From: Methyloceanibacter sp.
Lineage (GTDB): Bacteria > Pseudomonadota > Alphaproteobacteria > Rhizobiales > Methyloligellaceae
Length of the DNA: 64,000 nucleotides
Assembly (NCBI GenBank): GCA_030064755.1
Contig: JASJEH010000001.1
Coordinates: forward strand, 35,352 to 99,351
Direction of reading: 5' to 3'
In this document: one piece after another, positions 1 to 64,000 of the stretch
Numbering within the stretch: position 1 is the first letter of the stretch
How the letters are laid out: each line of letters starts with the position of its first letter
Notes under the pieces: generated by a model
Told to the model about the DNA's origin: nothing
The model's database searches: none
Seen by the model: only the letters and a program-made list of their open reading frames with translations
Position numbers and translations under genes: made by a program

Positions 1-555
1 CTATCCCGTTTCACGCCGGACCAGGCCGATATTGCCGTGCGCATGATCCATGCGTGCGGCCGCGTGGATGCAGCCGAGTTCTTCGCCTTTTCCGACGATT
101 TCGTGCCAGCCGCACGCCGGGCGTTGCACAATGGCGCGCCGATCTTCTGTGATGCGCAGATGGTGGCCCATGGCGTGACGCGTGCGCGGCTGCCCGCAAA
201 CAATGAGGTGATCTGCACTTTGCGCGACGAGCGTACGCCAGATCTTGCAGAGAGATTGGGGACGACGCGCTCCGCTGCAGCGCTTGAGCTATGGCGCGAT
301 CAGCTCAAGGGAGCGGTCGTAGCGATCGGGAATGCACCGACGGCTTTGTTTCACCTTTTGGAGATGCTCGAAGCAGGTGCGCCGAAGCCTGCGGCTATCT
401 TGGGCATCCCGGTGGGTTTTGTCGGCGCCGCGGAATCGAAGGACGCCCTCGCAGAGCGCTCCTGTGGTGTCCCGTGGCTCATCGTCCGGGGCCGCATGGG
501 CGGCAGCGCCATGACGGCAGCCGCACTGAACGCGCTTGCGCGCAAGGGCATATGA
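1..555 (+). CDS. cobH: Precorrin-8X methylmutase (5' end lies outside the window)
   Basis: Frame is open from base 1. Motifs IGNAPTAL, GIPVGFVGAAESK and RGRMGGSA are CobH/CbiC-type. Confidence 0.95.
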   Translation, partial: LSRFTPDQADIAVRMIHACGRVDAAEFFAFSDDFVPAARRALHNGAPIFCDAQMVAHGVTRARLPANNEVICTLRDERTPDLAERLGTTRSAAALELWRDQLKGAVVAIGNAPTALFHLLEMLEAGAPKPAAILGIPVGFVGAAESKDALAERSCGVPWLIVRGRMGGSAMTAAALNALARKGI

Positions 556-565
556 GGATCACGCC

Positions 566-1297
566 ATGGGCCGCATGATTGGGCGTTTGATGGGTGTTGG
601 CGTCGGGCCCGGCGATCCGGAACTCCTCACGTTGAAGGCGCTTAAGGCGCTTCGGTCGGCAGACGTGGTTGCCTATTTCGCGAAGTCCGGTAACGAGAGC
701 AATGCGCGCCGTGTCGTAAAGGATCATCTGAATGGCGTCGAGGAGCTGCCGCTGCTCTATCCCGTCACGACCGAGATCCCGAGGGCACATGCTGCCTACC
801 GTGACGCCATCGCCGATTTCTATGACGTCTCGGCCGCAGCCGTTTCATCCTACCTCGACGATGCACGGGATGTTGCGGTGCTGTCGGAGGGAGATCCGCT
901 ATTCTACGGCTCGTATATGCACATCCATGTGCGGCTGAGCCGTCGGTACCCCACTGAGGTAATCCCCGGCGTCACCGGCATGTCGGGCTGCTGGTCCGCT
1001 GCGGCAGCGCCCATTACCCAAGGCGACGACATCTTCACCGTCCTCCCGGGCACCTTGCCCGAGGTAGAACTCGAGCGGCGCCTGGCCGACAGCGATGCTG
1101 CGGTCGTGATGAAAATTGGAAGACACTTGCCCAAGATTCGGCGTGCCTGTGAACGGGCAGGGTGCCTCGACAGGGCGATCTACGTGGAGCGCGGCACCAT
1201 GACCAACTCGGCGGTGATGAAGCTCACCGACAAGCTCGATTTGGCGGCGCCCTATTTCGCGATCGTGCTTGTGCCCGGCTGGGAGGAACGGCGATGA
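566..1297 (+). CDS. cobI: Precorrin-2 C20-methyltransferase
   Basis: GVGVGPGDPELLT, LSEGDPLFYGS and IPGVTG tetrapyrrole methylase motifs. ATG 566 follows GAGGA. Position after cobH. Confidence 0.93.
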   Translation: MGRMIGRLMGVGVGPGDPELLTLKALKALRSADVVAYFAKSGNESNARRVVKDHLNGVEELPLLYPVTTEIPRAHAAYRDAIADFYDVSAAAVSSYLDDARDVAVLSEGDPLFYGSYMHIHVRLSRRYPTEVIPGVTGMSGCWSAAAAPITQGDDIFTVLPGTLPEVELERRLADSDAAVVMKIGRHLPKIRRACERAGCLDRAIYVERGTMTNSAVMKLTDKLDLAAPYFAIVLVPGWEERR

Positions 1298-2058
1298 GTG
1301 GGCGCCTGACCGTGGTCGGGCTAGGGCCCGGCGACGACCGTTTCATCACGCCCGAAGCGACAGACGCGCTCGCGAGTGCCGATGCGCTCTACGGGTACGG
1401 CCCCTATCTCGATCGTGTCCCGGCGCGCAAAGACCAGGCCCGCAATCCTTCCGGCAATCGGGTCGAAGGCAACCGCGCGCGCGATGCGCTGGCCCACGCG
1501 GCCGAAGGCGCCCAGGTGGTGATGGTTTCTGGCGGCGACCCCGGCGTGTTCGCCATGGCGGCGGCGGTGTGCGGCGAGATCGAAGACGGACCCGCGGGGT
1601 GGCGCGCGCTCGATATCCGGATCCTGCCGGGAGTCACCGCGATGCTTGCGGTCGCCGCACGCGCTGGCGCGCCTCTTGGACATGACTTCTGCGCCATCTC
1701 CCTGTCCGACAATCTCAAGCCCTGGGAGCTGATCGAGCAGCGGCTCGATGCGGCCGCTCAAGGTGGTTTCGTCATCGCGTTCTACAATCCAATCTCAACG
1801 GCCCGGCCTTGGCAGCTGGGCCAGGCATTCGCCCGCCTCAGCCGGCACCTTGCACCGGAGACGCCTGTGGTGTTCGGGCGCGCGGTGGGGCGCAACGACG
1901 AGGCCGTGACCGTGACCACTTTGGACAAGGCGGACGAGACGCCGGCGGATATGGCAACACTCATTATTGTCGGCTCGCCAGAGACGCGGGTGATCGCCCG
2001 CGAGGGGCAAGCGCCGCTCGTCTACACACCGCGCACCGCGGTGACGGTGAGTGCATGA
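1294..2058 (+). CDS. cobJ: Precorrin-3B C17-methyltransferase
   Basis: VVGLGPG, VSGGDPGVFAMA, LGHDFCAISLSDNLKPW and DMATLIIVGS. ATGA overlap with the cobI stop. Confidence 0.95.
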   Translation: MSGRLTVVGLGPGDDRFITPEATDALASADALYGYGPYLDRVPARKDQARNPSGNRVEGNRARDALAHAAEGAQVVMVSGGDPGVFAMAAAVCGEIEDGPAGWRALDIRILPGVTAMLAVAARAGAPLGHDFCAISLSDNLKPWELIEQRLDAAAQGGFVIAFYNPISTARPWQLGQAFARLSRHLAPETPVVFGRAVGRNDEAVTVTTLDKADETPADMATLIIVGSPETRVIAREGQAPLVYTPRTAVTVSA

Positions 2059-2783
2059 TCGCACCACGCGAGAGCCTCATCGACAGTGCCGACGGATGGC
2101 GCGCCGGGCAACTCGGGGCGCCGGATCATGATGACGGGAAGCCCAAGAGCTCGTGCCGCCGCGATCTTACCGTAGCTGGCATCGCCCCCGCTGTTCTTGG
2201 ACACCAATATCTCGATCCCGTGCTGCTTCAGAAGGGCGACGTCGCCCGCCTCGGTGAACGGTCCACGTTCGGTGACGTAAACCGCATTGGGGACAGCAAG
2301 CGGCGGGTCGATGGGATCGACACTGCGTACAAGGTAGGTGTGCTGCGGCGCGCTTTCGAACGGCGTGATGTCCTTTCGGCCAAGCGCGACGAACACGTGG
2401 CGCGGTTCGGGACCCAATGCCTTCACGGCATCGCTGACCGTCGCCGCGTCGACCCATCGATCGCCTGGCGCCCGCTGCCACGGCGCGCGGCGCAATGCCA
2501 GGAACGGAACACCCGTCTCACCGGCCGCGCGATGGGCATTGGCAGAGATTACGTTTGCGAAGGGGTGTGTTGCATCAATCAGTATGCCGATGTTTTGATC
2601 CGCGATGAAGCGCGCGAGACCTTCCGCGCCACCGAAGCCGCCAATGCGCGTGGATACGCCTTGTGCACGCGGACTTGCCGTACGGCCGGCCAGCGACAGC
2701 GTCACGTCAACGTCGCCACGGGCGTCGAGCGCGCTTGCGAGCCTACGAGATTCCGTCGTGCCACCAAGAATGAGGATGTTCAT
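2022..2783 (-). CDS. cobK: Precorrin-6A/cobalt-precorrin-6A reductase
   Basis: MNILILGGTTES, GGFGGAEGL, IDATHPFA and SKNSGG. AGGA lies 6 nt upstream of the ATG at 2783. Confidence 0.95.
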   Translation of the reverse strand: MNILILGGTTESRRLASALDARGDVDVTLSLAGRTASPRAQGVSTRIGGFGGAEGLARFIADQNIGILIDATHPFANVISANAHRAAGETGVPFLALRRAPWQRAPGDRWVDAATVSDAVKALGPEPRHVFVALGRKDITPFESAPQHTYLVRSVDPIDPPLAVPNAVYVTERGPFTEAGDVALLKQHGIEILVSKNSGGDASYGKIAAARALGLPVIMIRRPELPGAPSVGTVDEALAWCDHALTVTAVRGV

Positions 2784-4029
2784 GACCGGTCCTAGTTCTC
2801 TTGCGGCGGAGCCTGCCCCAACAGAGCGGTGGCTGTCCATCGTCGGCATCGGCGAAGATGGCGTGGACGGACTGGGGCGCGGCGCGTGCGATCTCATCGA
2901 GAACGCAGAGGTCGTATTCGGCGGCGTGCGCCATCTTGCGCTTGCCGCACCCCTCATCCGGAGCGAATCAAAGCCCTGGCCATCCCCGTTTTCGTTAGCC
3001 CCCGCCGAGGTCGTGGCGCTGCGAGGGCGGCGCGTGTGCGTGCTCGCTTCGGGTGATCCATTTTTTTATGGCGTTGGCGCGACACTCGCGGCTCATGTCG
3101 CGGCAGATGAGATGTGGGTTGTGCCCGCAACGTCCGCCTTCAGTCTCGCAGCGGCCCGCATGGGGTGGCCACTTCCGGACACGACGATTGTTTCGGTACA
3201 TGGTCGCGCACTTGACCGGATTCGCCCCCATCTGCATCCGGGCGCGCGTATCCTGGCCTTGACGTCGGATGCGGAGGGCCCGAGCGCCTTGGCACGCCTC
3301 CTTACCGAAGGCGGCTTCGGCGCTTCTCAGATGACGGTGCTGGAGGCGCTCGGCGGCAGTCGCGAGCGAATCCGCTCTGCGCCGGCGCAAGAATTCAGCC
3401 TCCGCGACATCGCTGCACTGAATACGGTTGCGCTGGAGGTCGCTGCGGCTCCGGGCGCACGCATCCTCGGTTTTGCGCCCGGGCTCGACGACGATCTCTT
3501 TGAGCATGACGGCCAGATATCCAAGAGTGAGATCCGCGCGCTGACGCTCGCCGCACTCCGGCCCCAGCATGGCGAGCTTCTGTGGGACGTGGGGGCCGGA
3601 TCCGGCTCGGTTGGGATCGAATGGCTGCTGGCCCATGGCTCGCTGCATGCGATCGCGATCGAAGCGGACGAAGCCCGCGCAGCGCGTGCCGCTCGAAATG
3701 CCGCTGCCTTCGGGGTGCCACATCTCGATGTGAGACAAGGCCGCGCGCCGCAAGCGCTTGTCGGCTTACCGACCCCAGACGTGGTCTTCATTGGGGGCGG
3801 CGGCAGTGGCGATGGCGTCTTCGACACGTGTCTCGAGGCACTGAAACCGGGGGGCCGCCTCGTCGCCAACGCGGTGACGCTCGAGACGGAGTCGGAGCTG
3901 ATCATGCGGCATTCGACGCTGGGCGGAAAGCTGATACGCGTCTCCGTTTCGCGCGCGGACGGTGTCGGGGCAAAGACTGGGTGGCGGCCGGCCATGCCCG
4001 TGACCCAATGGAGTTGGGAGAAGCTATGA
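2782..4029 (+). CDS. cobL: Precorrin-6Y C5,15-methyltransferase (decarboxylating), CbiE+CbiT type
   Basis: WLSIVGIGEDG, LASGDPFF, LWDVGAGSGSVGIEW and GGRLVANAVT. GAGGA lies 5 nt upstream of ATG 2782. Confidence 0.95.
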   Translation: MTGPSSLAAEPAPTERWLSIVGIGEDGVDGLGRGACDLIENAEVVFGGVRHLALAAPLIRSESKPWPSPFSLAPAEVVALRGRRVCVLASGDPFFYGVGATLAAHVAADEMWVVPATSAFSLAAARMGWPLPDTTIVSVHGRALDRIRPHLHPGARILALTSDAEGPSALARLLTEGGFGASQMTVLEALGGSRERIRSAPAQEFSLRDIAALNTVALEVAAAPGARILGFAPGLDDDLFEHDGQISKSEIRALTLAALRPQHGELLWDVGAGSGSVGIEWLLAHGSLHAIAIEADEARAARAARNAAAFGVPHLDVRQGRAPQALVGLPTPDVVFIGGGGSGDGVFDTCLEALKPGGRLVANAVTLETESELIMRHSTLGGKLIRVSVSRADGVGAKTGWRPAMPVTQWSWEKL

Positions 4030-4412
4030 TTGTCGCTGGTATCGGCTGCCGCAGAGGCGCCACGGCCGAGGAGATTAAGGCCGCCATCGAGGCGGCCTTG
4101 GAAGAGACGGGTCAGGCGCGCGAGGCGCTGACCTCGCTTGCCACATCCGATGGCAAGGGGAGCGAGCCCGGCCTTGTCGACGCCGCCGCACTTGCCGGTC
4201 TGGAGCTGATCCTCATCAAGCCGGCGGCCTTGGAGGCCGCCGGGCCTCGTACACGATCATTCTCTCCACGCGTGAAGGAGATGTTCGGCGTACCCTCCGT
4301 CGCCGAGGCAGCCGCGCTCGCTGCCGCGGGACCCGACGCATCCCTCCTTGCACCCCGCACCATTGTCGGGCCGGTGACCTGCGCTATCGCCGGCATCGCG
4401 CCGAAGGCGTGA
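4026..4412 (+). CDS. cobE: Cobalamin biosynthesis protein CobE (CbiG C-terminal domain)
   Basis: [19 protein letters not shown] and VTCAIA. ATGA overlap with cobL. Confidence 0.85.
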
Positions 4413-5170
4413 CCGTTCACTTCATAGGCGCCGGGCCTGGCGCCGCGGACTTGATCACCGTCCGTGGCCGCGATCTCATCGCGCGGTGCCCTGTTTGCCT
4501 CTACGCGGGGTCGATCGTTTCGGAAGAGCTTCTGGGGCACTGCCCGACGGACGCACGTATTGTAAACACCGCGCCCATGTCTCTCGACGAAATCGAAGCG
4601 GAGTATATCCGTGCCCATGATGAGGGCCACGATGTCGCGCGGCTTCATTCCGGTGATTTGTCCGTGTACAGCGCAGTTGCCGAACAGATGCGGCGGCTTG
4701 ATGCACGCGGCATTCCCTACACCCTGACGCCAGGCGTTCCCGCCTTCGCCGCGGCAGCGGCAGCGCTTCACTGTGAACTTACCGTGCCCGAGCTTGCGCA
4801 GAGCGTGGTTCTGACGCGCGTCTCCGGCCGGGCATCCAAGATGCCCGACGGTGAAAGCCTCGAAGCTTTCGCGGCGACCGGGTCGACCCTTGCCATTCAT
4901 CTCGCGATCCACGCCCTACCCACAATCGTCGATACGCTCCTGCCATTCTATGGTGCCGACTGCCCAGCGGCGATTGTGGCTCGCGCGACACATCCGAACG
5001 AGACAATCTTGCGCGGAACGCTCGGCACGATATGCGCTGAACTCGATGCCAACCCAATCGAACGAACGGCCTTGATCTTGGTGGGGCCTGCACTTGGCGC
5101 CCGAGACTTCAGAGAGAGCGCGCTCTACGATCCCGGCTATCGCCGCCGCTATCGGGGAGGCGCCGAATGA
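4409..5170 (+). CDS. cobM: Precorrin-4 C11-methyltransferase
   Basis: [32 protein letters not shown] and QSVVLTR. GTGA overlap with cobE. Confidence 0.95.
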
Positions 5171-6255
5171 GCGAAGGGTGCGCGCCCAACAAGCTGTCCC
5201 TGACGGTCGAAGACCAGGATCTCGACGGCGATAGGCTTACCCGCGACGACCTTCAACGCGGTCTGTTGCGCCGTCTTGGCGACTTCATCGCCGAGTGGAA
5301 CGCCTTCCGCTACTGCATTCCCAAAGGCCTCGGCGGCTGTGTTAGAGGCTTCGATACGCGTCGACAGATCGACCGAGCCGCCAGCGGCTTTCGACAGCCG
5401 CGCCAGCTCATCGAGGTCGACGGCGCCGCGCTTGGAGTGGAGATCGAGAAAACCCTGCGCGAGCTTCGTCATCTTGGCAACGCCGCCCGCGATCGTCACA
5501 CGCGGTACTGGATGCTTTTTCACGTATTTGAGCGTGCCGCCAACGAAGTCGCCCATATCGATGAGAGCCTGTTCGGGCAGTCCGTAGAGTTCCTGCACAG
5601 CCTGCTCGGACGTCGAACCCGTGGACGCGGCAATGTGGTCGATCCCCGCCGCGCGGGCGACGTCCACGCCCCGGTGAATCGAATGGATCCAGGCCGCGCA
5701 GGAATAAGGAATCACGATGCCTGTGGTCCCGAGAATCGACAGCCCTCCAACAATACCGAGACGTCCGTTCAGGGTCTTGGCCGCCAGTGCTTCACCCTTG
5801 GCAACGCCGATCTCGACATCGACATCGCAAGCGGCATCGTGTGCCACCGCGACTTCTTCCAGCGCTTTTTGAATCATCTGACGAGGCACGGGATTGATCG
5901 CCGGCTCTCCCGGCGGGATCGGCAGACCGGCTCTGGTCACCGTGCCAACGCCTTCGCCGGCGCGGAATGTCACGCCAGTACCGGGCCGACCACCCCGGAC
6001 AGTGACCATGATCAGCGCACCGTGGGTGACGTCGGGATCGTCGCCCGCGTCCTTGACCACGCAGGCTTTGGCGGCCTGCGGGTTGGATTCCGCCATCGCG
6101 AGCGCGAATGCGGGACGCTGGCCGCCCGGCAGCGTAACCTCCACCGGATCCGGGAACGTGCCCGTGAGCAACGCCGTGTAGGCCGCCTTGGCGGCCGCTG
6201 TGGCACAGGTGCCGGTCGTCCATCCTTTTCGGAGAGGGCGGTCCTCTTCTCTCAT
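5149..6255 (-). CDS. cbiD: Cobalt-precorrin-5B C1-methyltransferase
   Basis: [47 protein letters not shown] and MGDFVG. Alternative start at 6267. Confidence 0.93.
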
Positions 6256-6320
6256 ATGCAAGCTCATCGCACCCTTGGCTACGCGACGCAAATCGCACCG
6301 CCTCTCGTGAGGCGCGCGCC

Positions 6321-7646
6321 ATGAGCGGCGCAGGGCTCATCATTGCCGCGCACAAGTCCGGCGCTGGCAAAACCACGCTAACGCTGGCGCTGCTGGCCGC
6401 GTTGCGGCGCAAGGGTTTAGCGGTGCATGCAGCCAAGGCCGGGCCGGACTATATCGACCCGGCCTTTCATGCGCGGGCGAGCGGCCACGGCAGTGTGAAT
6501 CTGGATAGCTGGGCCATGCCGCCTGGCCTGCTCGATATCTTGATGGCCAGTGCCACGGCGAAGGCCGACATCGTCGTCGTTGAGGGTGTCATGGGTCTGT
6601 TCGACGGGATTTCTGGGTCTCCGGGCCGTACCGGCGCGACGGCAGACCTGGCCGCGCGATTTGGACTGCCTGTGGTCCTTGTCATCGACGTCACGTCTCA
6701 GGCGCAGTCGGCTGCCGCTCTCCTCCGGGGTTTCGCGACACACGATCCGGCGGTGCAGATTGCCGGTGTGGTCCTCAATCGCGTGGCGAGCGACCGGCAT
6801 GCGCGGCTGGTCTCGCGCGCCATCGAGGACTTGCGGATTCCCATTCTCGGCATGCTGCCCCGAGATGAGACCGTGACATTGCCGGAGCGCCATCTCGGCC
6901 TCGTCCAAGCAGACGAGCACTCCGATCTGGACGCCCATTTTACCAAGCTCGCTGACCTCGTCGAAGCGCATCTGGATCTCGATGCAATCCGTGCTCTGGC
7001 GCGCCCGCCATTGCTGAATGATCTTCCACAAAGCGGGGCTGTGCAGGGCTGTTTGCCCCCGCCAGGTATGCGGATTTCGGTCGCGCAGGACGCCGCCTTT
7101 ACCTTTCTCTATCCCCACCTCGTCGAGGGCTGGCGCGCACGCGGCGCGACCCTCGTACCGTTCTCGCCGCTGGCGGACGAAGGGCCGGACGAGGATTGCG
7201 ACGCCTGCTGGCTGCCTGGCGGTTATCCGGAGCTTCATGCAGGCGCGCTTGCTGCTTCAAGCCGATTCAAGTCTAGGCTCGCAACGTTTGCGGAGACGCG
7301 TCCCGTCCATGGAGAGTGCGGCGGGTACATGGTGCTGGGTGAAGCCCTCATCGACAAGGGCGGCGACCGCCACGCCATGACGGGGCTTCTGAGCCATGTC
7401 ACGAGCTTCGCGGACCGGAAGCTGCATCTCGGCTATCGAGAGGCGCAGTTGCTCGAGCCTTGCGGGCTCGGGGACGCGGGCTCAACCGTGCGCGGGCATG
7501 AGTTTCACTACACGTCCGTGATCGAGCCCGGTAGCGACGCGCCCTTGGCCATGCTGGCCGACGGCGAAGGCAATCCGTTGGGCGCGGCCGGCGGCCGGCG
7601 TGGAACCGTCAGTGGTACGTTCTTCCACGCGATCGCATCGGCGTAA
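6321..7646 (+). CDS. cobB: Cobyrinate/hydrogenobyrinate a,c-diamide synthase
   Basis: SGAGKTT P-loop, GPDYIDP, VEGVMGLFDG, LPGGYPELH, GECGGYM and HEFHY glutaminase motifs. Confidence 0.95.
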   Translation: MSGAGLIIAAHKSGAGKTTLTLALLAALRRKGLAVHAAKAGPDYIDPAFHARASGHGSVNLDSWAMPPGLLDILMASATAKADIVVVEGVMGLFDGISGSPGRTGATADLAARFGLPVVLVIDVTSQAQSAAALLRGFATHDPAVQIAGVVLNRVASDRHARLVSRAIEDLRIPILGMLPRDETVTLPERHLGLVQADEHSDLDAHFTKLADLVEAHLDLDAIRALARPPLLNDLPQSGAVQGCLPPPGMRISVAQDAAFTFLYPHLVEGWRARGATLVPFSPLADEGPDEDCDACWLPGGYPELHAGALAASSRFKSRLATFAETRPVHGECGGYMVLGEALIDKGGDRHAMTGLLSHVTSFADRKLHLGYREAQLLEPCGLGDAGSTVRGHEFHYTSVIEPGSDAPLAMLADGEGNPLGAAGGRRGTVSGTFFHAIASA

Positions 7647-7649
7647 CCG

Positions 7650-8669
7650 CTAGGACGTCGATTTTCCTGATACTTGCGCTTCTGCGAACGTGGCCATGCC
7701 CGTGTGGCAGGCAAGCGCCGCGCGCACGATCAAAAGCGCGACACTCGCGCCCGTCCCTTCGCCCAACCGCATGCCGAGATCGAGGAGCGGTGTCATGCCG
7801 AGTTCCTGCAACAGGAACTCATGACCGGCATCCGCCGATTTGTGGCCAACGCGCGCATGGTCCAGCGCATCGTCGCGCAGCACTTTGAGGGGGGCGACCG
7901 CCGATGAACTCACCATGCCATCGATCAGCACCGGGATACGTTTGTGGCGGGCCGCGAGGCACGCACCCATCATGGCTGCCAGCTCCCGTCCGCCGACTGC
8001 GGCGGCTGCCTGCAAGGGGTCGCCAAGCACGTCGGAATGGCGGAGCAGCGCCTGTTGGATGACCGCACGCTTGCGCCCGAACCCCTCCTTGCCAACGCCA
8101 GTCCCTGTGCTGGCGAAGCGCGCGCCGCCGCCGAACAACGCGCCGGAAATGGCCGCCGCCGCGGTCGTGTTGCTGATGCCCATCTCGCCGAGAATGATCA
8201 AGTCCGCATCGTCGGCCACCTGGTCATAGCCAGTCCCGACCGCGGCGAGAAACACCTCCTCGTCCATGGCCGGCGCCTCCGTGAAGTCCACCGTGGGGTT
8301 CCCGAGGTCGAGCGGCGTCACACGGAGGTTTGCGCCATTCGTACGTGCGAGCTGATTGATGGCCGCACCGCCGGACGCAAAGTTCGCCACCATCTGCTCG
8401 GTGACCTCGGGCGGATAGGCGGAGACCCCTTGCGCGGCGACGCCGTGATTGCCGGCAAAGACCAGGATCTCGCACCTGTCCAGGGTCGGCGGATTGCGGC
8501 CCTGCCATGCGGCGAGCCAGATAGCGAGCTCCTCCAGCCGGCCAAGTGAGCCCGGGGGCTTTGTCAGCTGGCCCTGTCGCTCAGCAGCCACGGCGGCGGC
8601 CGTTTCATCGGCCTCAGGGAGGTCCAGACAGGCAGCGCGCAACTGCTTGAAGGAAGAAAATCGAGACAT
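7650..8669 (-). CDS. cobT: Nicotinate-nucleotide--dimethylbenzimidazole phosphoribosyltransferase (CobU in P. denitrificans nomenclature)
   Basis: LTKPPGSLGRLEE, GNHGV, GEMGISNTT, MRLGEGTGA and MATFAEA. Confidence 0.93.
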   Translation of the reverse strand: MSRFSSFKQLRAACLDLPEADETAAAVAAERQGQLTKPPGSLGRLEELAIWLAAWQGRNPPTLDRCEILVFAGNHGVAAQGVSAYPPEVTEQMVANFASGGAAINQLARTNGANLRVTPLDLGNPTVDFTEAPAMDEEVFLAAVGTGYDQVADDADLIILGEMGISNTTAAAAISGALFGGGARFASTGTGVGKEGFGRKRAVIQQALLRHSDVLGDPLQAAAAVGGRELAAMMGACLAARHKRIPVLIDGMVSSSAVAPLKVLRDDALDHARVGHKSADAGHEFLLQELGMTPLLDLGMRLGEGTGASVALLIVRAALACHTGMATFAEAQVSGKSTS

Positions 8670-8722
8670 TTCAGCGTAGGGTCGCAATAACGGATGGGAA
8701 GAGACGCAAGGACTTAAACTGC

Positions 8723-9478
8723 ATGGGCGGCATTACCACGGACCTCAGGACAGGCCTAGCTTTTTGCACGCGGCTGCCTGTCACAACGGCTTCCGATGGC
8801 CGCCTGTCCGATGCCGCTTGGACCCTTCCCATTGCTGGTGCGGTTGTGGGCTTGATCGGCGCGCTCATCCTGTATGCAGCTCTGGCCCTTGGGGTGCCTC
8901 CATTTGCAGCCGCCACCCTCGCAATCGGCGCGACGGCGCTCACGACCGGGTGCCTGCACGAGGACGGGCTGGCAGACACGGCGGACGGCTTTGGCGGCGG
9001 ACGGGAGCCTTCGCGCGTGCTTGAGATCCTGCGCGATAGCCGGATTGGCACCTACGGCGTCATCGCGCTGATCGTCTCATTTCTGTTGCGCATCGGGACG
9101 GTTGCGAGCTTGGCCGCGTTGGGCGCCTGGCCCGCCATCTTCGCGCTGATCTCCGCGCATACAGGTGCACGGGCCGCGCTGCCACTGTTTATGCGGGCAG
9201 TGCCACGCGCCCGCGACGACGGCCTGTCGGCGGCGGCGGGCCGGCCCAGCGAGGGCGTCGTGGCAGGCGCCGCCGTGATTGGTGTAGCGGTGTCGCTCGT
9301 CTGTCTCGGCTTCGGCACGACGCTCGTGTCCGCGATCTTGGTCGCGGCGGCCCTTACCGTGCTTGCGCGCATGGCGACCCGAAAGATCGGGGGCCAAACT
9401 GGGGATGTGCTCGGCGCCGCGGAACAGGCCGGTGAAATCCTGATCCTGATCACTGCAGCCGCGGTTCTCGCTCCTTGA
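8723..9478 (+). CDS. cobS: Adenosylcobinamide-GDP ribazoletransferase (cobalamin synthase, CobV)
   Basis: FCTRLP, TGCLHEDGLADTADG, RDSRIGTYG and GGQTGDVLGA. Multi-pass hydrophobic protein. Confidence 0.95.
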   Translation: MGGITTDLRTGLAFCTRLPVTTASDGRLSDAAWTLPIAGAVVGLIGALILYAALALGVPPFAAATLAIGATALTTGCLHEDGLADTADGFGGGREPSRVLEILRDSRIGTYGVIALIVSFLLRIGTVASLAALGAWPAIFALISAHTGARAALPLFMRAVPRARDDGLSAAAGRPSEGVVAGAAVIGVAVSLVCLGFGTTLVSAILVAAALTVLARMATRKIGGQTGDVLGAAEQAGEILILITAAAVLAP

Positions 9479-9609
9479 CCGCAGCGGCGATCAAGGTAAC
9501 GAAATCGCTAAGCGGCGTGTAAGACGGCGGAAAGATTGCCGTGCTAGACTGTTCGCGCAATCGAAAGCCAGCAGCCCCTGAGGCGCCCGGCCAGATGGAG
9601 TTCTGACCC

Positions 9610-9888
9610 ATGCGTATCGCGATCGCGGCTCTTGTTGTTCTCGGCGTAGCCTGGTTCGGCGTAGCTCCTGTACATGCCGTGCCACTGACCGGGACCGCCT
9701 CCCACACGCTTGTCGAGGCGACAGGACTGCAGGCGATTGATGTTGCGAAACGCTCGCGAAAAAAGGTGCGGCGTAGCACCACGCGCAAATGCGGGTGGCA
9801 GTGCAAGCGTTACTACCGCCCCTTCCAGTACCGCTATTGGAAGTTCTACTATCCATACGGCGGACCGCTGTTTTACGGACGGCGCTAA
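9610..9888 (+). CDS. Small putative secreted protein with a cationic/aromatic C-terminal half and a CxxxC motif
   Basis: Upstream GGAG. Sec-like signal MRIAIAALVVLGVAWFGVAPVHA. Fills the gap between cobS and the next gene. No family recognised. Confidence 0.7.
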   Translation: MRIAIAALVVLGVAWFGVAPVHAVPLTGTASHTLVEATGLQAIDVAKRSRKKVRRSTTRKCGWQCKRYYRPFQYRYWKFYYPYGGPLFYGRR

Positions 9889-9944
9889 ACCACTTCACGG
9901 GATTGCAATAAAAGGGTGACACCGCACCCAGCCCTTGTGGCAGA

Positions 9945-11909
9945 GTGCGCCGCGTGACGCTGCCAGCTTCCGCCATAACCACCCGCGCCAACGCGCTTTT
10001 CGAGGCCAACCGCACCCGCCCCGGCGCACCGCAGACGCTGCCAGACCGGTTGTTCGTCGTCGATGTGGAGCGTCAGACGGCCACGTTGATCTTGAACGGA
10101 ATGGCCGCGGAGTCCTGGCCTGTCTCAACGGCCCGCAACGGCATCGGCGGCGAGGAGAACTCCTTCAAGACACCACCCGGCTGGCATCGCATCGACCGGA
10201 AGATCGGCGCGGGCGCGGAGTCGGGCGCTGTGTTTTCGTCCCGGGAACCCACAGGCGAGGTTTGGCGCGGCGAGGAAGCTGAGAGCGATCTAATCCTCAC
10301 CCGCATCCTTACGCTGGACGGTCTCGAAGAGGGCGTCAATCGCGGACCGGGTTTCGACTCTCTTGAACGCTACATCTACATCCACGGCTCCAACCACGAA
10401 GCGGAGATCGGGCGTCCCGCTTCGTGTGGCTGCGTCCGGATGAGCAATGCTGATGTGGCGACGCTTTTTGACTTGGCGCAAGAAGGCGACCTCATCCTGA
10501 TCGCGTCGCCCGAAGATCAGGCGGTCCCCAGCACATCATCGGGCCGCTTTCACTATGCGGGGCTCGGCGGCTCGGGCATGAGCGGCATTGCTCAGTTCCA
10601 GGCGATCAAGGGCGGCCGCGTGAGCGGCAGCGACCGGGCCTTCGACCATGGCGAGCGGAGCGCGGTGCGCGCTCAGTTCGAAGCGCTGGGTATCGGCGTG
10701 TACCCTCAAGACGGGAGTGGGATTGGTGAGGACTGCGCGGCCCTTGTGGTCTCGACTGCCGTCGAAGAAAACGTACCAGACGTCGCCACGGCGAGGGCGC
10801 GCGGCGTGCCCATCGTGCATCGCTCGGAGATGCTGGCCCATTTCGTTCGGGCGTACCGGTCCATCGCGGTAACCGGCACAAGCGGAAAGTCCACCGTCAC
10901 GGGAATGACGTTCGAGATCCTGCGCGGGTGCGGGGCCGATCCGTCTGTCATCACGGGCGGAGATCTTCCGGCCCTCCAGGCCGATGGTTTGATCGGCAAT
11001 GCGTATGCGGGCGACAGCGACCTGCTCGTGGTGGAAGCGGACGAGAGCGACGGTTCGTTGGTGCGCTATGCGCCGTCTATTGGGGTCATCCTCAATCTGC
11101 AACGTGACCACAAGGAAACGGATGAAGTTGCAGCCATGTTCGCCACGTTGCGGGCGCGCACGCGCGAAACCTTAGTCGTGGGGGACGATGCGAATCTCGA
11201 TCCGTTCGCTGGTGGCGCTATCCGCTTCGGCCTCAGCGAGCGCGCGGATATCCGCGCGGTCAACGTGGTGCACAGCGCGGCAGGGGCCCGCTTCGAGGTG
11301 AACGGCGTGAGTTTCACGATCCCTGTTCCTGGTGTTCACAACGTCACCAACGCGCTTGCCGCCATTGCCGCATGTGTTGCTGCGGGCCTGCCACTGGAGC
11401 GCATGAGCGGGCCGCTCGCGGGCTTCGCTGGCATCGGACGGCGCTTCCAAACGATCGGCCGCGCATCAGGCATCGAGGTGGTGGACGACTTTGCCCATAA
11501 TGCCGAAAAGATCACCGCGGCGATCCGGACAGCAAAGCTGCGCGGGCGCCGCGTGCTCGCGATCTACCAGCCCCACGGCTATGGGCCGACCCGGTTCCTG
11601 TGGGAGGACTTCGTCCGGACATTCTCGAGCGAACTCTCCGCGGACGACAGGCTGTTTATGCTCGAGGTCTTCTACGCGGGCGGGACCGCCAAACGGGATT
11701 TTTCCGCCGCGGATATCGTCGAAGAGATCGCGGCGACAGGCGCACGGGCTTCCTTCGCGCCGTCACGAGAATGGCTCGCTGAAGCGATCGCGCATGAGGC
11801 GCGTGATGGCGATGTGGTGCTGGTCATGGGTGCGCGCGACCCTTCTCTTACCGCCTTCGCCTGCGGCATTCTCGGCGCAATCAAAGGAGCGGCGCGTACT
11901 CGAGCCTAG
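9945..11909 (+). CDS. Fusion of an N-terminal YkuD-type L,D-transpeptidase domain and a C-terminal MurC/Mpl-like Mur ligase
   Basis: YIYIHG...SCGCVRM (10383-10439), then in frame GLGGSGMS, VTGTSGKST, EADESDGS, GIGRRF and DDFAH. Start uncertain (GTG 9945 or 9954). Confidence 0.85.
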   Translation: MRRVTLPASAITTRANALFEANRTRPGAPQTLPDRLFVVDVERQTATLILNGMAAESWPVSTARNGIGGEENSFKTPPGWHRIDRKIGAGAESGAVFSSREPTGEVWRGEEAESDLILTRILTLDGLEEGVNRGPGFDSLERYIYIHGSNHEAEIGRPASCGCVRMSNADVATLFDLAQEGDLILIASPEDQAVPSTSSGRFHYAGLGGSGMSGIAQFQAIKGGRVSGSDRAFDHGERSAVRAQFEALGIGVYPQDGSGIGEDCAALVVSTAVEENVPDVATARARGVPIVHRSEMLAHFVRAYRSIAVTGTSGKSTVTGMTFEILRGCGADPSVITGGDLPALQADGLIGNAYAGDSDLLVVEADESDGSLVRYAPSIGVILNLQRDHKETDEVAAMFATLRARTRETLVVGDDANLDPFAGGAIRFGLSERADIRAVNVVHSAAGARFEVNGVSFTIPVPGVHNVTNALAAIAACVAAGLPLERMSGPLAGFAGIGRRFQTIGRASGIEVVDDFAHNAEKITAAIRTAKLRGRRVLAIYQPHGYGPTRFLWEDFVRTFSSELSADDRLFMLEVFYAGGTAKRDFSAADIVEEIAATGARASFAPSREWLAEAIAHEARDGDVVLVMGARDPSLTAFACGILGAIKGAARTRA

Positions 11910-11924
11910 CGTAGCGGGGCGGCA

Positions 11925-14900
11925 CTAGTTGCCAAGGAGCCCCGAGAGGAAGTCGTCGACGCCGCTAGCCCGGCGAGGACGGCGAGGGCGCGATTCCGAA
12001 TAGCGGCGCGTCGACGTCGTCTCGGTGAAATCCGCGCTTGCGATCGGCACGTTGAAATGCGCGGGATTCTTGAACAGCTTCGCCGCCATGTGACTGTCAA
12101 TGCCGTAGACATCACCGAATTCGCGGATTGAGCCGTATCCGTCAGCGATCGCCGTATTGTAGGTCATGTGGACTGGAATCTTCCGGCGAAGTGCAATGAC
12201 TTTCGTTTCTCCCTGGGCACGGGCAAACACGTCCTGGACATTGCCCATGGACCACCCCTTGTCCTCCGCAAGCAGGAAGGCCGCGAAGCGGGTCGGCTGA
12301 TTCACACGGATACACCCATGACTCAGCGTCCGCACGCGGTGCCCGAACAACTCTTTCTGGGTCGTGTCGTGCATGTAGATGGCATGCTTGTTCGGGAAAT
12401 TGAACTTGAAGCGGCCAAGCACATTGTGCGGGCCAGGATCCTGCTGGAACGTGTAGGCATGCACGTTCGCCGACTGCCAATCGACTTGGTCGGCATCGAC
12501 CGGTTTGCCGCCCCTGCTAACTTTCAGGCCGTAGCGGCGCAGCATTCTGTTCCGTGACTCGCGCCCCCCAAACAAACCTCCAGACCGCTGTGGTCCGCGA
12601 AGTTTGGGCGCGATGTCCTCTCTCACAATGGTGGGCGGAACCGTCCAGTTCGGATTGAAGACAATGTTCCGCATCGGAGAGGAGAAGAATGCCGTGGCGT
12701 ATTTCGCCTGACCCACAATCGACTTTTCTTCATAGATCTCGCGGCCGTTCTTCAAGACACGGAACTTGAACTCCGGGATGTTGTTCCAGACATGGAAGCT
12801 GCCGAGATCCGAAGGCAGCCAACGCCAGCGCTCCATGTTGAGGACGATGAGCTGGACCATGCGGTCATCATCGGGATTACGGCCAAGATCCTTCGCCGAA
12901 TCCCTGGCGTGAACCAATGCCGCATGGAGGCGCTGATATTGGTCGTTTTGGGGGTGAAGCGACAGGAGCGTCTTGTCCGGCGTTCCAGAGCCCGCAATCT
13001 CCGTCAAGACCGCTTTTGGATCGCGCGCCTTCGGATGGAAGTCGAAGAGCTTATGTGCCTTTGATGGCTTGAGCCGCCCCGTCTGCGCGTGCCGCGCATA
13101 TTTCAAGACTGCCGCGGAGACGGCCAGTTCCGCCTCGGCACGCGCTTCGTCCGTGGTCAGCGTTTTCTCAGTAGAGGGCGTCGCGTAGACACGTGCATCG
13201 AGGCCCCAATCGTTGGCATCGCGAATGGTTGCGATCACCGTCTTGGCCTTGGGTGCCAGGCTGTCGTCGGCCACCCACAGCGGGTCTTCGTCGCGTTCGC
13301 CATACAGCGCCTTGAGGGCCTCAACGTCAGCGGCCGCTAACTTGGGCGCAGAGGCGCCCTCCAACTTGGTCCGGACTGCCTTGATAACCGGATCAACGGG
13401 GGGCGGAGGCGGCGGACCGAGCTCAACAGACTCATCATCTGAACCGTCGTTGCCGGATTTGCCTGCTGCGAGAGGGGGCGTGCCAGGCTTAAGGGCCGCA
13501 AGCTTCGTATCCTCGCCGTCTGCCTTCGCTCCAGGCGGCGGCGACACGTCGAGGACAACGATGGCGTCGTAGGCCCGCGGGTCCAGAACAATCTCTTCGC
13601 TTGGTGCTTCGGTCGTCGCGCGCTGGATGTCAGTGACATCCGCTGCCTCGTTTGATGCGGCGATTCCGTCCGGCTTAGAGGCGGGCGCGATCGAGGCCGT
13701 CACATCACCGTCGCCGTCGGAGGAAGCGTCTTTGACCTGAGCGTCGGACTCCGTGTCGGCCTGTCGTTCCGGCGTATTCGCCGGGCTGATCATGCGCGCT
13801 ATTTCTGGCTTCGGCTCCGGTGCAGGCGGAAGCGATGCGGTGACGATTTCGCCATCCGCTGCGTCGTCTTCGCTGGCCGGGGTCTTCGCGTTGTCAGCGT
13901 CTGCCTTTGTGTCTGTCTTGGTGTCTGCGTCTTTTGAATCTGCCTCAGTGGCGCTGGCGACCTTGCCGTCTTTGTCGTTAGCTTCCTCGGTCTTGCTGTC
14001 AGCGTCGTCGGCGTGGGTTTCCTTGGCGTCCGCCGTCTTTGCGTCGTCGTCTTTGGCCTCGCTGTCGTCGGCGGTCGCGACGTCGGGGCTGTCCGCATCA
14101 GGTTTTGTATCCTTCGCCGTACTCGCCGACCCGTCGGCGTCGGCCGTATCCACCTCGGCTTTGGCCGTACCGTCTGCCTTTGCAGTCTCTGCGGCGTCTT
14201 CTGTCTTGTTCTTCTCTGTCTTGTCCTTGGCATCCGCCGATGCACTGTCGGCTTTCTCTTCCGAACCCGCACCAGCGCTCTTGATGTCGGTGTCTTTCGA
14301 CGGCTCGTCCTGAACGCCGGCGCCGTCCGTGCTCTTGGTGTCGGCCGCCTTCTTATCGTCGGCCGTCGCGGTTTCCGCTGATTTGTCCGAATCAGCTTCA
14401 GCGGCCGCCGACTCTGTCGCGTCGCCCTTCTCGGCCTTGTCTGCATCTTGTTCGGCCGTCTTCGCGGCAGAGCTGTCATCGTCTGCCGCCTGCTCGTCCT
14501 TCGCCGTTTCGGCTTTCTTGGCGTCCGGCTCATCAACAGCGGCGGTCTCTATGTCGGCCGGTTTCGTGTCTTTGACGTCGTCGGAAGTGGTCGACGACGC
14601 GGCCTTGTCCTGACCCTCAGCCTCTGGTGCGCTCTCCGCGTCAGCCGTCTTCGTTTCTGGCGGCGTCTCGTCTTCCGGCTTGGCGTCAGACTTGGCGTCT
14701 GCCGTCGTATCCGTTTCGCCTTCGGACTCTGCGTCCGAATCGGAAGCCGCGACCGCTTTGTCTTCCGCACCGCCAGCGGGCTCATCCGTTTCGGCTGACT
14801 CGGTCTCGGAGGCTTCGGCTTGTTCGGAGTCGCTGCCGGCCGCCTCGTTTTTTGCTGTCTCTTTTGGCTCAGGCGCCGTTTCGTCGGCGCTTTCCTTTAG

Positions 14901-15251
14901 CGCAGGCGCATCGGAATCAGATTGCTTTTCGGCAACACGCGTGGGCGCCGGCAAGGCCATAACGAGGCTTGCCACCGCTACGGTGCCAACCGCCAAATCG
15001 GCTTGGCTGTTCTTTGCAACGTCTGGAGAAACGGCCTTGGTGGACACGGCCGCGAACGTCCGGTCGGGATTGCGAATCGGCGCAACAGGCCGGGCCCGAC
15101 GCGACCTCTTGCGCTTGACGACCTTCTTACCGGTAAAGAGGCCGGGCACGCGGAACTCCGCCGACGCCGTCGTGGGAACGGCGCTCGTTCCGGCCCCGAC
15201 AGCCAAAAAGGCCAACGTTGTCAGCCCGATAATGGCAATTCGTCCGCTCAT
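11925..15251 (-). CDS. YcbB/LdtD-like L,D-transpeptidase with Sec signal and a very long acidic low-complexity linker
   Basis: LNMERWRWLP, NIPEF, FNPNWTVPPTI, QDPGPHNVLGRFKF, IYMHDT and LSHGCIRV. Signal MSGRIAIIG...TASA. Confidence 0.88.
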   Translation of the reverse strand: MSGRIAIIGLTTLAFLAVGAGTSAVPTTASAEFRVPGLFTGKKVVKRKRSRRARPVAPIRNPDRTFAAVSTKAVSPDVAKNSQADLAVGTVAVASLVMALPAPTRVAEKQSDSDAPALKESADETAPEPKETAKNEAAGSDSEQAEASETESAETDEPAGGAEDKAVAASDSDAESEGETDTTADAKSDAKPEDETPPETKTADAESAPEAEGQDKAASSTTSDDVKDTKPADIETAAVDEPDAKKAETAKDEQAADDDSSAAKTAEQDADKAEKGDATESAAAEADSDKSAETATADDKKAADTKSTDGAGVQDEPSKDTDIKSAGAGSEEKADSASADAKDKTEKNKTEDAAETAKADGTAKAEVDTADADGSASTAKDTKPDADSPDVATADDSEAKDDDAKTADAKETHADDADSKTEEANDKDGKVASATEADSKDADTKTDTKADADNAKTPASEDDAADGEIVTASLPPAPEPKPEIARMISPANTPERQADTESDAQVKDASSDGDGDVTASIAPASKPDGIAASNEAADVTDIQRATTEAPSEEIVLDPRAYDAIVVLDVSPPPGAKADGEDTKLAALKPGTPPLAAGKSGNDGSDDESVELGPPPPPPVDPVIKAVRTKLEGASAPKLAAADVEALKALYGERDEDPLWVADDSLAPKAKTVIATIRDANDWGLDARVYATPSTEKTLTTDEARAEAELAVSAAVLKYARHAQTGRLKPSKAHKLFDFHPKARDPKAVLTEIAGSGTPDKTLLSLHPQNDQYQRLHAALVHARDSAKDLGRNPDDDRMVQLIVLNMERWRWLPSDLGSFHVWNNIPEFKFRVLKNGREIYEEKSIVGQAKYATAFFSSPMRNIVFNPNWTVPPTIVREDIAPKLRGPQRSGGLFGGRESRNRMLRRYGLKVSRGGKPVDADQVDWQSANVHAYTFQQDPGPHNVLGRFKFNFPNKHAIYMHDTTQKELFGHRVRTLSHGCIRVNQPTRFAAFLLAEDKGWSMGNVQDVFARAQGETKVIALRRKIPVHMTYNTAIADGYGSIREFGDVYGIDSHMAAKLFKNPAHFNVPIASADFTETTSTRRYSESRPRRPRRASGVDDFLSGLLGN

Positions 15252-15704
15252 TCGTTGTCCCTCAGAGCCTCCGCGCGTCGTCCCCATATGTAAGCGGCGA
15301 CTTGGTGAGTTTGGAGAGGATCGCGCAAGATCCTAAACATAGTGGCAAAAAGGGCAGTTCCTTGGCTAATAGGACGTGACGCATCAAAAATGTGCCAGCC
15401 TTGTATCTTTCGACGGTTTCACGGCGGTGCCCCCAAGGTGGCGACAGTCGACCTGATGATTTCGTTGCCCCGCTGCCCAAAGATTCGGCATCTGCGCGGA
15501 AATGACCTGGATATCGCCGTGAACTCGATTTGATCGATACACCCTCGGGTGCAATACTTCCTGCGTTCAACGCAATTCCAAGTCCTTAAGAGCGCTGCTG
15601 CCGACGTAAGCGAAGCCTCGCCAGCGCGGCCCCATTCTTGCTTAAATCTTGGCGTTGTCCTTTTTGGCCCGCCGAAACCTTCACCGATAGAGAGGCATCA
15701 GCGT

Positions 15705-17480
15705 ATGTGCGGATTGTGTGGCGAGATCACATTCGACGGCTCGCCAGCATCGGTCGACGCCATTGAGGCTATGACGGGCACGATGGTCCCCCGCGGGCCG
15801 GACGCTGGGGGGATCGTCTCACGCGGGTCCTTCGCCTTCGGCCATCGCCGCCTGAAGATCATCGATCTTTCGGAACGCGGCCAGCAGCCCATGGTCGATT
15901 CCGAACTCGGCATCACGCTTGTCTTCAATGGCTGTATCTACAACCACAAGGAGCTACGCGCCGAGCTCGAGGCCAAAGGCTACCGATTCTTCTCCACGAG
16001 CGATACCGAAGTCGTCTTGAAGTCGTGGCACGCTTGGGGGCCGGAGGCGCCGACACATTTCAAAGGCATGTTTGCCTTTGTGGTCTACGAGCGCGACACC
16101 GGTCGCGTCGCCATGGGCCGCGACCGTCTCGGCATCAAGCCGCTCTACTACACGCTAAACGAAAAGCGCCTGCGCTTTGCCTCAACGCTGCCTGCGCTTG
16201 TTGCCGCGGGCGATGTGGACACTGGGCTCGATCCCGTGGGGCTCGCGCACTACATGACGTTTCATGCGGTCGTGCCGCCGCCGCATACGATACTGCGCGG
16301 GGTGCGCAAGCTCCCGGCCGCGACGCTCCGTGTGATCGAGCCCGACGGCAGCTTCAAGGACACACTCTACTGGGACCTTAGCTTCGAACGGAGCGCCGAG
16401 GACCTCGCGACGAGCGATGCGGTGTGGAAGGAACGCGTCGGCGCCGCGCTTCGCCAGGCCGTCGATAGGCGCATGATCGCCGATGTGCCTGTGGGCGTCC
16501 TTCTCTCTGGCGGCGTCGACTCCAGTTTGATCGTGGGTCTCCTGGCCGAGGCCGGTCAGCAGCACTTGAAGACGTTCTCGATCGGCTTCGAGGCCGCCCA
16601 CGGCGAAGCGGGCGATGAGTTCAAATACTCCGACATCATCGCGGAGCATTTCGCAACTGATCACACCAAGATCATGATCCCTACCGAGCACATGCTCGAC
16701 TCACTACCCGAGACGATCGCAGCGATGTCTGAGCCGATGGTGTCCTACGACAATGTTGGCTTCTATCTGCTCTCTCGCGAAGTGGCGAAGCATGTCAAGG
16801 TCGTGCAGAGCGGTCAGGGTGCGGACGAGGTGTTCGCCGGGTATCACTGGTACCCGAAGCTGGCGAGCACCAACGATATTCAGGCGGACTACAAGGCTCT
16901 CTTCTTCGATCGGGGGCGCGAGAAGCTCGCCAGTCATCTGAACGACATCTGGATGGCCGAGGGAGACGAGCCGGCTCGAATGGTCGAAGCGCATCTCATG
17001 AAGGCTGGCGCGGAGACACCGCTGGACCGGGCCTTGCGTATCGACACGACCGTGATGCTCGTCGACGACCCGGTGAAGCGCGTGGACAATATGACCATGG
17101 CTTGGGGTCTGGAGGCACGTGTTCCGTTTCTGGACCACGAGCTTGTAGAACTGGCCGCGCGCGTGCCGCCCGAGATGAAGCTTAAGGACGAAGGCAAAGG
17201 CATACTGAAAGATGTGGCGCGGGATGTTATTCCCTCTTCCGTGATCGACCGGCCGAAAGGGTACTTTCCCGTGCCTGCCCTCAAGTACATTGACGGCCCT
17301 GTCCTGGAGATGACGCGCGATGCGCTCTCTTCACAAGCCGCAAACGACAGAGGTCTTTTCCGATCGACCTATCTCGACAGTCTTTTTGCCGATCCGAAGG
17401 CGCATATCACGCCGTTGCGTGGATCGGAGCTTTGGCAATGTGCGTTGTTGGAGCTCTGGCTTCAGTCCCACAATCTCTAG
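15705..17480 (+). CDS. asnO: N-acetylglutaminylglutamine amidotransferase (AsnB family, NAGGN synthesis)
   Basis: N-terminal MCGLCG Ntn nucleophile, RGPD, GHRRLKIID, LLSGGVDSS, SGQGADEVFAGY and EARVPFLD. Upstream of ngg. Confidence 0.88.
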   Translation: MCGLCGEITFDGSPASVDAIEAMTGTMVPRGPDAGGIVSRGSFAFGHRRLKIIDLSERGQQPMVDSELGITLVFNGCIYNHKELRAELEAKGYRFFSTSDTEVVLKSWHAWGPEAPTHFKGMFAFVVYERDTGRVAMGRDRLGIKPLYYTLNEKRLRFASTLPALVAAGDVDTGLDPVGLAHYMTFHAVVPPPHTILRGVRKLPAATLRVIEPDGSFKDTLYWDLSFERSAEDLATSDAVWKERVGAALRQAVDRRMIADVPVGVLLSGGVDSSLIVGLLAEAGQQHLKTFSIGFEAAHGEAGDEFKYSDIIAEHFATDHTKIMIPTEHMLDSLPETIAAMSEPMVSYDNVGFYLLSREVAKHVKVVQSGQGADEVFAGYHWYPKLASTNDIQADYKALFFDRGREKLASHLNDIWMAEGDEPARMVEAHLMKAGAETPLDRALRIDTTVMLVDDPVKRVDNMTMAWGLEARVPFLDHELVELAARVPPEMKLKDEGKGILKDVARDVIPSSVIDRPKGYFPVPALKYIDGPVLEMTRDALSSQAANDRGLFRSTYLDSLFADPKAHITPLRGSELWQCALLELWLQSHNL

Positions 17481-17487
17481 GCATAGC

Positions 17488-19251
17488 ATGAGCACGGATA
17501 AGAGCAGCTTAGAAGGCACGGAGAACAGAGGCACGCCGCACGGGACGACGCCGCGCGCGGATCTTGCACCGAGAGGCGCGGCCCAAAGCAACGTCGCTTT
17601 CGACTGCGGCTGGGGGCGTCTCTTGTTTGGCCAGACCTTCGCCGATGCATCAGACTTGGCCAACTGCCTCAGGGCCGAAGGTCCGGGGCGCCGCGACATC
17701 GCCTTCTACATTCTCGACCCGCATGTCGTGTTGGCCGCCGCGCCGCAGGAATTGTTCTTGGACCCCTCCCATACTTACAGGCTCGACCTTAAGACCTATG
17801 AGCCAGCCGCGACCGCACCGCGTGGGTTTCATATCCGGCAGCTTGAGTCTCTTCAGGACGCTGAAGAGATAAATCGAATCTATTCGGCGCGGCGCATGGT
17901 GACGGTGGCGCCTAACTTTTTTTGGGAGAACCGCGATAGCGACGCGATAACCTATCTGGTCGCCGTAGACGACAAGACCAATACGATTGTCGGAACCGTC
18001 ACCGGTGTGCATCACCGCGACGCGTTCGGCGATCCCGAAAACGGGTCCTCACTGTGGTGCCTCGCCGTCGATACGCAGTCCACACTGCCCGGCATTGGCG
18101 AAGCGCTGGTTCGCAGTCTTTCGGAACACTTCAGGGAGCGCGGCTGTTCGTACATGGACTTGTCGGTCCTGCACGACAACGAAATGGCCATCACGCTCTA
18201 CGAGAAGCTGGGCTTCATCCGCTGGGCCACCTTCACCGTCAAACGTAAGAACGTCATCAACGAGCAGCTCTTCACCGAGACCTTCGATGACTATGACGCG
18301 CTCAACCCCTATGCGCGGATCATTGTCGACGAAGCCCAGCGGCGCGGCATCGGTGTCGAGATTATCGATGCCGAAGGCGGCTTCTTCCGTCTGACCTATG
18401 GCGGACGGTCCGTCGCATGCCGCGAGAGCCTCACTGCTCTGACTACCGCGATCGCTATGAGTATCTGCGACGACAAGCGGGTCACGCGGCGCATTGTAAA
18501 GGCAGCGGGTGTGCGGGCGCCCGAGCAGGTCACCGTTGACGAAGAAGACGAGGCGCGGGCCTTTTTGGGGCGCTACGGATCGGTCGTGGTGAAGCCAGCG
18601 CGCGGCGAACAAGGCAAAGGCATCGCCGTCGGACTGACAAACTGGGACGACACGAAGACGGCTATCGACTACGCGAAGACCCTTTGCAACGAAGTGGTCT
18701 TGGAGGAGTTCGTCGAGGGCGTTGATTTACGGATCGTCGTCATCAACTACCGGGTCGTTGCGGCCGCGATCCGAAAACCCGCTACGATCATCGGCAACGG
18801 CACGTCCACGGTACGCGAGCTCATCGAACGGCAAACAAAGCGGCGTTTGGCCGCAACCGGTGGAGAATCGGCAATTCCGATGGATACCGAGACCGAGCGG
18901 TGCCTGGCCGTCGCGGGGTACAGCTACGAGGATGTCCCAGAGACCGAAGCTTCCATAGCCGTCCGCAAGACCGCCAACCTACACACTGGCGGGACGATCC
19001 ACGATGTAACGGGCATCCTCCACCGGACCCTGATCGATGCCGCAGTCAACGCAGCGAAAGCAATCGAAATTCCCGTTACGGGGATTGATTTCATCGTGAG
19101 AACGCCGACCGAGCCCGACTACTGGTTCATTGAAGCCAACGAGCGTCCAGGGCTTGCCAACCATGAGCCACAGCCGACGGCAGCTCGCTTCATCGACCTG
19201 CTTTTCCCTCAGACCGTGCCTGCTACTGTGCGCAAAGCGCTTCAAATGTAG
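17488..19251 (+). CDS. ngg: N-acetylglutaminylglutamine synthetase (GNAT + ATP-grasp)
   Basis: CGWGRLLFGQTF, GSSLWCLAVD (GNAT), LNPYARII, VVKPARGEQGKG and FIEANERPGLANHEPQPTA. Confidence 0.9.
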   Translation: MSTDKSSLEGTENRGTPHGTTPRADLAPRGAAQSNVAFDCGWGRLLFGQTFADASDLANCLRAEGPGRRDIAFYILDPHVVLAAAPQELFLDPSHTYRLDLKTYEPAATAPRGFHIRQLESLQDAEEINRIYSARRMVTVAPNFFWENRDSDAITYLVAVDDKTNTIVGTVTGVHHRDAFGDPENGSSLWCLAVDTQSTLPGIGEALVRSLSEHFRERGCSYMDLSVLHDNEMAITLYEKLGFIRWATFTVKRKNVINEQLFTETFDDYDALNPYARIIVDEAQRRGIGVEIIDAEGGFFRLTYGGRSVACRESLTALTTAIAMSICDDKRVTRRIVKAAGVRAPEQVTVDEEDEARAFLGRYGSVVVKPARGEQGKGIAVGLTNWDDTKTAIDYAKTLCNEVVLEEFVEGVDLRIVVINYRVVAAAIRKPATIIGNGTSTVRELIERQTKRRLAATGGESAIPMDTETERCLAVAGYSYEDVPETEASIAVRKTANLHTGGTIHDVTGILHRTLIDAAVNAAKAIEIPVTGIDFIVRTPTEPDYWFIEANERPGLANHEPQPTAARFIDLLFPQTVPATVRKALQM

Positions 19252-19326
19252 GCGTCCGCGTACTACCCATAGGCCGATCCACAAGGAGCGCGAAGCGACA
19301 AGCGCCCTGAACGACAGAGCTGCGTG

Positions 19327-20505
19327 ATGACCATTCTCCATATCGATCTCGACTATCTCGCCGACACGCTTGAGACGTTTCTCAGTATCCCTAGCCCTAC
19401 GAGCTACACCGACAACGCAGTGCAGTGGTGCGGCCAGGAGCTCGACCGGCTTGGCATTCCATTCGAGGTTACACGCCGCGGAGCGATTCGCGCGGTTTTG
19501 CGCGGTAAGGAGCGGCGCCCGGCGCGTGCGATCGCGGCTCACCTAGATACGCTCGGCGCGCAGGTGAAAGCCGTAAAGGACAATGGCCGCCTTGCCGTCG
19601 TTCCTATCGGTTATTGGAGCGCGCGGTTCGCCGAGGGCGCGCGATGCACGATCTTTACCGAGCGCGGCAGCTACCGCGGCACCATCCTTCCATTGATGGC
19701 GTCGGGTCACACTTATGGCGACGACGTGGACGAGCAGGCAACCGGCTGGGCGCATGTGGAAGTGCGTGTCGATGCACGGTGCTCAAGCGCCGGCGAGGCG
19801 GCCAGGCTTGGTATCGATGTCGGAGACATTATCTCCATCGATCCGCAGCCGGAATTCCTGGAGAACGGCTTTATCTGCTCGCGGCACCTCGACGACAAGG
19901 CTGGTGTGGCGGTCATGTTCGCAGCGCTGAAAGCGTTGATCCCCGTGAAGGAACAGCTGCCTGTCGATGTCTATTTTCTATTCACAATCGAAGAAGAGGT
20001 CGGAATCGGCGCGTCAAACATCCTGACGGACGACATTGCCTCCCTGATCGCGATCGACAACGGCACGACTGCCCCAGGTCAGAACAGCGCTGAGTTCGGC
20101 GTGACCCTCGCCATGGCCGATCAGAACGGGCCTTTTGACTACCACCTGACGCGTAAACTGGCCCGCTTGTGCCGGGAAGACGATATCTACTACCAGAAGG
20201 ATGTGTTTCGGCACTACAGGTCTGACGTGGCCTCGGCGGTCGAGGCGGGCCACGACGTTCGCACGGCGTTGATCTGCTTTGGCGTCGATGCGTCGCATGG
20301 GTGGGAACGGATCCATATCCACGCCCTGCGTTCCCTGGCCGAACTCGTCACTGCCTACTTGCTCAGCCCGATTGCGTTCTGGCGCGACGCCGAGCGCGTT
20401 GGCACGCTTGAGGATTTCACCAGCCAGCCGACGGAAAAGGCGCAGCAGAAGCTCTCCTCGGATGTGCGCATGGATGAGATCGAAGACGAGGCCGTCGAAG
20501 AGTAG
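19327..20505 (+). CDS. M42-family peptidase of the NAGGN osmoprotectant cluster
   Basis: AHLDTLGA, SRHLDDKAG, EEEVG, AIDN and DASHG metal ligands. Third gene of the asnO-ngg cluster. Confidence 0.88.
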   Translation: MTILHIDLDYLADTLETFLSIPSPTSYTDNAVQWCGQELDRLGIPFEVTRRGAIRAVLRGKERRPARAIAAHLDTLGAQVKAVKDNGRLAVVPIGYWSARFAEGARCTIFTERGSYRGTILPLMASGHTYGDDVDEQATGWAHVEVRVDARCSSAGEAARLGIDVGDIISIDPQPEFLENGFICSRHLDDKAGVAVMFAALKALIPVKEQLPVDVYFLFTIEEEVGIGASNILTDDIASLIAIDNGTTAPGQNSAEFGVTLAMADQNGPFDYHLTRKLARLCREDDIYYQKDVFRHYRSDVASAVEAGHDVRTALICFGVDASHGWERIHIHALRSLAELVTAYLLSPIAFWRDAERVGTLEDFTSQPTEKAQQKLSSDVRMDEIEDEAVEE

Positions 20506-20660
20506 CCCCTTAGCCCTTACGTCCGCGTCGGACATGGCCGGGACGGCTTGCACAAGGCCGCCTCCCCGCGACCATAACGCGCAACCCCGGCGCCCCATTG
20601 AATCCGAAGTGTCATGTTGCATCGGTAGTTTCCAGTCACCCTGACCACTTGAGTCGCAAC

Positions 20661-21425
20661 ATGTTTTCTCTTTCCGGAAAGAAGGCCCTCGTCCTTGGGG
20701 TCGCAAACGAGGACTCTATCGCGTTCGGCTGCGCGAAGGCGTTCCGCGACCAAGGCGCGGACCTCGCCATCACCTATCAAAACGAACAAGCCGAGAAGCA
20801 CGTCAGGCCGCTCGCGGAAAAGCTTGGCACGGACATCATACTGCCGCTCGACGTGCGTGAGGACGGGCAGTACGCCCAGCTGTTCGATCGCATTCGCCAG
20901 ATCTGGGGCCATGTCGATATCTGCCTGCACTCCATCGCATTCTGCCCGCGCGAGGACCTCCACGGTCGCGTGGTGGACTGTTCGCGCAACGGCTTCATCA
21001 CCGCGATGGACATTTCGGTCTACTCGTTCATTCGCATGGTGCGCCGGGCCGAGCCGCTGATGCGCCATGGTGGCAGCTGCATGACGGTGTCCTTCTTCGG
21101 GGCCGAAAAGGTTGTGGAGAACTACAACATCATGGGACCGACAAAGGCCGCCCTTGAGTCGGTCACGCGCTACATGGCCGCCGAGCTCGGGCCGAAGGGC
21201 ATTAGCGTGAATGCTCTGTCGCCCGGGCCACTTAAGACCCGCGCCGCGTCGGGCATTTCCCGGTTTGATGAGTTGATGAACGAGGCCGCACAGCGTGCGC
21301 CAACCCATCAGTTGGCGTCGATCGAGGACATCGGCGCTTACGCGGCCTTCCTGGCAAGCCGCGAGGCGGGAAACGTTACCGGCGGCGTCCACTATATCGA
21401 TGGCGGGTATCACATTGTCGGATGA
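20661..21425 (+). CDS. fabI: Enoyl-[ACP] reductase FabI
   Basis: GVANEDSIAFG, HSIAFCP, YNIMGPTKAALE (YxxxxxxK), SPGPLKTRAASGI and IDGG. Confidence 0.92.
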   Translation: MFSLSGKKALVLGVANEDSIAFGCAKAFRDQGADLAITYQNEQAEKHVRPLAEKLGTDIILPLDVREDGQYAQLFDRIRQIWGHVDICLHSIAFCPREDLHGRVVDCSRNGFITAMDISVYSFIRMVRRAEPLMRHGGSCMTVSFFGAEKVVENYNIMGPTKAALESVTRYMAAELGPKGISVNALSPGPLKTRAASGISRFDELMNEAAQRAPTHQLASIEDIGAYAAFLASREAGNVTGGVHYIDGGYHIVG

Positions 21426-21429
21426 GACT

Positions 21430-23769
21430 GTGAACAATCCTGGTGGCTACACGCACAGCCGCGATGCTTATGCCCGTCACGCGGCAGAAGATCTCGGCCA
21501 GGCGCATGTCCAGTCGCGGCTCCTGAGCGAGCTTTCCCTCCAGCATGGCTCGGACATTACGGCGCGAGCGCGCACGATTTGGGGGGCGCTGGCCGCCGAA
21601 TGGTGGGGGCTGGCCACGGGCTTGGCGCGCCCTCACGCCCCCGCCAGTCTGGCCGCCTATTGGCACGACGCAGGTCAGCGCGCAGTCCTAACGCTTGAGA
21701 CGTTGTGCCGACGCGGTGATGCCTGCGCCGCTCGCGAAGCCGAAGGCTTCGCGCCAGTACTCGCGTTCGACTACGAGATTATCGTCGATGGGCGCTTGCT
21801 CGACCGTCCGGCAAACTATGCGCTGGTCCGCATTATTCCCCCGGAGGGGACGCCGCCGCCCCGCAACGACCGCCGCCCTTGGGTGATCATCGATCCGAGG
21901 GCCGGCCAGGGTAGCGGGATCGGTGGCTTCAAGAGTGAATCCGAGGTCGGCGAAGCGCTCCGCGACGGTCACCCGGTCTACTTCGTCATCTTCTTCCGGG
22001 ATCCCGAGCCGGATCAAACCTTGGCGGACGTTTGTGCGGCCGAGGCAGAATTCTTAAGAGCGGTCCGTGAGCGGCACCCAAAGAGCTCCAAGCCGCTCGT
22101 AACTGGAAACTGCCAAGGCGGCTGGGCCGCCATGATCCTAGCCGCAACCCATCCTGACCTTATGGGCCCGGTCGTGATCGCAGGCACGCCGCTTTCCTAC
22201 TGGGCTGGCAAGGTTGGGCAAAACCCCTTCCGCTATCTCGCCGGAATGGAAGGCGGCGCGGTGCCAGCCCTATTCACATCCGATCTTGGTGCGGGCAAGT
22301 TCGACGGCGCGACACTCATCCACAATTTCGAGCAGCTCAATCCCGGCAAGACGATTTGGCGGAAAAACTACGACATCTTCTCGAATGTGGATTCGGATTC
22401 GGAGAGGTACCTGGATTTCGAGCGTTGGTGGTCCGGCTTCTACTTCATGAATGCCGCCGAGATTCGCTGGATCGTCGAGAATCTGTTCGTGGGGAACAAG
22501 CTGGTGCGCGGCGAGGCGATGCTGGACGATGGGACGGCGGTCGACCTTACGCGCATCGACTCGCCTGTGGTTGTGTTCGCATCTCACGGCGACAACATCA
22601 CGCCGCCGCAACAGGCGCTATTCTGGATCGCCGACTTGTACGAATCCGTGCAAGAGCTCCAGGCGCGCGGTCATGTCATTGTCTACACACTGCATGACAG
22701 TATCGGCCATCTCGGTATCTTCGTTTCAGCGAAAGTTGCGAACACGCAGCACAAGGAAATCGCTTCGGTCGTTAAGACGATCGAGTCACTCGCTCCAGGC
22801 CTCTACGAGATGCTTATCGATGAGGACAACGGCACGCCGATTGTGTCGTTCGAGGCGCGCACCATTGACGACATTCTGGCTCTTGGCGGTGACCGAGTAG
22901 AGGAGCCGGCCTTCGCCGCAGTCGCACGGCTGTCGGAGTGGGCGGTCAAGACCTATGAGCTGATGGTGCAGCCCACGATGCGCGCGCTGGTTACGCCTGA
23001 GATCGCGGAAACGTTGCGCCAAGCGCATCCCATGCGCTCTCAGTATACGTTCTTCTCAAGCAGCAACCCGTTGTTTGGCGACATCTACTCGGTCGCCGAG
23101 GCGACACGGGAGGCACGCGCGCCCGCGGACGAGACCAATCCCTACCTGCAGCTGGAACGCTGGTCCGCGACCGCAATTGAGCACAGTCTAAACCTCGTCC
23201 GGGACGTGCGCGACGCCTGGATGGAGATCGCCTTCTTCAGCCTTTACGCAAACCCTTGGATGATGCGGCTTGGCGCGACCCAACAGGCCCGCCCGCCCGA
23301 GCACAACGTTCATAAATTGCCTCAGGTTCGCGACGCGATCCAGAATGCGGAGGCTGGCGGATACAAGGAAGCGATCGTCCGCATGCTGATCCTTCTCGCA
23401 CGCGCGCGCGGCTCCGTTCGGCGCGACCGCCTGGAACGAACAAACCGCTTGCTTCACTCGCGCGCGCCATTCGACACGATGACTGCGGATCGGCGGGCGC
23501 GCCTCATCAATGAGCAGAACATGATCGTCGAATTTGCTGGGGATGGCGCGGTGACCTCGCTTTCCGTGTTGCTCCGGGACGATGTCGATCGCGTCCGCGC
23601 GGTCAATCTAGTCTTCGAGATAGTGGGTCCCATGGAGGAGATGGACGATCGGACGATCGCGATGTTCAAGCAGCTGCAATCAACTTTGTACACCATGGCC
23701 CGGGGGTGGAGGGACCCTGCTGCGGCGACGAGGAATGGTGCGGCTCCCGACCTCAGGGTCGGAGCCTAG
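21430..23769 (+). CDS. DUF3141-family alpha/beta-hydrolase-fold protein, PHA-synthase-like (copy 1)
   Basis: IIDPRAGQGSGIGGFKSESEVG, GNCQGGW, SHGDNITP and GHLGIFVS. GTG 21430 is a tentative start. Confidence 0.8.
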   Translation: MNNPGGYTHSRDAYARHAAEDLGQAHVQSRLLSELSLQHGSDITARARTIWGALAAEWWGLATGLARPHAPASLAAYWHDAGQRAVLTLETLCRRGDACAAREAEGFAPVLAFDYEIIVDGRLLDRPANYALVRIIPPEGTPPPRNDRRPWVIIDPRAGQGSGIGGFKSESEVGEALRDGHPVYFVIFFRDPEPDQTLADVCAAEAEFLRAVRERHPKSSKPLVTGNCQGGWAAMILAATHPDLMGPVVIAGTPLSYWAGKVGQNPFRYLAGMEGGAVPALFTSDLGAGKFDGATLIHNFEQLNPGKTIWRKNYDIFSNVDSDSERYLDFERWWSGFYFMNAAEIRWIVENLFVGNKLVRGEAMLDDGTAVDLTRIDSPVVVFASHGDNITPPQQALFWIADLYESVQELQARGHVIVYTLHDSIGHLGIFVSAKVANTQHKEIASVVKTIESLAPGLYEMLIDEDNGTPIVSFEARTIDDILALGGDRVEEPAFAAVARLSEWAVKTYELMVQPTMRALVTPEIAETLRQAHPMRSQYTFFSSSNPLFGDIYSVAEATREARAPADETNPYLQLERWSATAIEHSLNLVRDVRDAWMEIAFFSLYANPWMMRLGATQQARPPEHNVHKLPQVRDAIQNAEAGGYKEAIVRMLILLARARGSVRRDRLERTNRLLHSRAPFDTMTADRRARLINEQNMIVEFAGDGAVTSLSVLLRDDVDRVRAVNLVFEIVGPMEEMDDRTIAMFKQLQSTLYTMARGWRDPAAATRNGAAPDLRVGA

Positions 23770-23828
23770 AACGATCGAAGTGGGCGAAGGTTTCGGCAGC
23801 GGAAAGCGGCAAACCGCAGGAGGCGTAC

Positions 23829-25238
23829 ATGATCCGCGAGAATAGGCTCTATGGCGAGCTGGCTATTGGTGACACGGCATCGGTCAAACGGGTTTGCACT
23901 GCGAATGATCTCTACGTCTTCGCGCATGCTTCGGGGAACCTAAATCCGCTTCATTTGCCGGACGACGATGACAATACCCAGACCGAGGCGGTTGCGCCCT
24001 CGATGTGGGTCGGCGCACTAATCTCCTCGGTGCTTGGGAACGTCCTGCCGGGTCCCGGTACACTTTATCGGTCTCAGAGCTTGAGGTTCCTGGACCGCGC
24101 GCATGTAGGGGACGAGTTAACGATTATCGTTACGGTCAAGGACAAGCTCCCTGGCGGCCTCGTGACTATGGACACAACCGTCAAGGGCCGCGGGGGCGAC
24201 AGTGTCGCCGAAGGCACCGCCGAAGTGCTGGCGCCGGAACGGAAAGTCCGCGTCGACATGGACGAGCTGCCGGAGATTGTTCTCCAGCGGCACGTGCACT
24301 TCGACAACTATATTCGCTCGTGTGACGGCCTTGAGCCGCTGGTGGCGGCGGTCGTCGCCCCCGAGGAAAAGGAATCCCTCGGAGGGGCTCTCCTCGCCGC
24401 ACGGCATGGTCTTATCCGGCCAATCCTTGTCGGCTCTGCGCCGCTCATCCAGCAAGCCGCAAAGGATGCCGGGGAGGATCTCGAGGCATACGAGATTATC
24501 GACGTACCCGATCACGTTGCCGCCGCCGGACGGGCTGTCGAACTTGTCCATGAGGGGTTGGCCGGCGCCGTCATGAAAGGCCACCTCCACACGAGTGATC
24601 TTCTGCGCCAAATTCTAAAGAGCAAAGGCGGCCTGCGCGGCCGCCGGCGCATGAGCCATGCCTTCGTGATGGACGTACCGGGCCTGGAGCATCCGCTCAT
24701 CATCTCGGATGCGGCAATCAATATCACCCCGGACCTGGTCACCAAGGTCGACATAACCCAGAGCGCCATCGACGTTGCCATTGCATTGGGCATCGACAAG
24801 CCGAAGGTCGGCGTGTTGTCCGCAGTGGAAACCGTAAACCCCGAGATTGCTTCGACGCTCGACGCGGCTGCACTTTCGAAAATGTCGGACCGTGGTCAGA
24901 TCAAAGGCGGTGTTGTCGATGGGCCGCTCGCCATGGACAACGCCATGGATGCGGAGGCGGCGACGACCAAGGGCGTTACCGGGCTCGTCGCCGGCCATGC
25001 CGAAGTTCTGATCGTGCCGAACCTGGAGTCAGGCAACATGCTGGCAAAGCAGCTCGCCTTCGTGTCAGGCGCCGAAGCCGCCGGAATTGCGCTTGGCGCC
25101 TCGGTCCCCATAATCTTAACGAGCCGCGCGGATGGCGAGAAGGCTCGGCTCGCGTCTTGCGCCATCGCGGTGCTGTACAGGTACTGGCAGGAGAACGGTC
25201 AGCCCATAGGTATCCGGCTCGCTGAGGCTGCTGAGTAA
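23829..25238 (+). CDS. Bifunctional MaoC-like enoyl-CoA hydratase / phosphate acyltransferase (Pta/Ptb)
   Basis: N-terminal hot-dog motif ASGNLNPLH and LPGPGTLY. C-terminal MKGHLHT, SDAAINI, VDGPLAMDNA and PNLESGNMLAK. Confidence 0.88.
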   Translation: MIRENRLYGELAIGDTASVKRVCTANDLYVFAHASGNLNPLHLPDDDDNTQTEAVAPSMWVGALISSVLGNVLPGPGTLYRSQSLRFLDRAHVGDELTIIVTVKDKLPGGLVTMDTTVKGRGGDSVAEGTAEVLAPERKVRVDMDELPEIVLQRHVHFDNYIRSCDGLEPLVAAVVAPEEKESLGGALLAARHGLIRPILVGSAPLIQQAAKDAGEDLEAYEIIDVPDHVAAAGRAVELVHEGLAGAVMKGHLHTSDLLRQILKSKGGLRGRRRMSHAFVMDVPGLEHPLIISDAAINITPDLVTKVDITQSAIDVAIALGIDKPKVGVLSAVETVNPEIASTLDAAALSKMSDRGQIKGGVVDGPLAMDNAMDAEAATTKGVTGLVAGHAEVLIVPNLESGNMLAKQLAFVSGAEAAGIALGASVPIILTSRADGEKARLASCAIAVLYRYWQENGQPIGIRLAEAAE

Positions 25239-26431
25239 TGACGCATATTCTGACGCTGAATGCCGGATCCTCTTCGATCAAGTTTGCGTTGTTCGAGGCC
25301 GAGAGCCTCAATGAACGCGTCCGCGGTCAGATCGAGGGGATCGGGACGACTCCGCGTCTGAGCGCGAAGGTCGCCGACGCGGACAAGACTGAGAAGGAAC
25401 TCGACGGGAGCGAGATCGACAATCACGCGTCCGCGTTGGCCGCAATCCTTACGTTGATCAACGAGAGCTTCTCTGGCGCCCAGGTGGCCGCCGTAGGACA
25501 TCGTATTGTCCATGGCGGCCCTGACTATGCTTCGCCCATTGTCATTGACGATGAAAGCTTCGCCGGTCTTGAGAAATTCATTCCGCTGGCACCTCTGCAT
25601 CAGCCGCACAACCTATCCGGCGTGCGGGCCGCGCAGGCGGCCTTCCCCGAGGCGGTTCAGATCGCATGCTTCGACACGAGCTTTCACCGTCAGCATCCGT
25701 GGGTGAACGACACGTATGCCTTGCCCTTGGCGCTTTACGAGGAAGGCGTCCGTCGTTACGGCTTTCACGGACTGTCCTACGAATATGTCACGCGGGCCCT
25801 GAAAGAACTGGCGCCCATGCACGCCGCAGGTCGTGTAGTCGTCTCGCATCTCGGCAACGGCGCATCGATGTGCGCCATCCAGGGCGGCCAGAGTGTCGGC
25901 TCGACCATGGGCTTTACCGCGCTCGACGGTCTGCCTATGGGAACACGATGCGGCCAGCTGGATCCCGGCGTTGTTCTCTACCTGATGGCGGCGAAGGGAC
26001 TCTCGGCAACAGAGATCGAAAACCTGCTTTACAAACAATCCGGTCTAAAGGGTCTGTCGGGACTCTCAAATGATATGCGCGTACTCGAGGAGGCTGGCAC
26101 GATCGAGGCGCAGCGCGCGATCGACTACTTCGTCTTCCGTATTCGCCGGGAGCTCGGCGCCATGGTGGCGATTTTGTCGGGCCTCGACGCGCTCGTGTTC
26201 TGTGGCGGTATTGGCGAGAACGCGTGGGGGATCCGCGAGCGTGTCTGCCGAGACTTTGGCTGGCTTGGCCTTGAGCTCGAAGGGTCTCGAAACCGAGCTG
26301 CGGAAACGGTCATCTCATCTGAGCGGTCTCGTGTCCGCGTCTTCATTATCCCGACGAACGAAGAACTCATGATCGCTTCTCACGCGGCGGAGACAGCAAA
26401 GGCGGCTGTCAGGTCGGCCGCCGCCGCGTAA
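25238..26431 (+). CDS. ackA: Acetate/propionate kinase
   Basis: LNAGSSSIKF, GHRIVHGG, APLHQP, FDTSFH, YGFHGLSY, HLGNGAS and PTNEE. TAATG overlap with the upstream gene. Confidence 0.95.
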   Translation: MTHILTLNAGSSSIKFALFEAESLNERVRGQIEGIGTTPRLSAKVADADKTEKELDGSEIDNHASALAAILTLINESFSGAQVAAVGHRIVHGGPDYASPIVIDDESFAGLEKFIPLAPLHQPHNLSGVRAAQAAFPEAVQIACFDTSFHRQHPWVNDTYALPLALYEEGVRRYGFHGLSYEYVTRALKELAPMHAAGRVVVSHLGNGASMCAIQGGQSVGSTMGFTALDGLPMGTRCGQLDPGVVLYLMAAKGLSATEIENLLYKQSGLKGLSGLSNDMRVLEEAGTIEAQRAIDYFVFRIRRELGAMVAILSGLDALVFCGGIGENAWGIRERVCRDFGWLGLELEGSRNRAAETVISSERSRVRVFIIPTNEELMIASHAAETAKAAVRSAAAA

Positions 26432-26465
26432 GCGCGCCAAAGCCCTAATAGGGTTTCCGGCGCGC
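26432..26465 (+). terminator. GC-rich stem-loop directly after the ackA stop
   Basis: GCGCGCC/GGCGCGC outer stem with AAGCCC/GGGTTT inner stem. No clear U tract. Confidence 0.4.
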
Positions 26466-26637
26466 CTCTCGCATGGGTCGCGATTCTCTTGTAGGCGGCA
26501 GGATAGACCCGGCAGAGTTGGCGGTGGGCTGGCGTCACAAGCACCGTGCGCATCCGTGACGGGACAATGTTGCATTTCTGCACCCCATCGAAAGAGATTC
26601 CGCGCCGCATTGATCTCATTTACCTGCGTTTTCGTAT

Positions 26638-26656
26638 TCGTGCTAAAAAAGCACGA
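26638..26656. promoter_or_regulatory. Perfect inverted repeat TCGTGC-N7-GCACGA containing a T-N11-A core, candidate operator
   Basis: Dyad lies 21 nt upstream of the first mipA-like ATG. Confidence 0.35.
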
Positions 26657-26677
26657 CGATTCAACGGGGTTTCAAGA

Positions 26678-27580
26678 ATGCGGCTTGGGTTTGGGTTCTC
26701 GCGGCACTGCCGTCGCGCCTACGGTCTTTTGACGGCGGGCGCGGTGTGCGGCGCGCTTGCGACCGGTTTTTCTGTGTCCGACGCAAGTGCCCAAGCGGCA
26801 TTGGTCGACGGCCCCAGGAGCGGCGAGACCGTTGTACAGAAAAGCGTTGCTGTCGGCCCCGCCGTAATCGTCCGGCCCAAATACGAGGGTTCCCAAGAGC
26901 ACGAAGCCATTCCCATCCCGATTATTATTCCAAAGCTCGTCGAAGAAGAGGACACGCCAGATGGCGTCTTCAAGCAGGTGCGTCAGCGCGTTGCCTTTCG
27001 CGGGCTAGACGATGTCCGCATCCGAGTCTTCGGTGGAGACAGGTTTCAAGTCGGCGCGGTAACTGGTTGGATTACGACACGCGACGAGGACGACGCTGAT
27101 TTCTTGGAAGGAACCGGCGATATCGATGGGGGCCTGGTGGCCGGCGCTTACGCGGCTTATACGATGGGCTTGTTCACGTTCGATGTGGCCTATATCGAGA
27201 AGCTAACGGGGGCTTCAGCTGGCCCACAATACCGTTTCGGCGTCGAGACGAATCGTCCGATATCGGATCGCGGCAACATACTTGTCCGGGCCGGGACGAC
27301 ATTTGCTAGCGCTGAGTTTATGGATACCTATTTCGGGGTGACCCCAAAGCAGAGCCGCAATTCTCGGGCCGGCATTCCGGTTTACACGCCAGATGGCGGC
27401 ATTAAGGACGTCTTCATCGAGCTTGGCGGCAGCTATGACATTTCCGAACGCTGGGTCTTCAAGGGTGGGGTGCGATATGGCCGGCTCCTCGACCAAGCTG
27501 CGGATAGCCCCCTTGTCGAGACACCAGACCAAGTCTCTGGCGTCGTCGGCCTGGCTTACAGATTCTACTTGAGCCCTTAA
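26678..27580 (+). CDS. MipA/OmpV-family outer-membrane protein (paralog 1)
   Basis: Signal peptide ending ASA, PKYEGS, GDIDGG, ASAEFMDTYFGVT, YGRLLDQAADSPLV and C-terminal LAYRFY. Confidence 0.85.
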   Translation: MRLGFGFSRHCRRAYGLLTAGAVCGALATGFSVSDASAQAALVDGPRSGETVVQKSVAVGPAVIVRPKYEGSQEHEAIPIPIIIPKLVEEEDTPDGVFKQVRQRVAFRGLDDVRIRVFGGDRFQVGAVTGWITTRDEDDADFLEGTGDIDGGLVAGAYAAYTMGLFTFDVAYIEKLTGASAGPQYRFGVETNRPISDRGNILVRAGTTFASAEFMDTYFGVTPKQSRNSRAGIPVYTPDGGIKDVFIELGGSYDISERWVFKGGVRYGRLLDQAADSPLVETPDQVSGVVGLAYRFYLSP

Positions 27581-27588
27581 ACGGCAGC

Positions 27589-27606
27589 GTAGCGGGGCAC
27601 CGCTAC
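27589..27606. other. Stem-loop GTAGCGG-GGCA-CCGCTAC after paralog 1 (terminator or mRNA-stabilising hairpin)
   Basis: Perfect 7-bp stem with a 4-nt loop, no U tract. Confidence 0.35.
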
Positions 27607-27820
27607 CAGAACCGCAAGCCGCATTGTCCGAGTTAACTTGGATGTAGCGATCGCAGACTTGTGCCTGCGACGCAGCCTTGCTCGACCGCTTGAGGCGCCG
27701 GGTCCTGCACCCCCGACAGTTCCGTCCTGGCATGCCCCGACGGGACGCCCGCATCCCTGCCATCACTCCTCTTTCGAGGCCTGCCGCTTGCGAAGCCGGT
27801 CAACCACAATACCTGTACGT

Positions 27821-27849
27821 ATGGTAGTAATGGTAGTTGATACTACTAT
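27821..27849. promoter_or_regulatory. Operator-like element: ATGGTAGT direct repeat plus inverted copy, upstream of mipA paralog 2
   Basis: ATGGTAGT-A-ATGGTAGT-TGAT-ACTACTAT in an AT-rich patch just before the AGGAGAGG RBS. Confidence 0.5.
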
Positions 27850-27870
27850 TAGTATAGGAGAGGTTGTCGA

Positions 27871-28770
27871 ATGCTGGTTGGTTTTGCGCGGCACGTTAGC
27901 CGGGTCTGCGTCAATTTAACAATTGGTGTTGTGTGCGCCGCGCTTGTGAGCGTCTTTGTTGGGTCCGGAGCCTATGCGCAGGCATCGAGTGTCGATGGTC
28001 CGGCGCGCAGCGAAACCACCGTTGCAAAGAGCAGCGTTGGCGTTGGAGCGAGAGTCGTTATTCAACCCAAGTACGAGGGCTCCAAAGAGAGCACGGTGTT
28101 TTGGGCGCCAATCGTGCTGCCGGAACTCGCTCAGAAGTCAAAAAAAGAGAACTCGGTGTATTCAAAAGTGCGCAGCCGCATTGTTTATCGCGGGCTCGAC
28201 GATATACGGATTCGCGTGTTTGGCGGCGACAAATTCCAAGCGGGTGCGACTACCGGTTGGATCAGCGGTCGCAGCCAGGACAGCGCTGATCTCTTGAAGG
28301 GCCTTGGCGACATCGATGGCGGGCTGACCCTTGGTGCCTACGCGGGTTACACAGTCGGAGCCTTTACCATTGATGCCGCCTATATTGAACAGCTCACCGG
28401 CACAACCGCGGGAGCGCAGTACCGTCTCGGCATCGAAACGACGCGGGAGATATCGGACCGCGCGGAGATCACCGTTCGCGCCGGAACGACATTTGCGAGT
28501 GCTGAATTCATGCAGACTTATTTCGGCATCACCCCAACACAGAGCCGCGAGTCACAATCGGGTTTGCCCGTGTATACGCCGGATGGGGGCATCAAGGATG
28601 TCTTCATCGCGGTCGGCGGCAGTTATGACGTCTCCGAACACTGGGTTATCAAAGCGGGCGCTCGCTATGGCCGGCTCCTTGGCGAAGCTGCAGATAGCCC
28701 CATTGTTCAAACGCCAAACCAGTTGTCCGGAAACGTTGGTCTCGCCTACCGCTTCTACTGGAACCGGTAG
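27871..28770 (+). CDS. MipA/OmpV-family outer-membrane protein (paralog 2)
   Basis: Colinear with paralog 1: PKYEGS, RGLDDIRIRVFGG, YTPDGGIKDVF and LAYRFY. Confidence 0.85.
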   Translation: MLVGFARHVSRVCVNLTIGVVCAALVSVFVGSGAYAQASSVDGPARSETTVAKSSVGVGARVVIQPKYEGSKESTVFWAPIVLPELAQKSKKENSVYSKVRSRIVYRGLDDIRIRVFGGDKFQAGATTGWISGRSQDSADLLKGLGDIDGGLTLGAYAGYTVGAFTIDAAYIEQLTGTTAGAQYRLGIETTREISDRAEITVRAGTTFASAEFMQTYFGITPTQSRESQSGLPVYTPDGGIKDVFIAVGGSYDVSEHWVIKAGARYGRLLGEAADSPIVQTPNQLSGNVGLAYRFYWNR

Positions 28771-28878
28771 CGCTCCCGGCAAGATCGCCTAGCCAGATTG
28801 ACTCTGATTGCTCCAACTCGTCTGCATACCGAATGATTTCGGGGCGGCGGGCTTCGAGACCGGGCAGATGCCCGACAC

Positions 28879-31350
28879 CTACTCGGCAGCCGAAGGCATG
28901 CGCGAGCCGCCTCCCCGTAACGTGCCAAAGCCTCGGCCCGCCAATGGGTCCTCTGTGATATCGCCCGACATCGGCGGCAGACCGAGGACCTGCCGGAAGC
29001 GTTGAATCATCTCAAGCGTGCTCGGCGACATTTCCTCGATCAAGCCAGGCACGTACTGCGCGACCTCGACCGCCAGTTTCCGGTCCTCGGAGGTCTTCAG
29101 CAAGTCGGGCAAAGTTTCGATCGCGGCCTCGCGCTCGAACTGTACCACCAGCGTCTGTTCGTCGATGATCTGACGGCGCCGATCTGTGCTCAATGACTTG
29201 AAGGGCTCGTCTTGGGTGAGGACCGCGCCTGAACGCTCCAGCCGGTCACGCCTTACTTCGCCGCGAGAGTCCGCCAATAGAATCAACATGCGGATCACAG
29301 CCTCGGCGAAACCGCCTTCCGACATGTGGTAAAGCGCCGATTGAACTTCGGGGAGCGCGCGGAGTTCCGACTCGTTCTTCAGCGTGCGGCCCGGCAGATT
29401 CCGCCGGCCGAAAGCCTTCGCCCAGGGATGACCCCATAGCGTGAAGAACATGCTCTCATACATGGCGTCGCGAAGATCGGTCATGAAATCGATGGACTGT
29501 TCAAAGAGCGATGCAAAAACCTGCTCCGCCAAAACAAAGGGATTGTCCGGCGCGGCTGGTTGGCGCTCGTCCTGGGCCTTCGCGGCAAGACTCGTGATGC
29601 CTTGCATAACTGGATTGCGGCTTGAGACGAGGCCGCGCTGAAGCCGCAGCGGATGCATCATGCGTGCCATCTCCGCGGTTCCTGGATTGGTGATCGCTTT
29701 CACAAACGGCCGCAGATAGAAGTCGTATAGCTCCGCCTGGAGCTCCGACATGCGCGCCACTGCAGCAAAAGGAACCTCGTCCTCGCGAGATGGATCGAGC
29801 GTCCGGAGCTGGTCTAAGGAGCGTTCGTGGAAGCTAACCGTGAACTCGCGGCCTTCGCCATGACCGTGGTAGTCGTCGACCTTCATCTCGTACAGGCCGG
29901 GCGGCAGCGATTCGATCGCTTCCATTGTTCCTGTCATCTCGTTGTGCTCACGCTTGGCGATCTTCGACGAAACGAAAATGCCAAGGTGACCTACTTGGTC
30001 GTGCACCATGTAGATGATGCGCTGGCCACGAACACGGATCTCCGAGGCATCCGCGTAACTGTCCACGATCCAATTCAGCGCCTGCGGAGCTGGCGTAATG
30101 TTATCACCATGGCTTGCAAACACGATGATCGGTGAACGGATGTTTTTGACGTCGATATGGCGTCCAGGCTCAAGCTGCGCTTCGTTCTTGGCCAACCGAT
30201 TGCCGACAAAAAGCTGTGAAACGATCCAATGGATCTCCCTCTCGTTGAGAAGGAAGAAACCGCCCCACCACTTCTCGAACTCAAGGAACCGTTCGCGGCC
30301 CGTGTCGATTGTCCGGTAGAGATCGTAGTACTTGCCGAAAAAGTTTCGGCTCGGATTCAGGAGCTCGAAGTTCAGAACCAAATGGGCGCCATCAAACACG
30401 CCGTCGCCCAAGTCCGACCAGAACATCGGTTGCCATGTGCCGCCGAGAATGCCGCCGTTGTAGCGCATCGGGTACTTCCCAACGACACCGCCCCATGTCG
30501 CGACGGGCGACCCGTTCAAAACGATTGGCCCTGTGAGATCATGGTTTGTCGCCGCCAGCAGGAGCGTGGCCCAACCGCCTTGGCAGTTTCCTGTGACGAC
30601 AGGCTTTGGCGCATCGGGATGCCGGCGCGCGACTTCACGCACAAATTCGGCCTCGGCGCGCGTGACATCGGCAAGGCGCTGCCCGGGAATCGGTTCGCGC
30701 CGGAATGCGACGAAGTAAACGGGGTGACCCTTGGCCAACGCAACGCCAACCTGGCTGTCGGATTTGAAGCCGCCGATACCGGCGCCATGGCCAGCACGGG
30801 GATCGATAATGATATAGGGGCGCAATGCGTTATCGATCACAACGCCCTCGGGCGGCAGGATTTTGAGGAGCATGTAATTGCACGGACTTGGCAGACCGGC
30901 GCCGTCGAGAACGACCTCGTAGTCGTATGTGAGAACGGGCGGGCAGCCCGCAGCTTCATGCTCCAGAAAAATGTCGCCGCGTTCGCGCAGTGCATCGAGT
31001 GTCAGCGCCGTTCGCTGGGACGCATCCGTGAGATAGGACGTCCACGCCTCGATGAGCCCCTCTAAGTCCTGCGCCTGCGTAACGTCCTTGGCGATCTCCG
31101 AGAGCTTTCCGATAGACTCTTTCAACCGCTCCTGGTGCTCTCGCGAGATGCGCTCGGCATGGCTCATGGCGCTCCGCATCAGGATGGCTTGGTTCGACTG
31201 CAGACCATCGGCAACTCTCGTCGCGGCTTCCACGCGCCGGTTCAGCATGGCTGCCGGAGAATCCGCGACCGCGCGTGCCACGGAATCGAACATGGATTCG
31301 ATCGCTTGCTCCGGCATCGTGCCGTCGGCGACGGTAACGTTCTCGGTCAT
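28879..31350 (-). CDS. DUF3141-family alpha/beta-hydrolase-fold protein, PHA-synthase-like (copy 2)
   Basis: IIDPRAGHGAGIGGFKSDSQVG, GNCQGGW, SHGDNITP and GHLGIFVS. Colinear with copy 1 but with a longer N-terminus. Confidence 0.82.
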   Translation of the reverse strand: MTENVTVADGTMPEQAIESMFDSVARAVADSPAAMLNRRVEAATRVADGLQSNQAILMRSAMSHAERISREHQERLKESIGKLSEIAKDVTQAQDLEGLIEAWTSYLTDASQRTALTLDALRERGDIFLEHEAAGCPPVLTYDYEVVLDGAGLPSPCNYMLLKILPPEGVVIDNALRPYIIIDPRAGHGAGIGGFKSDSQVGVALAKGHPVYFVAFRREPIPGQRLADVTRAEAEFVREVARRHPDAPKPVVTGNCQGGWATLLLAATNHDLTGPIVLNGSPVATWGGVVGKYPMRYNGGILGGTWQPMFWSDLGDGVFDGAHLVLNFELLNPSRNFFGKYYDLYRTIDTGRERFLEFEKWWGGFFLLNEREIHWIVSQLFVGNRLAKNEAQLEPGRHIDVKNIRSPIIVFASHGDNITPAPQALNWIVDSYADASEIRVRGQRIIYMVHDQVGHLGIFVSSKIAKREHNEMTGTMEAIESLPPGLYEMKVDDYHGHGEGREFTVSFHERSLDQLRTLDPSREDEVPFAAVARMSELQAELYDFYLRPFVKAITNPGTAEMARMMHPLRLQRGLVSSRNPVMQGITSLAAKAQDERQPAAPDNPFVLAEQVFASLFEQSIDFMTDLRDAMYESMFFTLWGHPWAKAFGRRNLPGRTLKNESELRALPEVQSALYHMSEGGFAEAVIRMLILLADSRGEVRRDRLERSGAVLTQDEPFKSLSTDRRRQIIDEQTLVVQFEREAAIETLPDLLKTSEDRKLAVEVAQYVPGLIEEMSPSTLEMIQRFRQVLGLPPMSGDITEDPLAGRGFGTLRGGGSRMPSAAE

Positions 31351-31354
31351 AAGA

Positions 31355-31400
31355 TTGGGCCTTTGGACTGCAGGTTTGTTGGGCCTTTGGACTGTAGGTT
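31355..31400. repeat. Two 22-bp direct repeats (24-bp period) abutting the start of DUF3141 copy 2
   Basis: TTGGGCCTTTGGACTGCAGGTT (31355-31376) and TTGGGCCTTTGGACTGTAGGTT (31379-31400), 1 mismatch. Confidence 0.9.
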
Positions 31401-31503
31401 CAAGTGTCGTGATAAAACCAGACGGAGCGTTACCGCTACGGTCGGATCGAAAACCTACGCGTATTGAATGACAGCCCTTTGAAGCGCGCCTACCCTGGCC
31501 AAC

Positions 31504-31537
31504 AAGGCCTTCGTATTACAATAAGGCCTTAGTATTA
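31504..31537. repeat. Two 15-bp direct repeats (19-bp period) in the same intergenic region
   Basis: AAGGCCTTCGTATTA (31504-31518) and AAGGCCTTAGTATTA (31523-31537), 1 mismatch. Confidence 0.85.
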
Positions 31538-31619
31538 TTTGGCATTCATTCTAGGCTTTTCTGTCGCACCTGCAACAAGAAGCCCGGCGACACAGCGTCA
31601 CTGCCCGGCCGGCCTTGCT

Positions 31620-32219
31620 CTAGTCCGGGACGTTCTTGGCCCTCGGCACGACGACGGCGAACATGTCGGCCAGCGCGGACAAGCTCGCGTCTTGGAGCTG
31701 CGCGGCCGGGACGTCCTCTCCCGTGGCGGGATTGGGAAGCGCCCGGGTCGCCGTGGCGCCCGCTACGACCGTGTTCGCGAAGCCTTTGTTGAATGAGGCG
31801 CGGGTGGTCGAGTTCACGCACATATGGGTCATGAAACCCACATAGACGACGTTTTCGACGCCGTGTTTCTTCAGCTCCCAATCGAGCTCCGTTTGCTCGA
31901 AGGCAGACGGGAACTTCTTGATGATGACGGTCTCGCCTTCGATCGGCGCCACTGACTCGGCGATTTGGCCGATCGGGGCTCCCACATCGTACGGCGTGCC
32001 AGCGCCCGCATCATGCATGATGTGAATGACCGGCCGCCCCGCTTCTCGGAATCGCTGCAAGAGATCGGCGGCCTCTTCGAGCGCCGGCTCAACACCCTCA
32101 AGCTGCATGACGCCCTCGCGATAGGTCTGCTGGCAGTCGATCAGCACCAGCGCACTTTCCGAAATCGGCGCGGGCTCTGGGTTCATGCCTGTTAGGTCGC
32201 GAAGCGTCGGATTGGACAT
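31620..32219 (-). CDS. Cysteine hydrolase (isochorismatase/nicotinamidase family)
   Basis: LVLIDCQ, IIKKFPSAF and GFMTHMCVNST give an Asp-Lys-Cys triad. AAGGAG RBS. Confidence 0.88.
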   Translation of the reverse strand: MSNPTLRDLTGMNPEPAPISESALVLIDCQQTYREGVMQLEGVEPALEEAADLLQRFREAGRPVIHIMHDAGAGTPYDVGAPIGQIAESVAPIEGETVIIKKFPSAFEQTELDWELKKHGVENVVYVGFMTHMCVNSTTRASFNKGFANTVVAGATATRALPNPATGEDVPAAQLQDASLSALADMFAVVVPRAKNVPD

Positions 32220-32346
32220 CGGGTGCTCTCCTTGGGTTCCAGTCAGCCGAGGCGTTGGTCTTAAGCCATACCTTACCGCAGGCCAACGCCAAGTGCAGGT
32301 GCCCTAAAGGGGAGCCGCGAACCTAGTTGCCGATGTCAGTGAAAAG

Positions 32347-32422
32347 TGGTGCCGCAAGAGGGATTTGAACCCCCGACCTACGCATTACGAATGCGCCGCT
32401 CTACCGACTGAGCTATTGCGGC
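32347..32422 (-). tRNA. tRNA-Thr(CGT)
   Basis: Reverse complement GCCGCAATAGCTCAGTCGGTAGAGCGGCGCATTCGTAATGCGTAGGTCGGGGGTTCAAATCCCTCTTGCGGCACCA folds as a cloverleaf with encoded CCA. Confidence 0.95.
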
Positions 32423-32513
32423 CCTTTGGTGTGGCCTCGTGCTTAATGCCATTGGCGGCGCGGTGCAAGCGGGCCGCGCTCGTCCTTAACGGATTGACGT
32501 CAGCGAATTGGCC

Positions 32514-34307
32514 CTAGCGGATATGGGCGGACCGGAAACGCTCCAGCGAGACCTCGCTTTCGTCTTCGCTCTCCGGCGCGACGCCAGGATCGTCCGGCGC
32601 CCGGGGCGGTAACGCGGGAGCCGCGCCCTCCGTCTTCTGCGGCCCATCTGCCTTTGCGTCCGCACCGCCGTTCCCCGGCTGGTCACCGAGCGTGGCTTTG
32701 TCCGCGGTCTCCAGCTTATCGCCCTTTGTTGCGCCATCTGTGCCGTCGGACGTCTTCGGAGACGGGACCGGCTCGGGGGTCTGGGACTCAACAGAGTCAT
32801 CAGCTGACGGATGCTCGGCTGGCTCCGGCTCCGATGCGGACACTTCTTCCGCGGTTCCTTCGATCACAGTGTCATCGAGCGCCGGCGCAGCCTCTTCCGT
32901 CTCCCGCGGTGCCGGCTCAGACTCAGTGACGGGGGGCGGCACCGCTAGGCTCTCACGCATCATAGCGCTCGCGTCCCGGGGGGGGCCGGTCCATTCGTCG
33001 ATCTGCAGCGTCTCGTCTGGGCGGCCGATCGCATCCGCCGGGGCCTTCCACTCGAAGGCGTCGATGACGCCGGTTACCGGCGATACCGGCAGCCAACGGT
33101 CCGAAACATACCCATCAGCGATCCAAGCGCGGTCGCGGGGCGCCCGCAAGGCCCGGGCGAGCCATTCGCGCTCCCGGCCCTTGTCGCCGCTGCCACCCTC
33201 GATCCGCGCCATCAAGGTGCAGATCCGAGCCGACGGAGCGTCCTCAAGATAGGGCTTCAGCGCATCCCGGGCCCTGTCCCAGTCTTGCGCCTCGACTGCG
33301 GCTTGCGCGATCGCTACGGCCCCTTCCACATCGCCTGGTGTCTGTTTCGCCAGATACTCGACGCGCTTCAGGCGATCCTTAGGCGATAGACCGGGCTTCG
33401 CAAAGGCATACGCGACCGCAAGGTCGGGATGCGGCGAGAGCGACCAGGTGCGCAATATCTGCCGGGAGGCGGCACGAACCTCTCCCTTAGAGGTCAGGAG
33501 CCGCCCTGCGATTTCGGAAGCGGGCACAAGCGATGGGGCGAGCCGCAGGGCTTCGTTTGCGAGAATCAGCGCTTTGCTCGGGTCAAAGGACTCTGTTTCG
33601 CGGGCTTCCGCGGTCAGCAAAACGGCGCGCCGCCGGTTGGCGGCCTTCGAGTCCAAATGGCCGTTTTGCCGCGCGATGGCCAATGTGTTCAGAGCATTAT
33701 CCCAGTCGCCGGCCCTGGCCTGAAGATCGAACAGCGCGTTGACACCCCAAGCGAGCTTGGGATTGCGGTCGACGGCCTTCTGGGCAAGGAGGCGCGCGGC
33801 GCCCTCGTCACCGGCCCGCTTGGCCTCCAGGAACAGACCACGCACGCCGAGCAATTCCGTGTCGTGGTTATCGAGCATCCCCTCGAAGCTACGCCGCGCG
33901 CCCGCATCGTCGCCTTTGAGCTGCGCGGTTTGCGCCTTCAGCAGGGCCGTTAGAGGTTCGCGCGGCAGGTTGCGTTGAGCGATACCCGCGTAGCGCTGGG
34001 CCTGCGCCCGGTCGCCGACACCGATTGCGACGAGCCCGCGCGACAAGGCGTCGAAGCCCTGCTTCTGCTTGCGCTCCTTCATGTGGGCGGCAATCGCGGC
34101 GGGGCGCGTCCAGACGTAGCGGATGATCGCGAAGATCACGATCAGGGCCACCACAAACAGAGCGACGGTCACAACGCCAACAAACGCGCTTGTCTCGATC
34201 TGGTAGCCCAGCCATTCCACGGAGATCGTGCCGGGCCGGTCGGCCAGCCATGCGAGGCCCAGCGCAGCCGCGATGACAAGGACAATGAAAAACAGGATTC
34301 GTGTCAT
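32514..34307 (-). CDS. hemY: HemY-family membrane/TPR protein with an acidic C-terminal tail
   Basis: Two N-terminal TM segments, WLADRPG, GLVAIGVGD, TPR-like helices and W...VSP..G..DAFEW. Follows mic60-hemD-hemC. Confidence 0.85.
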   Translation of the reverse strand: MTRILFFIVLVIAAALGLAWLADRPGTISVEWLGYQIETSAFVGVVTVALFVVALIVIFAIIRYVWTRPAAIAAHMKERKQKQGFDALSRGLVAIGVGDRAQAQRYAGIAQRNLPREPLTALLKAQTAQLKGDDAGARRSFEGMLDNHDTELLGVRGLFLEAKRAGDEGAARLLAQKAVDRNPKLAWGVNALFDLQARAGDWDNALNTLAIARQNGHLDSKAANRRRAVLLTAEARETESFDPSKALILANEALRLAPSLVPASEIAGRLLTSKGEVRAASRQILRTWSLSPHPDLAVAYAFAKPGLSPKDRLKRVEYLAKQTPGDVEGAVAIAQAAVEAQDWDRARDALKPYLEDAPSARICTLMARIEGGSGDKGREREWLARALRAPRDRAWIADGYVSDRWLPVSPVTGVIDAFEWKAPADAIGRPDETLQIDEWTGPPRDASAMMRESLAVPPPVTESEPAPRETEEAAPALDDTVIEGTAEEVSASEPEPAEHPSADDSVESQTPEPVPSPKTSDGTDGATKGDKLETADKATLGDQPGNGGADAKADGPQKTEGAAPALPPRAPDDPGVAPESEDESEVSLERFRSAHIR

Positions 34308-34310
34308 CGG

Positions 34311-35960
34311 CTAATCTGTCTCTTCGCGTGGCGCAGTGGGTTTCGCAGGATGAGGACCTTCATCCGTTCCCACCAAGGACACAAGTAGGTCCTCCTGCAG
34401 CTGCTGCAAGGCCGCCTTCGCATCGAGACGGGCGAGCGCTTCGTCAATCCAAGATCCGAACAATACCGCCTGAGGCCCATCGAGGCTTTCGACTTCCAGG
34501 ATGGCTTCGTGGAGCTTTCCGGCTTCGAGCTTTGCCCCCGCCCGCGCCAGAATCGCGCCGGCGCTATTGCCTTCGGCTTCCTCGCCAACACGCCTGACCT
34601 TGACGAGCGACTGCGCACTCCCAATCAGCCGGCCCAAGAGATCCGGGTCGGAGTCCCCCTGCGCCGCGAGAGCTTTGTCGCGCAACGCGGCGAAGGAAGT
34701 GGCGAGCATCGGCACCGTTGGAATGCCTGCGTCCTCATACTCAACCAGTCCGTCGAGATCCTCGCTGTCGGACGACAGCGCACTCATCGTTGCGAGTTCG
34801 GTCGCGTAAGGGCGACCGGAATTGACGGCATCCCGCAAGCCTGCAAAGGCGATGACTAGATTGGCCTTCCTGGTTTGAGCGTTCTCGGCGTCGATGGCGT
34901 CAACCAGCGATGGCAGTGTCGATTCGATCTCATTCAGGCGCCGCTGCATCGCAGAGACTTCCGGCTCCAGCTTCGAGGTATCGCCTCCCTCCATTGTCGC
35001 CTCCGTCAGAGCCTTGAGCCTGGCGTTTAGATCGCTGACCTCAGACTTGAGCGCTTGGACGGACTGGTTGTCGATGGCCCCACCTTCGCCGCTCGCCAGT
35101 GCCGTCTTGATCTCGGACTGGATCTTGCTCGTCAGCTGACTGTCGAGACGCTGTTCGGCCTCGGCGACCTGCTGGCTGATCGCGGCGGCATCGGCGACGG
35201 AGCTCCCATCCTTTGCGGCATCGGCCAGTGACTTGAGGCTCGCCTCCATCTGCGCCACTTGGGCTGCGAGTGCGTTGACCTCGGCAGGGTTAACGGTCGG
35301 CGCCTCGGGATCGCCCGCAGCGGATTCGAGCGTTGCCAGCCGTGACTTCAATGCTTCGAGAGCGGCAGCGTTATCAGGGGTCTTCGGCGCTGCTTCGAGA
35401 GTGGCAATACGAGCCTCGATGCTGTCGAGACCCCTTTGCTCTTGCGGGACATTTATCGGCAGGTAGCCCAAAACGAGTGCCGCCAGCACTGCAAGGCCCC
35501 CCGCAAGCCCCGCGAGGGCATGGGTGAACAGCGCAGCGATGAACGCAAGCACGCGGCCACCGAACGAGCGCTCTGTTGGCTCCTCTGTAGGAGAGCGCTG
35601 CGGCTCCGGTGCGGAGACGGCATCGTCACCATCGCCCTCATCCGGCTTGGAAGCGGCCTCGTCCGCCTGTGAATCATCGGCCGCGGAGTCTTCGGCTCCC
35701 GAGTCTTCGGCTCCCGAGTCTTCGGCTCCCGAGTCTTCGGCTCCCGAGTCTTCGGCTCCCGAGTCTTCGGCGCTGCCGGGGGCACCCAGCGCGGCTGCTG
35801 GTTCGTCGGACGCAGCCGCTTGCTCCTCGGCCGCTTTAGACTTTGTCTTGTCCGAATCGGTCTCGACGGAAACCTCCGTCGCCGTGCCCTCTATCGTCGG
35901 GGCCGGACGCTTTCCGGTCGACTCTGACTCTGTGCCCCTCTCATCGAAGGTACCGCTCAT
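34311..35960 (-). CDS. COG4223 / mitofilin-domain protein (alphaproteobacterial Mic60 homolog)
   Basis: KRPAPTIEGTA N-terminus, one TM helix, coiled coil and a C-terminal GRPY..EL...GIPT...L...F mitofilin-like domain. Lies between hemD and hemY. Confidence 0.8.
   Translation of the reverse strand: MSGTFDERGTESESTGKRPAPTIEGTATEVSVETDSDKTKSKAAEEQAAASDEPAAALGAPGSAEDSGAEDSGAEDSGAEDSGAEDSGAEDSAADDSQADEAASKPDEGDGDDAVSAPEPQRSPTEEPTERSFGGRVLAFIAALFTHALAGLAGGLAVLAALVLGYLPINVPQEQRGLDSIEARIATLEAAPKTPDNAAALEALKSRLATLESAAGDPEAPTVNPAEVNALAAQVAQMEASLKSLADAAKDGSSVADAAAISQQVAEAEQRLDSQLTSKIQSEIKTALASGEGGAIDNQSVQALKSEVSDLNARLKALTEATMEGGDTSKLEPEVSAMQRRLNEIESTLPSLVDAIDAENAQTRKANLVIAFAGLRDAVNSGRPYATELATMSALSSDSEDLDGLVEYEDAGIPTVPMLATSFAALRDKALAAQGDSDPDLLGRLIGSAQSLVKVRRVGEEAEGNSAGAILARAGAKLEAGKLHEAILEVESLDGPQAVLFGSWIDEALARLDAKAALQQLQEDLLVSLVGTDEGPHPAKPTAPREETD
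35686..35771. repeat. Perfect 15-bp tandem repeat (5 full copies plus 11 bp) encoding (GAEDS)n
   Basis: Unit GAGTCTTCGGCTCCC at 35686, 35701, 35716, 35731 and 35746, partial at 35761. Confidence 0.97.
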
Positions 35961-36047
35961 CGCATCATGACCTCTGCACTGTGATCGGCGTGCCCAAGTT
36001 CCTACTGCCCGCGACTAAAATGTCCGTGACCCTAAGCAGGATGACAT

Positions 36048-36764
36048 TCACCCGCCTGGCCCTAGTAGCGCGATGAGGTCTTCCTCACGCGCATATTGCG
36101 GCACCCGCGCATAGACGCCTAGAGGCACGACGGCCTCTGCTATCGCCTTCGACAAACAATAGCAAACGAGTCCCTTAGCCTGTGTGACGAGGCCATAGCG
36201 TTCGATAAGACGCGCGAAGGCGCGGGCGGTACGCGGCGACAATAGGAGAACCCCATCAATTTCGCCGCGTTTGAGTGCGTCGACGACGTCCTCGCCAAGC
36301 TCCTCGACCGGGTGCGAGCGGTAGAGGACAACTCGGCGTAACTCGAAACCATCTTCGGCAAGCGCGCCCTTCAAGTCGAAGGCGACCTTTTCCGCGCCGA
36401 TATGCACCAAGGGACCGAGATCGGGCTGAAGCTCCGTACTGATGATTGGGGGAAGACCCGCGCCGGTCCCAGGGCCGATCGTCACTTCCGTGAAGCCCAA
36501 CTGCCTGCCGGCCCAAGCCGTCGCCTCGCCGACGGCGAACAGCGGCAGTTCGATGGCTTTGTCGCGTTCTGGATGAGTTCCGAGCGCGCGCAGCGCGTTC
36601 CGACTGGTGATTACGATGGCTTGGGCACCGTCCAGGTTGAGCGGGACGCCGTCAATAAACTCGATCTTGAGCAACGGCGCCTGCATGGGCTCATGGCCCA
36701 ACGCTTTGAGAGTCTCTACCTCCCGGGTTGCGTCCGGTTCCGGCCTCGTTACGAGCAAGCGCAT
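36048..36764 (-). CDS. hemD: Uroporphyrinogen-III synthase
   Basis: MRLLVTRPEPDA, ITSRNA, FAVGEATA and LLLSPRTA. Downstream of hemC. Confidence 0.9.
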   Translation of the reverse strand: MRLLVTRPEPDATREVETLKALGHEPMQAPLLKIEFIDGVPLNLDGAQAIVITSRNALRALGTHPERDKAIELPLFAVGEATAWAGRQLGFTEVTIGPGTGAGLPPIISTELQPDLGPLVHIGAEKVAFDLKGALAEDGFELRRVVLYRSHPVEELGEDVVDALKRGEIDGVLLLSPRTARAFARLIERYGLVTQAKGLVCYCLSKAIAEAVVPLGVYARVPQYAREEDLIALLGPGG

Positions 36765-36773
36765 TCGATCACA

Positions 36774-37700
36774 TCACTCTAGTCTATCGAGGAAGTCGGG
36801 ACCGGCACGGCCGCGCACATCCTCGCCAGCCTGCCGGCCAATCGCATCCGCATCGGCGCCCGGGCCTGAAAGTTCAACATCATGCCACTCTGCGCCGTCC
36901 GGAGACAGAATCAAGCCGCGAAAGCGGATGGCGCCGCCGGCGACCTCGGCGAGACCTGCAATCGGTGTCCTGCAGGACCCGTCCAGCTGAGCAAGGAACG
37001 CCCTTTCGCAAGTGACTGCAGTTTCTGTCGCCACATCGTTCAACGGCCGCATGAGGTCACGCGCCAGCACGTCTTGTTCACGCGCAACAACACCGATGGC
37101 CCCTTGCGCAACCGCCGGCAGCATTTCGTCTACGGCCAGGATGGACGCAGCTTTATCGGTCAGATCGAGCCGATCGAGGCCCGCTTTGGCGAGCAGCGTG
37201 GCGTCCGCGACGCCTTCGGCGAGTTTTCTCAGCCGCGTTTGCACATTGCCGCGAAAGTCGACAACGCGCAGATCCGGCCGCGCGCGCTTGACCTGGGCGG
37301 CGCGGCGTAAGGACGATGTTCCGACGACCGCGCCCTCGGGCAGGTCGGACAAAGACGCTGCCACGGGGCTCAAAAATGCATCGCGCACATCGGCGCGCGG
37401 CAGGACCGCGGCAATGCACAAGCCATCGGGCAGCTGTGTCGGCAGGTCCTTCATGGAGTGCACCGCAAGCGCGATGTCGCCCCGAAGCTGCGCCTCGTCG
37501 ATCTCCTTGGTGAAGAGCCCCTTGCCGCCCACATCGGCCAGCGGCTTGTCCAGGATCTGATCGCCGCTGGTCTTGATCACATGCAACGCCGCCGCCACCT
37601 GCTCTGGACCGTGATGCGCCGTCAGGCGGTCGCGCACGTGTTCGGCCTGCCAAAGCGCGAGCGGGCTACCGCGGGTGCCGATGGGAAGTGAGGCGGGCAA
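36774..37700 (-). CDS. hemC: Hydroxymethylbilane synthase (porphobilinogen deaminase)
   Basis: IGTRGSPLALWQ, GGKGLFTKE, VHSMKDLP, GTSSLRR, FRGNVQTRL and LDGSCRTPIA. TTG start. Confidence 0.97.
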   Translation of the reverse strand: MPASLPIGTRGSPLALWQAEHVRDRLTAHHGPEQVAAALHVIKTSGDQILDKPLADVGGKGLFTKEIDEAQLRGDIALAVHSMKDLPTQLPDGLCIAAVLPRADVRDAFLSPVAASLSDLPEGAVVGTSSLRRAAQVKRARPDLRVVDFRGNVQTRLRKLAEGVADATLLAKAGLDRLDLTDKAASILAVDEMLPAVAQGAIGVVAREQDVLARDLMRPLNDVATETAVTCERAFLAQLDGSCRTPIAGLAEVAGGAIRFRGLILSPDGAEWHDVELSGPGADADAIGRQAGEDVRGRAGPDFLDRLE

Positions 37701-37945
37701 GCTAAGAAGAATCTCCGCAAGAACAGCGTGTTGCGAGGGCGACCCAAGAGCCGACGGGCCGCATTATTGGACCCTTTCGCCGCTCCCTTCAATGTCCTCC
37801 CAACACGATTCCGGCTGAAACAACACTTGCTGCATGTGCTGAGTCGGCGTGCCTCGATAAACAGGTCGGGATTGTCGCACCCACAACGTGTCGCGTACTA
37901 CAATGACGGTACGGGGCAGATCACACACAGGACGATGTAGAACCT

Positions 37946-38893
37946 ATGAGCGGCCTTCTCGCATTGCTGGACGACGTCGCCGCCATCGCCAAGATGGCCG
38001 CCGCGCAGGTCGACGACATTGCCGCGCACGCGACAAAGGCTGCGGGGAAGTCCGCAGGTGTTGTGGTGGACGATGCGGCCGTGACGCCAAAATACGTCAC
38101 TGGCATCGCGGCCGCCCGCGAACTGCCCATGATCGGCAAGATCGCTGCGGCATCCTTTGTTAGCAAGCTCGTCATCCTGCTACCGGCGCTGCTCCTGCTC
38201 CAAGCTTTCGCGCCAGGGGTCATCGCGCCATTGCTCATTCTCGGTGGCTGCTATCTCTGTTTCGAGGGTGCGGAGAAGGTCTGGCATTGGATCGTCGGGC
38301 ATCACGACGCGGAGCATGAGACGACGCTGCCCCTCGACGCGGCGCATCTCGAAGAACAGCGGGTCAAGGGCGCGATCAAGACCGACTTCATTCTGTCGGC
38401 GGAAATCATGACCATCGCGCTGTCAACAATTGAGGTCGATGACCTTTGGACGCGCGCAGCCGTTTTGGCCGTCGTGGCGATCCTGTTTACCGTGGTCGTC
38501 TATGGCGTCGTGGCGCTTCTGGTAAAGGTCGACGACATCGGCCTGCATATGAGCCAGGAAGCACCCTTGCGGAGTCTGAGGTCCTTCGGACGCGGCCTCG
38601 TGGTGGCCATGCCGACCGTCCTGAACGTCATTTCGTTCATCGGTACCATTGCAATGCTATGGGTTGGCGGCAGCATCGTGGATCACAGCCTTTACACGCT
38701 TGGTGTTTCCTGGCCGCACGATACGACCGCCTTGATCGTGACGGCACTGATTGGTGACGACGCTGGCGGGGCCCTGACTTGGATCGTGACCGCAACTGTT
38801 CACGCCATCTTTGGCTTCGTGCTGGGCTCTCTTTTGATTCCGATCGTGACGGTACTGCTCAAGCCGATCGGTGTGCTATTTCCGGAGAAATGA
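37946..38893 (+). CDS. DUF808-family inner-membrane protein
   Basis: [46 protein letters not shown] and LLVKVDDIG. Confidence 0.85.
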
Positions 38894-39972
38894 ACCGGAC
38901 ACCGCTGACACTTCTTGGAATCGAGACGAGTTGCGACGAGACCGCCGCTGCCGTCGTTCGACTGTGCGCGAACGGGAGCGGCGAAATTCTGGCGAATGTG
39001 GTCCGAGCCCAGCTCGATCTGCACGCCGCCTATGGCGGCGTCGTGCCGGAGATCGCCGCCCGCGCCCATGTGGACTTGCTGGATCCGGCTATCAAGCAGG
39101 CCATGGCAGAGGCGCAAGTGGACTTTGGCGGTCTCGACGGGGTGGCCGCCGCCGCGGGCCCAGGTCTTATCGGGGGCGTCATCGTCGGGCTGACAACCGC
39201 GAAGGCCATCGCGCTCGGATGTGGGAAGCCCTTCGTCGCCGTCAATCACTTGGAGGCACACGCGCTGAGCCCAGGCCTGACAGACAGTGTCCAACCGCCG
39301 TACCTGCTCTTGCTCGTCTCGGGCGGGCATACCCAGCTGGTCGTTGTGAAAGACGTCGGCGACTACACCCGGCTCGGCACAACACTGGACGATGCGCTCG
39401 GGGAGGCTTTTGACAAGGCAGCCAAGTTGCTGGGCCTCGGCTACCCGGGCGGTCCCGAAGTCGAGCAATGGGCGGCGAAGGGCTCGCCCAGCGTCCCGCT
39501 GCCGCGACCCATGCTTGGGCGCGCTGAACCGCACTTTTCGCTGGCCGGCCTGAAGACCGCGTTGCGGCACGAAGCCATGGCCCGGACACCCTTGAGCGAC
39601 TCCGACGTCGCCGACCTTTGCGCGAGTTTTCAGGCGGCAGTGTGCGATGTGGTCAGGGACCGCGTTACGCGGGCCATGGACCTATTCGAGGACCAGCTAC
39701 CCAACACGACCGCTCTGACTCTCGTCGCCGCTGGCGGCGTCGCGGCCAACCGCGCCTTGCGGGCAGCACTCGGCGAAGTCGCGGACGCGCGCGGCTATCG
39801 CCTTGTCGTCCCACCGCCCGCGCTGTGCACGGATAATGCGGCGATGATCGCTTGGGCTGGCGCCCAACGGCTAGCACGTGGGCTCAGCGACCAAATGGAT
39901 GCGCCGGCGCGCGCCCGCTGGCCCCTTGATCCCGACGCGCCTCCCGCGCACGGCGCCGGCGTCAAGGCCTGA
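38890..39972 (+). CDS. tsaD: tRNA N6-threonylcarbamoyladenosine transferase TsaD
   Basis: [46 protein letters not shown] and TDNAAMIA. Confidence 0.97.
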
Positions 39973-40032
39973 CGCCAAACCTTACGCTTTTTCGTCCACG
40001 CAAGACGCGAATATGCGCTAGAACCGGTCGCC

Positions 40033-41040
40033 GTGAGTGGCATGCAACTTCAGACGATTGGCGTTGTCGGTGGCGGCGCGTGGGGGACGGCCCTTGCGAC
40101 CGTGGCCCGGCGCGCGGGCCGGGAGGTGCTTCTGTGGGCCCATGAGCCCGAGACCGTCGCCGCGATCAACGAGACCCATGCAAACCCCGCCTATCTGCCG
40201 GGAGTCGAGCTCGATCCCGCTATTGAGGCGACGTCTCAGCTCAGTGACGTGGCGGCCTGCGATGCGGTCTTGGTTGTCAGCCCTGCGCAACATTTGCGCG
40301 GAATTCTCGGCGCGCTGAAGCCCTATGTGCGGGACGGCCGGCCACTTGTTCTGTGCTGTAAGGGCATCGAACAGCAGTCTGGCCTGCTGATGTCTCAGGT
40401 GACCGCCGATGTTCTGCCGGACGCGACGATTGCCGTGCTGTCGGGCCCAAGCTTCGCCGCCGAAGTCGCGCGCCAATTGCCCGTTGCCGTGACACTAGCC
40501 ACTGGCAAAGAGGATCTCGGACGAGATCTCTCTCATACGCTGCGGTCACCCGCATTCCGCTGCTATTGGAGCCACGACGTGCTTGGCGCGGAGATCGGCG
40601 GTGCCGTCAAGAATGTGTACGCGATCGCGGCGGGGATCGTCGTGGGCAAGGAACTTGGGAAGAGCGCGCAGGCCGGACTGATCACACGTAGTTTCGCCGA
40701 GATGGCGCGGTTCGGCGTGGCGCTGGGCGCCGCGCTCGAGACTCTTATCGGCCTGTCGGGTCTTGGAGACTTAGTTCTCACCTGCGGCAGCGAACAGTCA
40801 CGCAACATGTCGCTTGGCGTGGCATTGGGCCGTGGCGCCACGACGTCAGAGGTTCTCTCGGAGCGCCTGTCGGTCACCGAAGGGGTGGCAACGGCACAGG
40901 CTATGGTCGGAATCGCGCGTGCGCGCGGGATCGAGCTTCCCATCGCCGAGGCAGTTCATGCCATTGTCAGCGGCGAGACGAGCGTCGATACCGCTATTGG
41001 CGCGCTCCTGTCGCGCCCCTTGCGCGCTGAAACAGAATGA
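40033..41040 (+). CDS. gpsA: NAD(P)H-dependent glycerol-3-phosphate dehydrogenase
   Basis: GGGAWGTALA, KGIE, LSGPSFA, GGAVKNV, GLSGLGDLVLTC, SRN and EG..TA. Confidence 0.96.
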   Translation: MSGMQLQTIGVVGGGAWGTALATVARRAGREVLLWAHEPETVAAINETHANPAYLPGVELDPAIEATSQLSDVAACDAVLVVSPAQHLRGILGALKPYVRDGRPLVLCCKGIEQQSGLLMSQVTADVLPDATIAVLSGPSFAAEVARQLPVAVTLATGKEDLGRDLSHTLRSPAFRCYWSHDVLGAEIGGAVKNVYAIAAGIVVGKELGKSAQAGLITRSFAEMARFGVALGAALETLIGLSGLGDLVLTCGSEQSRNMSLGVALGRGATTSEVLSERLSVTEGVATAQAMVGIARARGIELPIAEAVHAIVSGETSVDTAIGALLSRPLRAETE

Positions 41041-41094
41041 CTTGCCGGGGCCTCGCGGCGTCCGCATCCAAAGACACATAGAGGGAGGCTTCAG

Positions 41095-41385
41095 ATGTAT
41101 TTCGCGTTCATTTGCACCGACAAGCCGGACGGATTGCCGATCCGCAAAGCCCATCGCCCCGAACACCTGGCCTATCTACAGGGCCTAGGAGACACGCTGA
41201 AATTCGCCGGACCGTTCACGGCCGAGGACGGCGAGACCATGACTGGTAGCCTGGTCGTGGTTGAGGCGGATTCGCTAGCTGCTGCGCAGGCCATCGCCGA
41301 TGCGGACCCGTTCGCAAAGGCGGGCGTCTTCGCCTCCGTCGACATCCGCCCTTGGAAATGGTCGCTCGGCAAGCCCGAAGAGTAA
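41095..41385 (+). CDS. YciI-family protein
   Basis: C.DKP, R..HRPEHLAYL, AGP, GSL and ADPF. GGAGG RBS. Confidence 0.9.
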   Translation: MYFAFICTDKPDGLPIRKAHRPEHLAYLQGLGDTLKFAGPFTAEDGETMTGSLVVVEADSLAAAQAIADADPFAKAGVFASVDIRPWKWSLGKPEE

Positions 41386-41396
41386 GCGGAGGATCG

Positions 41397-41828
41397 ATGG
41401 CGTATTGGCTCATGAAGTCCGAACCCGGCACGTGGTCTTGGGAGGAGCAGAAGAAAGAGGGCGCGACGGGCGCCGAGTGGGACGGGGTACGCAACTACCA
41501 AGCCCGCAACAACATGCGGGCAATGAAGAAGGGAGACCTTGCCTTCTTCTATCACTCGATTGGCGAGAAAGCCTGTGTCGGCATCGTCAAGGTCGTTGTC
41601 GAGGCCCATCCGGACTCCACCGATACCACGGGCAAGTGGGAGTGCGTCGACGTCGCCGCCGTCGAGGATTTGCCGAAGCCGGTCACGCTCGACGAGATCA
41701 AGGCGACGCCGAAGCTCGCAGACATGGTTCTCGTCAACAATTCACGTCTGTCAGTGCAGCCGGTGACGGCATCCGAGTGGAAGACTGTTTGTGCGCTTGC
41801 GGGGCTGAAAAAGCCGCCGACAGCGTAG
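41397..41828 (+). CDS. EVE-domain protein
   Basis: YWLMKSEP, WDGVRNYQARN, FFYHS and RLSVQPV. Confidence 0.93.
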   Translation: MAYWLMKSEPGTWSWEEQKKEGATGAEWDGVRNYQARNNMRAMKKGDLAFFYHSIGEKACVGIVKVVVEAHPDSTDTTGKWECVDVAAVEDLPKPVTLDEIKATPKLADMVLVNNSRLSVQPVTASEWKTVCALAGLKKPPTA

Positions 41829-41899
41829 TGCTCTCAAGCGGCCTTCTGCGCTAAGGTTCCAAGGTGAATACGGCGGCAACGGCCCTAGGGGAGGCGCGC

Positions 41900-42313
41900 A
41901 TGACATTCGCTGGTATGAACTATCTTGCCGTGGTGGTTGCTGCCTTGGCCGGATTCGGCGTCGGCGCGATCTGGTACACGCTTTTCGGCAAGGCTTGGCT
42001 TGATGCGCTGGGCAAGACTGAGGACGACATCAAGGGCAGTGGCGGCGCGCAAGCCTTGCCGTTCATCATCGCGCTCGTCGCTGATCTTGTGATGGCGATC
42101 ATGCTCGCCGGCCTTATGGGGCACCTCGGGGATATCTCGCTCCGCGGCGGGCTGATCAGCGGACTGTTTGTCTGGGTCGGATTCGTCATCACCACGATGG
42201 GCGTAAACCATGCCTTCAGTGGCGCCAGTCCCAAACTAACGGCGATCGACGGCGGCCATTGGCTCGTTGTGCTACTCGTGATGGGCGCAATAATTGGCGC
42301 ATTTGGCGTCTAG
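41900..42313 (+). CDS. DUF1761-family small membrane protein
   Basis: NYLAVVVAA, GAIWY..LFGKAW and IDGGHW. Four hydrophobic segments. GGAGG RBS. Confidence 0.8.
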   Translation: MTFAGMNYLAVVVAALAGFGVGAIWYTLFGKAWLDALGKTEDDIKGSGGAQALPFIIALVADLVMAIMLAGLMGHLGDISLRGGLISGLFVWVGFVITTMGVNHAFSGASPKLTAIDGGHWLVVLLVMGAIIGAFGV

Positions 42314-42418
42314 ACCAAAGAACTAAAGAGAGGCACTTCTCGACCGCACTTTGTCGCGGCATAATGCCTCACGAAAATCACTGACAATACTAAAGTTCTG
42401 TATGGAGGAAGCGTACTG

Positions 42419-44386
42419 ATGTCTGCGCATGATTGGCAACCGAGTGAGACGATCCCCGTGCAAGAGGCGTGGAAAGAGCACGCCCACATCAAGAACGAAC
42501 GGTACTTGGAGCTCTACCAAAAGAGCATCGACGAGCCAGATACATTCTGGGCCGAGGCCGCCCAACGGATAGACTGGGTCAAGCCCTTCACGAAGGTGAA
42601 GAATACAACGTTCGACTATCCCGATGTCTCCATCAAATGGTTCGAAGACGGAACGTTGAACGTATCAGCAAACTGTATTGACCGGCACCTGGCAACACGC
42701 GCTGATCAGACAGCCATTATCTGGGAGGCCGACGGACCCGAGACACCCGCGCAACATATCACCTACCGTGAGCTTCACGATAAGGTTTGCCGCCTAGCGA
42801 ATGTGCTCAAGGAGCATGGCGTTAAGCGCGGCGACCGCGTGACGATCTACCTGCCGATGATTCCCGAAGCGGCCTACGCGATGCTCGCATGTGCGCGGAT
42901 TGGTGCGATCCACTCCATCGTGTTTGGTGGCTTCTCACCCGACTCGCTCGCGGGCCGTATCGAGGGCTGCGAGTCGGCCGTGGTGATCACTGCCGACGAG
43001 GGCCTGCGCGGCGGCAAAAAAGTGCCGCTGAAGGCCAATACCGATGAAGCCGCGGAAAAAAGCGAGCATGTGAAGAAAGTTCTGGTTGTCCGCCGCACGG
43101 GCGGCGATGTTCCGTGGACAGAGGGCCGTGATGTGTGGCTCGACGAAGCCATGGATGCGGCAAGTCCGGACTGTCCGCCAGAGGAGATGAACGCGGAGGA
43201 TCCGCTCTTCATTCTCTACACATCCGGGTCTACAGGTAGCCCGAAAGGCGTTGTGCACACGACCGGCGGCTATCTCGTCTACACGTCGATGACGCACGAG
43301 TACATTTTTGACTACCACGACGGCGAAATCTATTGGTGCACTGCTGACGTAGGCTGGGTCACCGGTCACAGCTATATCGTATACGGCCCCTTGGCCAATG
43401 GGGCCACGACCCTGATGTTCGAAGGCGTACCGAATTATCCGGACGCTTCGCGCATGTGGCAGGTCGTCGACAAGCACAAAGTCAACATATTCTATACGGC
43501 GCCGACATTGATCCGTTCACTGATGGGCGCTGGTGACGATTACGTCAAGTCCTCCAGCCGCGCTTCTTTGCGCGTTCTCGGCTCCGTCGGTGAGCCAATC
43601 AATCCCGAAGCTTGGGAATGGTACTTCCACGTCGTCGGCGAAGGGCGGTGCCCTATTGCCGATACTTGGTGGCAAACAGAGACGGGCGGCATTCTCATCG
43701 CGCCGCTGCCTGGCGCCACGGATCTCAAGCCGGGATCGGCGACGCGGCCATTCTTTGGTGTTCAGCCAGCCTTGGTCGATGCCGAAGGTAAGCGCATAGA
43801 GGGCGCGGGCGAAGGCAACCTCGTCATTCTCGACGCATGGCCGAGCATGATGCGAACGGTGTATGGAGACCACAAGCGCTTCGTCGATACCTACTTCTCC
43901 GCATACAAGGGGATGTATTTCACCGGTGACGGCGCGCGACGTGATGGCGATGACTACTACTGGATTACCGGACGCGTTGACGATGTCATCAACGTCTCGG
44001 GTCACCGCATGGGAACGGCCGAGGTGGAGTCGGCACTCGTCGCTCATCCAAAGGTCTCCGAAGCCGCGGCGGTCGGTTTCCCGCACGATCTCAAAGGTCA
44101 GGGCATCTATTGCTACGTCACGCTGATGGTTGGTCAGGAGGAAGACGACGACCTCAAGAAGGAGCTGCGCAATTGGGTTCGGCATGAGATTGGCCCTATC
44201 GCGGCACCGGATCACATCCAGTTCGCGCCAGGCCTTCCCAAGACCCGTTCGGGCAAAATCATGCGTCGGATCTTGCGGAAGATCGCAGAGGACGAGTTCG
44301 GCAATCTGGGCGATACCTCGACGCTAGCCGACCCAACCGTCGTGTCTCATCTGATCGAGAACCGTCAGAACCGCCGGGGGGACTAG
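42419..44386 (+). CDS. acs: Acetyl-CoA synthetase
   Basis: [40 protein letters not shown] and [11 protein letters not shown] (acetylation Lys). Confidence 0.98.
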
Positions 44387-44521
44387 CAGCTCCCGGCGCC
44401 TTTCGCGCACATTCGAAGGCCGGGCTCCCATGCCCGGCCGAACCGCGCTATGAACTCCTGACTAGAGCCTTTCATGGCTCTAGCGCCGCGCGACGCGCGG
44501 CCTGAGCGGAAGGACACGCGC

Positions 44522-44866
44522 ATGGTTTGGATCATGAGGGGGCTTGTCGCGATCGCGCTCGCTCTTGGGCTCGTGATCGTTATCGTCTTGCTGATTGGCA
44601 ATATTGGTTCTGGCGGGGACAGCACCGAACTCACGGCGCTGACCGTTGGCAGCCGCACGGTCACCGTTGCCGGTCACTACAAAACCCTCAGCCAGGAATC
44701 CGTGGGCGACGGCGTGAAGATCATCGTGGAGGGCCACGAGATCATGGTCACGGCAGACCAGCTTTCCGTCGACGGAAATGCCCAAGTCTTGGAGCCTGAG
44801 GAAAATGTCACCGTCACTGTGTCCAAGGACGGCGGGATCAGGGTGACAGTCGACCCCATGAACTAG
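44522..44866 (+). CDS. Hypothetical single-pass membrane protein with a small beta-rich domain
   Basis: GGAAGGA RBS, N-terminal hydrophobic helix, GC3-biased codons. Alternative start at 44474. Confidence 0.65.
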   Translation: MVWIMRGLVAIALALGLVIVIVLLIGNIGSGGDSTELTALTVGSRTVTVAGHYKTLSQESVGDGVKIIVEGHEIMVTADQLSVDGNAQVLEPEENVTVTVSKDGGIRVTVDPMN

Positions 44867-44877
44867 GCGCACCCACG

Positions 44878-44904
44878 AAAAAGGGGCCCCGCAAGAAGGC
44901 CCCT
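44878..44904 (-). terminator. Rho-independent terminator for the globin gene (possibly bidirectional)
   Basis: AGGGGCC/GGCCCCT stem preceded by A5 on the + strand, between convergent genes. Confidence 0.65.
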
Positions 44905-44940
44905 ATCTCGAAATGCGTTCGGTTCCAAAACGCTTCGGCC

Positions 44941-45420
44941 TTAGCCGGACATGACCTTCGTGAACTGAGCCAGCATGGTGTTCCACGCGTCCCGCGTCTC
45001 GCGATCGAAGGACTTGTCCAACGACCGTTCCAGCGTCCACACCAAGGCTCGGGACATGGTGCGATAGTGGCGGGCGCGAATGCCCATCTGGCGGTGACGT
45101 GTGCCCAGCAACTTGAGCGTCGGCGCGAGGCCGTCTTCGTGACCTAGCGAAATCATCGCCAACTTGGCGCCGGCCGAGAACTTGCGCGCTTGCATTTCAA
45201 CCGGTCCGTCGAATTTCTTGCGCAAACCCGGATCGAGCCGGAAGAGTTTCAGGAAGAAAAGCTGCGCAACCAAGTCCAGCGCGGGCTCTAGGCGGAAGAA
45301 GCTGTTAAGAATCAGTCGCTTCTGTTCCGTGGTCAGGTTTAGGTCTTTGGACGCGCCGCGCTTCGCGCGTTGGGTGGACTTCTTCGGCGCAACGTCGGAA
45401 ACGTGCAGTGCGGCAGACAT
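44941..45420 (-). CDS. Single-domain globin (Vgb/flavohemoglobin-like globin domain)
   Basis: LT.EQ..LI..SF, F..LF..DP.L...F (CD1 Phe), Q at E7, LG.RH (proximal His), HY and AW. AGGAG RBS. Confidence 0.85.
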   Translation of the reverse strand: MSAALHVSDVAPKKSTQRAKRGASKDLNLTTEQKRLILNSFFRLEPALDLVAQLFFLKLFRLDPGLRKKFDGPVEMQARKFSAGAKLAMISLGHEDGLAPTLKLLGTRHRQMGIRARHYRTMSRALVWTLERSLDKSFDRETRDAWNTMLAQFTKVMSG

Positions 45421-45540
45421 GTCGGGCTACTCCTTGAACTAACTTACCGACAGATTGCGCATACTGGATTGATGAAGCGTTAAGGTAAGCGCGATCTTAA
45501 ACCTCTGCCGCCGACCGTCTCGGGACCCTCCGCGCTGGCC

Positions 45541-45569
45541 CTTGCACCGGGCCCACCTACTCCCAACAT
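45541..45569 (+). promoter_or_regulatory. Possible sigma32/RpoH promoter for htpX
   Basis: CTTGCA-N16-CCAACAT resembles the CTTG-N15/16-CCTATAT consensus. htpX is commonly RpoH-controlled. Confidence 0.35.
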
Positions 45570-45622
45570 ACAAGAGGCGGATTTCTAAGGTTTTTTGACA
45601 GTTTGCGGAGGCCACACCGTCC

Positions 45623-46600
45623 ATGAGTTACTTGCGCACGGCGATTCTGCTCGCAGCGCTTACCGCCTTGTTCATGGGAATTGGGTTCCTGCTTGGCGGC
45701 CAGACAGGCATGATCATCGCGCTCGTGATTGCAGGCGGGATGAACCTGTTCGCCTATTGGAACTCGGACAAGGCTGTGCTGCGCATGTATGGCGCGCATC
45801 TGGTGGACCCAAATGGCGGGCGAGACGCGCGCGAACTCTACGGAATGGTCGAGGAGCTGGCCCGCAGTGCGGATCTCCCCATGCCCAAAGTCTATGTCAT
45901 GGACAACCCGCAGCCGAACGCCTTCGCCACCGGCCGGAACCCCGAAAACGCCGCGGTGGCTGTGACCACCGGCCTGATGCGCACGGTCAACCGGGAAGAG
46001 CTCGCGGGCGTCATCGCTCACGAGCTGGCTCATATCCGGCATCACGACACGCTGTTGATGACGATCACTGCGACCATTGCTGGTGCGATTTCGATGCTCG
46101 CCAATTTCGCATTGTTTTTTGGCGGTAACCGAGACAACCACATGGGCTTCATTGGCACGTTAGCGCTTATGATCCTAGGACCAATGGCAGCAGGGCTCGT
46201 GCAAATGGCGATCAGCCGCACCCGCGAATACGAGGCCGATAGGGCCGGTGCGGAAATTTGCGGCCATCCGCTCTGGCTCGCCTCGGCCTTGCAAAAGATC
46301 GCGGGCGGCGCGGAGCGCATTCCAAACGACGAGGCTGAACGGAACCCTGCGTCCGCGCATCTGTTCATTATCAATCCGCTGCACGGTTTGCGCCTCGACC
46401 GCATGTTCGCAACGCATCCGCCGACCGAGGAACGTGTGGCGCTGCTGAGAGCCATGTCGCAAAACATGAGCACTGGGGGCCATGGCGCTTCGGCGGCGGG
46501 GTTCCGAGGTAGCAACCGATCCACGTCCGCCCAGTCTGGCCCTTGGTCCGGCAGCGTACCGGAGAGCCCCCGGCGCAGAACGCGCGGCCCATGGGGCTAG
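45623..46600 (+). CDS. htpX: Zinc metalloprotease HtpX
   Basis: [22 protein letters not shown] (HEXXH), SRTREYEAD and THPP. Confidence 0.96.
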
Positions 46601-46637
46601 GTGGGCAGTTGGGGCTAGGTAGGCAGTTGGGGCTAGG
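46592..46637. repeat. 18-bp tandem repeat (2.5 copies) spanning the htpX stop codon
   Basis: TGGGGCTAGGTGGGCAGT, TGGGGCTAGGTAGGCAGT, TGGGGCTAGG. Confidence 0.9.
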
Positions 46638-46786
46638 CACGCGAGTCTAGGCAAGTGTAGCCAGTGGCGACATGCCATACGGGCGAAGCTGATGCAGGCG
46701 CGAAGCGCGTAAAAACCAAAAACCCGAAAACGGGCCTTTGTTCTCCGTCAGACTCTTAGAAACCAAAGCACCTTGGAGACAACGCC

Positions 46787-48148
46787 ATGAGTACCACCAC
46801 ACCCCGCAACAAGACCCTCTCGCGGACAAAGGACCATCAGGTTGGGCTGCCGGCCCGCCGGACCGCCGCATCGATTCTCGATGCCGTGCTGCAGAAAAAG
46901 CAGCACCTGGATGACGTCCTCGGACGAGTCCGCGACGGCGCGATGTTCGATCTCGCGATCCGGGATCGCGCGCTGGCGCGTGCCATCGTTGGCACCTCGC
47001 TTCGCCGCAAGGGCCAGATCGACCATGTCCTTGAGACCTTCATGACCCGAGGCTTCCCGGCACGCGCCGGAACGCTCTATCCGATCCTACTGTCCGGTGC
47101 CGCACAGATTCTCTTCATGAATGTGCCGGCGCACGCGGCTATCGACTTGGCCGTAAGCCTTGCTCAATGGGACCCGCGCGCTAAGCGCTATGACAAGTTG
47201 GTCAACGCTGTTCTCCGCCGCGTTTCCGATAAGGGGGCCGATATCGCCGCCTCGCTTGACGCAGCACGGGTCAACACGCCGGATTGGCTCTGGGACCGCT
47301 GGGTGCGTGCTTGGGGCGAGGACCGCACGAGCGCTATCGCCGAGTCGCAGCTTATTGAGCCGCCACTCGACCTAACCGTAAAGGCGGACCCCGCTCTCTG
47401 GGCGGAGAAGCTAGGCGGGCGGGTCCTGCCGACGGGCAGCGTCCGAATCATCCCACGCGGCCGTATCGAAGACTTGCCGGGGTTTACCGAGGGCACCTGG
47501 TGGGTTCAGGATGCCGCCGCGTCCGTTCCGGCCCAGCTTCTTGGCGATGTCGCCGGCAAGCGGGTCGCCGATCTCTGCGCGGCGCCCGGCGGGAAGACCG
47601 CGCAGCTTGCCGCACGTGGCGCGATCGTCACCGCTGTCGATCTCTCCCAGAATCGCCTGGGTCGCCTTAAGGAGAATCTCGACAGACTTGGCCTTTCTGC
47701 CGAGACCATTGCAGGCGATGCCAGTCAGTGGCAGCCCGAGACACGGTTCGACGCCGTCCTGCTTGATGCACCCTGTTCGTCCACCGGAACCATCCGCCGC
47801 CATCCCGACGTTCCCTATCTCAAGTCGGATACAGACGTCGCGGAACTGGCTGCACTTCAGACGAGGCTCCTCGACAACGCGGTGCGTCTGTTAAAGCCCG
47901 GCGGTACGCTCGTCTACTCCACCTGTTCGCTGGAGCCCGAGGAGGGCGAAGTGCAGATCGCAGCGCTCCTCGCGCGGAACGATTCGCTGCGCATCGCGCC
48001 CTTGCGGACCGGCGAGCCGTTTGGCGACACAGTGTGGGCTCAGGCTTCGGGTGTCTTACGCACCTTCCCCTTCCAGCTCCCGCTTGATAGTCCCGAATGG
48101 AGTGGCATGGACGGTTTTTTTGCGGCCCGCCTCGTCTCGGCCAGTTAG
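46787..48148 (+). CDS. rsmB: 16S rRNA m5C methyltransferase RsmB/Sun (NusB-like N-terminal domain)
   Basis: WWVQD, DLCAAPGGKT, LDAPCSSTGTIRRHPD, YSTCS and DGFF. Confidence 0.9.
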   Translation: MSTTTPRNKTLSRTKDHQVGLPARRTAASILDAVLQKKQHLDDVLGRVRDGAMFDLAIRDRALARAIVGTSLRRKGQIDHVLETFMTRGFPARAGTLYPILLSGAAQILFMNVPAHAAIDLAVSLAQWDPRAKRYDKLVNAVLRRVSDKGADIAASLDAARVNTPDWLWDRWVRAWGEDRTSAIAESQLIEPPLDLTVKADPALWAEKLGGRVLPTGSVRIIPRGRIEDLPGFTEGTWWVQDAAASVPAQLLGDVAGKRVADLCAAPGGKTAQLAARGAIVTAVDLSQNRLGRLKENLDRLGLSAETIAGDASQWQPETRFDAVLLDAPCSSTGTIRRHPDVPYLKSDTDVAELAALQTRLLDNAVRLLKPGGTLVYSTCSLEPEEGEVQIAALLARNDSLRIAPLRTGEPFGDTVWAQASGVLRTFPFQLPLDSPEWSGMDGFFAARLVSAS

Positions 48149-48278
48149 GGAAGAAAGTGTTGAGCCACTTGCCCTTGAGATCACGCTGCACGACAATGCG
48201 CCCCGCTTGGTCAACAAGCGGCGGGGGAGAGCATGGCGCCGGTCTTGCGTGCCAATGCTCGGATGGAGAACGATCCTT

Positions 48279-50057
48279 ATGACGGGCGAACAGGCCTTCG
48301 AGCGCGAGTCCGGCGCTCAAGAGGTGAAGCTTGGCGGGCCGAGTGCGCTGAGACGGCTCATGCTGTCCGGGCTCGCCGCTGTTAGCTATCCCGGCTCCCA
48401 GGCCGAGCAATTGCTGCTGGCCCCACAAGAGCTGCGCACCGCCGATCCGAGCTTTGCGACCGAGATCTACAATGGACACTTCGGGCTGGCTGGCAAACTC
48501 GCCGATATCGGCGCCAGGTCGCCTTTCGAGATCGAGCCACCGTCCGTGAGCTGGGCGCGTGAGCTCTACGGCTTTAGCTGGCTCCGGCATTTGCGCGCTG
48601 CGGATTCCGAGCTCTCCCGCGAACAGGCAAAAACGCTCGTTCATGATTTCATTCGTCTGCGGCGCCAACTCCCGCCGCTCGCTTGGCAACCGGAGATCGT
48701 CGCTCGGCGCGTCATCTCTTGGCTCTCGAATTCGGTGCTCGTGCTAGCGGCCGATGAGCCCGAGGCCTACGAATCTTTCCTGAAAGAACTCACGGGACAG
48801 CTCCGGTACCTTTCCGCCGGCTACCGGGATGCGCCCGACGGCGTGCCGCGGCTGCTATCGCTTATGGCGCTGTTGTATGGCGGGCTTTGCATTGCCGACC
48901 AGAACGCCGTGGTGGACCGCTACACCAAGCCCTTTTGCCGGGAACTCGAACGGCAGATTCTCCCGGACGGTGGGCACATTTCGCGGAATCCCGAAGCACT
49001 GATTGAGCTGCTGCTGGATCTGCTTCCCTTGCGCCAGTGCTTTGTGGCCCGTGATCGCACACCGCCCAAGGAACTTACCGATGCCGTGGATCGCATCATG
49101 CCCATGCTGCGCTTCTTCCGTTTGGGCGACGGGTCCATGGCGCGATTTAACGGCGCGGGCCCGACGCCTACCGATGCGCTGGCGACCGTGCGCGCCTACG
49201 ACGACATTGAGGGCGCCCCAGTACGCTCGGCCGCCAATTCCGGCTATGTCCGAGTCGAAGCAGGATCGACACTCATCCTTTGCGATCTCGGACCTCCGCC
49301 TGCGACCTCTCTGACTCGGGACGCCCACGCCGGGTTCTTGTCCTTCGAGATGAGTTCGGGCGACGCTCCCATGATCATCAACTGTGGCGCACCGACCGCC
49401 GAGTTTGAAGAGTGGAGACTCTACGCGCGGACCACGCCGGCCCATTCGACGCTTTGCCTGGAGGACGACTCCCTGGCCGAATTCGATGTGGCAAGTGAGG
49501 AGGCCGAGCCCGAAGCAGACTCGACACTGATTGGTCCGCTCAATCCGCAAGGCGCTTTTTCGGATCAAGGCGAAGGCGGCAATTTGCGCATCAAGGGGTC
49601 CCATGACGGCTACGTGGAGCGCTACGGGGTAAGCCATGCCCGGCAGATTCTGATCGCGCCGGACGGCAACCTCATCTCCAGCGAAGACAAGCTTTCGACG
49701 CGCGGGTTGAAGAGTCCCGAAGGCCTCATCGCCGGATCCTATGCGGTGCGGTTTCACCTCCATCCGTCCGTGAAGGCGCAGACCATGGGTGATGGGATGT
49801 CGGCGGTTCTCGTCCTGCGCAATGGGGAAACCTGGCGGCTGACGGCAAATGCCGAAGAGATGGCCATCGAGGAAAGCGTCCTCCTCGCCGATCCGCGCGG
49901 TCCCCAGGTGACGTCGCAAATCGTGCTGAGCGGCATGATGGGCGAGGCTCGCGAAGTGCGCATCGTCTGGAATCTTGAAAAGACTGTCGATGAGGTCGGC
50001 GCTCACGAACTCGTCGACCCCAACGACACGCCGGACCGCCGGTCAACCGACAGCTAG
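48279..50057 (+). CDS. Heparinase II/III-family protein
   Basis: LYGFSWLRHL, QILPDGGHISRNP, MARFNG, AHAGFLSFE, NCG, AHST, SHDGY and RFHLHP. Confidence 0.82.
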   Translation: MTGEQAFERESGAQEVKLGGPSALRRLMLSGLAAVSYPGSQAEQLLLAPQELRTADPSFATEIYNGHFGLAGKLADIGARSPFEIEPPSVSWARELYGFSWLRHLRAADSELSREQAKTLVHDFIRLRRQLPPLAWQPEIVARRVISWLSNSVLVLAADEPEAYESFLKELTGQLRYLSAGYRDAPDGVPRLLSLMALLYGGLCIADQNAVVDRYTKPFCRELERQILPDGGHISRNPEALIELLLDLLPLRQCFVARDRTPPKELTDAVDRIMPMLRFFRLGDGSMARFNGAGPTPTDALATVRAYDDIEGAPVRSAANSGYVRVEAGSTLILCDLGPPPATSLTRDAHAGFLSFEMSSGDAPMIINCGAPTAEFEEWRLYARTTPAHSTLCLEDDSLAEFDVASEEAEPEADSTLIGPLNPQGAFSDQGEGGNLRIKGSHDGYVERYGVSHARQILIAPDGNLISSEDKLSTRGLKSPEGLIAGSYAVRFHLHPSVKAQTMGDGMSAVLVLRNGETWRLTANAEEMAIEESVLLADPRGPQVTSQIVLSGMMGEAREVRIVWNLEKTVDEVGAHELVDPNDTPDRRSTDS

Positions 50058-50060
50058 ACC

Positions 50061-51647
50061 ATGCCAACACGAAAAGTCAGGAGAGCGCTGCTTTCGGTCA
50101 GCGACAAGACAGGACTAGTGGACTTCGCCAAGGCGCTCGTTGAATACGATATTGAGCTCGTCTCCACCGGCGGGACGGCTAAGGCGCTACGCGAAGCAGG
50201 GTTGGCTGTCATTGACGTCGCCGACGTCACCGGTAGCCCCGAGATGATGGATGGGCGTGTAAAAACACTGCATCCGAGAATTCATGGCGGCCTCTTGGCC
50301 ATGCGCGACAATGCGGAACACGTCGCCGCCATGGAGACCCACGGCATCCCGCCCATCGATCTCTTGGTGGTCAATCTCTATCCGTTCGAGGCCACCGTCG
50401 CGGGCGGGGCAGATTTCGCAACCGCTATCGAGAATATCGACATTGGCGGTCCGGCCATGATCCGCGCAGGCGCAAAGAACCATGGAGGCGTTGCCGTCGT
50501 CGTGGATCCAGAAGACTACGATCAGGTGCGGGAAGAGCTTGCGACGCATCAGGGCTGCACGACGGGCGGTACGCGCCGGCACTTGGCGGCGAAGGCCTTT
50601 GCGCATACGGGCGCCTATGACGGGGCGATTGCGACTTGGTTCGCTGACCAGCTTGACGTGACCGCGCCACACAAGCGGGTCTTCGCAGGCACCCGCGAGG
50701 CCAAGCTGCGCTACGGCGAGAACCCGCACCAATGGGCGGCATTCTACAAGACCGCCGAGCAGCGCCCCGGGATCGCCACCGCCCAGCAGGTGCAAGGCAA
50801 GGAACTTTCCTTCAACAATCTCAACGATACGGACGCCGCCTTCGAACTTGTGGCCGAATTCGATCCGAACAGCTCTGCCGCGGTCGCGATCATCAAGCAT
50901 GCAAACCCCTGCGGCGTCGCTCTCGGGCCGACCTTGGCCGAGGCCTACACGAAAGCCCTTGCCTGCGACAGCGTGAGTGCGTTCGGTGGCATCGTGGCTC
51001 TCAACGCAACGCTGGATGCTGAGGCCGCCAGGGAGATCGTCAAGATCTTCACAGAGGTGATCATCGCGCCCAATGCAACGGACGCCGCAAAGGAGATCAT
51101 TGCGGCAAAGAGAAACCTGCGGCTTCTGCTGACAGGTGAACTGCCTGACTCACGCGCTGAGGGCATCACGGTTCGCTCGCTTGCAGGCGGCCTCCTCGTG
51201 CAGTCCCGGGACAACCGTCTCGTTGACCAGGACGCGCTGAGCGTGGTGACCAAGCGAAAGCCTTCCGAGCAGGAACTCGCAGATCTCATCTTCGCGTTCA
51301 CCGTCGCGAAGCATGTGAAGTCGAATACGATCGTCTATGCCAAGAACGGCGCCACAGTCGGCATCGGTGCGGGCCAGATGAGCCGTATCGACTCGGCCCG
51401 CATCGCCGCACGCAAAGCTAAGGACGCCGCCGAGGCGCTGAACTTGTCTGAACCACTCACGATCGGGTCCGTGGCCGCATCGGATGCGTTCTTCCCGTTC
51501 GCGGATGGCCTACACGTCGTGGCCGAGGCGGGCGCGACCGCTGTGATCCAGCCTGGCGGATCCATGCGTGACGACGAGGTGATCGCGGCGGCAGACGAGG
51601 CGGGGCTCGCCATGATCTTCACGGGCATGCGCCACTTCCGGCACTAG
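50061..51647 (+). CDS. purH: Bifunctional AICAR transformylase / IMP cyclohydrolase
   Basis: [55 protein letters not shown] and GMRHFRH. Confidence 0.98.
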
Positions 51648-51678
51648 GTTCCTTCCACCGCGAGCGCGTCCCAAACGC

Positions 51679-51708
51679 AAAAAGGCCTCCCCGAAGGGAG
51701 GCCTCTTG
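51679..51708. terminator. Bidirectional Rho-independent terminator between purH and the lipoprotein gene
   Basis: AGGCCTCCC-CGAA-GGGAGGCCT stem-loop, A5 on the left and a T-rich stretch on the right. Confidence 0.8.
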
Positions 51709-51732
51709 ATTCTGCTTCTTGTTCGTCAACGC

Positions 51733-52362
51733 CTAGAGGCCATCCGGGTATACCGGCTGAGGCTGGTTCGGTGACGGCGGCTCACCCTTATGGGGGGCCT
51801 TCGGTGCATCCTCCGAAACCGTTGGCGGCACGACAATGGTTGCCGCGTCCTCGTCGACGACGACCGTCTTGCCCTCAGGCGTTGTCATGACGCCCTCGGC
51901 TTCCTCAACAACCACGGCCGGGGCGTCGTCCATGGCGGCGCTGTCCGGGTAGACTGGCTGCGGCTGGTTGGGCGAGGGCGGCTCGCCCTTGTGCGGGAGC
52001 TTAGGCGCATCTTCCGAAACCGTCGGCGGCACGGAGATAACGCCCTCCGTGACGTCCTCCTCCATCACCGCGGCAGGCGCTTCGTCCATGGCTGCCTCCT
52101 CAGGCGCGGCGGCCGGCTCTCCGGGTACCACAGGCTGTGGCTGATTCGGCGACGGCGGCTCGCCCTTGTGCTGCGGTCCATCAGGCGCCTCCGGCGGCGT
52201 GGGCGGCACCGAGATCGTCTCCTCGGTCGTCACCTCTTCGACTGCAGCCGGCTCTTCGGCAGCAGGTGCCGCATCCTTTTCGGCCGCGTCATCCGCTGGC
52301 CATTCACAGGCAGCAAGCAAGATCGCCGCCAGCAAAGCTCCACCCAAACCCACGTACTTCAT
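51733..52362 (-). CDS. Putative acidic Pro-rich lipoprotein with three conserved repeats
   Basis: Signal MKYVGLGGALLAAILLAAC with lipobox LAAC. Three copies of HKGEPPSPNQPQPV. Confidence 0.8.
   Translation of the reverse strand: MKYVGLGGALLAAILLAACEWPADDAAEKDAAPAAEEPAAVEEVTTEETISVPPTPPEAPDGPQHKGEPPSPNQPQPVVPGEPAAAPEEAAMDEAPAAVMEEDVTEGVISVPPTVSEDAPKLPHKGEPPSPNQPQPVYPDSAAMDDAPAVVVEEAEGVMTTPEGKTVVVDEDAATIVVPPTVSEDAPKAPHKGEPPSPNQPQPVYPDGL
51751..52170 (-). repeat. Three coding copies of the 14-aa motif HKGEPPSPNQPQPV
   Basis: Copies at 52129-52170, 51952-51993 and 51751-51792. Amino acids identical, codons differ. Confidence 0.95.
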
Positions 52363-52555
52363 GATCGCCCCCCGATCCAACGATTTCACGCGTAGTTCCA
52401 TAACAGGCATTTCCCGGAGCGTATCGCGAAAGGCCATGGATTTCCATGCTGCGCATCAAATCCTGGCCACGAATCCTCACTGGCAAGCAAAGAATGGCCG
52501 CCTCGTGGTGCGTAACCCCTGGCATTGGGCGTTTCGCGATGCGATGGCACCCAGT

Positions 52556-53923
52556 CTAGCGCGTCGACCGTACCGGTAACAGAAGCAATAACCCCACAAT
52601 CAGGAAGACAACGCTGACCGAGATTCCGAGCCGCTGGCTGTCGGTGGCCGTCGTAACGATGCCTATGGCCAATGGTGCCGCGAAAGCCGTTACCTTGCCG
52701 GAAAATGCGAAGAAGCCGTAGAACTCTGTCAGTTGGTCAGGCGGACATATCCGGGCGAGCATCGTGCGGCTTGATGCCTGTACCGGCCCAACAGCAATTC
52801 CGAGCAAGACCGCAAAGACGAGCATCACCCGCTCCCCTGTCGCTGCGAATAGGCCGCCACCCGACACCTTCTCTTCGACCGGTATGAAAAATAGGATCTC
52901 GTTCGGGTCGACGGACAGAACACCAATCGCACCGGTGATTAGGACAAGATGGCCATAGATGATGACGGCCTTGGAGCCGATCCAGTCGTCTAGCAGGCCG
53001 CCGATGAATGCGCCGAACACAGCCGCTACGGTCAAGATAATGCCGAACAGGCCGAGCTCCGTGGCGCCCCAGCCAAACACGCTGGCGGCGTAGATGCCGC
53101 CAAATGCGAATATCGCGGCGCCACCGTCGGCGTAGATCATACGGGCAAGGAGGAACAGGGCCACATTCCGGTGGTTGCGCAGCACATCCTTGATAGACCG
53201 GACTAACCGGCCCAGGCCATCGCGAACGGGGTTCCGTGAGGTCATGGGGCCCGGCTTGTCAGGCGTAAACAGAAACATCGGTAGGACGAAGATGAGGTAC
53301 CAGATCGCACAGAAGGGCCCGACCAACCGATCCCCCTCGCGCGTCTCCGCATCGAGCGAAACGATGGGGCTGAGGCCAAAGAGAGTCTTTCCCGTGTCGG
53401 GACTTGTCACTAAGAACCCCGCGACCAGGGCGAGGCTCACGAGCCCGCCGATATAGCCGACCGCCCAGGCAAATCCAGATAGTTTGCCAAGCCGCTGCGC
53501 GGAGATGAGGCCGGGCATCATGGCGTTGTTGAACTGGGTCGCAAGTTCGACGCCAACCGATGCGACGGCAAAGGACAGGAGGACTAGCGGGACGGCCGCT
53601 GTCGACCCCGGGACCGCCAGCCATAGACCACCAAGGCCAAGAATCAACATGACGGAGAACACGCCGATCCAAGGCTTGCGTGGGAGCCCCGCATCGGCGA
53701 TCGCGCCCAGAACCGGCGCCAGGATCGCTGCGGTAAGTTGGGCGGCGCTGGTCGTAAAGGCCCAAAGCGATTGGGCATGGGCCGGGTCGCTCATGAAGCC
53801 GTTCACAAAATAGGGCGCGAACAGAAACGTGACGACCAGTGTGTAGTAGGGCTGGGTTGCCCAATCGAATAGGGCCCAGCCAACGACGCCGCGCCTCGAG
53901 GCGGGGTGGGCGGCCTCAGGCAT
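52556..53923 (-). CDS. MFS transporter, UMF1/Atg22-like family
   Basis: GWALFDWA, APVLGAIAD, FNNAMMP, SGFAWAVGYIGG, ASSRTMLAR and EFYGFFA..GK. About 12 TM segments. Confidence 0.88.
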   Translation of the reverse strand: MPEAAHPASRRGVVGWALFDWATQPYYTLVVTFLFAPYFVNGFMSDPAHAQSLWAFTTSAAQLTAAILAPVLGAIADAGLPRKPWIGVFSVMLILGLGGLWLAVPGSTAAVPLVLLSFAVASVGVELATQFNNAMMPGLISAQRLGKLSGFAWAVGYIGGLVSLALVAGFLVTSPDTGKTLFGLSPIVSLDAETREGDRLVGPFCAIWYLIFVLPMFLFTPDKPGPMTSRNPVRDGLGRLVRSIKDVLRNHRNVALFLLARMIYADGGAAIFAFGGIYAASVFGWGATELGLFGIILTVAAVFGAFIGGLLDDWIGSKAVIIYGHLVLITGAIGVLSVDPNEILFFIPVEEKVSGGGLFAATGERVMLVFAVLLGIAVGPVQASSRTMLARICPPDQLTEFYGFFAFSGKVTAFAAPLAIGIVTTATDSQRLGISVSVVFLIVGLLLLLPVRSTR

Positions 53924-54083
53924 ATACTTTCGCGTCCAGCACAATGAGGTGGTTCGGCAGTTCGTCCTCGCCCAGTTTCTTGGGCGGAAAGTGTTCGGCC
54001 AGGATCTTTCCGCTGGTCTTCTGCTCAGCGCGCGTGATCGCTTCGCCAATCACGTCATGTTCATCTCGGGTGAAGGGCTTCAT
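53916..54083 (-). pseudogene. Internally deleted TPM-domain (DUF477-like) gene remnant, 55 codons, in frame (not in the ORF track)
   Basis: Manual translation gives MKPFTRDEHDVIGEAITRAEQKTSGKILAEHFPPKKLGEDELPNHLIVLDAKVYA, resembling the N-terminal AI..AE..TSG and C-terminal LAEHFP...ELPN.LIVL signatures joined directly. Confidence 0.7.
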
Positions 54084-54225
54084 CGCTTAAGGTCTTAGCC
54101 GCCGAGGCGCCTTGAGAACACCCCGGCACACTATGGCGACTATCGCCAGATTTGGAACCAGCAATCTGCCCGGCAGTCCGATGGAGCGCCTAAGGCGCGA
54201 ACCACAAACCGCCGACGGGGACCGC

Positions 54226-54993
54226 ATGCAGCATCGCTTTTGTCACGGACGTCAGTCACGCCTTCCAAGTTTCGCAACAAGAAGAGCCCGTGGCCTGTTG
54301 GCCTTCGCCGCAACGGCCTTGATTGGCTGCATGCTGCTGGGCTTAACGGGGACGGTGCTTGCGCGCGGCGTGGGCATGGACGGCGGAACGGCCATTCCTT
54401 TCGGGCCGAGCCTGTCGGCGTCGGGGTGGCAGGCGGTCAGCTTTCCCGGGCGCCGTGCCGCAACGTTCACAGCGCGCGGCGCGGACACCATCCGCGTGGA
54501 GACCGCTGGCGGTGCGGGACTACTGTGGCGCCCAGCACCTCCCAGCGCAGCAAGCGCGACCAAGGCAATGTGGCGCTGGCGGAAGGCGGCGGGCGTTGGC
54601 CCCACGGATCTTGCGCGAAAAGGAGGCGACGACCGCGTCTTGGCCGTGTATTTCGCGTTCGCCGATCCAGGAGACAAGAAGGGCCGGGCGGACCTCAAAG
54701 CGCTTCTGCGGTCTGGGCGCGGTGACATACTCATGTATGTCTGGGGCGGTGACGCGCGCCCGGGCACAATCATCAACGTTCCGTATTTCAAGGGGCGCGG
54801 ACGTGCCGTCGTCAAGCGGCGGGCCGGAGCTCCAGCCAAGCAATGGTTCGTCGAGGACGCTGCGCTTGCAGCGGACTTCCGGCGTGCCTTCGGCAGACCT
54901 CCCGGGCGGCTTGTAGCAATCGCGCTGTCGAGCGATGCGGACGATACCGGCGGCCACAATATCGCGGCCCTGTCGGATCTCTACGTGAAGTAG
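54226..54993 (+). CDS. DUF3047-family putative exported protein
   Basis: W.W, GGDDR.LAVY..F, LMYVWG, W..E...LA.DFRRAFG and AL.SDADDTG. Start uncertain (54112-54330). Confidence 0.72.
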   Translation: MQHRFCHGRQSRLPSFATRRARGLLAFAATALIGCMLLGLTGTVLARGVGMDGGTAIPFGPSLSASGWQAVSFPGRRAATFTARGADTIRVETAGGAGLLWRPAPPSAASATKAMWRWRKAAGVGPTDLARKGGDDRVLAVYFAFADPGDKKGRADLKALLRSGRGDILMYVWGGDARPGTIINVPYFKGRGRAVVKRRAGAPAKQWFVEDAALAADFRRAFGRPPGRLVAIALSSDADDTGGHNIAALSDLYVK

Positions 54994-55387
54994 CAGGCCC
55001 GTAGTCTGACGAGCAGATTTGCGGCCGATTCGCACCACATTTGGATTTGCGCTCGGGATTTCGGGTTCGGGCCCTGGATTGGTGTTGCCCGAATGAGACA
55101 GCGGGCAACTTTCTGCCGTTTGGAGCAGTATCGTTTCGCGGTTTGCCTTTCCAATTCCGCACCGCACACACAAACTAACTGCGCGGCGGAACAGTGTTTT
55201 TTCCACAAGGATGCGGGAAGCGCACCCGCCGGGCGCGGTTTGGTGAGCGTTAGCCAATCCGAAGGCTTTGCTAGTCAAAATCCAAGGCCTCTTCTAGGCT
55301 GATTCGTGAGTCGTTTTGGGGGCTCTAATGAGTGCAGTAGCGGTGTTGCGTAGGCGTAAGACCTGGACCATACGGGCGGGCGCCAAC

Positions 55388-57538
55388 ATGCAGACCTTGA
55401 ACATCTTGACCAGCGTATCCACCGCTGCGCTTGTCGCGGCAGCCCTTTGGGTTGCGCCGGCAGCCGCCGAAGACGGCGGGCTTGCCGACCCCGACGATCC
55501 CATGACCATCATCGTGTCGCTGCCGAACCAGCGTGCGAAGGTCTTTCGTGGCACCTCGGAGATTACCTCGACCGCAGTCTCCACCGGCAAGCGCGGCTAC
55601 GCCACGAAGGCCGGCGTCTACAGCATCCTTGAGAAGCGGCGGCGGCACTTTTCAAACCTCTATGCTGGCGCGCCCATGCCTTGGATGCAGCGCCTCACTT
55701 GGACCGGCACAGCACTCCACGCTGGCAAGATCCCAGGTTACCCAGCCTCCCATGGCTGTATCCGCTTGCCCTACTCCTTCGCTCCAAAGCTGTTCAAGAT
55801 GACCGAAGTCGGGGGTCAGGTTGTCGTCGCGCACAGCATGGTCGAACCAAAGCGGATTTCACATCCGGCTCTGTTCCAGCCGCTGCCGCCGCCTATGCCA
55901 CCGGAGCTCCTCAGCAAGAGCAAAGCTGCTGCACAGCCCATGCGGAAGTCCAGCGTCGAGACGTCACCGAAGCGGCCATTCCGCCTCCCTGTGATCTTCG
56001 CCAAGGCTTCTGGCATCGCCCAAAAGCCAATCTCGAACACGGCGTCCACCAGGCTGGCCTTGGTTCCGGCGACCACGGGTGCGATCCAGCGCGCCCAGGA
56101 CGTCAAACCGTCCCATAGTCTTGAAGACACAACCCAACACGCGATCGACCCGAATGCAGCACCCTTTGTCGGGAGCGGCGCCCATGCGGTTGCATCGAAG
56201 AGCCCTGCGACAGTCGATGGGGGCACGACAGAGGTCGAGAACTCAGACGACTTCGTGAAACATCAGGACCGCCTTGAGGACCGCCTTGCCGACAGCGAAG
56301 GGCCGAAAGCCCAAGACCGCTTGGATGAGGATGCGGCGGCTCCTGAAGCGGAACTGACCGAGCAGCCGGAGGCACAGCCCCAAGAAGCTGCACTAACCCC
56401 GGCGCCTGAGGCTGAGACAGTCGAGGCTGAGGAAGCTAAGACGGCTGAGTCTGAGACGGCTGAGGAAGCGAATGCTGCGGCCGAGAGTGCCGAGGCGACG
56501 GAGACCCGGCTCGCGTCAGTGGAGCCCGAAGCGATCGCTCTGGCAACTGCGCCTCAGGCCAGCGAGCCCTCCGTGCCGGCTGCTGTGGACGAAGATCCCA
56601 TCGCGGAACTTGCGCGCGAGACGGCGCCAGGAACCGAACCCGCCGCCGAGCCCGCATTGGCCGTCTCCGCCGCAACGCTTGAAGCCAAAGCCACGCAGCC
56701 CTTGGCCCTTTCACTTTCGGTGTTGGGGGTGAACGATCACCCGCCTCGGCCGCTTGAGCGCCCCTCGGTGATGCTGTCGCGCTTGAAGGCTGGCGCAAAG
56801 TCCGCTGCCGTCGAAGCCGCCGACCCCGTGTCTCAGGAACCGCTGCGTATCTTGGTGACGCGGCGAACAACGCGCGACCGCACGGTCGACCTTCAGTACA
56901 TCCTGTCCGACATGGGCTATCTCGCGCCGCAGAACTTCGATGGCACGCGCGGCTCTGCGACGATCCGGGCTCTCAAGAAGTTTCAGAAAGACAATGAGAT
57001 GCCGGTGACAGGGGCCTTCACCGACGATGTCTTCAAGAAGGTCTATGAAGTTGCCGGGAAGAAAGAGCCCTCGGAGGGCCAGCTTTTTGTCCGCCAGAAA
57101 TTCGCAAGCGTGTTCTCAATTCCCGTCAGCTTTAGGGATCCTGAGAAGCCGCTTGGCACGCATCTCTTCACGATCATGCATTTCGAACCCGGCGCGACGG
57201 AGGCTGATTGGACGGCCATCAGTCTGAACGACAAGGCAACAGCTGAGTCTGTCCTGAACCGCATCGACATTCCCGCCGATGTGCGTCAGCGCATTTCCGA
57301 ACGGCTGACGCCGGGCTCATCGCTTATTGTGGCCGATACGGCCATCAACTCAGCTGCCTTGCCGAAGGGTGCGGACTTCCTGGTTTGGGATACGAGCAAG
57401 CCCCAGGTGCATCGGGCGAGTACGTCCCCGCGGCGGAAGGTCCGCAAGCGCACCACACGCCGGCCGAGCTACACGCGTGAGCGGTCCCGGTCGCGCTATT
57501 CGCGCCGGTCGCCGCGTCGCGGCGTCTTCGGGTTTTAG
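55388..57538 (+). CDS. L,D-transpeptidase (YkuD) with an acidic linker, a PG-binding-1-like domain and an Arg-rich tail
   Basis: Sec signal, IIVSLPNQRA, STAVSTGK, APMPWMQRLTW, ALHAG and SHGCIRLP. Later LQYIL..MGY...DG..G..T..AL..FQ. Confidence 0.88.
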   Translation: MQTLNILTSVSTAALVAAALWVAPAAAEDGGLADPDDPMTIIVSLPNQRAKVFRGTSEITSTAVSTGKRGYATKAGVYSILEKRRRHFSNLYAGAPMPWMQRLTWTGTALHAGKIPGYPASHGCIRLPYSFAPKLFKMTEVGGQVVVAHSMVEPKRISHPALFQPLPPPMPPELLSKSKAAAQPMRKSSVETSPKRPFRLPVIFAKASGIAQKPISNTASTRLALVPATTGAIQRAQDVKPSHSLEDTTQHAIDPNAAPFVGSGAHAVASKSPATVDGGTTEVENSDDFVKHQDRLEDRLADSEGPKAQDRLDEDAAAPEAELTEQPEAQPQEAALTPAPEAETVEAEEAKTAESETAEEANAAAESAEATETRLASVEPEAIALATAPQASEPSVPAAVDEDPIAELARETAPGTEPAAEPALAVSAATLEAKATQPLALSLSVLGVNDHPPRPLERPSVMLSRLKAGAKSAAVEAADPVSQEPLRILVTRRTTRDRTVDLQYILSDMGYLAPQNFDGTRGSATIRALKKFQKDNEMPVTGAFTDDVFKKVYEVAGKKEPSEGQLFVRQKFASVFSIPVSFRDPEKPLGTHLFTIMHFEPGATEADWTAISLNDKATAESVLNRIDIPADVRQRISERLTPGSSLIVADTAINSAALPKGADFLVWDTSKPQVHRASTSPRRKVRKRTTRRPSYTRERSRSRYSRRSPRRGVFGF

Positions 57539-57633
57539 GCTAGGGCCTGTTCCACCGATCTTGAAGTGCCGCGTGGGCGCTTGGGTTACGCCGCGCCAAA
57601 ATGGCGCTTATCTTGTCTGCTTTGGAAGAAAAA

Positions 57634-57708
57634 TGGAGCGGGCGATGGGATTCGAACCCACGACCCCAACCTTGGCAAGGTTGTGCTCTACCCCTGAGCT
57701 ACACCCGC
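57634..57708 (-). tRNA. tRNA-Gly(GCC)
   Basis: Reverse complement GCGGGTGTAGCTCAGGGGTAGAGCACAACCTTGCCAAGGTTGGGGTCGTGGGTTCGAATCCCATCGCCCGCTCCA folds as a cloverleaf with encoded CCA. Confidence 0.96.
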
Positions 57709-57897
57709 ACTCCAAACCACCGCGCATCCTTGAAATCCAAGTTTCTCGGATAACCAAGTCTCTGGATGATCACTTGCCGCGAATTGGTCTTGTAATAGAC
57801 CGTGCGGGGGAAGTCCACTGACGGCCACCGCGCTGCGACCAGACCCCGTTCGGGCCCGATGAGGGGCTCCCAATAAAGGAAGCGCACAGCAAACGCA

Positions 57898-58392
57898 ATG
57901 GAATTAGCACGCGAGAAGCTCTTGGCGTATCTGGACCAGCTCGGGATCGCGTCGGAGACTGTCGAGCACGAGCCGTTGTTTACCGTCGAGCAGTCGAAGG
58001 CGCTGCGCGGCGTCATTCCGGGCGCTCATACCAAGAATCTGTTCTTGCGTGACAAAGACGGCCGGTTCGTCTTGGTCGTGGCCAAGGAGGACACGAAAGT
58101 GGACCTCAAGGGACTTGCCAAGCAGCTTGGGTGCGGGCGCTTTAGCTTCGGCAAGCCAGAGCAGATGTTGGTTGTTTTGGGCGTCGAGCCTGGATCGGTG
58201 ACCGCCCTGGCGCTAATGCATGATGGGTCCTCCGCGTTGTCGGCAGTTGTCATTGACGAGGCGCTAATGGCGCATAGGGAGGTGAACTGTCACCCGCTGG
58301 ACAACCGGGCCACTACGAGGCTCTCGATCGCGGACCTTTTGCTTTTCATGAGGGCCTGCGGGCATGAGCCCATCATCTTGCCGCTAGCGTAG
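57898..58392 (+). CDS. YbaK/ProX-family aminoacyl-tRNA deacylase (ProXp-ala-like)
   Basis: HEPLFTVE, KNLFLRDK, LGVEPGSVT and NCHPLDN. Confidence 0.88.
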   Translation: MELAREKLLAYLDQLGIASETVEHEPLFTVEQSKALRGVIPGAHTKNLFLRDKDGRFVLVVAKEDTKVDLKGLAKQLGCGRFSFGKPEQMLVVLGVEPGSVTALALMHDGSSALSAVVIDEALMAHREVNCHPLDNRATTRLSIADLLLFMRACGHEPIILPLA

Positions 58393-58434
58393 GCGGTCTT
58401 GGGGTCAACCGGCGCCTCGGCGCCGCGTGGCAAG

Positions 58435-58463
58435 GTTGCCAAACGCGCCGCGACAACCCATCT
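58435..58463 (+). promoter_or_regulatory. Probable sigma32/RpoH promoter for the ybbN-lonN-trm112 unit
   Basis: GTTGCC-N16-CCCATCT, close to the RpoH consensus. ybbN/cnoX is a known heat-shock regulon member. Confidence 0.5.
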
Positions 58464-58523
58464 TTTGGAAGAGCATAACAACCGCAAGCTGCCGCGCGAC
58501 TGGTCCGGCAGACGGATTTCAAG

Positions 58524-59438
58524 ATGAGCATAGATACCCCGATTATCGGCGCGGATGGCGATGAGAGGCCCGGAGCTGAACCCGTCAAGGACACAACAAC
58601 GCAGGACTTCATGCGCGATGTGGTCGAGGCTTCTCAGCAACGGCCGGTGTTAGTCGATTTCTGGGCACCTTGGTGCGGGCCCTGCAAGCAGCTTACCCCT
58701 CTTCTTGAGAAGGCGGTGCGCGCGTCCAGAGGCGCGGTCGCGCTCGTTAAGATGAATATCGACGAGCATCCCGAGATACCGGGCCAAATGGGTGTCCAGT
58801 CGATTCCGGCTGTCTTCGCTTTTAAAGATGGACGTCCCGTCGATGGTTTCATGGGGGCTCTACCGGAGTCCCAGATCAACAGCTTTATCGCGAAGCTCGT
58901 CGGCGAGACGGTCGGCACGGAGGCCGACATTGAAATGGCCATGGCCGCGCTTGAGGCCGGCGACGTCAACGCGGCCGCGCAGATTTTTGGTGAGATCTTG
59001 CAGGACGAGCCTGAAAACATGGATGCGCTCGCCGGGCTTGCGAAGTGCTACGTAAAGACCGGCGACCTTGAGCGCGCCGAGCAAACGCTCGCCCTGGCCC
59101 CGCCCAACAAGGCCGACAGCGGCCCGATCCTCGCCGCGCAGTCGGCGCTGGACCTCGCGCGGAAGTCCAACGATGCGGGCGATATCGACGCGGCGCGCGC
59201 CAAGGCCGCGCAGGCGCCCAATGATCCGCAAGCGCAGTTCGATCTGGCGTTAGCCCTCAATGCTGGCGGAGACCGGGAGGGGGCTCTTGACGCGCTCTTG
59301 TCGATCGTTGCCACGAACCGCAGCTGGAACGATGACGCGGCGCGAAAACAGCTTGTGCAGTTCTTCGAGGTCTGGGGGCCAGGCGACCCTGCAACGACCT
59401 CCGGCCGGCAAAGACTGTCATCGCTGCTCTTCGCCTAG
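58524..59438 (+). CDS. ybbN: Thioredoxin-TPR chaperedoxin YbbN/CnoX
   Basis: VDFWAPWCGPCK, VQSIP, TPR region, and W.DDAARKQLV.FF...G....GR.RLSSLLF. Confidence 0.9.
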   Translation: MSIDTPIIGADGDERPGAEPVKDTTTQDFMRDVVEASQQRPVLVDFWAPWCGPCKQLTPLLEKAVRASRGAVALVKMNIDEHPEIPGQMGVQSIPAVFAFKDGRPVDGFMGALPESQINSFIAKLVGETVGTEADIEMAMAALEAGDVNAAAQIFGEILQDEPENMDALAGLAKCYVKTGDLERAEQTLALAPPNKADSGPILAAQSALDLARKSNDAGDIDAARAKAAQAPNDPQAQFDLALALNAGGDREGALDALLSIVATNRSWNDDAARKQLVQFFEVWGPGDPATTSGRQRLSSLLFA

Positions 59439-59460
59439 CGAAGCCGACGAGGCGCGTTCC

Positions 59461-60138
59461 ATGATCAACCCTTATGACAGCCCTGCCGATCTCCCGTCAG
59501 TTCTGCCGGTATTTCCGCTGCGCGGCGCGATTCTGTTGCCGCGCGCTTCGCTGACGCTCAACGTCTTCGAACCACGCTACGTGGCGCTGGTTGACTATGC
59601 CCTCGCGCACGAGCGCCTTATCGGCGTGGTTCAGCCGAGTGGAGAGACGGGCTCGGCCGAGTCGCCTCAAGGCAAATCCTTTCCTGTACGGACCATCGGC
59701 TGTTTGGGTCGGATAACCTCCTTCAGCGAAGCCGACGATGGACCTCTCGTGATCTCCTTAACGGGTATCTCGCGCTTCGCCACAGGCGACGAGATCGATA
59801 CTGACGCGGCATTCCGGCTCTTCGCCGTGGATTTTCGTTCGTATGCCGACGACTTCATCAACGACCTCGGCGAAGAGGACGTGGACCGCGTTCGCCTTTT
59901 GGCCACGCTCCGGCGCTACCTCGAGGCCAACGGCTTGCACGCGGATTGGGATCGGATCAACGAAGCGGCGAACGAACAGCTCGTCAACACGCTCTCGATC
60001 CTGTCGCCCTATGGACCGGAGGAGAAACAAGCACTGCTCGAAGCGGGGAGCCTCAGGGAACGGGCGGAGGCATTGGTTGCCTTGGCGGAAATGGAGCTGG
60101 CCGCTCGCGATGACAACTCGGGAACATCGTTGCAATGA
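59461..60138 (+). CDS. Lon protease N-terminal (substrate-binding) domain protein
   Basis: [25 protein letters not shown] and [12 protein letters not shown]. Confidence 0.88.
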
Positions 60139-60347
60139 ACAGCCCGGATCAGGTACCGAACCCAGAAGGCGGCAAGGTAGATCCCAAGCTGCTAGAGATT
60201 TTAGTCTGTCCCCTGACGAAAACGTCGCTAGACTACGATGCGCAGCGCCAGGAGCTGATCAGCCGTGCGGCGGGACTTGCCTACCCCATACGCGATGGCA
60301 TTCCGATCATGCTGCCCGAGGAAGCGCGCAAACTCGACGACAACTAG
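60135..60347 (+). CDS. Trm112-family protein
   Basis: [15 protein letters not shown] and [20 protein letters not shown] overlap with the upstream gene. Confidence 0.92.
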
Positions 60348-61258
60348 TTGCCCTGTTTGAGAGTAGCAGCCTGTTTCGTCAGCGTGCTGCATAAATTCGT
60401 CAACTCCGACGGTGTCAGTCCCGCATCGCGATAAGTGCGGATGGCGCGGGCGTTATCCCGCTTGGCGAGCCGATTGCCGTTCTCATCACGGACAAGCGCA
60501 TGGTGATGCCATACGGGCACGGGTAGCTCTAAGAGCGCCTGAAGGAGCCGGTGTATTGGCGTGGCCTCAAAGAGGTCCTCACCTCTAATGACATGCGTCA
60601 CGCCTTGTGCCGCATCATCGACAACGACGGCAAGATGGTAAGCCGCAGTGCCGATGTCTCTTCGCGCCAGGACGACGTCGCCGTGCACTTGACGCATCTC
60701 GTCGGGGTTCAGCCTGTGCTGACCCGCATGTGAAGGGCCCGTTTCGACCCAGGTAAGTGTTTCGCCATCCAGCAGCCGGAGCGCACTTTCGAGGTTCAGC
60801 CGAATCGCATCCCCGGATCCCGCGTCCGCCATCGAGCGCGATCGGCACGTTCCCGGATAAACCATAGGCTGATCAACCATCTGTGGGTCGCCCTCCTGGG
60901 GCGCGGTGATCGCAGCGCGAATGTCGGCGCGCGAGCAGCGGCAAGGATAAGTCACACCGAGCATTGCCAGGTGGTCGAGCGCCTCAGTGTAGGCCTCGTG
61001 GCGTTCGGATTGGCGCATGATGGGCTTCGGCCAAGAGAGGCCGAGCCAGGACAGATCCTCATAGATCGCGGCCTCGTACTCAGAGCGCACGCGAGTCGTA
61101 TCGGTATCTTCCATGCGGAGGAGGCAGGTACCGCCAGCATCCTCGGCGGCGTTCCAGGCCTCAATCGCGGAGTAAGCGTGTCCCAGATGCAGGAGCCCTG
61201 TCGGCGATGGCGCGAAGCGGGTGACAAAGCCGTGGGGGGGCTTGGCGTCGGCAACCAC
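60344..61258 (-). CDS. gluQ: Glutamyl-Q tRNA(Asp) synthetase
   Basis: [49 protein letters not shown] and RLAKR. No anticodon-binding domain. Confidence 0.9.
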
Positions 61259-61262
61259 GCGG

Positions 61263-62510
61263 CTAAAGGGCCTCGCCCTTAAGGAGACGCGGGACGTCGC
61301 CGGTGGCTCCCGCCGCCTCGCGCACGAGAAACCGCTTGAGGCCGGGGGCGCGATCGACAAGAGCCATCCCGAGATCTCGAATTGTGCGCAACGGAGCGCT
61401 GTCATTCGAGAAGAGCCTGTTCATGCCGTCCATGGCGACGGCAGAGAAGGCGCTATCGAAGCGGCGCCATCGCTCGTAGCGTGCCAGCGCCGTCGGCGAG
61501 CCAATATCCAAGCCAAGGCGCACGCTGTCCGTGACGGTTTCCACCAGCGCTGCGACATCGCGCAAACCGATGTTGAGTCCCTGTCCCGCAAGCGGATGCA
61601 CCACATGCGCTGCATCCCCAACCAACGCCAGCCGGTCGCCGACAAAGCGGCGCGCCATTTGGAAGGAAAGCGGGAAGGCCCGTGGCGGGTCTTCGAGCGT
61701 GATTGTACCGAGGCGATGGCCGAAGCGCCGGCTGAGCTCGTCCACGAAGACTTGTGGGTCGTCATCGATCAGCCGCTTGGCCGTCTCCGCCTCTTCGGTC
61801 CAAACAATCGAGGAGCGATTGCCCTTGAGCGGCAGGATGGCGAACGGTCCTGCTGGGAGGAAGTGTTGGACCGCACGCCCGTTATGCGGGCGCTCATGTG
61901 CGACCGTCGCCACGATCCCCGTCTGCGCATAGGACCAGCCGATGCATTTGATGCCCGCGCGTTCGCGCAAGCGCGACTTCTTGCCATCGGCCGCGACGAG
62001 AAGCGAGGCGCGCAACGTGCGCCCTCCGGCCAGACGAATGTTCGTTGAGAACGGGTCGCAATCAAAGCTCTCGACTGCATCCGGAGCAATCAGGTCGATT
62101 GCAGGTTCGCGCTTTACTTCGTCGGCGATCGCCGCAAGAAGCGCACCGGCCTCGACGAGCCAAGCCTTCGTGCCCTCGTCGCGTAGCTCATCGGCAAAGC
62201 CAAGGAGGTGGGGACGCAGAGCCGCGTTCAACGGGCTATCGGTGACCTCGATGGCGTCCATGGACTGCGCATCGGGTGTCAATCGAGACCATAGCCCTAT
62301 GGCGTTCAGCAAGTTCCTAGCTGCCGGGGACAGAGCGAGACCGCGCCCATCCGGATCTCGTTCAGCATCTGACGGCGCCGCATCGACGAGCGTTACGCGG
62401 CAGGTCTTGGGCGCAAGCCGCGCCAGCGCGAGGGCGAGCGTTCCGCCGGCGAAGCCGCCACCAGCGACAACGATGCGACATCCGCTCTCTTCTTCCGAAC
62501 TCTGCACCAC
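61263..62510 (-). CDS. UbiH/UbiF/Coq6-family FAD-dependent ubiquinone hydroxylase
   Basis: VAGGGFAG, LVAADGKKS, Y.QTGIV, FLPAGPFAILP and GDAAHVVHPLAGQGLNIG. Confidence 0.9.
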   Translation of the reverse strand: MVQSSEEESGCRIVVAGGGFAGGTLALALARLAPKTCRVTLVDAAPSDAERDPDGRGLALSPAARNLLNAIGLWSRLTPDAQSMDAIEVTDSPLNAALRPHLLGFADELRDEGTKAWLVEAGALLAAIADEVKREPAIDLIAPDAVESFDCDPFSTNIRLAGGRTLRASLLVAADGKKSRLRERAGIKCIGWSYAQTGIVATVAHERPHNGRAVQHFLPAGPFAILPLKGNRSSIVWTEEAETAKRLIDDDPQVFVDELSRRFGHRLGTITLEDPPRAFPLSFQMARRFVGDRLALVGDAAHVVHPLAGQGLNIGLRDVAALVETVTDSVRLGLDIGSPTALARYERWRRFDSAFSAVAMDGMNRLFSNDSAPLRTIRDLGMALVDRAPGLKRFLVREAAGATGDVPRLLKGEAL

Positions 62511-62649
62511 GGACTTTCTATAGGCGACGCCGGACGAGCGCGCCACACCTTGCGACGGACGAGCGGCGTTTCGCCTCCGCAATCAAGCTGCTATGGGCAT
62601 GGAGCCGAGAACACTATCCTGACTTGAACTGCCGAATGAGGTCTACCCG

Positions 62650-63516
62650 ATGAGCGCCGCTGTCGATCAACTCCTTTCGATACTCGATCTCGAGCCTTTG
62701 GAGCACAATCTGTTTCGCGGCCTCAGCCCGCAAGTCGGATGGCAACGCGTTTTCGGCGGCCAGGTCATCGGTCAGGCGCTCGTGGCCGCACAGCGCACAG
62801 TCGAGGGCCGGCGCGCCCATTCGCTCCATGCCTATTTTCTGCGCGCGGGCGATCCGGCGGTGCCGATCATCTACGAGGTGGACCGAATTCGCGACGGAAA
62901 GAGCTTCACAACGCGGCGAGTCGTGGCGATTCAACATGGCCATCCAATCTACTCAATGGCGGTCTCGTTTCAGCGGGATGAAGAAGGTCTCGAGCACCAG
63001 ACGCCCATGCCGGTCGTTCCCCCGCCCGAGGACGTGCCGAGCGAGGCGGCACTCGCGGAGATGCTCATGGATCGCCTCCCGCCGCCGGCGAAGGCCTACT
63101 GGCAGGCGGAACGGCCCATCGAGATGCGCCCTGTCGATCTGTCACGCTATCTGTCGCCCGAGAAGCGAGATCCGAGCCAATACATCTGGATCCGGGCGAC
63201 CGGGGCACTGGCAGACGATCCAGCCTTGCATCAATGCGTCCTTGCCTACGCGTCGGATTTCACGCTGCTAGACACGGCGTTGGTTGCCCATGGCCGGTTC
63301 GTTTTCGATCCCAGTTTGATGCTGGCGAGCCTCGATCACGCTCTGTGGTTTCACAGGCCTTTTCGGGCGGACGATTGGCTTCTCTACGCCCAGGACAGCC
63401 CGAATTCGGGCGCCGCGCGCGCGTTTTGCCGGGGAAGCTTCTACAACCGCGAGGGTCAGCTGGTCGCCTCCACCGCGCAAGAGGGGCTCGTTCGCGAGCG
63501 TCGGCCCCAGAGTTAG
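62650..63516 (+). CDS. tesB: Acyl-CoA thioesterase II
   Basis: RVFGGQVIGQAL, HSLHAYF, RDGKSF, LAYASD, ASLDHALWFH and STAQEG. Confidence 0.95.
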   Translation: MSAAVDQLLSILDLEPLEHNLFRGLSPQVGWQRVFGGQVIGQALVAAQRTVEGRRAHSLHAYFLRAGDPAVPIIYEVDRIRDGKSFTTRRVVAIQHGHPIYSMAVSFQRDEEGLEHQTPMPVVPPPEDVPSEAALAEMLMDRLPPPAKAYWQAERPIEMRPVDLSRYLSPEKRDPSQYIWIRATGALADDPALHQCVLAYASDFTLLDTALVAHGRFVFDPSLMLASLDHALWFHRPFRADDWLLYAQDSPNSGAARAFCRGSFYNREGQLVASTAQEGLVRERRPQS

Positions 63517-63560
63517 CTTATTTCTTGTGCAAACGGCCAGTTCTGCCTGCTTTCTGTGCG
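63515..63560. promoter_or_regulatory. Two candidate NtrC-binding sites upstream of glnK
   Basis: AGCTTATTTCTTGTGCA (63515-63531) and TGCCTGCTTTCTGTGCG (63544-63560) both keep the GC-N11-GC core and a GTGC right half. Confidence 0.45.
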
Positions 63561-63631
63561 CAAATGCGGCCCTCAAGTGGCACGCACCCCCGCGGCTGCG
63601 TCGTGAATTTTTTGTGAATCCAACGAGTTGA

Positions 63632-64000
<369 letters not shown>

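What the first reader, a model, noticed from the sequence alone, without database searches (positions are those of the whole stretch)
9945..11909. In-frame fusion of an L,D-transpeptidase domain to a MurC-like ligase, with no export signal
Seen: one uninterrupted 654-aa ORF. The first ~180 aa carry an intact YkuD catalytic set (H-G...C-x-R, with His-to-Cys spacing of 16 and Arg at Cys+2, as in B. subtilis YkuD H123/C139/R141). A short linker (SPEDQAVPSTSSG) leads into a complete three-domain Mur ligase. There is no hydrophobic signal peptide or TM helix. Known: L,D-transpeptidases act on peptidoglycan (PG) outside the cytoplasm, whereas Mur ligases need cytoplasmic ATP and UDP-MurNAc. Inference: this may be a cytoplasmic PG-recycling or precursor-editing enzyme. 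The Cys domain could trim or exchange the terminal residue of imported stem peptides (L,D-carboxypeptidase-like or non-canonical D-amino-acid exchange), and the ligase could reattach the product to UDP-MurNAc. I know of no characterised enzyme with this architecture. It converges on a second L,D-transpeptidase gene only 15 bp away.
Basis: partly seen in the sequence, partly recalled or inferred. Interest (0 to 1): 0.85.

Follow-up and report, generated by a model that had tools for sequence, protein, structure and literature searches.

The report
Cell-wall peptide trimmer fused to ligase
This real, conserved gene joins a cytoplasmic enzyme that probably trims recycled cell-wall peptides to an unusual MurC-like ligase that probably re-attaches them, which points to an undescribed peptide-recycling ligase family in bacteria thought to lack that route.

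Summary
Window 9945-11909 (+) is one 654-aa ORF (651 aa from GTG 9954) with YkuD, Mur_ligase, Mur_ligase_M and Mur_ligase_C domains, no export signal, and a convergent YcbB-type L,D-transpeptidase 15 bp away.

It is not an artefact. More than 120 protein clusters carry all four domains, 7 of 8 sampled Methyloceanibacter species keep it intact, and it recurs in other phyla.

The N-terminal half resembles ElsL, the cytoplasmic YkuD-family L,D-carboxypeptidase of Acinetobacter. The ligase is neither the housekeeping MurC, which sits in the dcw cluster elsewhere, nor Mpl. It belongs to a large MurC-like subfamily in which three of MurC's five L-Ala-binding residues are replaced (H→N, R→G, R→P).

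Members of this subfamily are tied to L,D-carboxypeptidases of two unrelated folds:
- fused to YkuD (here);
- fused to LdcA/S66 (one metagenomic protein);
- divergently adjacent to ldcA in 12 of 12 alphaproteobacterial genomes that have MurC but no Mpl.

Best reading (about 0.7): a two-step recycling enzyme that trims tetrapeptide to tripeptide, then ligates it to UDP-MurNAc. No biochemistry exists, and I found no paper describing it. This scan has flagged the same fusion before on other genomes.

The parts
9945..11909 (+). Whole fusion gene (654 aa; alternative GTG start at 9954 gives 651 aa)
10047..10502 (+). YkuD / ElsL-like domain, residues 35-186
   Evidence: Pfam PF03734 66.3 bits. NCBIfam ElsL NF040925 139.9 bits, model positions 9-159 of 164.
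10383..10439 (+). Catalytic stretch H147...S160-C-G162-C163-V-R165
   Evidence: H147, S160, G162 and C163 invariant, R165 nearly invariant, in A1 and A2. Sequence printed.
10506..10544 (+). Inter-domain linker SPEDQAVPSTSSG (residues 188-200)
   Evidence: Variable in the alignment.
10548..10859 (+). Mur ligase N-terminal (UDP-sugar binding) domain, residues 202-305, with GLGGSGMS motif
   Evidence: PF01225 56.8 bits; invariants
10869..11375 (+). Mur ligase middle (ATP) domain, residues 309-477, with P-loop GTSGKS 311-316 and EADESD 364-369
   Evidence: PF08245 58 bits; invariants
11439..11837 (+). Mur ligase C-terminal (incoming amino acid/peptide) domain, residues 499-631
   Evidence: PF02875 71.3 bits
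11484..11510 (+). Subfamily signature DDFAHNAEK (514-522). N519 replaces the MurC His and K522 the MurC Glu.
11568..11594 (+). Subfamily signature QPHGYGPTR (542-550). G545 and P548 replace the two MurC L-Ala-binding Arg.
   Evidence: residue roles from PMC3060825
11925..15287 (-). Convergent YcbB/LdtD-type exported L,D-transpeptidase, a conserved neighbour across the genus
9610..9888 (+). Small secreted basic/aromatic peptide gene 56 bp upstream on the same strand. Conserved upstream neighbour in 4 of 5 genus genomes; link to the fusion unknown.

Best explanation
The gene encodes a cytoplasmic, bifunctional enzyme of the peptide arm of peptidoglycan recycling.
1. Muropeptides enter through AmpG and are taken apart by NagZ- and AmpD-type enzymes. 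These genes are shown present in this genome.
2. [quoted passage not shown]
3. The MurC-derived ligase uses ATP to join that tripeptide to UDP-MurNAc, the reaction done by Mpl in gammaproteobacteria (inferred). MurF can then complete the precursor.

Fusion, or tight gene pairing in other lineages, would keep trimming and ligation stoichiometric. That would stop untrimmed tetrapeptide from being loaded onto UDP-MurNAc, which is the known toxic outcome in ldcA and elsL mutants.

Shown: architecture, conservation, lack of export signal, altered substrate pocket, genomic association, and genome inventory. Inferred: both activities, the substrates, and the order of steps.
For: 1. Real and conserved. 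More than 120 clusters at 69-100% identity carry all four domains. Seven of 8 sampled species of the genus have an intact 660-697-aa frame. Distant fusions exist: P0122 (61% identity) and P0125 from a Chitinispirillaceae MAG (47%). Atlas clusters of YkuD+Mur fusions are commonest in Thermodesulfobacteriota and Pseudomonadota.
2. The YkuD half matches the ElsL model at E=6e-41 over nearly its full length, against about 18 bits for periplasmic Ldt models. ElsL is an experimentally shown cytoplasmic L,D-carboxypeptidase whose loss is toxic through Mpl (PMC8649774).
3. The genome has a canonical murC in its dcw cluster (497.5 bits, over cut-off) and nothing over the Mpl cut-off. No Peptidase_S66 LdcA was found.
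4. The ligase belongs to a subfamily with DD[FY]AHN.xK and QPHG[FY]xP motifs in nearly all full-length proteins among the 150 top representatives; the second motif matched my strict pattern in about two thirds of them. Of the five HiMurC residues that bind the incoming L-Ala (PMC3060825), His348, Arg377 and Arg380 are N, G and P in 58 of 58 subfamily rows. They are H, R and R in 15 of 15 MurC rows. Mpl has also lost both Arg, with S and M (PDB alignments).
5. Association with L,D-carboxypeptidases of two unrelated folds.
   - P0263 is a subfamily ligase fused C-terminally to Peptidase_S66 + S66C, next to an SLT lytic transglycosylase.
   - All 12 standalone subfamily ligases found in the phylum-level sample, all alphaproteobacterial, have a divergent S66 ldcA gene next door.
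   - Five of those genomes, all complete, each have a canonical MurC and no Mpl.
   - The nearest standalone relative (P0126/P0275) has a separate YkuD ORF overlapping the ligase start.
6. Tree: proteobacterial MurC plus Mpl form one clade (SH-aLRT 99) that excludes every subfamily row.
7. Upstream steps are present: AmpG (487 bits, over cut-off), two Amidase_2 genes and two GH3 genes.
8. The AF2 model (pLDDT 82.4) has a ligase part that superposes on the HiMurC product complex 1p3d (TM 0.88 by target, rmsd 2.4 A), so the catalytic scaffold is intact.
Against: - No enzymatic, genetic or metabolite data exist for any member.
- The ElsL match (139.9 bits) is below that model's strict cut-off of 270, so this is an ElsL relative, not a demonstrated ElsL equivalent.
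- Some standalone subfamily ligases have no carboxypeptidase gene nearby (P0124, P0138), so the coupling is frequent, not universal.
- AnmK was not found in this genome or in 4 of 5 relatives, so the sugar arm of recycling looks incomplete.
- The tree used a quick search and included only proteobacterial MurC. Its deep branching is unresolved and the MurD outgroup branch is very long.
- Substrate identity (tri- versus tetrapeptide, free versus sugar-linked) cannot be read from sequence.
Confidence: 0.7

Rival explanations
1. Same two activities in the reverse order. The ligase loads the tetrapeptide (or any stem peptide) onto UDP-MurNAc, and the YkuD domain then trims UDP-MurNAc-tetrapeptide to the tripeptide form.
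For: Mpl accepts tetra- and pentapeptides, though less efficiently (PMC3060825). From my own knowledge, E. coli LdcA acts on nucleotide-linked and free tetrapeptides. The fusion fits either order.
Against: ElsL is proposed to act on imported anhydro-MurNAc-tetrapeptide before ligation (PMC8649774). Nothing in the sequence favours this order.
Confidence: 0.1
2. The ligase is a second MurC isozyme that adds a single, different amino acid (for example Gly or L-Ser) to UDP-MurNAc, and the YkuD domain has an unrelated or regulatory role.
For: The best family and fold matches are MurC: TIGR01082 at 306.5 bits and 1p3d at TM 0.88.
Against: - The score is below the MurC cut-off of 335.1.
- Both carboxylate-binding Arg are lost, as in Mpl.
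- The repeated fusion or adjacency to two unrelated L,D-carboxypeptidase families is unexplained by a single-amino-acid ligase.
Confidence: 0.07
3. Cytoplasmic precursor editing. The YkuD domain acts as a transpeptidase that exchanges the terminal residue of stem peptides for non-canonical D-amino acids, and the ligase loads the edited peptide onto UDP-MurNAc.
For: From my own knowledge, periplasmic YkuD enzymes can catalyse D-amino-acid exchange. The catalytic His/Cys/Arg set is intact.
Against: In other lineages the partner of the same ligase subfamily is an S66 serine carboxypeptidase (LdcA type), which is not known to do exchange. The closest characterised relative, ElsL, is a carboxypeptidase.
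Confidence: 0.06
4. Annotation or assembly artefact: two adjacent genes wrongly joined, or a decaying pseudogene.
For: One genus member (G569, Methyloceanibacter stevinii) has the two halves in different frames. A related lineage has two overlapping ORFs.
Against: The frame is intact in this genome, in 7 of 8 sampled congeners and in more than 120 clusters. Catalytic residues of both halves are invariant or nearly so. The G569 assembly also splits cobT, which suggests indel errors there.
Confidence: 0.02

Closest known systems
ElsL (LdtK) of Acinetobacter baumannii, cytoplasmic YkuD-family L,D-carboxypeptidase (NCBIfam NF040925; PMC8649774)
   Same: Single YkuD domain without signal peptide or peptidoglycan-binding domain, catalytic Cys motif, and a model match of E=6e-41 over positions 9-159 of 164. 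Predicted to feed a UDP-MurNAc peptide ligase.
   Different: It scores 139.9 bits against a cut-off of 270, so it is a relative, not an equivalog. Here it is covalently fused to the ligase, whereas ElsL is a standalone protein of about 165 aa working with a separate canonical Mpl.
Mpl, UDP-MurNAc:L-Ala-gamma-D-Glu-mDAP ligase (TIGR01081; E. coli b4233; Psychrobacter structure 3hn7)
   Same: Three-domain Mur ligase paralogous to MurC, encoded outside the dcw cluster, with both MurC L-Ala-binding Arg lost, and functionally tied to an L,D-carboxypeptidase.
   Different: It scores only 106.5 bits against a cut-off of 388.7. In the tree Mpl groups with proteobacterial MurC and excludes this subfamily. 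The replacement residues differ (G/P here, S/M in Mpl). Fold match to 3hn7 is TM 0.69, against 0.88 for MurC.
MurC, UDP-MurNAc:L-alanine ligase (TIGR01082; H. influenzae 1p3d)
   Same: Best sequence and fold match. UDP-binding GxGGxGMS, P-loop, EADESD and DH motifs are intact.
   Different: It falls below the family cut-off (306.5 vs 335.1). It lacks His348, Arg377 and Arg380 equivalents. It is not in the dcw cluster, and the genome has a separate canonical MurC (497.5 bits).
LdcA (Peptidase_S66) with Mpl, the classical recycling pair of E. coli
   Same: The same proposed two-step logic: trim tetrapeptide, then ligate tripeptide. In 12 alphaproteobacterial genomes an S66 ldcA gene sits beside a ligase of this subfamily, and P0263 fuses the two.
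   Different: In this window the carboxypeptidase is of the unrelated YkuD fold, and the ligase is not an Mpl ortholog.

Membership tests
YkuD (Pfam PF03734) | Profile match above the gathering score | tested here: met
   66.3 bits vs 23.4, residues 35-186 covering profile positions 2-146 of 146
YkuD (Pfam PF03734) | Catalytic His ... (S/T)xGC(x)R motif | tested here: met
   H147, S160, G162 and C163 invariant, R165 nearly invariant, in 39 fusions
ElsL cytoplasmic L,D-carboxypeptidase (NF040925) | Score over the curated cut-off | tested here: not met
   139.9 bits vs 270. It is still by far the best YkuD-type model, with periplasmic Ldt models at about 18 bits.
ElsL cytoplasmic L,D-carboxypeptidase (NF040925) | No export signal (cytoplasmic location) | tested here: met
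   Stop 11 codons upstream and no hydrophobic N-terminal segment. Localisation itself was not measured.
ElsL cytoplasmic L,D-carboxypeptidase (NF040925) | L,D-carboxypeptidase activity on tetrapeptide stems | not testable with these tools
   Needs an enzyme assay
MurC (TIGR01082) | Score over the curated cut-off | tested here: not met
   306.5 vs 335.1 bits. The genome's dcw-cluster MurC scores 497.5.
MurC (TIGR01082) | L-Ala-binding residues (HiMurC Tyr346, His348, His376, Arg377, Arg380) | tested here: not met
   His348 to N519, Arg377 to G545 and Arg380 to P548, in 58 of 58 subfamily rows. Residue list from PMC3060825. His376 (H544) and an aromatic at 346 (F516) are kept.
MurC (TIGR01082) | Three-domain Mur ligase fold with UDP and ATP sites | tested here: met
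   Pfam domains. AF2 model vs 1p3d: TM 0.88 by target, rmsd 2.4 A.
Mpl (TIGR01081) | Score over the curated cut-off | tested here: not met
   106.5 vs 388.7 bits. True Mpl found in 48 of 61 gammaproteobacterial genomes with the same model.
Mpl (TIGR01081) | Placement inside the Mpl clade | tested here: not met
   The Mpl clade (100) groups with MurC (99) and excludes all subfamily rows
Mpl (TIGR01081) | ATP-dependent ligation of tripeptide to UDP-MurNAc | not testable with these tools
   Needs an enzyme assay. Indirect support comes from carboxypeptidase fusion and adjacency.

The most novel reading that the evidence does not exclude
The YkuD domain does not simply trim. It performs a transpeptidase-type exchange of the terminal residue in the cytoplasm, and the ligase loads the edited peptides onto UDP-MurNAc. 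The cell would then make chemically altered peptidoglycan precursors from recycled material, a cytoplasmic precursor-editing route with no known counterpart.
Probability: 0.06. Interest if true: 0.85.

Novelty: new variant of a known kind. Interest (0 to 1): 0.62.

Why it matters
Current accounts state that Caulobacter and Agrobacterium lack LdcA and Mpl, that many other species lack both, and that such bacteria therefore degrade recycled stem peptides rather than re-using them (PMC13046382, PMC9790009, PMC11980594).

This evidence points to a third family of UDP-MurNAc ligases, derived from MurC, not orthologous to Mpl, and repeatedly coupled to L,D-carboxypeptidases. If it is a peptide ligase, direct peptide recycling is more widespread than thought, and the distribution maps of the pathway need redrawing.

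The fusions also give a ready-made, testable functional assignment for thousands of proteins now annotated as 'UDP-MurNAc--alanine ligase', 'glutamate ligase domain-containing protein' or 'L,D-transpeptidase family protein'. The fusion offers a natural system to study how cells avoid the toxic loading of tetrapeptides.

Tried and rejected
- Artefact or frameshift: rejected by conservation. The single split copy (G569) lies in an assembly that also splits cobT.
- Upstream start with signal peptide: rejected.
- Housekeeping MurC: rejected. The canonical murC is in the dcw cluster on contig C75.
- Mpl ortholog: rejected by HMM score and tree.
- Promoter/terminator scan of 9400-12100: nothing above shuffled expectation.
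- Neighbourhoods of standalone ligases P0124, P0138 and P0141: no carboxypeptidase nearby, or the contig was too short. Coupling is therefore not universal.
- Literature searches for YkuD + Mur ligase fusion, LD-carboxypeptidase + Mur ligase + fused, murein peptide ligase + MurC + paralog, and recycling papers: no description of the fusion or the ligase subfamily. The ElsL paper does not mention it.
- The domain query against the protein database did not reach Acinetobacter ElsL itself, because closer standalone or truncated relatives filled the list. The ElsL link therefore rests on the NCBIfam profile.
- The AF2 output gives no inter-domain error estimate, so I could not judge whether the two active sites face each other.
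- Unpublished genomes: one of the two other class-level hits to the YkuD domain (G040) and one genome in the Mpl tally (G982) are unpublished. No conclusion depends on them.
Full report
**Observation.** Window 9945-11909 (+) is one uninterrupted ORF of 654 aa starting at GTG. A second GTG at 9954 gives the 651-aa version held in the protein database.

Pfam places YkuD at 35-186, Mur_ligase at 202-305, Mur_ligase_M at 309-477 and Mur_ligase_C at 499-631, all over their gathering scores. The catalytic stretch reads IHGSNHEAEIGRPASCGCVRM. That gives H147, C163 (spacing 16) and R165 (Cys+2), followed by the linker SPEDQAVPSTSSG.

An in-frame stop lies 11 codons upstream. The first 60 residues reach a hydropathy of only 0.88, against 2.46 for the neighbouring exported protein, so there is no room for a signal peptide and no sign of one. 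The convergent gene 15 bp away (11925-15287, -) has Scaffold + YkuD domains of the YcbB/LdtD type.

**Is it real?** A word-indexed search returned at least 120 clusters at 69-100% identity, all with the four domains, from Methyloceanibacter and related MAGs.

- In species-representative genomes, the ElsL-like domain was found in 8 of 8 other members of the window's genus and in none of 292 other genomes of the order. G569 is M. stevinii by P0279, which identifies the genus as Methyloceanibacter.
- In a class-level sample the domain turned up in only 2 of 400 genomes apart from the window's own. One of those, G040, is an unpublished genome, and nothing rests on it.
- Seven of the eight congeners have open frames of 660-697 aa. 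The eighth (G569) has the halves in different frames, but cobT is also split in that assembly, so indel errors are likely.
- The exhaustive representative search found more distant fusions: P0122 (61%), and P0125 (47%) from a Chitinispirillaceae MAG of another phylum.
- The ESM Atlas holds YkuD+Mur clusters commonest in Thermodesulfobacteriota.
- Catalytic and nucleotide-binding residues of both halves are invariant or nearly so across 39 fusions down to 44% identity.

**The N-terminal half.** Its best curated model is ElsL (NF040925), at 139.9 bits, E=6e-41, covering model positions 9-159 of 164. Periplasmic L,D-transpeptidase models score about 18 bits.

ElsL is the cytoplasmic YkuD-family L,D-carboxypeptidase of A. 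baumannii. Its loss is toxic because Mpl then re-uses untrimmed tetrapeptides, and mpl or ampG null mutations suppress the defect (PMC8649774). The score is below the model's strict cut-off of 270, so I call this domain ElsL-like, not ElsL.

**The ligase half.**
- The genome has a canonical murC in its dcw cluster on another contig (497.5 bits; cut-off 335.1), next to other Mur ligase genes. The fusion's ligase scores 306.5-307.8, below the cut-off.
- Nothing in the genome reaches the Mpl cut-off, and no Peptidase_S66 LdcA was found.
- The 150 best 50%-identity representatives score 284-808 bits against the fusion. The genome's own MurC scores 186 and solved MurC structures about 170-200.
- Nearly all full-length proteins among these representatives carry DD[FY]AHN.xK, and QPHG[FY]xP[TL][RK] matched my strict pattern in about two thirds of them. 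Solved MurCs read DDY.HHP.E and QPH[RTL]Y[ST]RT.
- The Mpl structure paper lists the HiMurC residues that hold the incoming L-Ala as Tyr346, His348, His376, Arg377 and Arg380 (PMC3060825). In a joint alignment, the positions of His348, Arg377 and Arg380 are N, G and P in 58 of 58 subfamily rows. They are H, R and R in 15 of 15 proteobacterial MurC rows, and H, S and M in 14 of 14 Mpl rows. Like Mpl, the subfamily has lost both arginines.
- It also has a private invariant Arg (R631) where MurC and Mpl have Gly.
- A quick maximum-likelihood tree puts proteobacterial MurC (95) and Mpl (100) together in a clade (99) that excludes every subfamily row.
- The AF2 model (mean pLDDT 82.4) has a ligase part that fits the HiMurC product complex 1p3d at TM 0.88 by target, against 0.69 for Mpl 3hn7. 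The loops holding G545-P548 and G580 are its least confident parts.

**Genomic association, the key evidence.** The same ligase subfamily is coupled to L,D-carboxypeptidases of two unrelated folds.

- P0263 (742 aa) is a subfamily ligase (QPHGFAPTK) fused at its C-terminus to Peptidase_S66 + S66C, the LdcA family. It is encoded beside an SLT lytic transglycosylase.
- In a phylum-level sample, 12 genomes, all alphaproteobacterial and from four families, have a standalone subfamily ligase (278-336 bits, QPHG[FY]GPL). In all 12 an S66 ldcA gene lies next to it, divergently transcribed.
- Five of these genomes, all complete, each have a canonical MurC (515-535 bits) and no Mpl over cut-off. True Mpl is present in 48 of 61 sampled gammaproteobacteria (one of these genomes, G982, is unpublished).
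- The nearest standalone relative of the Methyloceanibacter ligase (P0126/P0275) has a separate YkuD ORF whose end overlaps the ligase start in another frame, in two independent assemblies.

Coupling is not universal: P0124 and P0138 have no such neighbour.

In the tree the YkuD fusions and the LdcA-associated ligases fall in different subclades. The Methyloceanibacter gene is therefore not a close relative of the other alphaproteobacterial ligases and was probably acquired laterally.

**Context in this organism.**
- AmpG is present (487 bits, over cut-off), as are two Amidase_2 genes and two GH3 (NagZ-type) genes.
- AnmK was not found here (genome 90.6% complete) or in 4 of 5 near-complete relatives. 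The peptide arm of recycling looks better equipped than the MurNAc arm.
- The order cobT, cobS, small secreted peptide, fusion, then a convergent YcbB-type L,D-transpeptidase is kept in four congeners. The fifth keeps the fusion and the convergent transpeptidase.

**Mechanism.** I commit, at about 0.7, to a two-step cytoplasmic recycling enzyme. The ElsL-like domain trims tetrapeptide to tripeptide, and the MurC-derived ligase joins the tripeptide to UDP-MurNAc, acting as a non-orthologous replacement of Mpl.

Fusion or tight pairing would prevent loading of untrimmed tetrapeptide, the known toxic event in ldcA and elsL mutants. The order of steps, the exact substrates and both activities are inferred.

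Rivals: reverse order (0.10), a MurC isozyme for another single amino acid (0.07), cytoplasmic exchange or editing (0.06), and artefact (0.02).

**Comparison and novelty.** The protein works like ElsL plus Mpl, but it fails the curated membership tests for ElsL, MurC and Mpl.

In the searched library (PMC open-access papers and bioRxiv) I found no paper describing the fusion or the ligase subfamily. Recent papers state that Caulobacter and Agrobacterium lack LdcA and Mpl and probably degrade the peptides. NCBI names for these proteins are generic.

This scan has already flagged the same fusion on other genomes, and follow-up agents reached the same reading (e1-4197681, e1-1481390). I reached mine from my own tests.

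I rate this a new variant of a known kind: a known pathway logic carried out by a new ligase family and a new architecture.

Noticed in passing
window 9610-9888 (+): A small secreted peptide (signal peptide, then a Lys/Arg/aromatic-rich tail with CxxxC) lies 56 bp upstream of the fusion. It is conserved at 48-68% identity in the same position in 4 of 5 congeners. Function unknown.
   Followed up: partly
window 11925-15287 (-): The YcbB/LdtD-type L,D-transpeptidase has a roughly 500-aa acidic low-complexity region between signal peptide and scaffold domain. Its C-terminal catalytic part is conserved (44-82% identity) and convergent with the fusion in all five congeners checked, while the N-terminal part is poorly conserved. 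The conserved pairing recalls the elsL-ldtAb genetic interaction in A. baumannii.
   Followed up: partly
whole genome G000 and relatives G690, G531, G440, G569: AnmK (PF03702) was not found in this genome or in 4 of 5 congeners, although AmpG was found in this genome and NagZ-type and AmpD-type genes in this genome and the four congeners checked. The anhydro-MurNAc arm of recycling may be missing or replaced.
   Followed up: partly
L039:3239-5467 (Logan ERR11636065 contig): A subfamily ligase fused C-terminally to an LdcA-type (Peptidase_S66) carboxypeptidase lies divergent from an SLT lytic transglycosylase gene. It mirrors the window's fusion with an unrelated carboxypeptidase fold.
   Followed up: partly
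L101 (G569:C10:374000-391000): In Methyloceanibacter stevinii both the fusion gene and cobT are split by frame changes, which suggests indel errors in that assembly rather than pseudogenes.
   Followed up: no
L093:4430-6449 and L094 (GCA_029940435.1, GCA_029935695.1): A two-gene form: a YkuD ORF whose stop (5014) overlaps the called start of the ligase (5001) in another frame. It sits next to a Pta/AckA-type pair, as also occurs elsewhere in this window.
   Followed up: partly

Follow-up and report, generated by a model that had tools for sequence, protein, structure and literature searches.

A single open reading frame (ORF) within a 64,000-nucleotide stretch of DNA from Methyloceanibacter sp. 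(hereafter the window) was found to join an ElsL-like YkuD domain to a three-domain Mur ligase. The product is probably a cytoplasmic trim-and-religate enzyme for the re-use of cell-wall peptides, working like LdcA plus Mpl, a reading reached without enzyme assays. What the two modules catalyze, what the ligase joins, and which of trimming and ligation comes first are all inferred. Judged from alignments and phylogeny, the ligase half of the fused gene represents a sizeable family, not described before, that is sister to MurC. A member of this family almost always lies next to a gene for an enzyme that shortens used wall peptides, or is fused to it, and the ligase therefore probably returns such peptides to the wall precursor, in bacteria considered to be without this step.

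The database copy of the fusion protein (P0002) is 651 aa in length and 100% identical to the translation, and the start of the ORF is therefore probably at position 9954 (Table 1). The gene is neighbored by cobS on one side and by a gene for a YcbB-type Ldt on the other, and lies outside the dcw cluster. Assignment to the Mur ligase superfamily was supported by all three domain models (PF01225, PF08245, and PF02875), each scoring above its cut-off, and by the presence of the P-loop Lys, EADESD, and DH. The N-terminal domain of the ligase contains the motifs GLGGSGMSG, SGSDRAFD, and PQDGSG.

Table 1. Features of the YkuD-Mur ligase fusion ORF (coordinates are positions in the window).
Feature	Coordinates	Strand	Evidence or remark
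Whole fusion ORF	9945..11909	+	654 aa from first GTG, no internal stops (translation)
YkuD domain, ElsL-like, residues 35-186	10047..10502	+	Pfam PF03734, 66 bits
YkuD catalytic stretch HGSNHEAEIGRPASCGCVRM, His147 and Cys163	10383..10442	+	Aligns with the B. subtilis YkuD active-site stretch
Linker SPEDQAVPSTSSG joining YkuD and ligase modules	10506..10544	+	
Mur ligase N-terminal (UDP-sugar) domain, residues 202-305	10548..10859	+	PF01225, 56.8 bits
Mur ligase ATP-binding middle domain, residues 309-477	10869..11375	+	PF08245, 58 bits
P-loop GTSGKST	10875-10895	+	Middle domain motif
EADESDGS	11034-11057	+	Middle domain motif
HNVTNALAA	11337-11363	+	Middle domain motif
Mur ligase C-terminal (incoming amine substrate) domain, residues 499-631	11439..11837	+	PF02875, 71.3 bits
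DDFAHNAEKI, residues 514-523	11484..11513	+	Family consensus DD[FY]AHNPxK; MurC DDYAHHPxE
YQPHGYGPTR, residues 541-550	11565..11594	+	Gly545 and Pro548 at the MurC L-Ala-carboxylate Arg positions (Mpl: Ser, Met)
FYAGGTAKRD	11670..11699	+	Family-invariant Gly580; Glu in MurC (YxAGE)
MGARDPSL	11826..11849	+	Family-invariant Arg631 and two-residue insert relative to MurC GAGD

A first-pass annotation, made from the sequence alone, had proposed that the ligase module was neither a housekeeping MurC nor a typical Mpl, and both halves of this proposal were upheld. The module scored 306.5 bits against the MurC model TIGR01082 (cut-off 335.1), and a separate canonical murC (497.5 bits) was located in a murG-murC-murB arrangement on another contig; this dcw MurC reads DDYAHHPVE and QPHRYTRLQ. 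Against the Mpl model TIGR01081 (cut-off 388.7) the module reached 106.5 bits in two pieces, EPRSxTMK was absent, and the sequence fell in a separate clade. The Mpl-specific motifs named in PMC3060825, (S/T)AFFDKRSK and EPRS(N/A)T, were missing, the ORF having EADESDGSLVRYAP and QPHGYGPT, and the new family is therefore not Mpl by descent. Eight real Mpl sequences contained either EPRSNTMKM or EPRSATMKR.

The family resembles Mpl in its three-domain Mur ligase architecture, in the kinship with MurC common to both, and in the loss of both arginines with which MurC binds L-Ala (replaced by Ser and Met in Mpl); Mpl also partners a cytoplasmic LD-carboxypeptidase, and its reaction is identical to the one predicted here. 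It differs from Mpl in having EADESDGSLVRY instead of EADEYD plus (S/T)AFFDKRSK, and QPHGYGPT instead of EPRSNTMK. MurC (TIGR01082; PDB 1P3D, 6CAU, 2F00) was the closest family by sequence (approximately 35-40% identity), sharing the glycine loop, the EADESD motif, and overall length. Differences from MurC included Asn519, Lys522, Gly580, Arg631, the P-loop GTSGKST, and five indels in the new family, as well as the position of the new-type ligase outside the dcw cluster and its coexistence with a real MurC.

The altered substrate motifs singled out in the first-pass annotation, DDFAHNAEKI and YQPHGYGPTR, were recovered in the translation, and in HMMER alignments they paired with DDYGHHPKEV and FQPHRYSRTR of solved MurC structures. 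The role it gave to the MurC arginines matches the published account, in which His376, Arg377, Arg380, Tyr346, and His348 of the Haemophilus influenzae enzyme bind the incoming amino acid (PMC3060825). The equivalents of Arg377 and Arg380 in the ligase are Gly545 and Pro548, and in this respect the module does not qualify as a MurC; the equivalents of Tyr346, His348, and His376 are Phe516, His518, and His544, retained or conservatively changed. This pocket argument is based on sequence alignment to the residues named in PMC3060825. The ATP motifs were intact, as had been stated, with GTSGKST, EADESDGS, DH, HNxxNALAA, and GxxRRF all present. The statement that the UDP-MurNAc motifs were intact was only mostly true: the glycine loop GLGGSGMSG is kept, but the conserved His of the MurC UDP-binding domain (His70, a uracil contact; PMC3060825) is replaced by the family-conserved PQDG.

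H-G-[FY]-x-P occurred in 136 of the 142 representative relatives containing the region. Gly and Pro were found at the two positions in 39/41 and 38/41 new-family sequences, respectively, compared with Arg/Arg in 10/10 MurC sequences. On the strength of these alignments, H-G-[FY]-x-P is a family signature rather than a chance variant. Asn519 and Lys522 of DDFAHNAEKI also discriminated the new-family and MurC clades, and the family-invariant columns included G117/G120/K121, E170/E173, D194/H195, R306, and D321/H324. The new-family motifs DD[FY]AHNPxK, xxHG[FY]xP, YAGG, and GARD were all present in the ORF, the sole variation being NAEK for NPxK.

A tree of 62 sequences separated the new family from both MurC and Mpl, with support (SH-aLRT) of 100 for the Mpl clade, 98 for MurC, and 94 for the new family. 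A new-family profile run over 301 Alphaproteobacteria gave two score groups, 456-615 bits and no more than 359 bits. The ORF scored 609.7 bits to the new-family A1 profile; canonical MurC sequences did not exceed 359 bits. In total, 36 of the 301 genomes (about one species in eight in this sample) carried the new ligase type, and canonical murC was alongside it in 34 of these 36 carriers. Mpl was found in none of the 301 Alphaproteobacteria and, among the genomes sampled, occurred only outside this class. In a phylum sample, Mpl was detected in 143 genomes, the new type in eight, and the two together in none.

Two complete small genomes, G057 and G229, contained a derived member of the family as their sole MurC-like gene; other Mur ligase matches, probably MurD/E/F, were kept. 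These two members are without the HG[FY]xP signature (QPHTPFSA and QSHKPLSA), a loss suggestive of a secondary shift in function, and presumably the derived member adds L-Ala. With only this member present in both genomes, the new family may accept L-Ala, and the missing arginines need not exclude it. E. coli Mpl itself takes L-Ala weakly, the published values for Mpl being 260 per min with tripeptide and 0.7 per min with L-Ala (PMC3060825).

Neighboring genes gave a strong indication of function. A gene for an S66 (LdcA-type) LD-carboxypeptidase was present in all 35 other alphaproteobacterial carriers and directly adjoined the ligase gene, co-directionally or divergently, in 29 of the 35, across approximately 20 GTDB families. 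At an equal threshold, an S66 gene was found in only 33 of 265 non-carrier Alphaproteobacteria. This last figure may be an undercount, since the S66 search (E<=1e-15) missed four true neighbors, and the co-occurrence counts were drawn from related genomes and are not independent. One metagenomic protein (P0259) contained a complete S66 LdcA module fused to a new-type ligase, while the YkuD/ElsL-type fusion was represented by the ORF and its relatives in Alphaproteobacteria, Fibrobacterota, and Nitrospirota. Going by domain composition, these are two independent fusions of the ligase to unrelated LD-carboxypeptidases (YkuD/ElsL and S66). Around stand-alone family members in Bacteroidota and other non-alphaproteobacterial phyla, the flanking 2.5-6 kb contained no carboxypeptidase and no partner that recurred.

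LdcA (Peptidase S66; E. coli; N. aromaticivorans PDB 3G23) is the usual partner of the ligase in Alphaproteobacteria, adjacent or fused, with a predicted role equal to that of the YkuD module in the ORF; its fold is unrelated to YkuD, and its catalytic triad is Ser-His-Glu. The Novosphingobium S66 neighbor is the orthologue of 3G23, the N. aromaticivorans LdcA (399 bits), the activity of which is cited in PMC8689515. A candidate third fusion in genome G146 was rejected, the long frames being GC-rich overprinting beside an ordinary divergent S66 gene. An ElsL-type domain was also rejected as a general partner: it occurred in only 3 of 301 Alphaproteobacteria (G040 among them), and the two besides the source genome were without a new-type ligase.

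The recycling role suggested for the fusion in the first-pass annotation thus gains strong comparative support from the LD-carboxypeptidase neighbors and fusions; its substrate remains inferred. In the predicted reaction sequence, the ElsL-like YkuD domain would cut off the terminal D-Ala by LD-carboxypeptidase action. The ligase would activate UDP-MurNAc with ATP, as in all Mur ligases, and would couple the intact tripeptide to it via the amino group of L-Ala, forming UDP-MurNAc-tripeptide for MurF. The ligase is paired specifically with LD-carboxypeptidases, and since these enzymes yield tripeptide, tripeptide is indicated as the intermediate they have in common. The free carboxylate of L-Ala is gripped in MurC by Arg377 and Arg380. 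A peptide lacks a free carboxylate at that place and needs room, so that Gly and Pro at the arginine positions would fit a peptide substrate. Lys522 and Arg631 are candidates for binding the D-Glu and mDAP carboxylates of such a peptide.

A different amine or acceptor, such as L-Ala-D-Glu, the untrimmed tetrapeptide (with UDP-MurNAc-tetrapeptide trimmed afterwards), or a nucleotide sugar other than UDP-MurNAc, is unlikely. In its favor, the C-terminal domain is unlike those of both MurC and Mpl (Lys522, Gly580, Arg631, and several inserts) and the UDP-binding-domain His has given way to PQDG. Known LdcA enzymes act on nucleotide-linked tetrapeptide too, and the toxicity of tetrapeptide ligation has been described (PMC13046382). 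Against these points stand the specific pairing with tripeptide-producing enzymes, the MurC-like glycine loop and overall N-domain, and the absence of recurring accessory genes of another pathway adjoining the ligase.

Slightly less likely still is a MurC-like activity on L-Ala, in which case the link to LD-carboxypeptidases would arise from joint regulation of wall turnover rather than from a common substrate. By profile the ligase is closest to MurC, some stand-alone family members even exceeding the TIGR01082 cut-off (338-352 bits), the glycine loop and EADESDGS are kept, and the derived member must be weighed as the only MurC-like gene of G057 and G229. However, both carboxylate-clamping arginines are replaced across the family, nearly all carriers retain a canonical murC, and the G057 and G229 exceptions are members that lost HG[FY]xP. 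Two unrelated carboxypeptidase fusions and near-universal adjacency are also hard to explain without a shared metabolite.

The assignment of the trimming step to the YkuD module, as the trim-and-religate reading requires, rests on its likeness to ElsL. The module scored 139.9 bits against the ElsL model (NCBIfam NF040925), not reaching the cut-off of 270, and approximately 18 bits against periplasmic Ldt models, so that ElsL far outscored the other YkuD-type models. The HGS...SCGCVRM stretch was present with the catalytic His and Cys intact, and no signal peptide or hydrophobic N-terminus was found in the fusion protein sequence. The module therefore combines the YkuD fold and His/Cys pair with the cytoplasmic location of ElsL (no signal peptide, and an ATP-dependent ligase fused). 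Some YkuD enzymes carry out exchange reactions, and with its intact His and Cys and sub-cut-off ElsL score the domain might be a true L,D-transpeptidase exchanging the terminal residue of a cytoplasmic precursor supplied or consumed by the ligase (e.g., D-amino-acid editing of UDP-MurNAc-tetrapeptide), but this is very improbable given the far higher score to ElsL than to Ldt models and the interchangeable partner elsewhere, S66 LdcA, a hydrolase incapable of transpeptidation.

The ElsL (LdtK) of Acinetobacter baumannii, likewise a signal-less YkuD protein, trims tetrapeptide for Mpl during recycling (PMC8649774). The YkuD domain of the ORF differs in being covalently fused to a ligase and in scoring below the ElsL equivalog cut-off; a Mur ligase fusion is not mentioned in the ElsL paper (PMC8649774). 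Among other recycling genes, AmpG (487 bits), Amidase_2, and GH3 genes were present in the source genome, while Mpl, S66, and AnmK genes were not found in its assembly (90.6% complete).

Recent studies of Caulobacter and Agrobacterium conclude that LdcA and Mpl are absent from these Alphaproteobacteria and that recycled wall peptides are therefore degraded to amino acids (PMC13046382, PMC9790009). A full-text literature search, which did not cover the primary Novosphingobium LdcA paper (PMC3889619), found no published description of these ligases, nor of any fusion of the YkuD-Mur or S66-Mur kind. Frankia murC1/murC2 was considered as an instance of the same phenomenon and rejected, as it concerns MurC replaced by another MurC type. 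We lean, with some reserve, toward a wider proposal: that the family ranks with MurC and Mpl as a third type of UDP-MurNAc ligase, that it closes the peptide-recycling loop in many lineages said to be without it (Sphingomonadales, Rhodospirillales, Methyloceanibacter-type Alphaproteobacteria, Bacteroidota, Fibrobacterota, Nitrospirota, Acidobacteriota, Elusimicrobiota, and PVC bacteria), that it has been repeatedly welded to the lineage's own LD-carboxypeptidase, and that it has wholly replaced MurC in at least one reduced lineage.

If these ligases are murein peptide ligases, peptide re-ligation would be far commoner than thought, wall-recycling annotation and metabolic models would need correction, and the toxic carboxypeptidase-ligase link, which shapes how susceptible E. 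coli and Acinetobacter are to beta-lactams, would extend to further groups. The family is, in addition, a natural experiment on how Mur ligase substrate pockets switch between amino acid and peptide. In databases its members are labeled MurC, "glutamate ligase domain-containing protein," or "L,D-transpeptidase family protein."

Comparative genomics gave good support for placing the ligase module of the fusion ORF in a new Mur ligase family with a probable Mpl-like role; there is no biochemistry, and all catalytic statements on the ORF and the family are inferences. DDFAHNAEKI and YQPHGYGPTR, the motifs quoted in the first-pass annotation, were recovered by translation. In HMMER alignments with solved MurC structures they were paired with DDYGHHPKEV and FQPHRYSRTR, respectively. 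The incoming amino acid is held in H. influenzae MurC by His376, Arg377, Arg380, Tyr346, and His348, according to the Mpl structure paper (PMC3060825). Together, the alignment and this residue list place Gly545 and Pro548 at the two MurC arginines, confirming the claimed loss of the L-Ala-binding arginines. The ATP and UDP-MurNAc motifs, described earlier as intact, were mostly so: the ATP motifs and N-terminal glycine loop were intact, but in the UDP-binding domain PQDG stood in place of the His conserved in MurC.

Features of the fusion ORF and its neighborhood (nucleotide positions in the window)
Feature	Nucleotides	Residues	Strand
Cobalamin genes: CobB/CobQ-type amidotransferase, cobT (DBI_PRT), cobS	6321-9478		
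92-aa ORF	9610-9888		+
Fusion ORF, 654 aa, uninterrupted (translation)	9945-11909		+
YkuD domain (Pfam)		35-186	+
Three Mur ligase domains (Pfam)		202-305, 309-477, 499-631	+
DDFAHNAEKI (translation)	11484-11513	514-523	+
YQPHGYGPTR (translation)	11565-11594	541-550	+
YcbB/LdtD-type L,D-transpeptidase, 1120 aa	11925-15287		-
Asparagine synthase-type amidotransferase, GNAT + ATP-grasp protein, M42 peptidase, in a row	15549-20505		+

The fusion ORF fell below the cut-offs of both the MurC model (306.5 bits; cut-off 335.1) and the Mpl model (106.5 bits; cut-off 388.7), as expected if it is neither housekeeping MurC nor typical Mpl. That view would have been refuted had this been the only murC in the genome. 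A canonical murC (497.5 bits; motifs DDYAHHPVE and QPHRYTRLQ) was found elsewhere in the assembly (3.0 Mb, 157 contigs), flanked by murG and murB, so this refutation fails. No match above the Mpl cut-off was found in the assembly, which is 90.6% complete.

With the ligase module as query, an exhaustive search yielded 150 representative proteins, mostly stand-alone, of about 450-470 aa and 36-63% identity to it. H-G-[FY]-x-P was present in 136 of the 142 representatives containing the region, and the preceding DD[FY]xHN in 104 of the 107 scorable by a stricter motif search. The consensus of a 71-sequence alignment (A1) was: SGSDRxFD, GTSGKST, EADESDGS, DDFAHNPxK, FQPHGFGPTR, IYYAGGT, and GARD. 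Ser313, Tyr375, Asn519, Lys522, Gly545, Pro548, Gly580, Arg631, and five indels distinguished the family from MurC. Mpl carries Ser and Met at the positions of Gly545 and Pro548; thus, the MurC arginines are missing from both of the candidate peptide-type ligases. The phylogeny against MurC and Mpl proposed at first pass was built by maximum likelihood from 62 sequences, rooted on this genome's MurD, and contained three separate groups: Mpl (SH-aLRT 100), MurC (98), and the new family (94). Some stand-alone members passed the MurC cut-off and are named MurC in their sources.

Among named species genomes, the family occurred in Alphaproteobacteria (Sphingomonas, Novosphingobium, Altericroceibacterium, Qipengyuania, Rhodospirillaceae) and in Chitinophagaceae, Bacteroidales, Paludibacter, Fibrobacterota, Nitrospirota, Elusimicrobiota, Holophaga, Lentisphaerae, and Kiritimatiellia. 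At two Elusimicrobiota loci (L054, L071) DDFAHNPHK was kept while QPHG[FY]xP was changed to QPHAHASVQ or QPHAFTSVQ, the second derived form seen for the substrate motif. Neither the family nor any YkuD- or S66-ligase fusion was described in the literature searched, coverage of which was incomplete.

The YkuD module had no signal sequence. Its best match was ElsL, at 139.9 bits, short of the 270-bit cut-off; models of periplasmic Ldt enzymes scored about 18 bits. ElsL is a YkuD-type cytoplasmic LD-carboxypeptidase of Acinetobacter (PMC8649774). YkuD-ligase fusions also occurred in other alphaproteobacterial MAGs, Fibrobacterota, and Nitrospirota, and their ligase modules grouped together in the tree. 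One metagenomic protein (P0259) was an independent fusion of a complete S66 (LdcA) carboxypeptidase with a new-family ligase.

Scores of the A1 profile across 301 alphaproteobacterial species genomes were bimodal, with 36 genomes at 456-615 bits and canonical MurC at or below 359 bits. The LdcA model (E<=1e-15) matched 31 of the 35 other carriers, mostly right beside the ligase gene, and direct inspection found adjacent S66 genes in the remaining four, giving 35 of 35. The S66 gene adjoined the ligase, co-directionally or divergently, in 29 of these 35, spanning about 20 GTDB families; only 33 of 265 non-carriers had S66 at the same threshold (possibly an undercount). Related genomes in these tallies are not independent. 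Two unpublished genomes (G040, G240) entered only the alphaproteobacterial A1 and ElsL-like tallies, G040 as one of three ElsL-like matches; no conclusion rests on either. The Novosphingobium nitrogenifigens S66 neighbor was an orthologue (399 bits) of N. aromaticivorans LdcA (PDB 3G23), whose activity is cited in PMC8689515. At locus L134 (genome G050), the ligase-adjacent S66 gene matched in two pieces with a gap and is possibly frameshifted or decayed. An LdcA profile search found no S66 gene in the present, incomplete assembly, where the fused YkuD module is the candidate carboxypeptidase (activity inferred).

This coupling to LD-carboxypeptidases, through adjacent S66 genes and two fusion types, supports the recycling hypothesis advanced at first pass. 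Substrate-supply genes in this genome were an AmpG-type permease (487 bits, above cut-off), two Amidase_2, and two GH3; AnmK was not found in this 90.6%-complete assembly. Imported muropeptides would first lose their sugars, the YkuD module would cut the terminal D-Ala off the tetrapeptide, and the ligase would then join the tripeptide to ATP-activated UDP-MurNAc. The proposal leaves undecided the order of trimming and ligation, and whether free or nucleotide-linked peptide is trimmed. The scheme follows the logic known from E. coli LdcA/Mpl and Acinetobacter ElsL/Mpl, in which ligated untrimmed tetrapeptide is toxic (PMC8649774); this would explain why ligase and trimming enzyme are kept adjacent or fused.

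Profile searches found Mpl in none of the 301 Alphaproteobacteria genomes. In a 201-genome phylum sample, Mpl occurred in 143 genomes, none alphaproteobacterial, and the new type in eight, all alphaproteobacterial; no genome had both. Caulobacter and Agrobacterium are reported to lack LdcA and Mpl and probably to degrade the peptides (PMC13046382, PMC9790009).

That the new family is merely a MurC isozyme has low probability; this reading still draws support from two complete genomes (G057, G229; 1.4-1.7 Mb) of one alphaproteobacterial GTDB family. Both had other Mur ligase matches and lacked canonical murC, and the sole MurC-like gene (L035, L036) was a derived new-family member. Some members can therefore probably use L-Ala, and MurC may have been replaced by its paralogue here. 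These proteins nested within the family beside LdcA-paired alphaproteobacterial members and had lost the H-G-[FY]-x-P signature (QPHTPFSA, QSHKPLSA); in G229 an S66 LdcA-like gene directly followed. E. coli Mpl itself uses L-Ala weakly (PMC3060825). An Mpl-like role remains the probable reading for the family.

The 92-aa ORF just upstream of the fusion gene had no Pfam match; it was conserved at this position, with 33-54% identity, at three related loci of alphaproteobacterial MAGs (L044-L046), in the kept order cobT-cobS-small ORF-fusion-YcbB. The YcbB/LdtD-type transpeptidase, convergent with the fusion gene and likewise kept in these loci, had Scaffold and YkuD domains and about 650 N-terminal residues without a Pfam match. 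The cobalamin genes immediately upstream appear unrelated to the fusion. The layout from the asparagine synthase-type amidotransferase to the M42 peptidase resembles that of the asnO-ngg operon, which serves the osmolyte N-acetylglutaminylglutamine amide.

What the first reader, a model, noticed from the sequence alone, without database searches (positions are those of the whole stretch)
20661..26431. fabI-DUF3141-MaoC/Pta-ackA: candidate uncharacterised polyester (PHA-like) synthesis route
Seen: DUF3141 carries a lipase-box Cys (GNCQGG, Cys codon at 22111), Asp (SHGDN, 22591) and His (GHLG, 22708). It is tightly linked to an enoyl reductase, a MaoC/acyl-phosphate transferase fusion and an acyl kinase. 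Known: PhaC synthases use a G-x-C-x-G Cys plus Asp and His, MaoC/PhaJ hydratases supply (R)-3-hydroxyacyl-CoA, and a similar orfA-pta-ackA-fabI operon was described in S. meliloti with orfA unassigned. Inference: this could be a self-contained route from short acid to acyl-P, acyl-CoA and then polymer or oligomer through a non-canonical synthase, or the reverse depolymerising route yielding ATP.
Basis: partly seen in the sequence, partly recalled or inferred. Interest (0 to 1): 0.68.

Follow-up and report, generated by a model that had tools for sequence, protein, structure and literature searches.

The report
PhaC-like DUF3141 operon tied to PHB
This is a real four-gene operon, widespread and already described, that joins an uncharacterised relative of the bioplastic (PHB) synthase to ATP-yielding acyl-phosphate enzymes. 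It more likely draws energy from stored PHB than makes a new polymer, and its chemistry has never been tested.

Summary
fabI (20661-21425), DUF3141 (21400-23769), a hot-dog/Ptb fusion (23829-25238) and ackA (25238-26431) form one tight operon, and the Cys, Asp and His codons lie at 22111, 22591 and 22708.

The triad is invariant in 61 homologues. It aligns with the catalytic triads of PhaC (hhalign 86%) and of intracellular PHB depolymerase (43%). In a confident AlphaFold model it sits in the canonical alpha/beta-hydrolase positions, and the best PDB fold matches are PHA synthases.

The module is conserved with shuffled gene order in about half of 79 loci from Alpha-, Beta- and Gammaproteobacteria. 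All 34 DUF3141-bearing genomes among 400 sampled also carry a canonical PhaC.

The "self-contained synthesis route" reading is weak:
- The hot-dog domain has Asn where the catalytic Asp should be, in 31 of 41 fusions, and the domain is missing in S. meliloti and Ralstonia.
- FabI runs only in the reductive direction.
- This genome already has phaA, phaB, phaC, phaZ, phaR and phasins.

The reverse route, PHB to acyl-CoA to acyl-phosphate to ATP with FabI as an NADH sink, fits better but is untested.

The operon type has been in print since 1999, and this scan has met it at least 17 times on other DNA. It is a new member of a known, biochemically unsolved kind.

The parts
20506..20660 (+). Intergenic region upstream of fabI, the presumed operon promoter
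   Evidence: A 155-nt gap follows the NAGGN-system M42 peptidase gene. Two sequence blocks are conserved with the two closest relatives, L007 and L043. There is only one 6/7 Pho-box half-site (GTGTCAT) and no clear FNR/FixK box. Relatives carry full Pho-like and FixK-like boxes.
20661..21425 (+). fabI: dedicated enoyl-thioester reductase, the third FabI paralogue of this genome
   Evidence: NF005717 scores 421 bits against a cut-off of 337. Y155-x6-K162 is present. Two other FabI paralogues in the genome are only 43-45% identical. Module-linked FabIs of Beta- and Gammaproteobacteria are 55-58% identical.
21400..23769 (+). DUF3141 copy 1 (789 aa): a PhaC/PhaZ-superfamily cysteine alpha/beta hydrolase. 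Cys codon 22111-22113, Asp 22591-22593, His 22708-22710
   Evidence: PF11339 scores 750 bits. The AF2 model has pLDDT 86.8 and pTM 0.84. Foldseek's best matches are PHA synthases. hhalign against a PhaC profile gives 86% probability with the triad aligned. Against a PhaZ profile it gives 43%.
23829..24380 (+). Hot-dog (PhaJ/MaoC-like) N-terminal domain of the fusion. The catalytic Asp is replaced by Asn (codon 23937-23939); the His is kept (23952-23954)
   Evidence: Match to 5cpg, an (R)-specific enoyl-CoA hydratase, at 1.4e-28. The alignments show N where four solved hydratases have D. N is present in 31 of 41 module fusions, and His is also lost in 8.
24381..25238 (+). Ptb-like phosphate acyltransferase domain of the fusion
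   Evidence: Match to 7vg9, a phosphate butyryltransferase, at 6.5e-67, against about 1e-11 for Pta structures. It is the only PTA_PTB gene found in the assembly.
25238..26431 (+). ackA: acetate/propionate-family acyl kinase
   Evidence: TIGR00016 scores 398 bits. Match to 1g99 at 5e-87. The positions equivalent to M. thermophila V93, L122, F179 and P232 read V, L, F, A here and in 33 of about 39 module kinases. It is the only AckA in the assembly.
28879..31350 (-). DUF3141 copy 2 (823 aa), converging on the operon across two mipA genes. Cys 30583-30585, Asp 30103-30105, His 29986-29988
   Evidence: PF11339 scores 755 bits. It is 47% identical to copy 1. Its N-terminal 117 aa score 24.7 bits on Phasin_2, just under the cut-off of 24.9. 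Two adjacent DUF3141 copies recur in 8 of 79 loci.

Best explanation
DUF3141 is a cysteine acyl-enzyme transferase of the PhaC/intracellular-PhaZ superfamily. It acts on the PHB made by the cell's canonical PhaC, probably at the granule surface.

The most likely reaction is transfer of 3-hydroxybutyryl units from the polymer to CoA, that is thiolysis through a Cys238 thioester, with Asp398 and His437 as the rest of the triad. The co-transcribed Ptb-like phosphotransacylase and AckA then convert short acyl-CoAs (acetyl-CoA, possibly butyryl- or 3-hydroxybutyryl-CoA) through acyl phosphate into free acid plus ATP. The dedicated FabI reduces crotonyl-CoA to butyryl-CoA and so disposes of NADH. 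Together this would let a PHB-loaded aerobe gain ATP and keep redox balance when respiration or phosphate is limiting.

Shown here: the homology, the aligned triad, the fold, the operon structure, the conservation of the module and its confinement to PhaC-bearing genomes.

Inferred: the substrate, the direction of flux, granule location and physiological role.
For: Triad and fold:
- C238 lies between strand 233-237 and helix 239-250, the nucleophile elbow. D398 follows strand 390-395 and H437 follows strand 426-432 in the model (pLDDT 86.8).
- Foldseek's top 11 hits are all PHA synthases; 3 of the next 3 are not (E 1e-7 to 3e-6).
- hhalign aligns all three residues with the invariant Cys, Asp and His of 30 PhaCs (86%, E 5e-6).
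- It also aligns them with the Cys-Gln-Pro, Asp-Asp and Gly-His-Tyr-Gly motifs of 21 intracellular PhaZ (43%, E 2.5e-4). PhaZ1 of R. eutropha is reported to work by thiolysis to 3HB-CoA (PMC3430594).

Module:
- Among 79 DUF3141 loci from three proteobacterial classes, the hot-dog/Ptb fusion is adjacent in 41, AckA in 39 and FabI in 40. Several gene orders occur.
- Further neighbours are two-subunit CoA-transferase, thiolase and acyl-CoA dehydrogenase, all C4 acyl-CoA enzymes.

Dependence on PHB:
- 34 of 34 DUF3141-positive genomes carry PhaC_N, against 202 of 400 overall.
- This genome has phaC, phaZ, phaR, phaA, a phaB-like SDR next to phaA, and seven phasins.
- Copy 2 has a near-threshold phasin-like N-terminus.

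Direction:
- FabI is an extra paralogue, and enoyl reduction is effectively irreversible (established biochemistry).
- The phosphotransacylase domain is Ptb-like.

Regulation in relatives:
- Pho-box-like repeats with at most 2 mismatches occur upstream in 12 of 20 fabI-first loci, and FixK/FNR-like boxes in several.
- A PhaC-type gene, Pta/Ptb and AckA are induced 75- to 224-fold at low oxygen in the B. cenocepacia lxa locus, which is needed for anoxic persistence (PMC3721108).

From memory, not checked here: the C. necator H16 DUF3141 proteins A0671 and B1632 are PHB-granule proteins whose deletion slightly slows PHB mobilisation (Sznajder et al. 2015).
Against: - No activity has been measured for any DUF3141 protein.
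- Sequence does not separate a synthase from a thiolytic depolymerase; the PhaC profile actually matches better than the PhaZ profile.
- The AckA acid pocket keeps V93, L122 and F179 of acetate kinase, with only P232 changed to Ala. That favours C2/C3 acids over butyrate.
- The hot-dog domain that should make crotonyl-CoA lacks its catalytic Asp. The FabI substrate would then have to come from another hydratase, such as the canonical SGDINPVH PhaJ found on contig C65.
- None of the 79 loci has PhaC or PhaZ within 8 kb.
- The window's own promoter shows no clear Pho, FNR or PhaR site.
- Pho control is not obviously explained by an anoxic fermentation role.
- The genome is a 90.6% complete draft, so statements that a gene is the only copy are provisional.
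Confidence: 0.42

Rival explanations
1. DUF3141 is an additional, non-canonical PHA (or oligo-hydroxyalkanoate) synthase. AckA and the Ptb-like enzyme activate free short acids to CoA esters that it polymerises. This could work as an electron and carbon sink under low oxygen or phosphate limitation. It is the first reader's main reading.
For: - The PhaC profile is the best remote match, and PHA synthases top the fold search.
- Similarity extends into the PhaC-specific cap region.
- Pho boxes in relatives fit PHB accumulation under phosphate limitation.
- The authors of the lxa paper suggest that AckA/Pta may feed acetate into PHA synthesis, with the polymer as an electron sink (PMC3721108).
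- Engineered Buk/Ptb routes to hydroxyacyl-CoA for PHA are known (own knowledge).
Against: - DUF3141 never occurs without a canonical PhaC in 34 of 34 sampled genomes.
- The PhaC_N domain is absent, and the curated PhaC models score 25-33 bits against cut-offs of 365-623.
- FabI cannot run from saturated acyl to enoyl.
- The hot-dog domain has lost its catalytic Asp and is dispensable in other lineages.
- From memory: phaC-null C. necator and S. meliloti make no PHB although they carry DUF3141 genes.
Confidence: 0.17
2. The module is mainly an acetyl-CoA to acetyl-phosphate to acetate overflow or signalling pathway under phosphate or oxygen stress. DUF3141 is an accessory thioesterase or acyltransferase that does not use the PHB polymer as substrate.
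For: - The AckA pocket is acetate-like.
- These are the only Pta and AckA genes in the assembly, so they probably also serve general acetate metabolism.
- From memory of Summers et al. 1999: the S. meliloti enzymes showed acetyl activities and PhoB control.
- Pho-like boxes occur in relatives.
Against: - This does not explain the strict nesting of DUF3141 within PhaC-bearing genomes.
- It does not explain the PhaC/PhaZ-type cysteine triad or the phasin-like N-terminus of copy 2.
- It does not explain the conserved dedicated FabI, the Ptb-like rather than Pta-like transferase, or the C4 neighbours.
Confidence: 0.2
3. DUF3141 is an acyl-ACP:CoA (or 3-hydroxyacyl-ACP:CoA) transacylase that drains fatty-acid-synthesis intermediates. 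FabI would act on ACP esters, and the Ptb/AckA pair would turn the product into acid plus ATP.
For: - FabI matches a curated enoyl-ACP reductase model above its cut-off.
- A cysteine acyl-enzyme suits thiol-to-thiol transfer (inference).
- PhaG-type alpha/beta hydrolases link fatty-acid synthesis to PHA (own knowledge).
Against: - No ACP, FabH/F/G/Z or PlsX genes were found among the recurrent neighbours.
- The link to PhaC genomes and the similarity to PhaC and PhaZ point to the polymer.
- No similarity to PhaG was seen.
Confidence: 0.08

Closest known systems
Sinorhizobium meliloti orfA-pta-ackA-fabI operon (Summers, Denton and McDermott 1999, J Bacteriol 181:2217; cited in PMC8231600; the paper itself was not readable here)
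   Same: It has the same four protein families, co-directional and adjacent. The S. meliloti plasmid locus reads DUF3141 (738 aa, 44% identical), pta, then fabI, with a gap where ackA lies. OrfA is therefore a DUF3141 protein. Pho-box-like repeats upstream of the module in many Hyphomicrobiales relatives match its reported PhoB control.
   Different: Here fabI comes first rather than last. The transferase carries an N-terminal hot-dog domain that S. meliloti lacks (318-aa Pta). A second DUF3141 paralogue lies nearby. No convincing Pho box is present in this window's own promoter.
PHA synthase PhaC, classes I-IV (structures 5hz2, 5t6o, 5xav, 6k3c, 9knj-l)
   Same: Both have the alpha/beta-hydrolase core with a G-x-C-x-G-G nucleophile elbow. 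The Asp and His sit in equivalent positions, and the cap region is similar.
   Different: DUF3141 has no PhaC_N domain. Identity is about 15-20%. Curated PhaC models score far below their cut-offs. The motif is Asn-Cys-Gln rather than x-Cys-Val/Leu, and Asp-Asn rather than Asp-His. DUF3141 has a helical N-terminal hairpin and a helical C-terminal domain of about 280 aa. No polymerase activity is known.
Intracellular PHB depolymerase PhaZa1/PhaZ1 type (PHB_depo_C, PF06850), reported to cleave PHB by thiolysis to 3HB-CoA (PMC3430594, citing Uchino et al. 2007)
   Same: Both use a cysteine nucleophile followed by Gln (Cys-Gln). The motifs Asp-(Asp/Asn)-Ile and Gly-His-x-Gly-(Ile/Val)-Phe align.
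   Different: The profile match is weaker (43%). There is no PF06850 hit, and the domain architecture and size differ.
Burkholderia sensu lato 'group D' phaC/phaJ-pta/ackA/fabI clusters (PMC8231600) and the B. cenocepacia low-oxygen-activated lxa locus (PMC3721108)
   Same: A PhaC-family gene is clustered with a PhaJ-Pta fusion, ackA and fabI. The lxa genes are induced 75- to 224-fold at low oxygen, and the locus is needed for anoxic persistence. Burkholderia and Caballeronia plasmids carry DUF3141-pta-ackA-fabI and DUF3141-fabI-fusion-ackA.
   Different: The lxa gene BCAM0297 is annotated as a class I PhaC. Whether the review's group D proteins are DUF3141 could not be settled here. Those clusters also carry phaB and alcohol dehydrogenases, which this window lacks.
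Pseudomonas class I phaC genomic islands that carry DUF3141 (bioRxiv 10.1101/2025.03.12.642780)
   Same: DUF3141 travels with phaC, phaR and phaP, and in class I.3 islands also with eutD, ackA and fabI.
   Different: Here the module is chromosomal, is not next to phaC, phaR or phaP, and shows no sign of a mobile element in the window.

Membership tests
DUF3141 (Pfam PF11339) | Score above the curated gathering threshold over the whole domain | tested here: met
   Copy 1 scores 750.3 bits and copy 2 scores 755.2 bits, against a cut-off of 29.7.
PHA synthase (PhaC) | Cys in a G-x-C-x-G-G nucleophile elbow, with Asp and His at positions equivalent to the PhaC triad | tested here: met
   hhalign of A1 against 30 PhaCs aligns C238, D398 and H437 with the invariant PhaC Cys, Asp and His (86%). 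The secondary-structure positions are canonical.
PHA synthase (PhaC) | PhaC_N domain (PF07167), or a score above the curated class I or class III models | tested here: not met
   No PF07167 hit. TIGR01836 scores 32.9 bits against 365.3, and TIGR01838 scores 25.1 against 622.65.
PHA synthase (PhaC) | Polymerises (R)-3-hydroxyacyl-CoA with release of CoA | not testable with these tools
   This needs an enzyme assay.
Intracellular PHB depolymerase (PhaZa1 type) | PHB_depo_C domain (PF06850) and a Cys-Asp-His triad | tested here: inconclusive
   The triad aligns with a profile of 21 PhaZ, but at only 43% probability. There is no PF06850 hit.
orfA-pta-ackA-fabI type operon | DUF3141, a Ptb-like phosphotransacylase, AckA and FabI, co-directional and closely spaced | tested here: met
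   The same set is found in 39-41 of 79 loci and in S. meliloti, Ralstonia and Burkholderia records.
orfA-pta-ackA-fabI type operon | PhoB (Pho box) control | tested here: inconclusive
   The window's promoter has one 6/7 half-site only. Twelve of 20 related promoters have full Pho-like repeats.
(R)-specific enoyl-CoA hydratase (PhaJ/MaoC, hydratase 2 motif) | Catalytic Asp and His in the motif S/T-G-D-x-N-P-x-H | tested here: not met
   The window reads SGNLNPLH. Four solved homologues have Asp at that position. Asn is found in 31 of 41 module fusions.
Phosphate butyryl/acetyl transferase (PTA_PTB) | Score above the curated model; closest solved relative | tested here: met
   NF006045 scores 619 bits against 282. 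Match to 7vg9 (Ptb) at 6.5e-67. Acyl-chain preference was not tested.
Acetate/propionate kinase | Score above TIGR00016; acid pocket residues | tested here: met
   397.6 bits against 293.4. The pocket reads V, L, F, A where M. thermophila has V93, L122, F179, P232.
Enoyl-ACP reductase FabI | Curated equivalog score and the Tyr-x6-Lys catalytic pair | tested here: met
   NF005717 scores 420.9 bits against 337. Y155 and K162 are present. Whether the thioester carrier is ACP or CoA was not tested.

The most novel reading that the evidence does not exclude
The module is a complete granule-surface PHB fermentation (dismutation) pathway. Two DUF3141 paralogues, perhaps as a heterodimer, release 3HB-CoA by thiolysis. 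Part is oxidised and cleaved to acetyl-CoA, and part is dehydrated and reduced by FabI to butyryl-CoA. Ptb/AckA then yield acetate, butyrate and about three ATP per two monomers with closed redox balance. This would explain how strictly respiratory methylotrophs and methanotrophs survive anoxia on PHB. A genome-scale model of Methylocystis parvus could not reproduce that idea (PMC6554988), yet Methylocystis genomes carry the module (L072, L080).
Probability: 0.28. Interest if true: 0.7.

Novelty: new member of a known kind. Interest (0 to 1): 0.4.

Why it matters
DUF3141 occurs in 34 of the 400 Pseudomonadota genomes sampled, always alongside PhaC, yet no activity has ever been assigned to it. 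If it releases CoA esters from PHB and feeds a substrate-level phosphorylation route, it would add an energy-conserving, oxygen-independent branch to PHB mobilisation. That bears on survival of rhizobia, methanotrophs, purple sulfur bacteria and wastewater PHA-cycling bacteria, and on bioplastic yield in production strains. The finding is not new: the operon was published in 1999, the link between DUF3141 and PHA is in print, and this scan has reported the module many times on other DNA. What this window adds:
- the degenerate hydratase domain;
- the paired paralogues;
- the strict nesting within PhaC-bearing genomes.

Tried and rejected
- A single-sequence phmmer search against the PDB aligned PhaC His508 with the His of ARGH. 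This was rejected because that position is Gln in the family consensus, while the GHLG His is invariant and is the one aligned by profile-profile comparison.
Distances within the triad could not be measured, and only the secondary-structure topology was used.
- Pfam scans of the DUF3141 tails at E up to 10 gave nothing for the C-terminal ~190 aa of copy 1 and ~206 aa of copy 2, or for the N-terminus of copy 1. The N-termini of distant homologues are too divergent for a phasin test.
- The isochorismatase gene upstream of copy 2 is linked only in the closest relative, so it was dropped.
- PhaC and PhaZ were sought within 8 kb of 79 DUF3141 loci and none was found.
- The class-level co-occurrence sample gave 3 of 3, too small to mean anything. 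It was replaced by the 400-genome sample.
- The papers of Summers 1999 and Sznajder 2015 could not be opened. Statements from them rest on citing papers or on memory and are marked as such.
- A scan for sigma-70 promoters and terminators gave only chance-level hits.

Full report
**Observation.** The region holds four co-directional genes.
- fabI lies at 20661-21425 (NF005717, 421 bits against a cut-off of 337).
- A DUF3141 gene lies at 21400-23769 (PF11339, 750 bits). Its 789-aa product is on record with exactly this start.
- A hot-dog/phosphotransacylase fusion lies at 23829-25238 (NF006045, 619 bits). It most likely starts at the ATG behind an AGGAGG site.
- ackA lies at 25238-26431 (TIGR00016, 398 bits).

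fabI and DUF3141 overlap by 26 nt, and the fusion and ackA overlap by 1 nt. Upstream lies an unrelated NAGGN osmoprotectant operon. Downstream lie two mipA genes and then, converging on the minus strand, a second DUF3141 paralogue (28879-31350) with the same three motifs.

**What DUF3141 is.**
- Across 61 homologues of 42-85% identity, C238, D398 and H437 (789-aa numbering) are invariant, together with N237, Q239, G240, G241 and W242.
- Among 150 cluster representatives at 50% identity or less, about 95 of the roughly 100 that cover the site keep Asn-Cys-Gln/Ala.
- The AlphaFold2 model is confident (pLDDT 86.8, pTM 0.84). It shows an N-terminal helical hairpin (16-114), an alpha/beta-hydrolase core (about 120-445) and a helical C-terminal domain (502-777).
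- In the model, C238 sits between a strand and a helix (the nucleophile elbow), D398 follows the next-to-last core strand, and H437 follows the last.
- Foldseek against the PDB puts PHA synthases of A. caviae, Chromobacterium and C. necator in its first 11 places (E 1e-7 to 3e-6), just ahead of generic alpha/beta hydrolases and a Bacillus PhaZ.
- By sequence, the best PDB match is C. necator PhaC. A family profile reaches A. caviae PhaC through the cap region. The weakest significant tblastn hits in plasmids are class III PhaC, including that of Haloferax mediterranei.
- Profile-profile comparison with 30 alphaproteobacterial PhaCs gives 86% probability (E 5e-6, 237 columns), with all three triad residues aligned.
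- The same comparison with 21 intracellular PhaZ gives 43% (E 2.5e-4, 243 columns), again with the triad aligned. It reveals shared Cys-Gln and Gly-His-x-Gly-(Ile/Val)-Phe motifs.

DUF3141 is therefore a third branch of the cysteine-nucleophile PhaC/PhaZ superfamily. It fails the membership tests for PhaC proper: it has no PhaC_N domain, and the curated models score tenfold below their cut-offs.

**The partners.**
- *Transferase domain.* It is far closer to Clostridium phosphate butyryltransferase (7vg9, 6.5e-67) than to Pta structures (about 1e-11).
- *Hot-dog domain.* The N-terminal domain is homologous to (R)-specific enoyl-CoA hydratase PhaJ (5cpg, 1.4e-28), but its hydratase motif reads SGNLNPLH. 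The catalytic Asp of all four solved relatives is Asn here. In 41 fusions next to DUF3141, 31 have Asn and 10 (a Beta/Gamma clade) keep Asp; 8 have also lost the His. The domain is absent altogether in the S. meliloti, R. solanacearum and Burkholderia RPE67 versions. The genome has a separate canonical hot-dog hydratase with SGDINPVH. Hydration by the fusion is therefore not a core step of the module.
- *AckA.* It keeps the acetate-kinase pocket residues V93, L122 and F179 and changes P232 to Ala. Thirty-three of about 39 module kinases share this pattern.
- *FabI.* It has the Tyr-x6-Lys pair and is the third FabI paralogue of the genome. It is 43-45% identical to the other two, but 55-58% identical to module FabIs of other classes.
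- *Copy number.* The operon's Pta and AckA are the only ones found in this 90.6% complete draft.

**Conservation and context.**
- Of 79 DUF3141 loci in one-per-species genomes of Alpha-, Beta- and Gammaproteobacteria, 41 have the fusion, 39 AckA and 40 FabI within 8 kb. At least four gene orders occur. Association that survives rearrangement indicates functional coupling.
- Other recurrent neighbours are two-subunit CoA-transferase, thiolase and acyl-CoA dehydrogenase.
- Two adjacent DUF3141 copies recur in 8 loci.
- The nearest named relative is Methyloceanibacter methanicus (85% identity, same synteny, L043).
- In an even sample of 400 Pseudomonadota genomes, DUF3141 occurs in 34 and PhaC_N in 202, and all 34 DUF3141 genomes have PhaC_N. 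Relatives are not independent (27 genera), but the nesting is strong.
- The window's genome has phaC, phaZ, phaR, phaA with a phaB-like SDR beside it, and seven phasins elsewhere.
- The N-terminus of copy 2 scores 24.7 bits on Phasin_2, against a cut-off of 24.9.

**Regulation.** The window's promoter (20506-20660) shares two sequence blocks with its two closest relatives but has no clear Pho, FixK/FNR or PhaR-type site. In 20 related fabI-first promoters, Pho-box-like repeats with at most 2 mismatches occur in 12. About 8e-4 per sequence would be expected by chance, by my own estimate. FixK/FNR-like TTGA-N6-TCAA boxes or TGC/GCA palindromes occur in others. This agrees with the PhoB control reported for S. 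meliloti (cited in PMC8231600). It also agrees with the 75- to 224-fold low-oxygen induction of a PhaC-type gene, Pta/Ptb and AckA in the B. cenocepacia lxa locus, which is needed for anoxic persistence (PMC3721108).

**Mechanism.** The synthesis reading needs FabI to run backwards and needs an active hydratase. Neither fits, and DUF3141 never stands in for PhaC.

The catabolic reading has these steps:
1. DUF3141 takes 3HB units from the polymer onto Cys238 and passes them to CoA, as reported for PhaZ1 (PMC3430594).
2. Acyl-CoAs go through the Ptb-like enzyme and AckA to acid plus ATP.
3. FabI reduces crotonyl-CoA as an NADH sink.

This reading uses every conserved gene in its favourable direction. 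It also matches the C4 neighbours and the low-oxygen regulation. It remains inference, and several points weigh against it. The kinase pocket looks acetate-like. The source of crotonyl-CoA is unclear in the Asn clade. Pho control is unexplained. No DUF3141 enzyme has been assayed. I give the full chain 0.42. I give the narrower statement, a PHB-linked PhaC/PhaZ-superfamily enzyme in a conserved acyl-phosphate module, about 0.85.

**Novelty.**
- The operon type was published in 1999.
- DUF3141 has been discussed with PHA synthases (bioRxiv 10.1101/693432).
- It has been reported beside phaC, phaR, phaP and eutD-ackA-fabI in Pseudomonas islands (bioRxiv 10.1101/2025.03.12.642780).
- The phaC/phaJ-pta/ackA/fabI cluster has been reviewed for Burkholderia (PMC8231600).
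- This scan holds at least 17 earlier findings of the same module on other DNA, and one note on copy 2 of this same window.

This is a new member of a known, biochemically unsolved kind.

Noticed in passing
window 23937-23939 (Asn codon), within 23829-24380: The PhaJ-like hot-dog domain fused to the phosphotransacylase has Asn in place of the catalytic Asp (SGNLNPLH). The change is conserved in 31 of 41 fusions, and 8 also lack the His. The domain may be a CoA-ester binding or regulatory module rather than a hydratase.
   Followed up: partly
window 28879-31350 (-) and 31355-31400: The second DUF3141 paralogue has a near-threshold Phasin_2 N-terminus. A 24-bp tandem direct repeat (1.9 copies, 95% match) lies directly upstream of its start codon, and a 19-bp repeat lies at 31500-31537.
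   Followed up: partly
window 15549-20505 (+): A complete NAGGN osmoprotectant operon: an asparagine-synthase-like amidotransferase, N-acetylglutaminylglutamine synthetase (TIGR03103, 877 bits) and an M42 peptidase (TIGR03106, 563 bits).
   Followed up: no
window 9945-11909 (+) and 11925-15287 (-): A protein that joins an N-terminal YkuD L,D-transpeptidase domain to a full Mur-ligase module. Next to it is a 1120-aa YkuD/Scaffold-domain protein. This is an unusual pairing for peptidoglycan remodelling.
   Followed up: no
window 26546-27580 and 27871-28770 (+): Two tandem MipA/OmpV-family outer-membrane protein genes lie between the two DUF3141 genes. One MipA gene is found in the same place in the two closest relatives (L007, L043) and not elsewhere.
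   Followed up: partly
loci L035, L064-L066, L072-L074, L078, L085: In Methylocapsa, Methylocystis, Bradyrhizobium, Roseovarius and Polynucleobacter, the module also carries a two-subunit CoA-transferase (PF01144). This fits acetoacetate or butyrate handling.
   Followed up: partly
L153 (Caballeronia sp. SBC2 plasmid pSBC2-4): The module sits between a cytochrome oxidase cluster on one side and a P-type proton ATPase plus a polyphosphate:ADP phosphotransferase on the other. This hints at an energy-stress island.
   Followed up: no

Follow-up and report, generated by a model that had tools for sequence, protein, structure and literature searches.

What is a short peptide kept for when a predicted lipoprotein contains it three times and seems to consist of little else? 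This question is raised by a small gene in the window (the whole stretch of 64,000 nucleotides of Methyloceanibacter DNA that was analysed). Short linear motifs have a central place in the cell biology of eukaryotes, and the main examples from the bacterial periplasm are the TonB and TolB boxes. Such motifs have rarely been defined in the bacterial periplasm, and here one peptide is kept across the disordered tails of the products of unlinked genes.

A predicted lipoprotein with three copies of one module

The gene (positions 51733..52362, minus strand) encodes a protein of 209 aa that is acidic and predicted to be disordered, as judged from the open reading frame, its translation, the start methionine of its orthologues and an AF2 model. 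A longer alternative reading frame, in phase with this one, runs from position 52437, but the database orthologues start instead at the Met of 52362. Direct reading of the translation gives MKYVGLGGALLAAILLAAC as the N-terminus (52306..52362, minus strand), a putative signal peptide with a lipobox L-A-A-C that ends at Cys19. The same pattern is seen in the orthologues. The lipobox (MKYVGLGGALLAAILL-A-A-C19) agrees with the consensus [LVI][ASTVI][GAS]C and is kept in 28 database relatives. A Glu residue follows at position +2 after Cys19, and this L(A/S)AC-E pattern also recurs in orthologues. The mature protein has a pI of about 4.0, with 40 Pro and 40 Asp plus Glu residues among its 191 aa, and the AF2 model has a mean pLDDT of 55 and a pTM of 0.15, values that correspond to predicted disorder.

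The neighbours of the gene are purH, which is convergent with it, and, upstream, a gene for an ATG22-like MFS transporter (PF11700; 52556-54049, minus strand), which marks the point at which the lipoprotein gene was inserted (see below). Between purH and the lipoprotein gene lies a GC-rich hairpin (51683..51704, no strand assigned) with a folding energy of -34 kcal/mol (z = -2.7), after which the minus strand reads UUUUUGCGUUU (U-tract). This hairpin is probably a bidirectional intrinsic terminator at the end of the lipoprotein gene.

Neither Pfam nor NCBIfam gave a match above noise when the lipoprotein was scanned. A profile search of the PDB returned just a chance match to a disordered human segment, no match of at least 0.9 was obtained from the ESM Atlas, and a full-text literature search for QPQPVYP retrieved 0 papers. 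The motif had been called undescribed when the sequence was first read, and the searches of Pfam, NCBIfam, the PDB and the literature agree with this. Taken together, the gene is real, and its product is, as predicted from sequence and model, a lipid-anchored, intrinsically disordered, acidic periplasmic protein.

The sole conserved content of this protein is three copies of a module of about 35 residues. Within these there are exactly three copies of HKGEPPSPNQPQPV, whose first residues are aa 65, 124 and 191 (a spacing of 59 and 67 aa); the third copy stops 6 residues short of the stop codon. The sequence-only reading had described just this arrangement, three exact motifs with the last at the C-terminus, and the translation bears it out. 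With the module HMM, module 1 (35 aa, ETISVPPTPPEAPDGPQHKGEPPSPNQPQPVVPGE; 52117..52221, minus strand) is matched at 52-66 bits and is the most diverged copy; module 2 (GVISVPPTVSEDAPKLPHKGEPPSPNQPQPVYPDS; 51940..52044, minus strand) and module 3 (ATIVVPPTVSEDAPKAPHKGEPPSPNQPQPVYPDG; 51739..51843, minus strand) are matched as well, the latter being C-terminal and followed by just Leu and the stop codon. The first half of the module consists of a short hydrophobic, strand-like piece and VSEDAP (E-T-I-V-V-P-P-T-V-S-E-D-A-P), and the second half is the core G-E-x-P-x-S-x-x-Q-P-Q-P-V-Y-P-(D/E)-G, which is conserved across motif instances as GE.P.S..QPQPVYP(D/E)G. In an alignment of 23 modules G20, E21, S24, Q27, P28, Q29, P30 and P33 are invariant, and P7, D12, A13, P14, P17, P23 and V31 are nearly so. 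The motif thus lies in a region for which AF2 predicts disorder and, given the lipobox, would be displayed from a membrane anchor, as had been supposed at the outset.

At the DNA level the copies have diverged considerably. Of the 17 codons for HKGEPPSPNQPQPVYPD, 8 are identical in copies 2 and 3 and the other 9 differ synonymously, with 0 non-synonymous differences, as counted in the first description of this gene. Copy 1 had been said to differ from the other two at silent sites; it does so (7-8 synonymous differences over the same codons), and it also has 2 replacements in the last three codons. In the 14-aa core every pair of copies shows 5-8 synonymous and 0 non-synonymous differences by the method of Nei and Gojobori, with a proportion of changed synonymous sites of 0.5-0.8, and the binomial probability that all changes would fall on synonymous sites ranges from 1e-5 to 8e-4. 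These values uphold the view that the motif is under strong purifying selection. Furthermore, Tandem Repeats Finder detected no DNA-level tandem repeat in the lipoprotein gene, as expected of the old duplication that had been proposed. Because divergence is synonymous only and no repeat is left in the DNA, the copies are old and it is the peptide that is conserved.

A membrane-anchored cytochrome c as second carrier

Searches for the motif within this genome and across genomes brought out a second carrier, a cytochrome c, and the same pair recurs in the genus. In the present genome all 157 contigs of the assembly were scanned in six frames with a regular expression, which identified exactly one carrier besides the lipoprotein, a membrane-anchored, CycM-like dihaem cytochrome c of 459 aa (G000:C155:39249-40628, equivalent to L001:9250-10629, plus strand). 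An anchor helix at its N-terminus is followed by two cytochrome c domains of class I and by a tail of 135 residues rich in Ala, Glu and Pro. The assignment to the anchored class I cytochromes is based on two CxxCH motifs, a match to PF00034 (E = 1.5e-11) and the anchor helix in the AF2 model. One full module (ETVVNSPKVSEDAPKAPHKGEPPSPNQPQPVFP) lies within the tail, which ends in a short version (SSWPQPVYPDGKPDGVE-stop). In the AF2 model, for which 27 homologues were available, helix 2-31 and both haem domains are predicted with confidence, and residues 325-459, i.e. the tail, have a pLDDT of only 33-49. Docking of the tail back onto the haem domains was not seen in this model, and no fold was predicted for the module.

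The cytochrome gene adjoins kdsB and pheA. No functional hint could be obtained from this gene neighbourhood, nor from that of the lipoprotein (purH and the MFS transporter). The number of haem domains in the cytochromes of the genus varies from 1 to 3, with three in P0102 and G481, which points to repeated domain duplication.

A stretch of 22 aa, SEDAPKAPHKGEPPSPNQPQPV, is identical in copy 3 of the lipoprotein and in the cytochrome tail. Over this stretch 14 of about 16 synonymous sites have changed, with 0 non-synonymous differences (binomial P = 2.4e-9). Recent gene conversion as the source of the shared stretch is ruled out by these silent differences. Selection on the peptide is able to explain an identity that has persisted despite 14 silent changes. 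The 14-aa core is likewise the same in the cytochrome and in all three lipoprotein copies, and pairs among these four differ by 5-8 synonymous and 0 non-synonymous changes.

In addition, the variable positions of the motif (SPN, SES, SAS, SPS, SAN) agree better between lipoprotein and cytochrome of the same genome than between those of different genomes. The mean distance to the nearest variant is 2.18 mismatches, compared to 3.37 +/- 0.31 when the cytochromes are shuffled among genomes. The observed value was reached by 1 of 20000 shuffles, a figure that overstates the effect since the genomes are kin; the same limit applies to a set of six diverse genomes, also kin, in which the observed value was reached 5 times in 720 permutations. 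That the two genes change in parallel although they are unlinked is a sign either of a common constraint or of conversion in the past, and old gene conversion, rather than a common partner, could be the source of the co-variation.

Conserved residues of the motif and the roles that they allow

Sixty motif instances were collected from 15 genomes. Ser is present at motif position 8 in 60/60 of these and is flanked by Pro, Ala or Glu. A His residue is found in 37/60 and is otherwise replaced by Ser (23/60), and Lys is found in 32/60.

The count for His bears on one of the four roles that had been suggested for the motif at first reading, a His-based metal site. Another of these roles was a precursor with several cores from which the motif would be released by cleavage. 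A display of metal ligands (His, Met or acidic residues) would be in keeping with the His-Lys or His-Met that precedes GE in many copies and with the very acidic context, and a precursor with the repetitive architecture of the lipoprotein. However, Ser takes the place of His in more than a third of the motifs, as given above, and Cys is lacking. No genes for a maturase, protease or exporter were found nearby, the neighbours being purH and the ATG22-like MFS transporter, and ordinary cytochromes end in the same motif, which is not what would be seen for a RiPP-type precursor. In either form, this explanation is extremely improbable.

The invariant Ser residue leads to a different explanation, namely that the module is a site of post-translational modification, most plausibly O-glycosylation of this Ser, and that the Ala/Glu/Pro-rich regions are ordinary linkers. 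The short terminal versions of the motif also retain the Ser, just before QPQP, and its setting is that of substrates of the PglL type, a stretch of low complexity, rich in Ala and Pro, in periplasmic lipoproteins or anchored proteins. The membrane-anchored cytochromes c5 and CcoP of Neisseria are O-glycosylated on Ser in Ala-Ser-Pro-rich linkers of this sort, as are Laz and further lipoproteins (PMC2924362; PMC11130364). The genome contains three genes with a Wzy_C domain, but no PglL_A signature was found in it. Moreover, conservation runs 9-10 residues past the Ser (QPQPVYPDG) and covers about 20 residues on its N-terminal side, and to our knowledge all known sites of bacterial O-glycosylation are far shorter. 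Nor does a sequon call for a C-terminal place, and it would have no obvious reason to co-vary between carriers. We consider modification unlikely on this evidence as a whole, even though it is the main rival of the docking peptide proposed below and the invariant Ser in its Pro/Ala context fits a modification site equally well.

Distribution and origin of the module

When the module profile was run over 401 genomes of the order, matches were confined to the genus of the window, plus one out-of-frame artefact (L010 in G193), the sole match outside the genus, which was discarded. The full module is present in 28/61 genomes of the genus, and many of the remaining genomes are incomplete MAGs. M. 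methanicus R-67174 and M. superfactus R-67175 are among the members of the genus. The pair of lipoprotein and cytochrome recurs across Methyloceanibacter genomes. Genomes without the full module still finish the cytochrome with the core, as in ...GEGPFPSQPQPVYPEGPTPGQ (G092) and ...VDASQPQPVYPDGPR (G206).

An HMMER scan of 1.84 billion representative proteins gave only 47 matches to the module. The core itself is held by 111 database proteins, 28 of which have a lipobox and carry 1-5 copies of the motif, and 32 of which are cytochromes with 1-3 haem domains. In 81/111 carriers the last core lies at most 10 residues from the C-terminus, and in all carriers the module is predicted from sequence to face the periplasm. 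Three entries were set aside. One is a contig labelled Polyangiales (L129), a fragment of 2.8 kb that has probably been mis-binned, since its tail is a typical one of the Methyloceanibacter type; the other two (P0071 and P0035) look like chimeric assemblies.

In the sister genus the cytochrome is monohaem and has an acidic tail without the motif, and purH directly adjoins the gene for the ATG22-like MFS transporter, with no lipoprotein gene in between. Because purH stands directly beside the transporter gene there, the lipoprotein gene is a genus-specific insertion; most simply, it was derived from the cytochrome tail.

The reading frame of the lipoprotein is broken in two assemblies, at L005 (G172) and L108 (Methyloceanibacter methanicus R-67174, NZ_LPWG01000002.1), in both cases by frameshifts that lie within the repeats. 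For G172, indel errors of the assembly are suggested, rather than decay, by a further frameshift in the cytochrome gene. The two frame breaks reflect either sequencing error or, in some lineages, dispensability of the gene.

Other envelope and phage proteins with the motif

Apart from lipoproteins and cytochromes, several other proteins could be identified that carry the motif. A PQQ-dependent propeller of the alcohol/methanol dehydrogenase type, found in one genome (L067, G369:C5:76118-79140, minus strand), has the core GQPQPVYPEGPP in an N-terminal low-complexity extension of roughly 150 aa that is rich in Ser, Thr and Glu. Members of a cluster of nine proteins (P0034) are three-helix membrane proteins with one module at the end. 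A cluster of four (P0086) combines a signal peptide, two modules, three repeats of about 45 aa, a DUF11 domain and a PG_binding_1 domain. The repeats of about 45 aa in P0086 and P0108 (metagenome, 823-957 aa) are helical, and these proteins also have Cys-rich repeats and a Gln/Pro-rich tail. Finally, three small metagenome proteins of 148-170 aa (P0092, P0096 and P0109) are N-terminally anchored and have a Lys/Pro-rich rod behind two modules (GH.GE.PS.NQPQPVYP), so that they resemble TonB without its C-terminal domain.

A phage protein of 422 aa (P0104/P0105, metagenome), present on three contigs, consists of a tail lysozyme (PF18013) and a spike of the Mu gp45 type (PF06890), and the linker between these two domains contains the exact host 16-mer HKGEPPSPNQPQPVYP. 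Relatives of P0104 were not found in IMG/VR, nor as prophage in 61 family genomes, where only motif matches were obtained. Judged by its sequence, the phage tail protein appears to have copied a host peptide. The presence of the host motif in a tail-tip protein that acts in the periplasm is what would be expected if the peptide docks onto a component of the host envelope, and gives a lead for further work.

The phage tail lysozyme and the PG_binding_1 protein, both bearing the motif, also call to mind the peptidoglycan. In this alternative the lipoprotein would be a covalent or non-covalent peptidoglycan tether comparable to Braun lipoprotein, and the motif an element that binds or is linked to the wall; a Lys acceptor for tethering by L,D-transpeptidase had been put forward at first reading. 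The protein is indeed a lipid anchor plus motif and nothing else, and no obvious Lpp-type protein is encoded in this locus. However, Lys is present in just over half of the motifs, the core has no conserved amine nucleophile, and the proteins end in Leu, Met, Glu or Gln rather than Lys (...YPDGL in the present one). AF2 predicts neither a coiled coil nor a helix, and there is no clear reason why a cytochrome c would be tethered to the wall. The Lys acceptor is not supported on these grounds, and the tether in its wider form is very unlikely.

The TonB-like design of the small anchored proteins bears on another alternative, in which the first half of the module, similar to a TonB box, would pair with the QPQYP-like second half, or either with TonB or TonB-dependent receptors, so that stickers separated by spacers form clusters bound to the membrane. 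The boxes of the two receptors of this genome (PPIEVIVDPEP, PPVEVTVDSP) are similar to strings that occur in the modules (ETIVVPPTV, ETIVDPPSA and GVTVTSPMV), and QPQYP is a TonB-box-binding motif at the junction between linker and domain in E. coli TonB (PMC7593965). In the anchored proteins P0092 and P0096 two modules are joined to a TonB-like KP-rich rod, and the multivalent design with acidic spacers (a trivalent lipoprotein, cytochrome tails with one or two modules) is of the kind that such clustering would use. On the other hand, the likeness does not go beyond very short strings of low complexity, QPQ..YP is absent from the one TonB_C protein of the genome, and in TonB the box is mainly contacted by a beta-strand of the folded domain, which has no counterpart here. 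AF2 also shows no intramolecular pairing. It is quite improbable, on sequence likeness of this kind, that the trivalent lipoprotein would gather anchored cytochromes, and occasionally a PQQ dehydrogenase, into respiratory clusters, and that the peptide would have been copied by the phage spike for docking at the same site during infection.

The only TonB-dependent receptors of the genome (L079 and L080, on G000:C100 and G000:C106) have long N-terminal extensions rich in Pro, Ser and Ala, and the TonB_C protein (294 aa, G000:C104) has an unusually acidic linker of Glu, Pro and Val.

A candidate docking peptide on flexible tethers

We propose that the module is a lineage-specific docking peptide of the periplasm, carried on flexible acidic tethers, and that the lipoprotein is its domain-less trivalent version. 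We would put the probability of this reading, which draws on sequence comparison and structure models, at roughly 0.45, i.e. somewhat below even odds. Several properties fit a docking motif: conservation at the level of single residues within disordered regions, the distal position on the tether, the modular spread over different proteins, the co-variation between carriers and the copying by a phage. A docking ligand was also among the four roles suggested at first reading, and it is the best of these because the motif also ends the tail of an anchored cytochrome c throughout the genus.

The module would act in trans, as a short linear motif, and would tie the distal end of flexible tethers to one common partner in the envelope. 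The lipoprotein would then derive from the cytochrome tail as a trivalent form without domains, inserted between purH and the MFS gene in this genus only, and might either serve as a multivalent adaptor or tether for the partner, or compete with the cytochrome for it. We infer both that the module binds something and what the lipoprotein would do with this binding.

If docking is indeed the role of the peptide, this points to an envelope partner that positions respiratory cytochromes in methane- and methanol-cycling bacteria, and the lipoprotein would provide a clean case of a multivalent adaptor without domains. If the module is a modification site instead, it would indicate a highly specific protein-modification system in Alphaproteobacteria. 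On either reading the general impact is limited by the range of one genus.

Comparison with known systems

The module is in no known family, structure or paper; as to kind, it may be placed among disordered periplasmic tethers with short functional peptides. Anchored class I cytochromes c with flexible linkers are exemplified by CycM of Bradyrhizobium, cy of Rhodobacter and c552 of Paracoccus. The cytochrome described here has the same N-terminal anchor and class I domains, and its counterpart in the sister genus is the plain monohaem form. In CycM, cy and c552, however, the linker lies between anchor and haem domain, whereas the Methyloceanibacter proteins have an extra tail of 130-200 residues after the haem domains, with the conserved motif at its end.

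Like the Braun lipoprotein Lpp, the lipoprotein is small, has no enzymatic domain and could tie the membrane to another layer of the envelope. It differs from Lpp in being disordered and acidic by prediction, in having no coiled coil, helix or C-terminal Lys, and in a motif whose Lys is not conserved.

The likeness to the TonB system is that of short periplasmic docking peptides. In its first half the module is similar to the TonB boxes that this genome encodes, and the core QPQ..YP ends a Pro-rich spacer, as it does in TonB (PMC7593965). In contrast to TonB, no TonB C-terminal domain follows the motif, the only TonB_C protein of the genome does not carry it, the likeness extends over 5-8 residues, and a link to transport is not evident.

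The nearest arrangement is that of the H.8 proteins of Neisseria (Lip, Laz, CycB c5 and CcoP linkers), in which a lipoprotein made of repeated peptide likewise occurs together with anchored redox proteins. In that system Lip is a lipoprotein consisting of repeats only, and the anchored redox proteins share an Ala/Pro-rich disordered stretch with a conserved Ser (PMC6277709; PMC2924362; PMC11130364). The two systems have no sequence relation, and taxon and lifestyle differ, the present carriers being from marine and soil methylotrophs. The spacers described here are rich in Ala, Glu, Pro and Val, but they are not AAEAP-periodic and contain no tandem repeat. The H.8 family (Lip, Laz) has imperfect AAEAP pentapeptide repeats, whereas the Methyloceanibacter proteins have a discrete motif of 17-35 residues, conserved residue for residue, at the tip of the tether, usually at the C-terminus.
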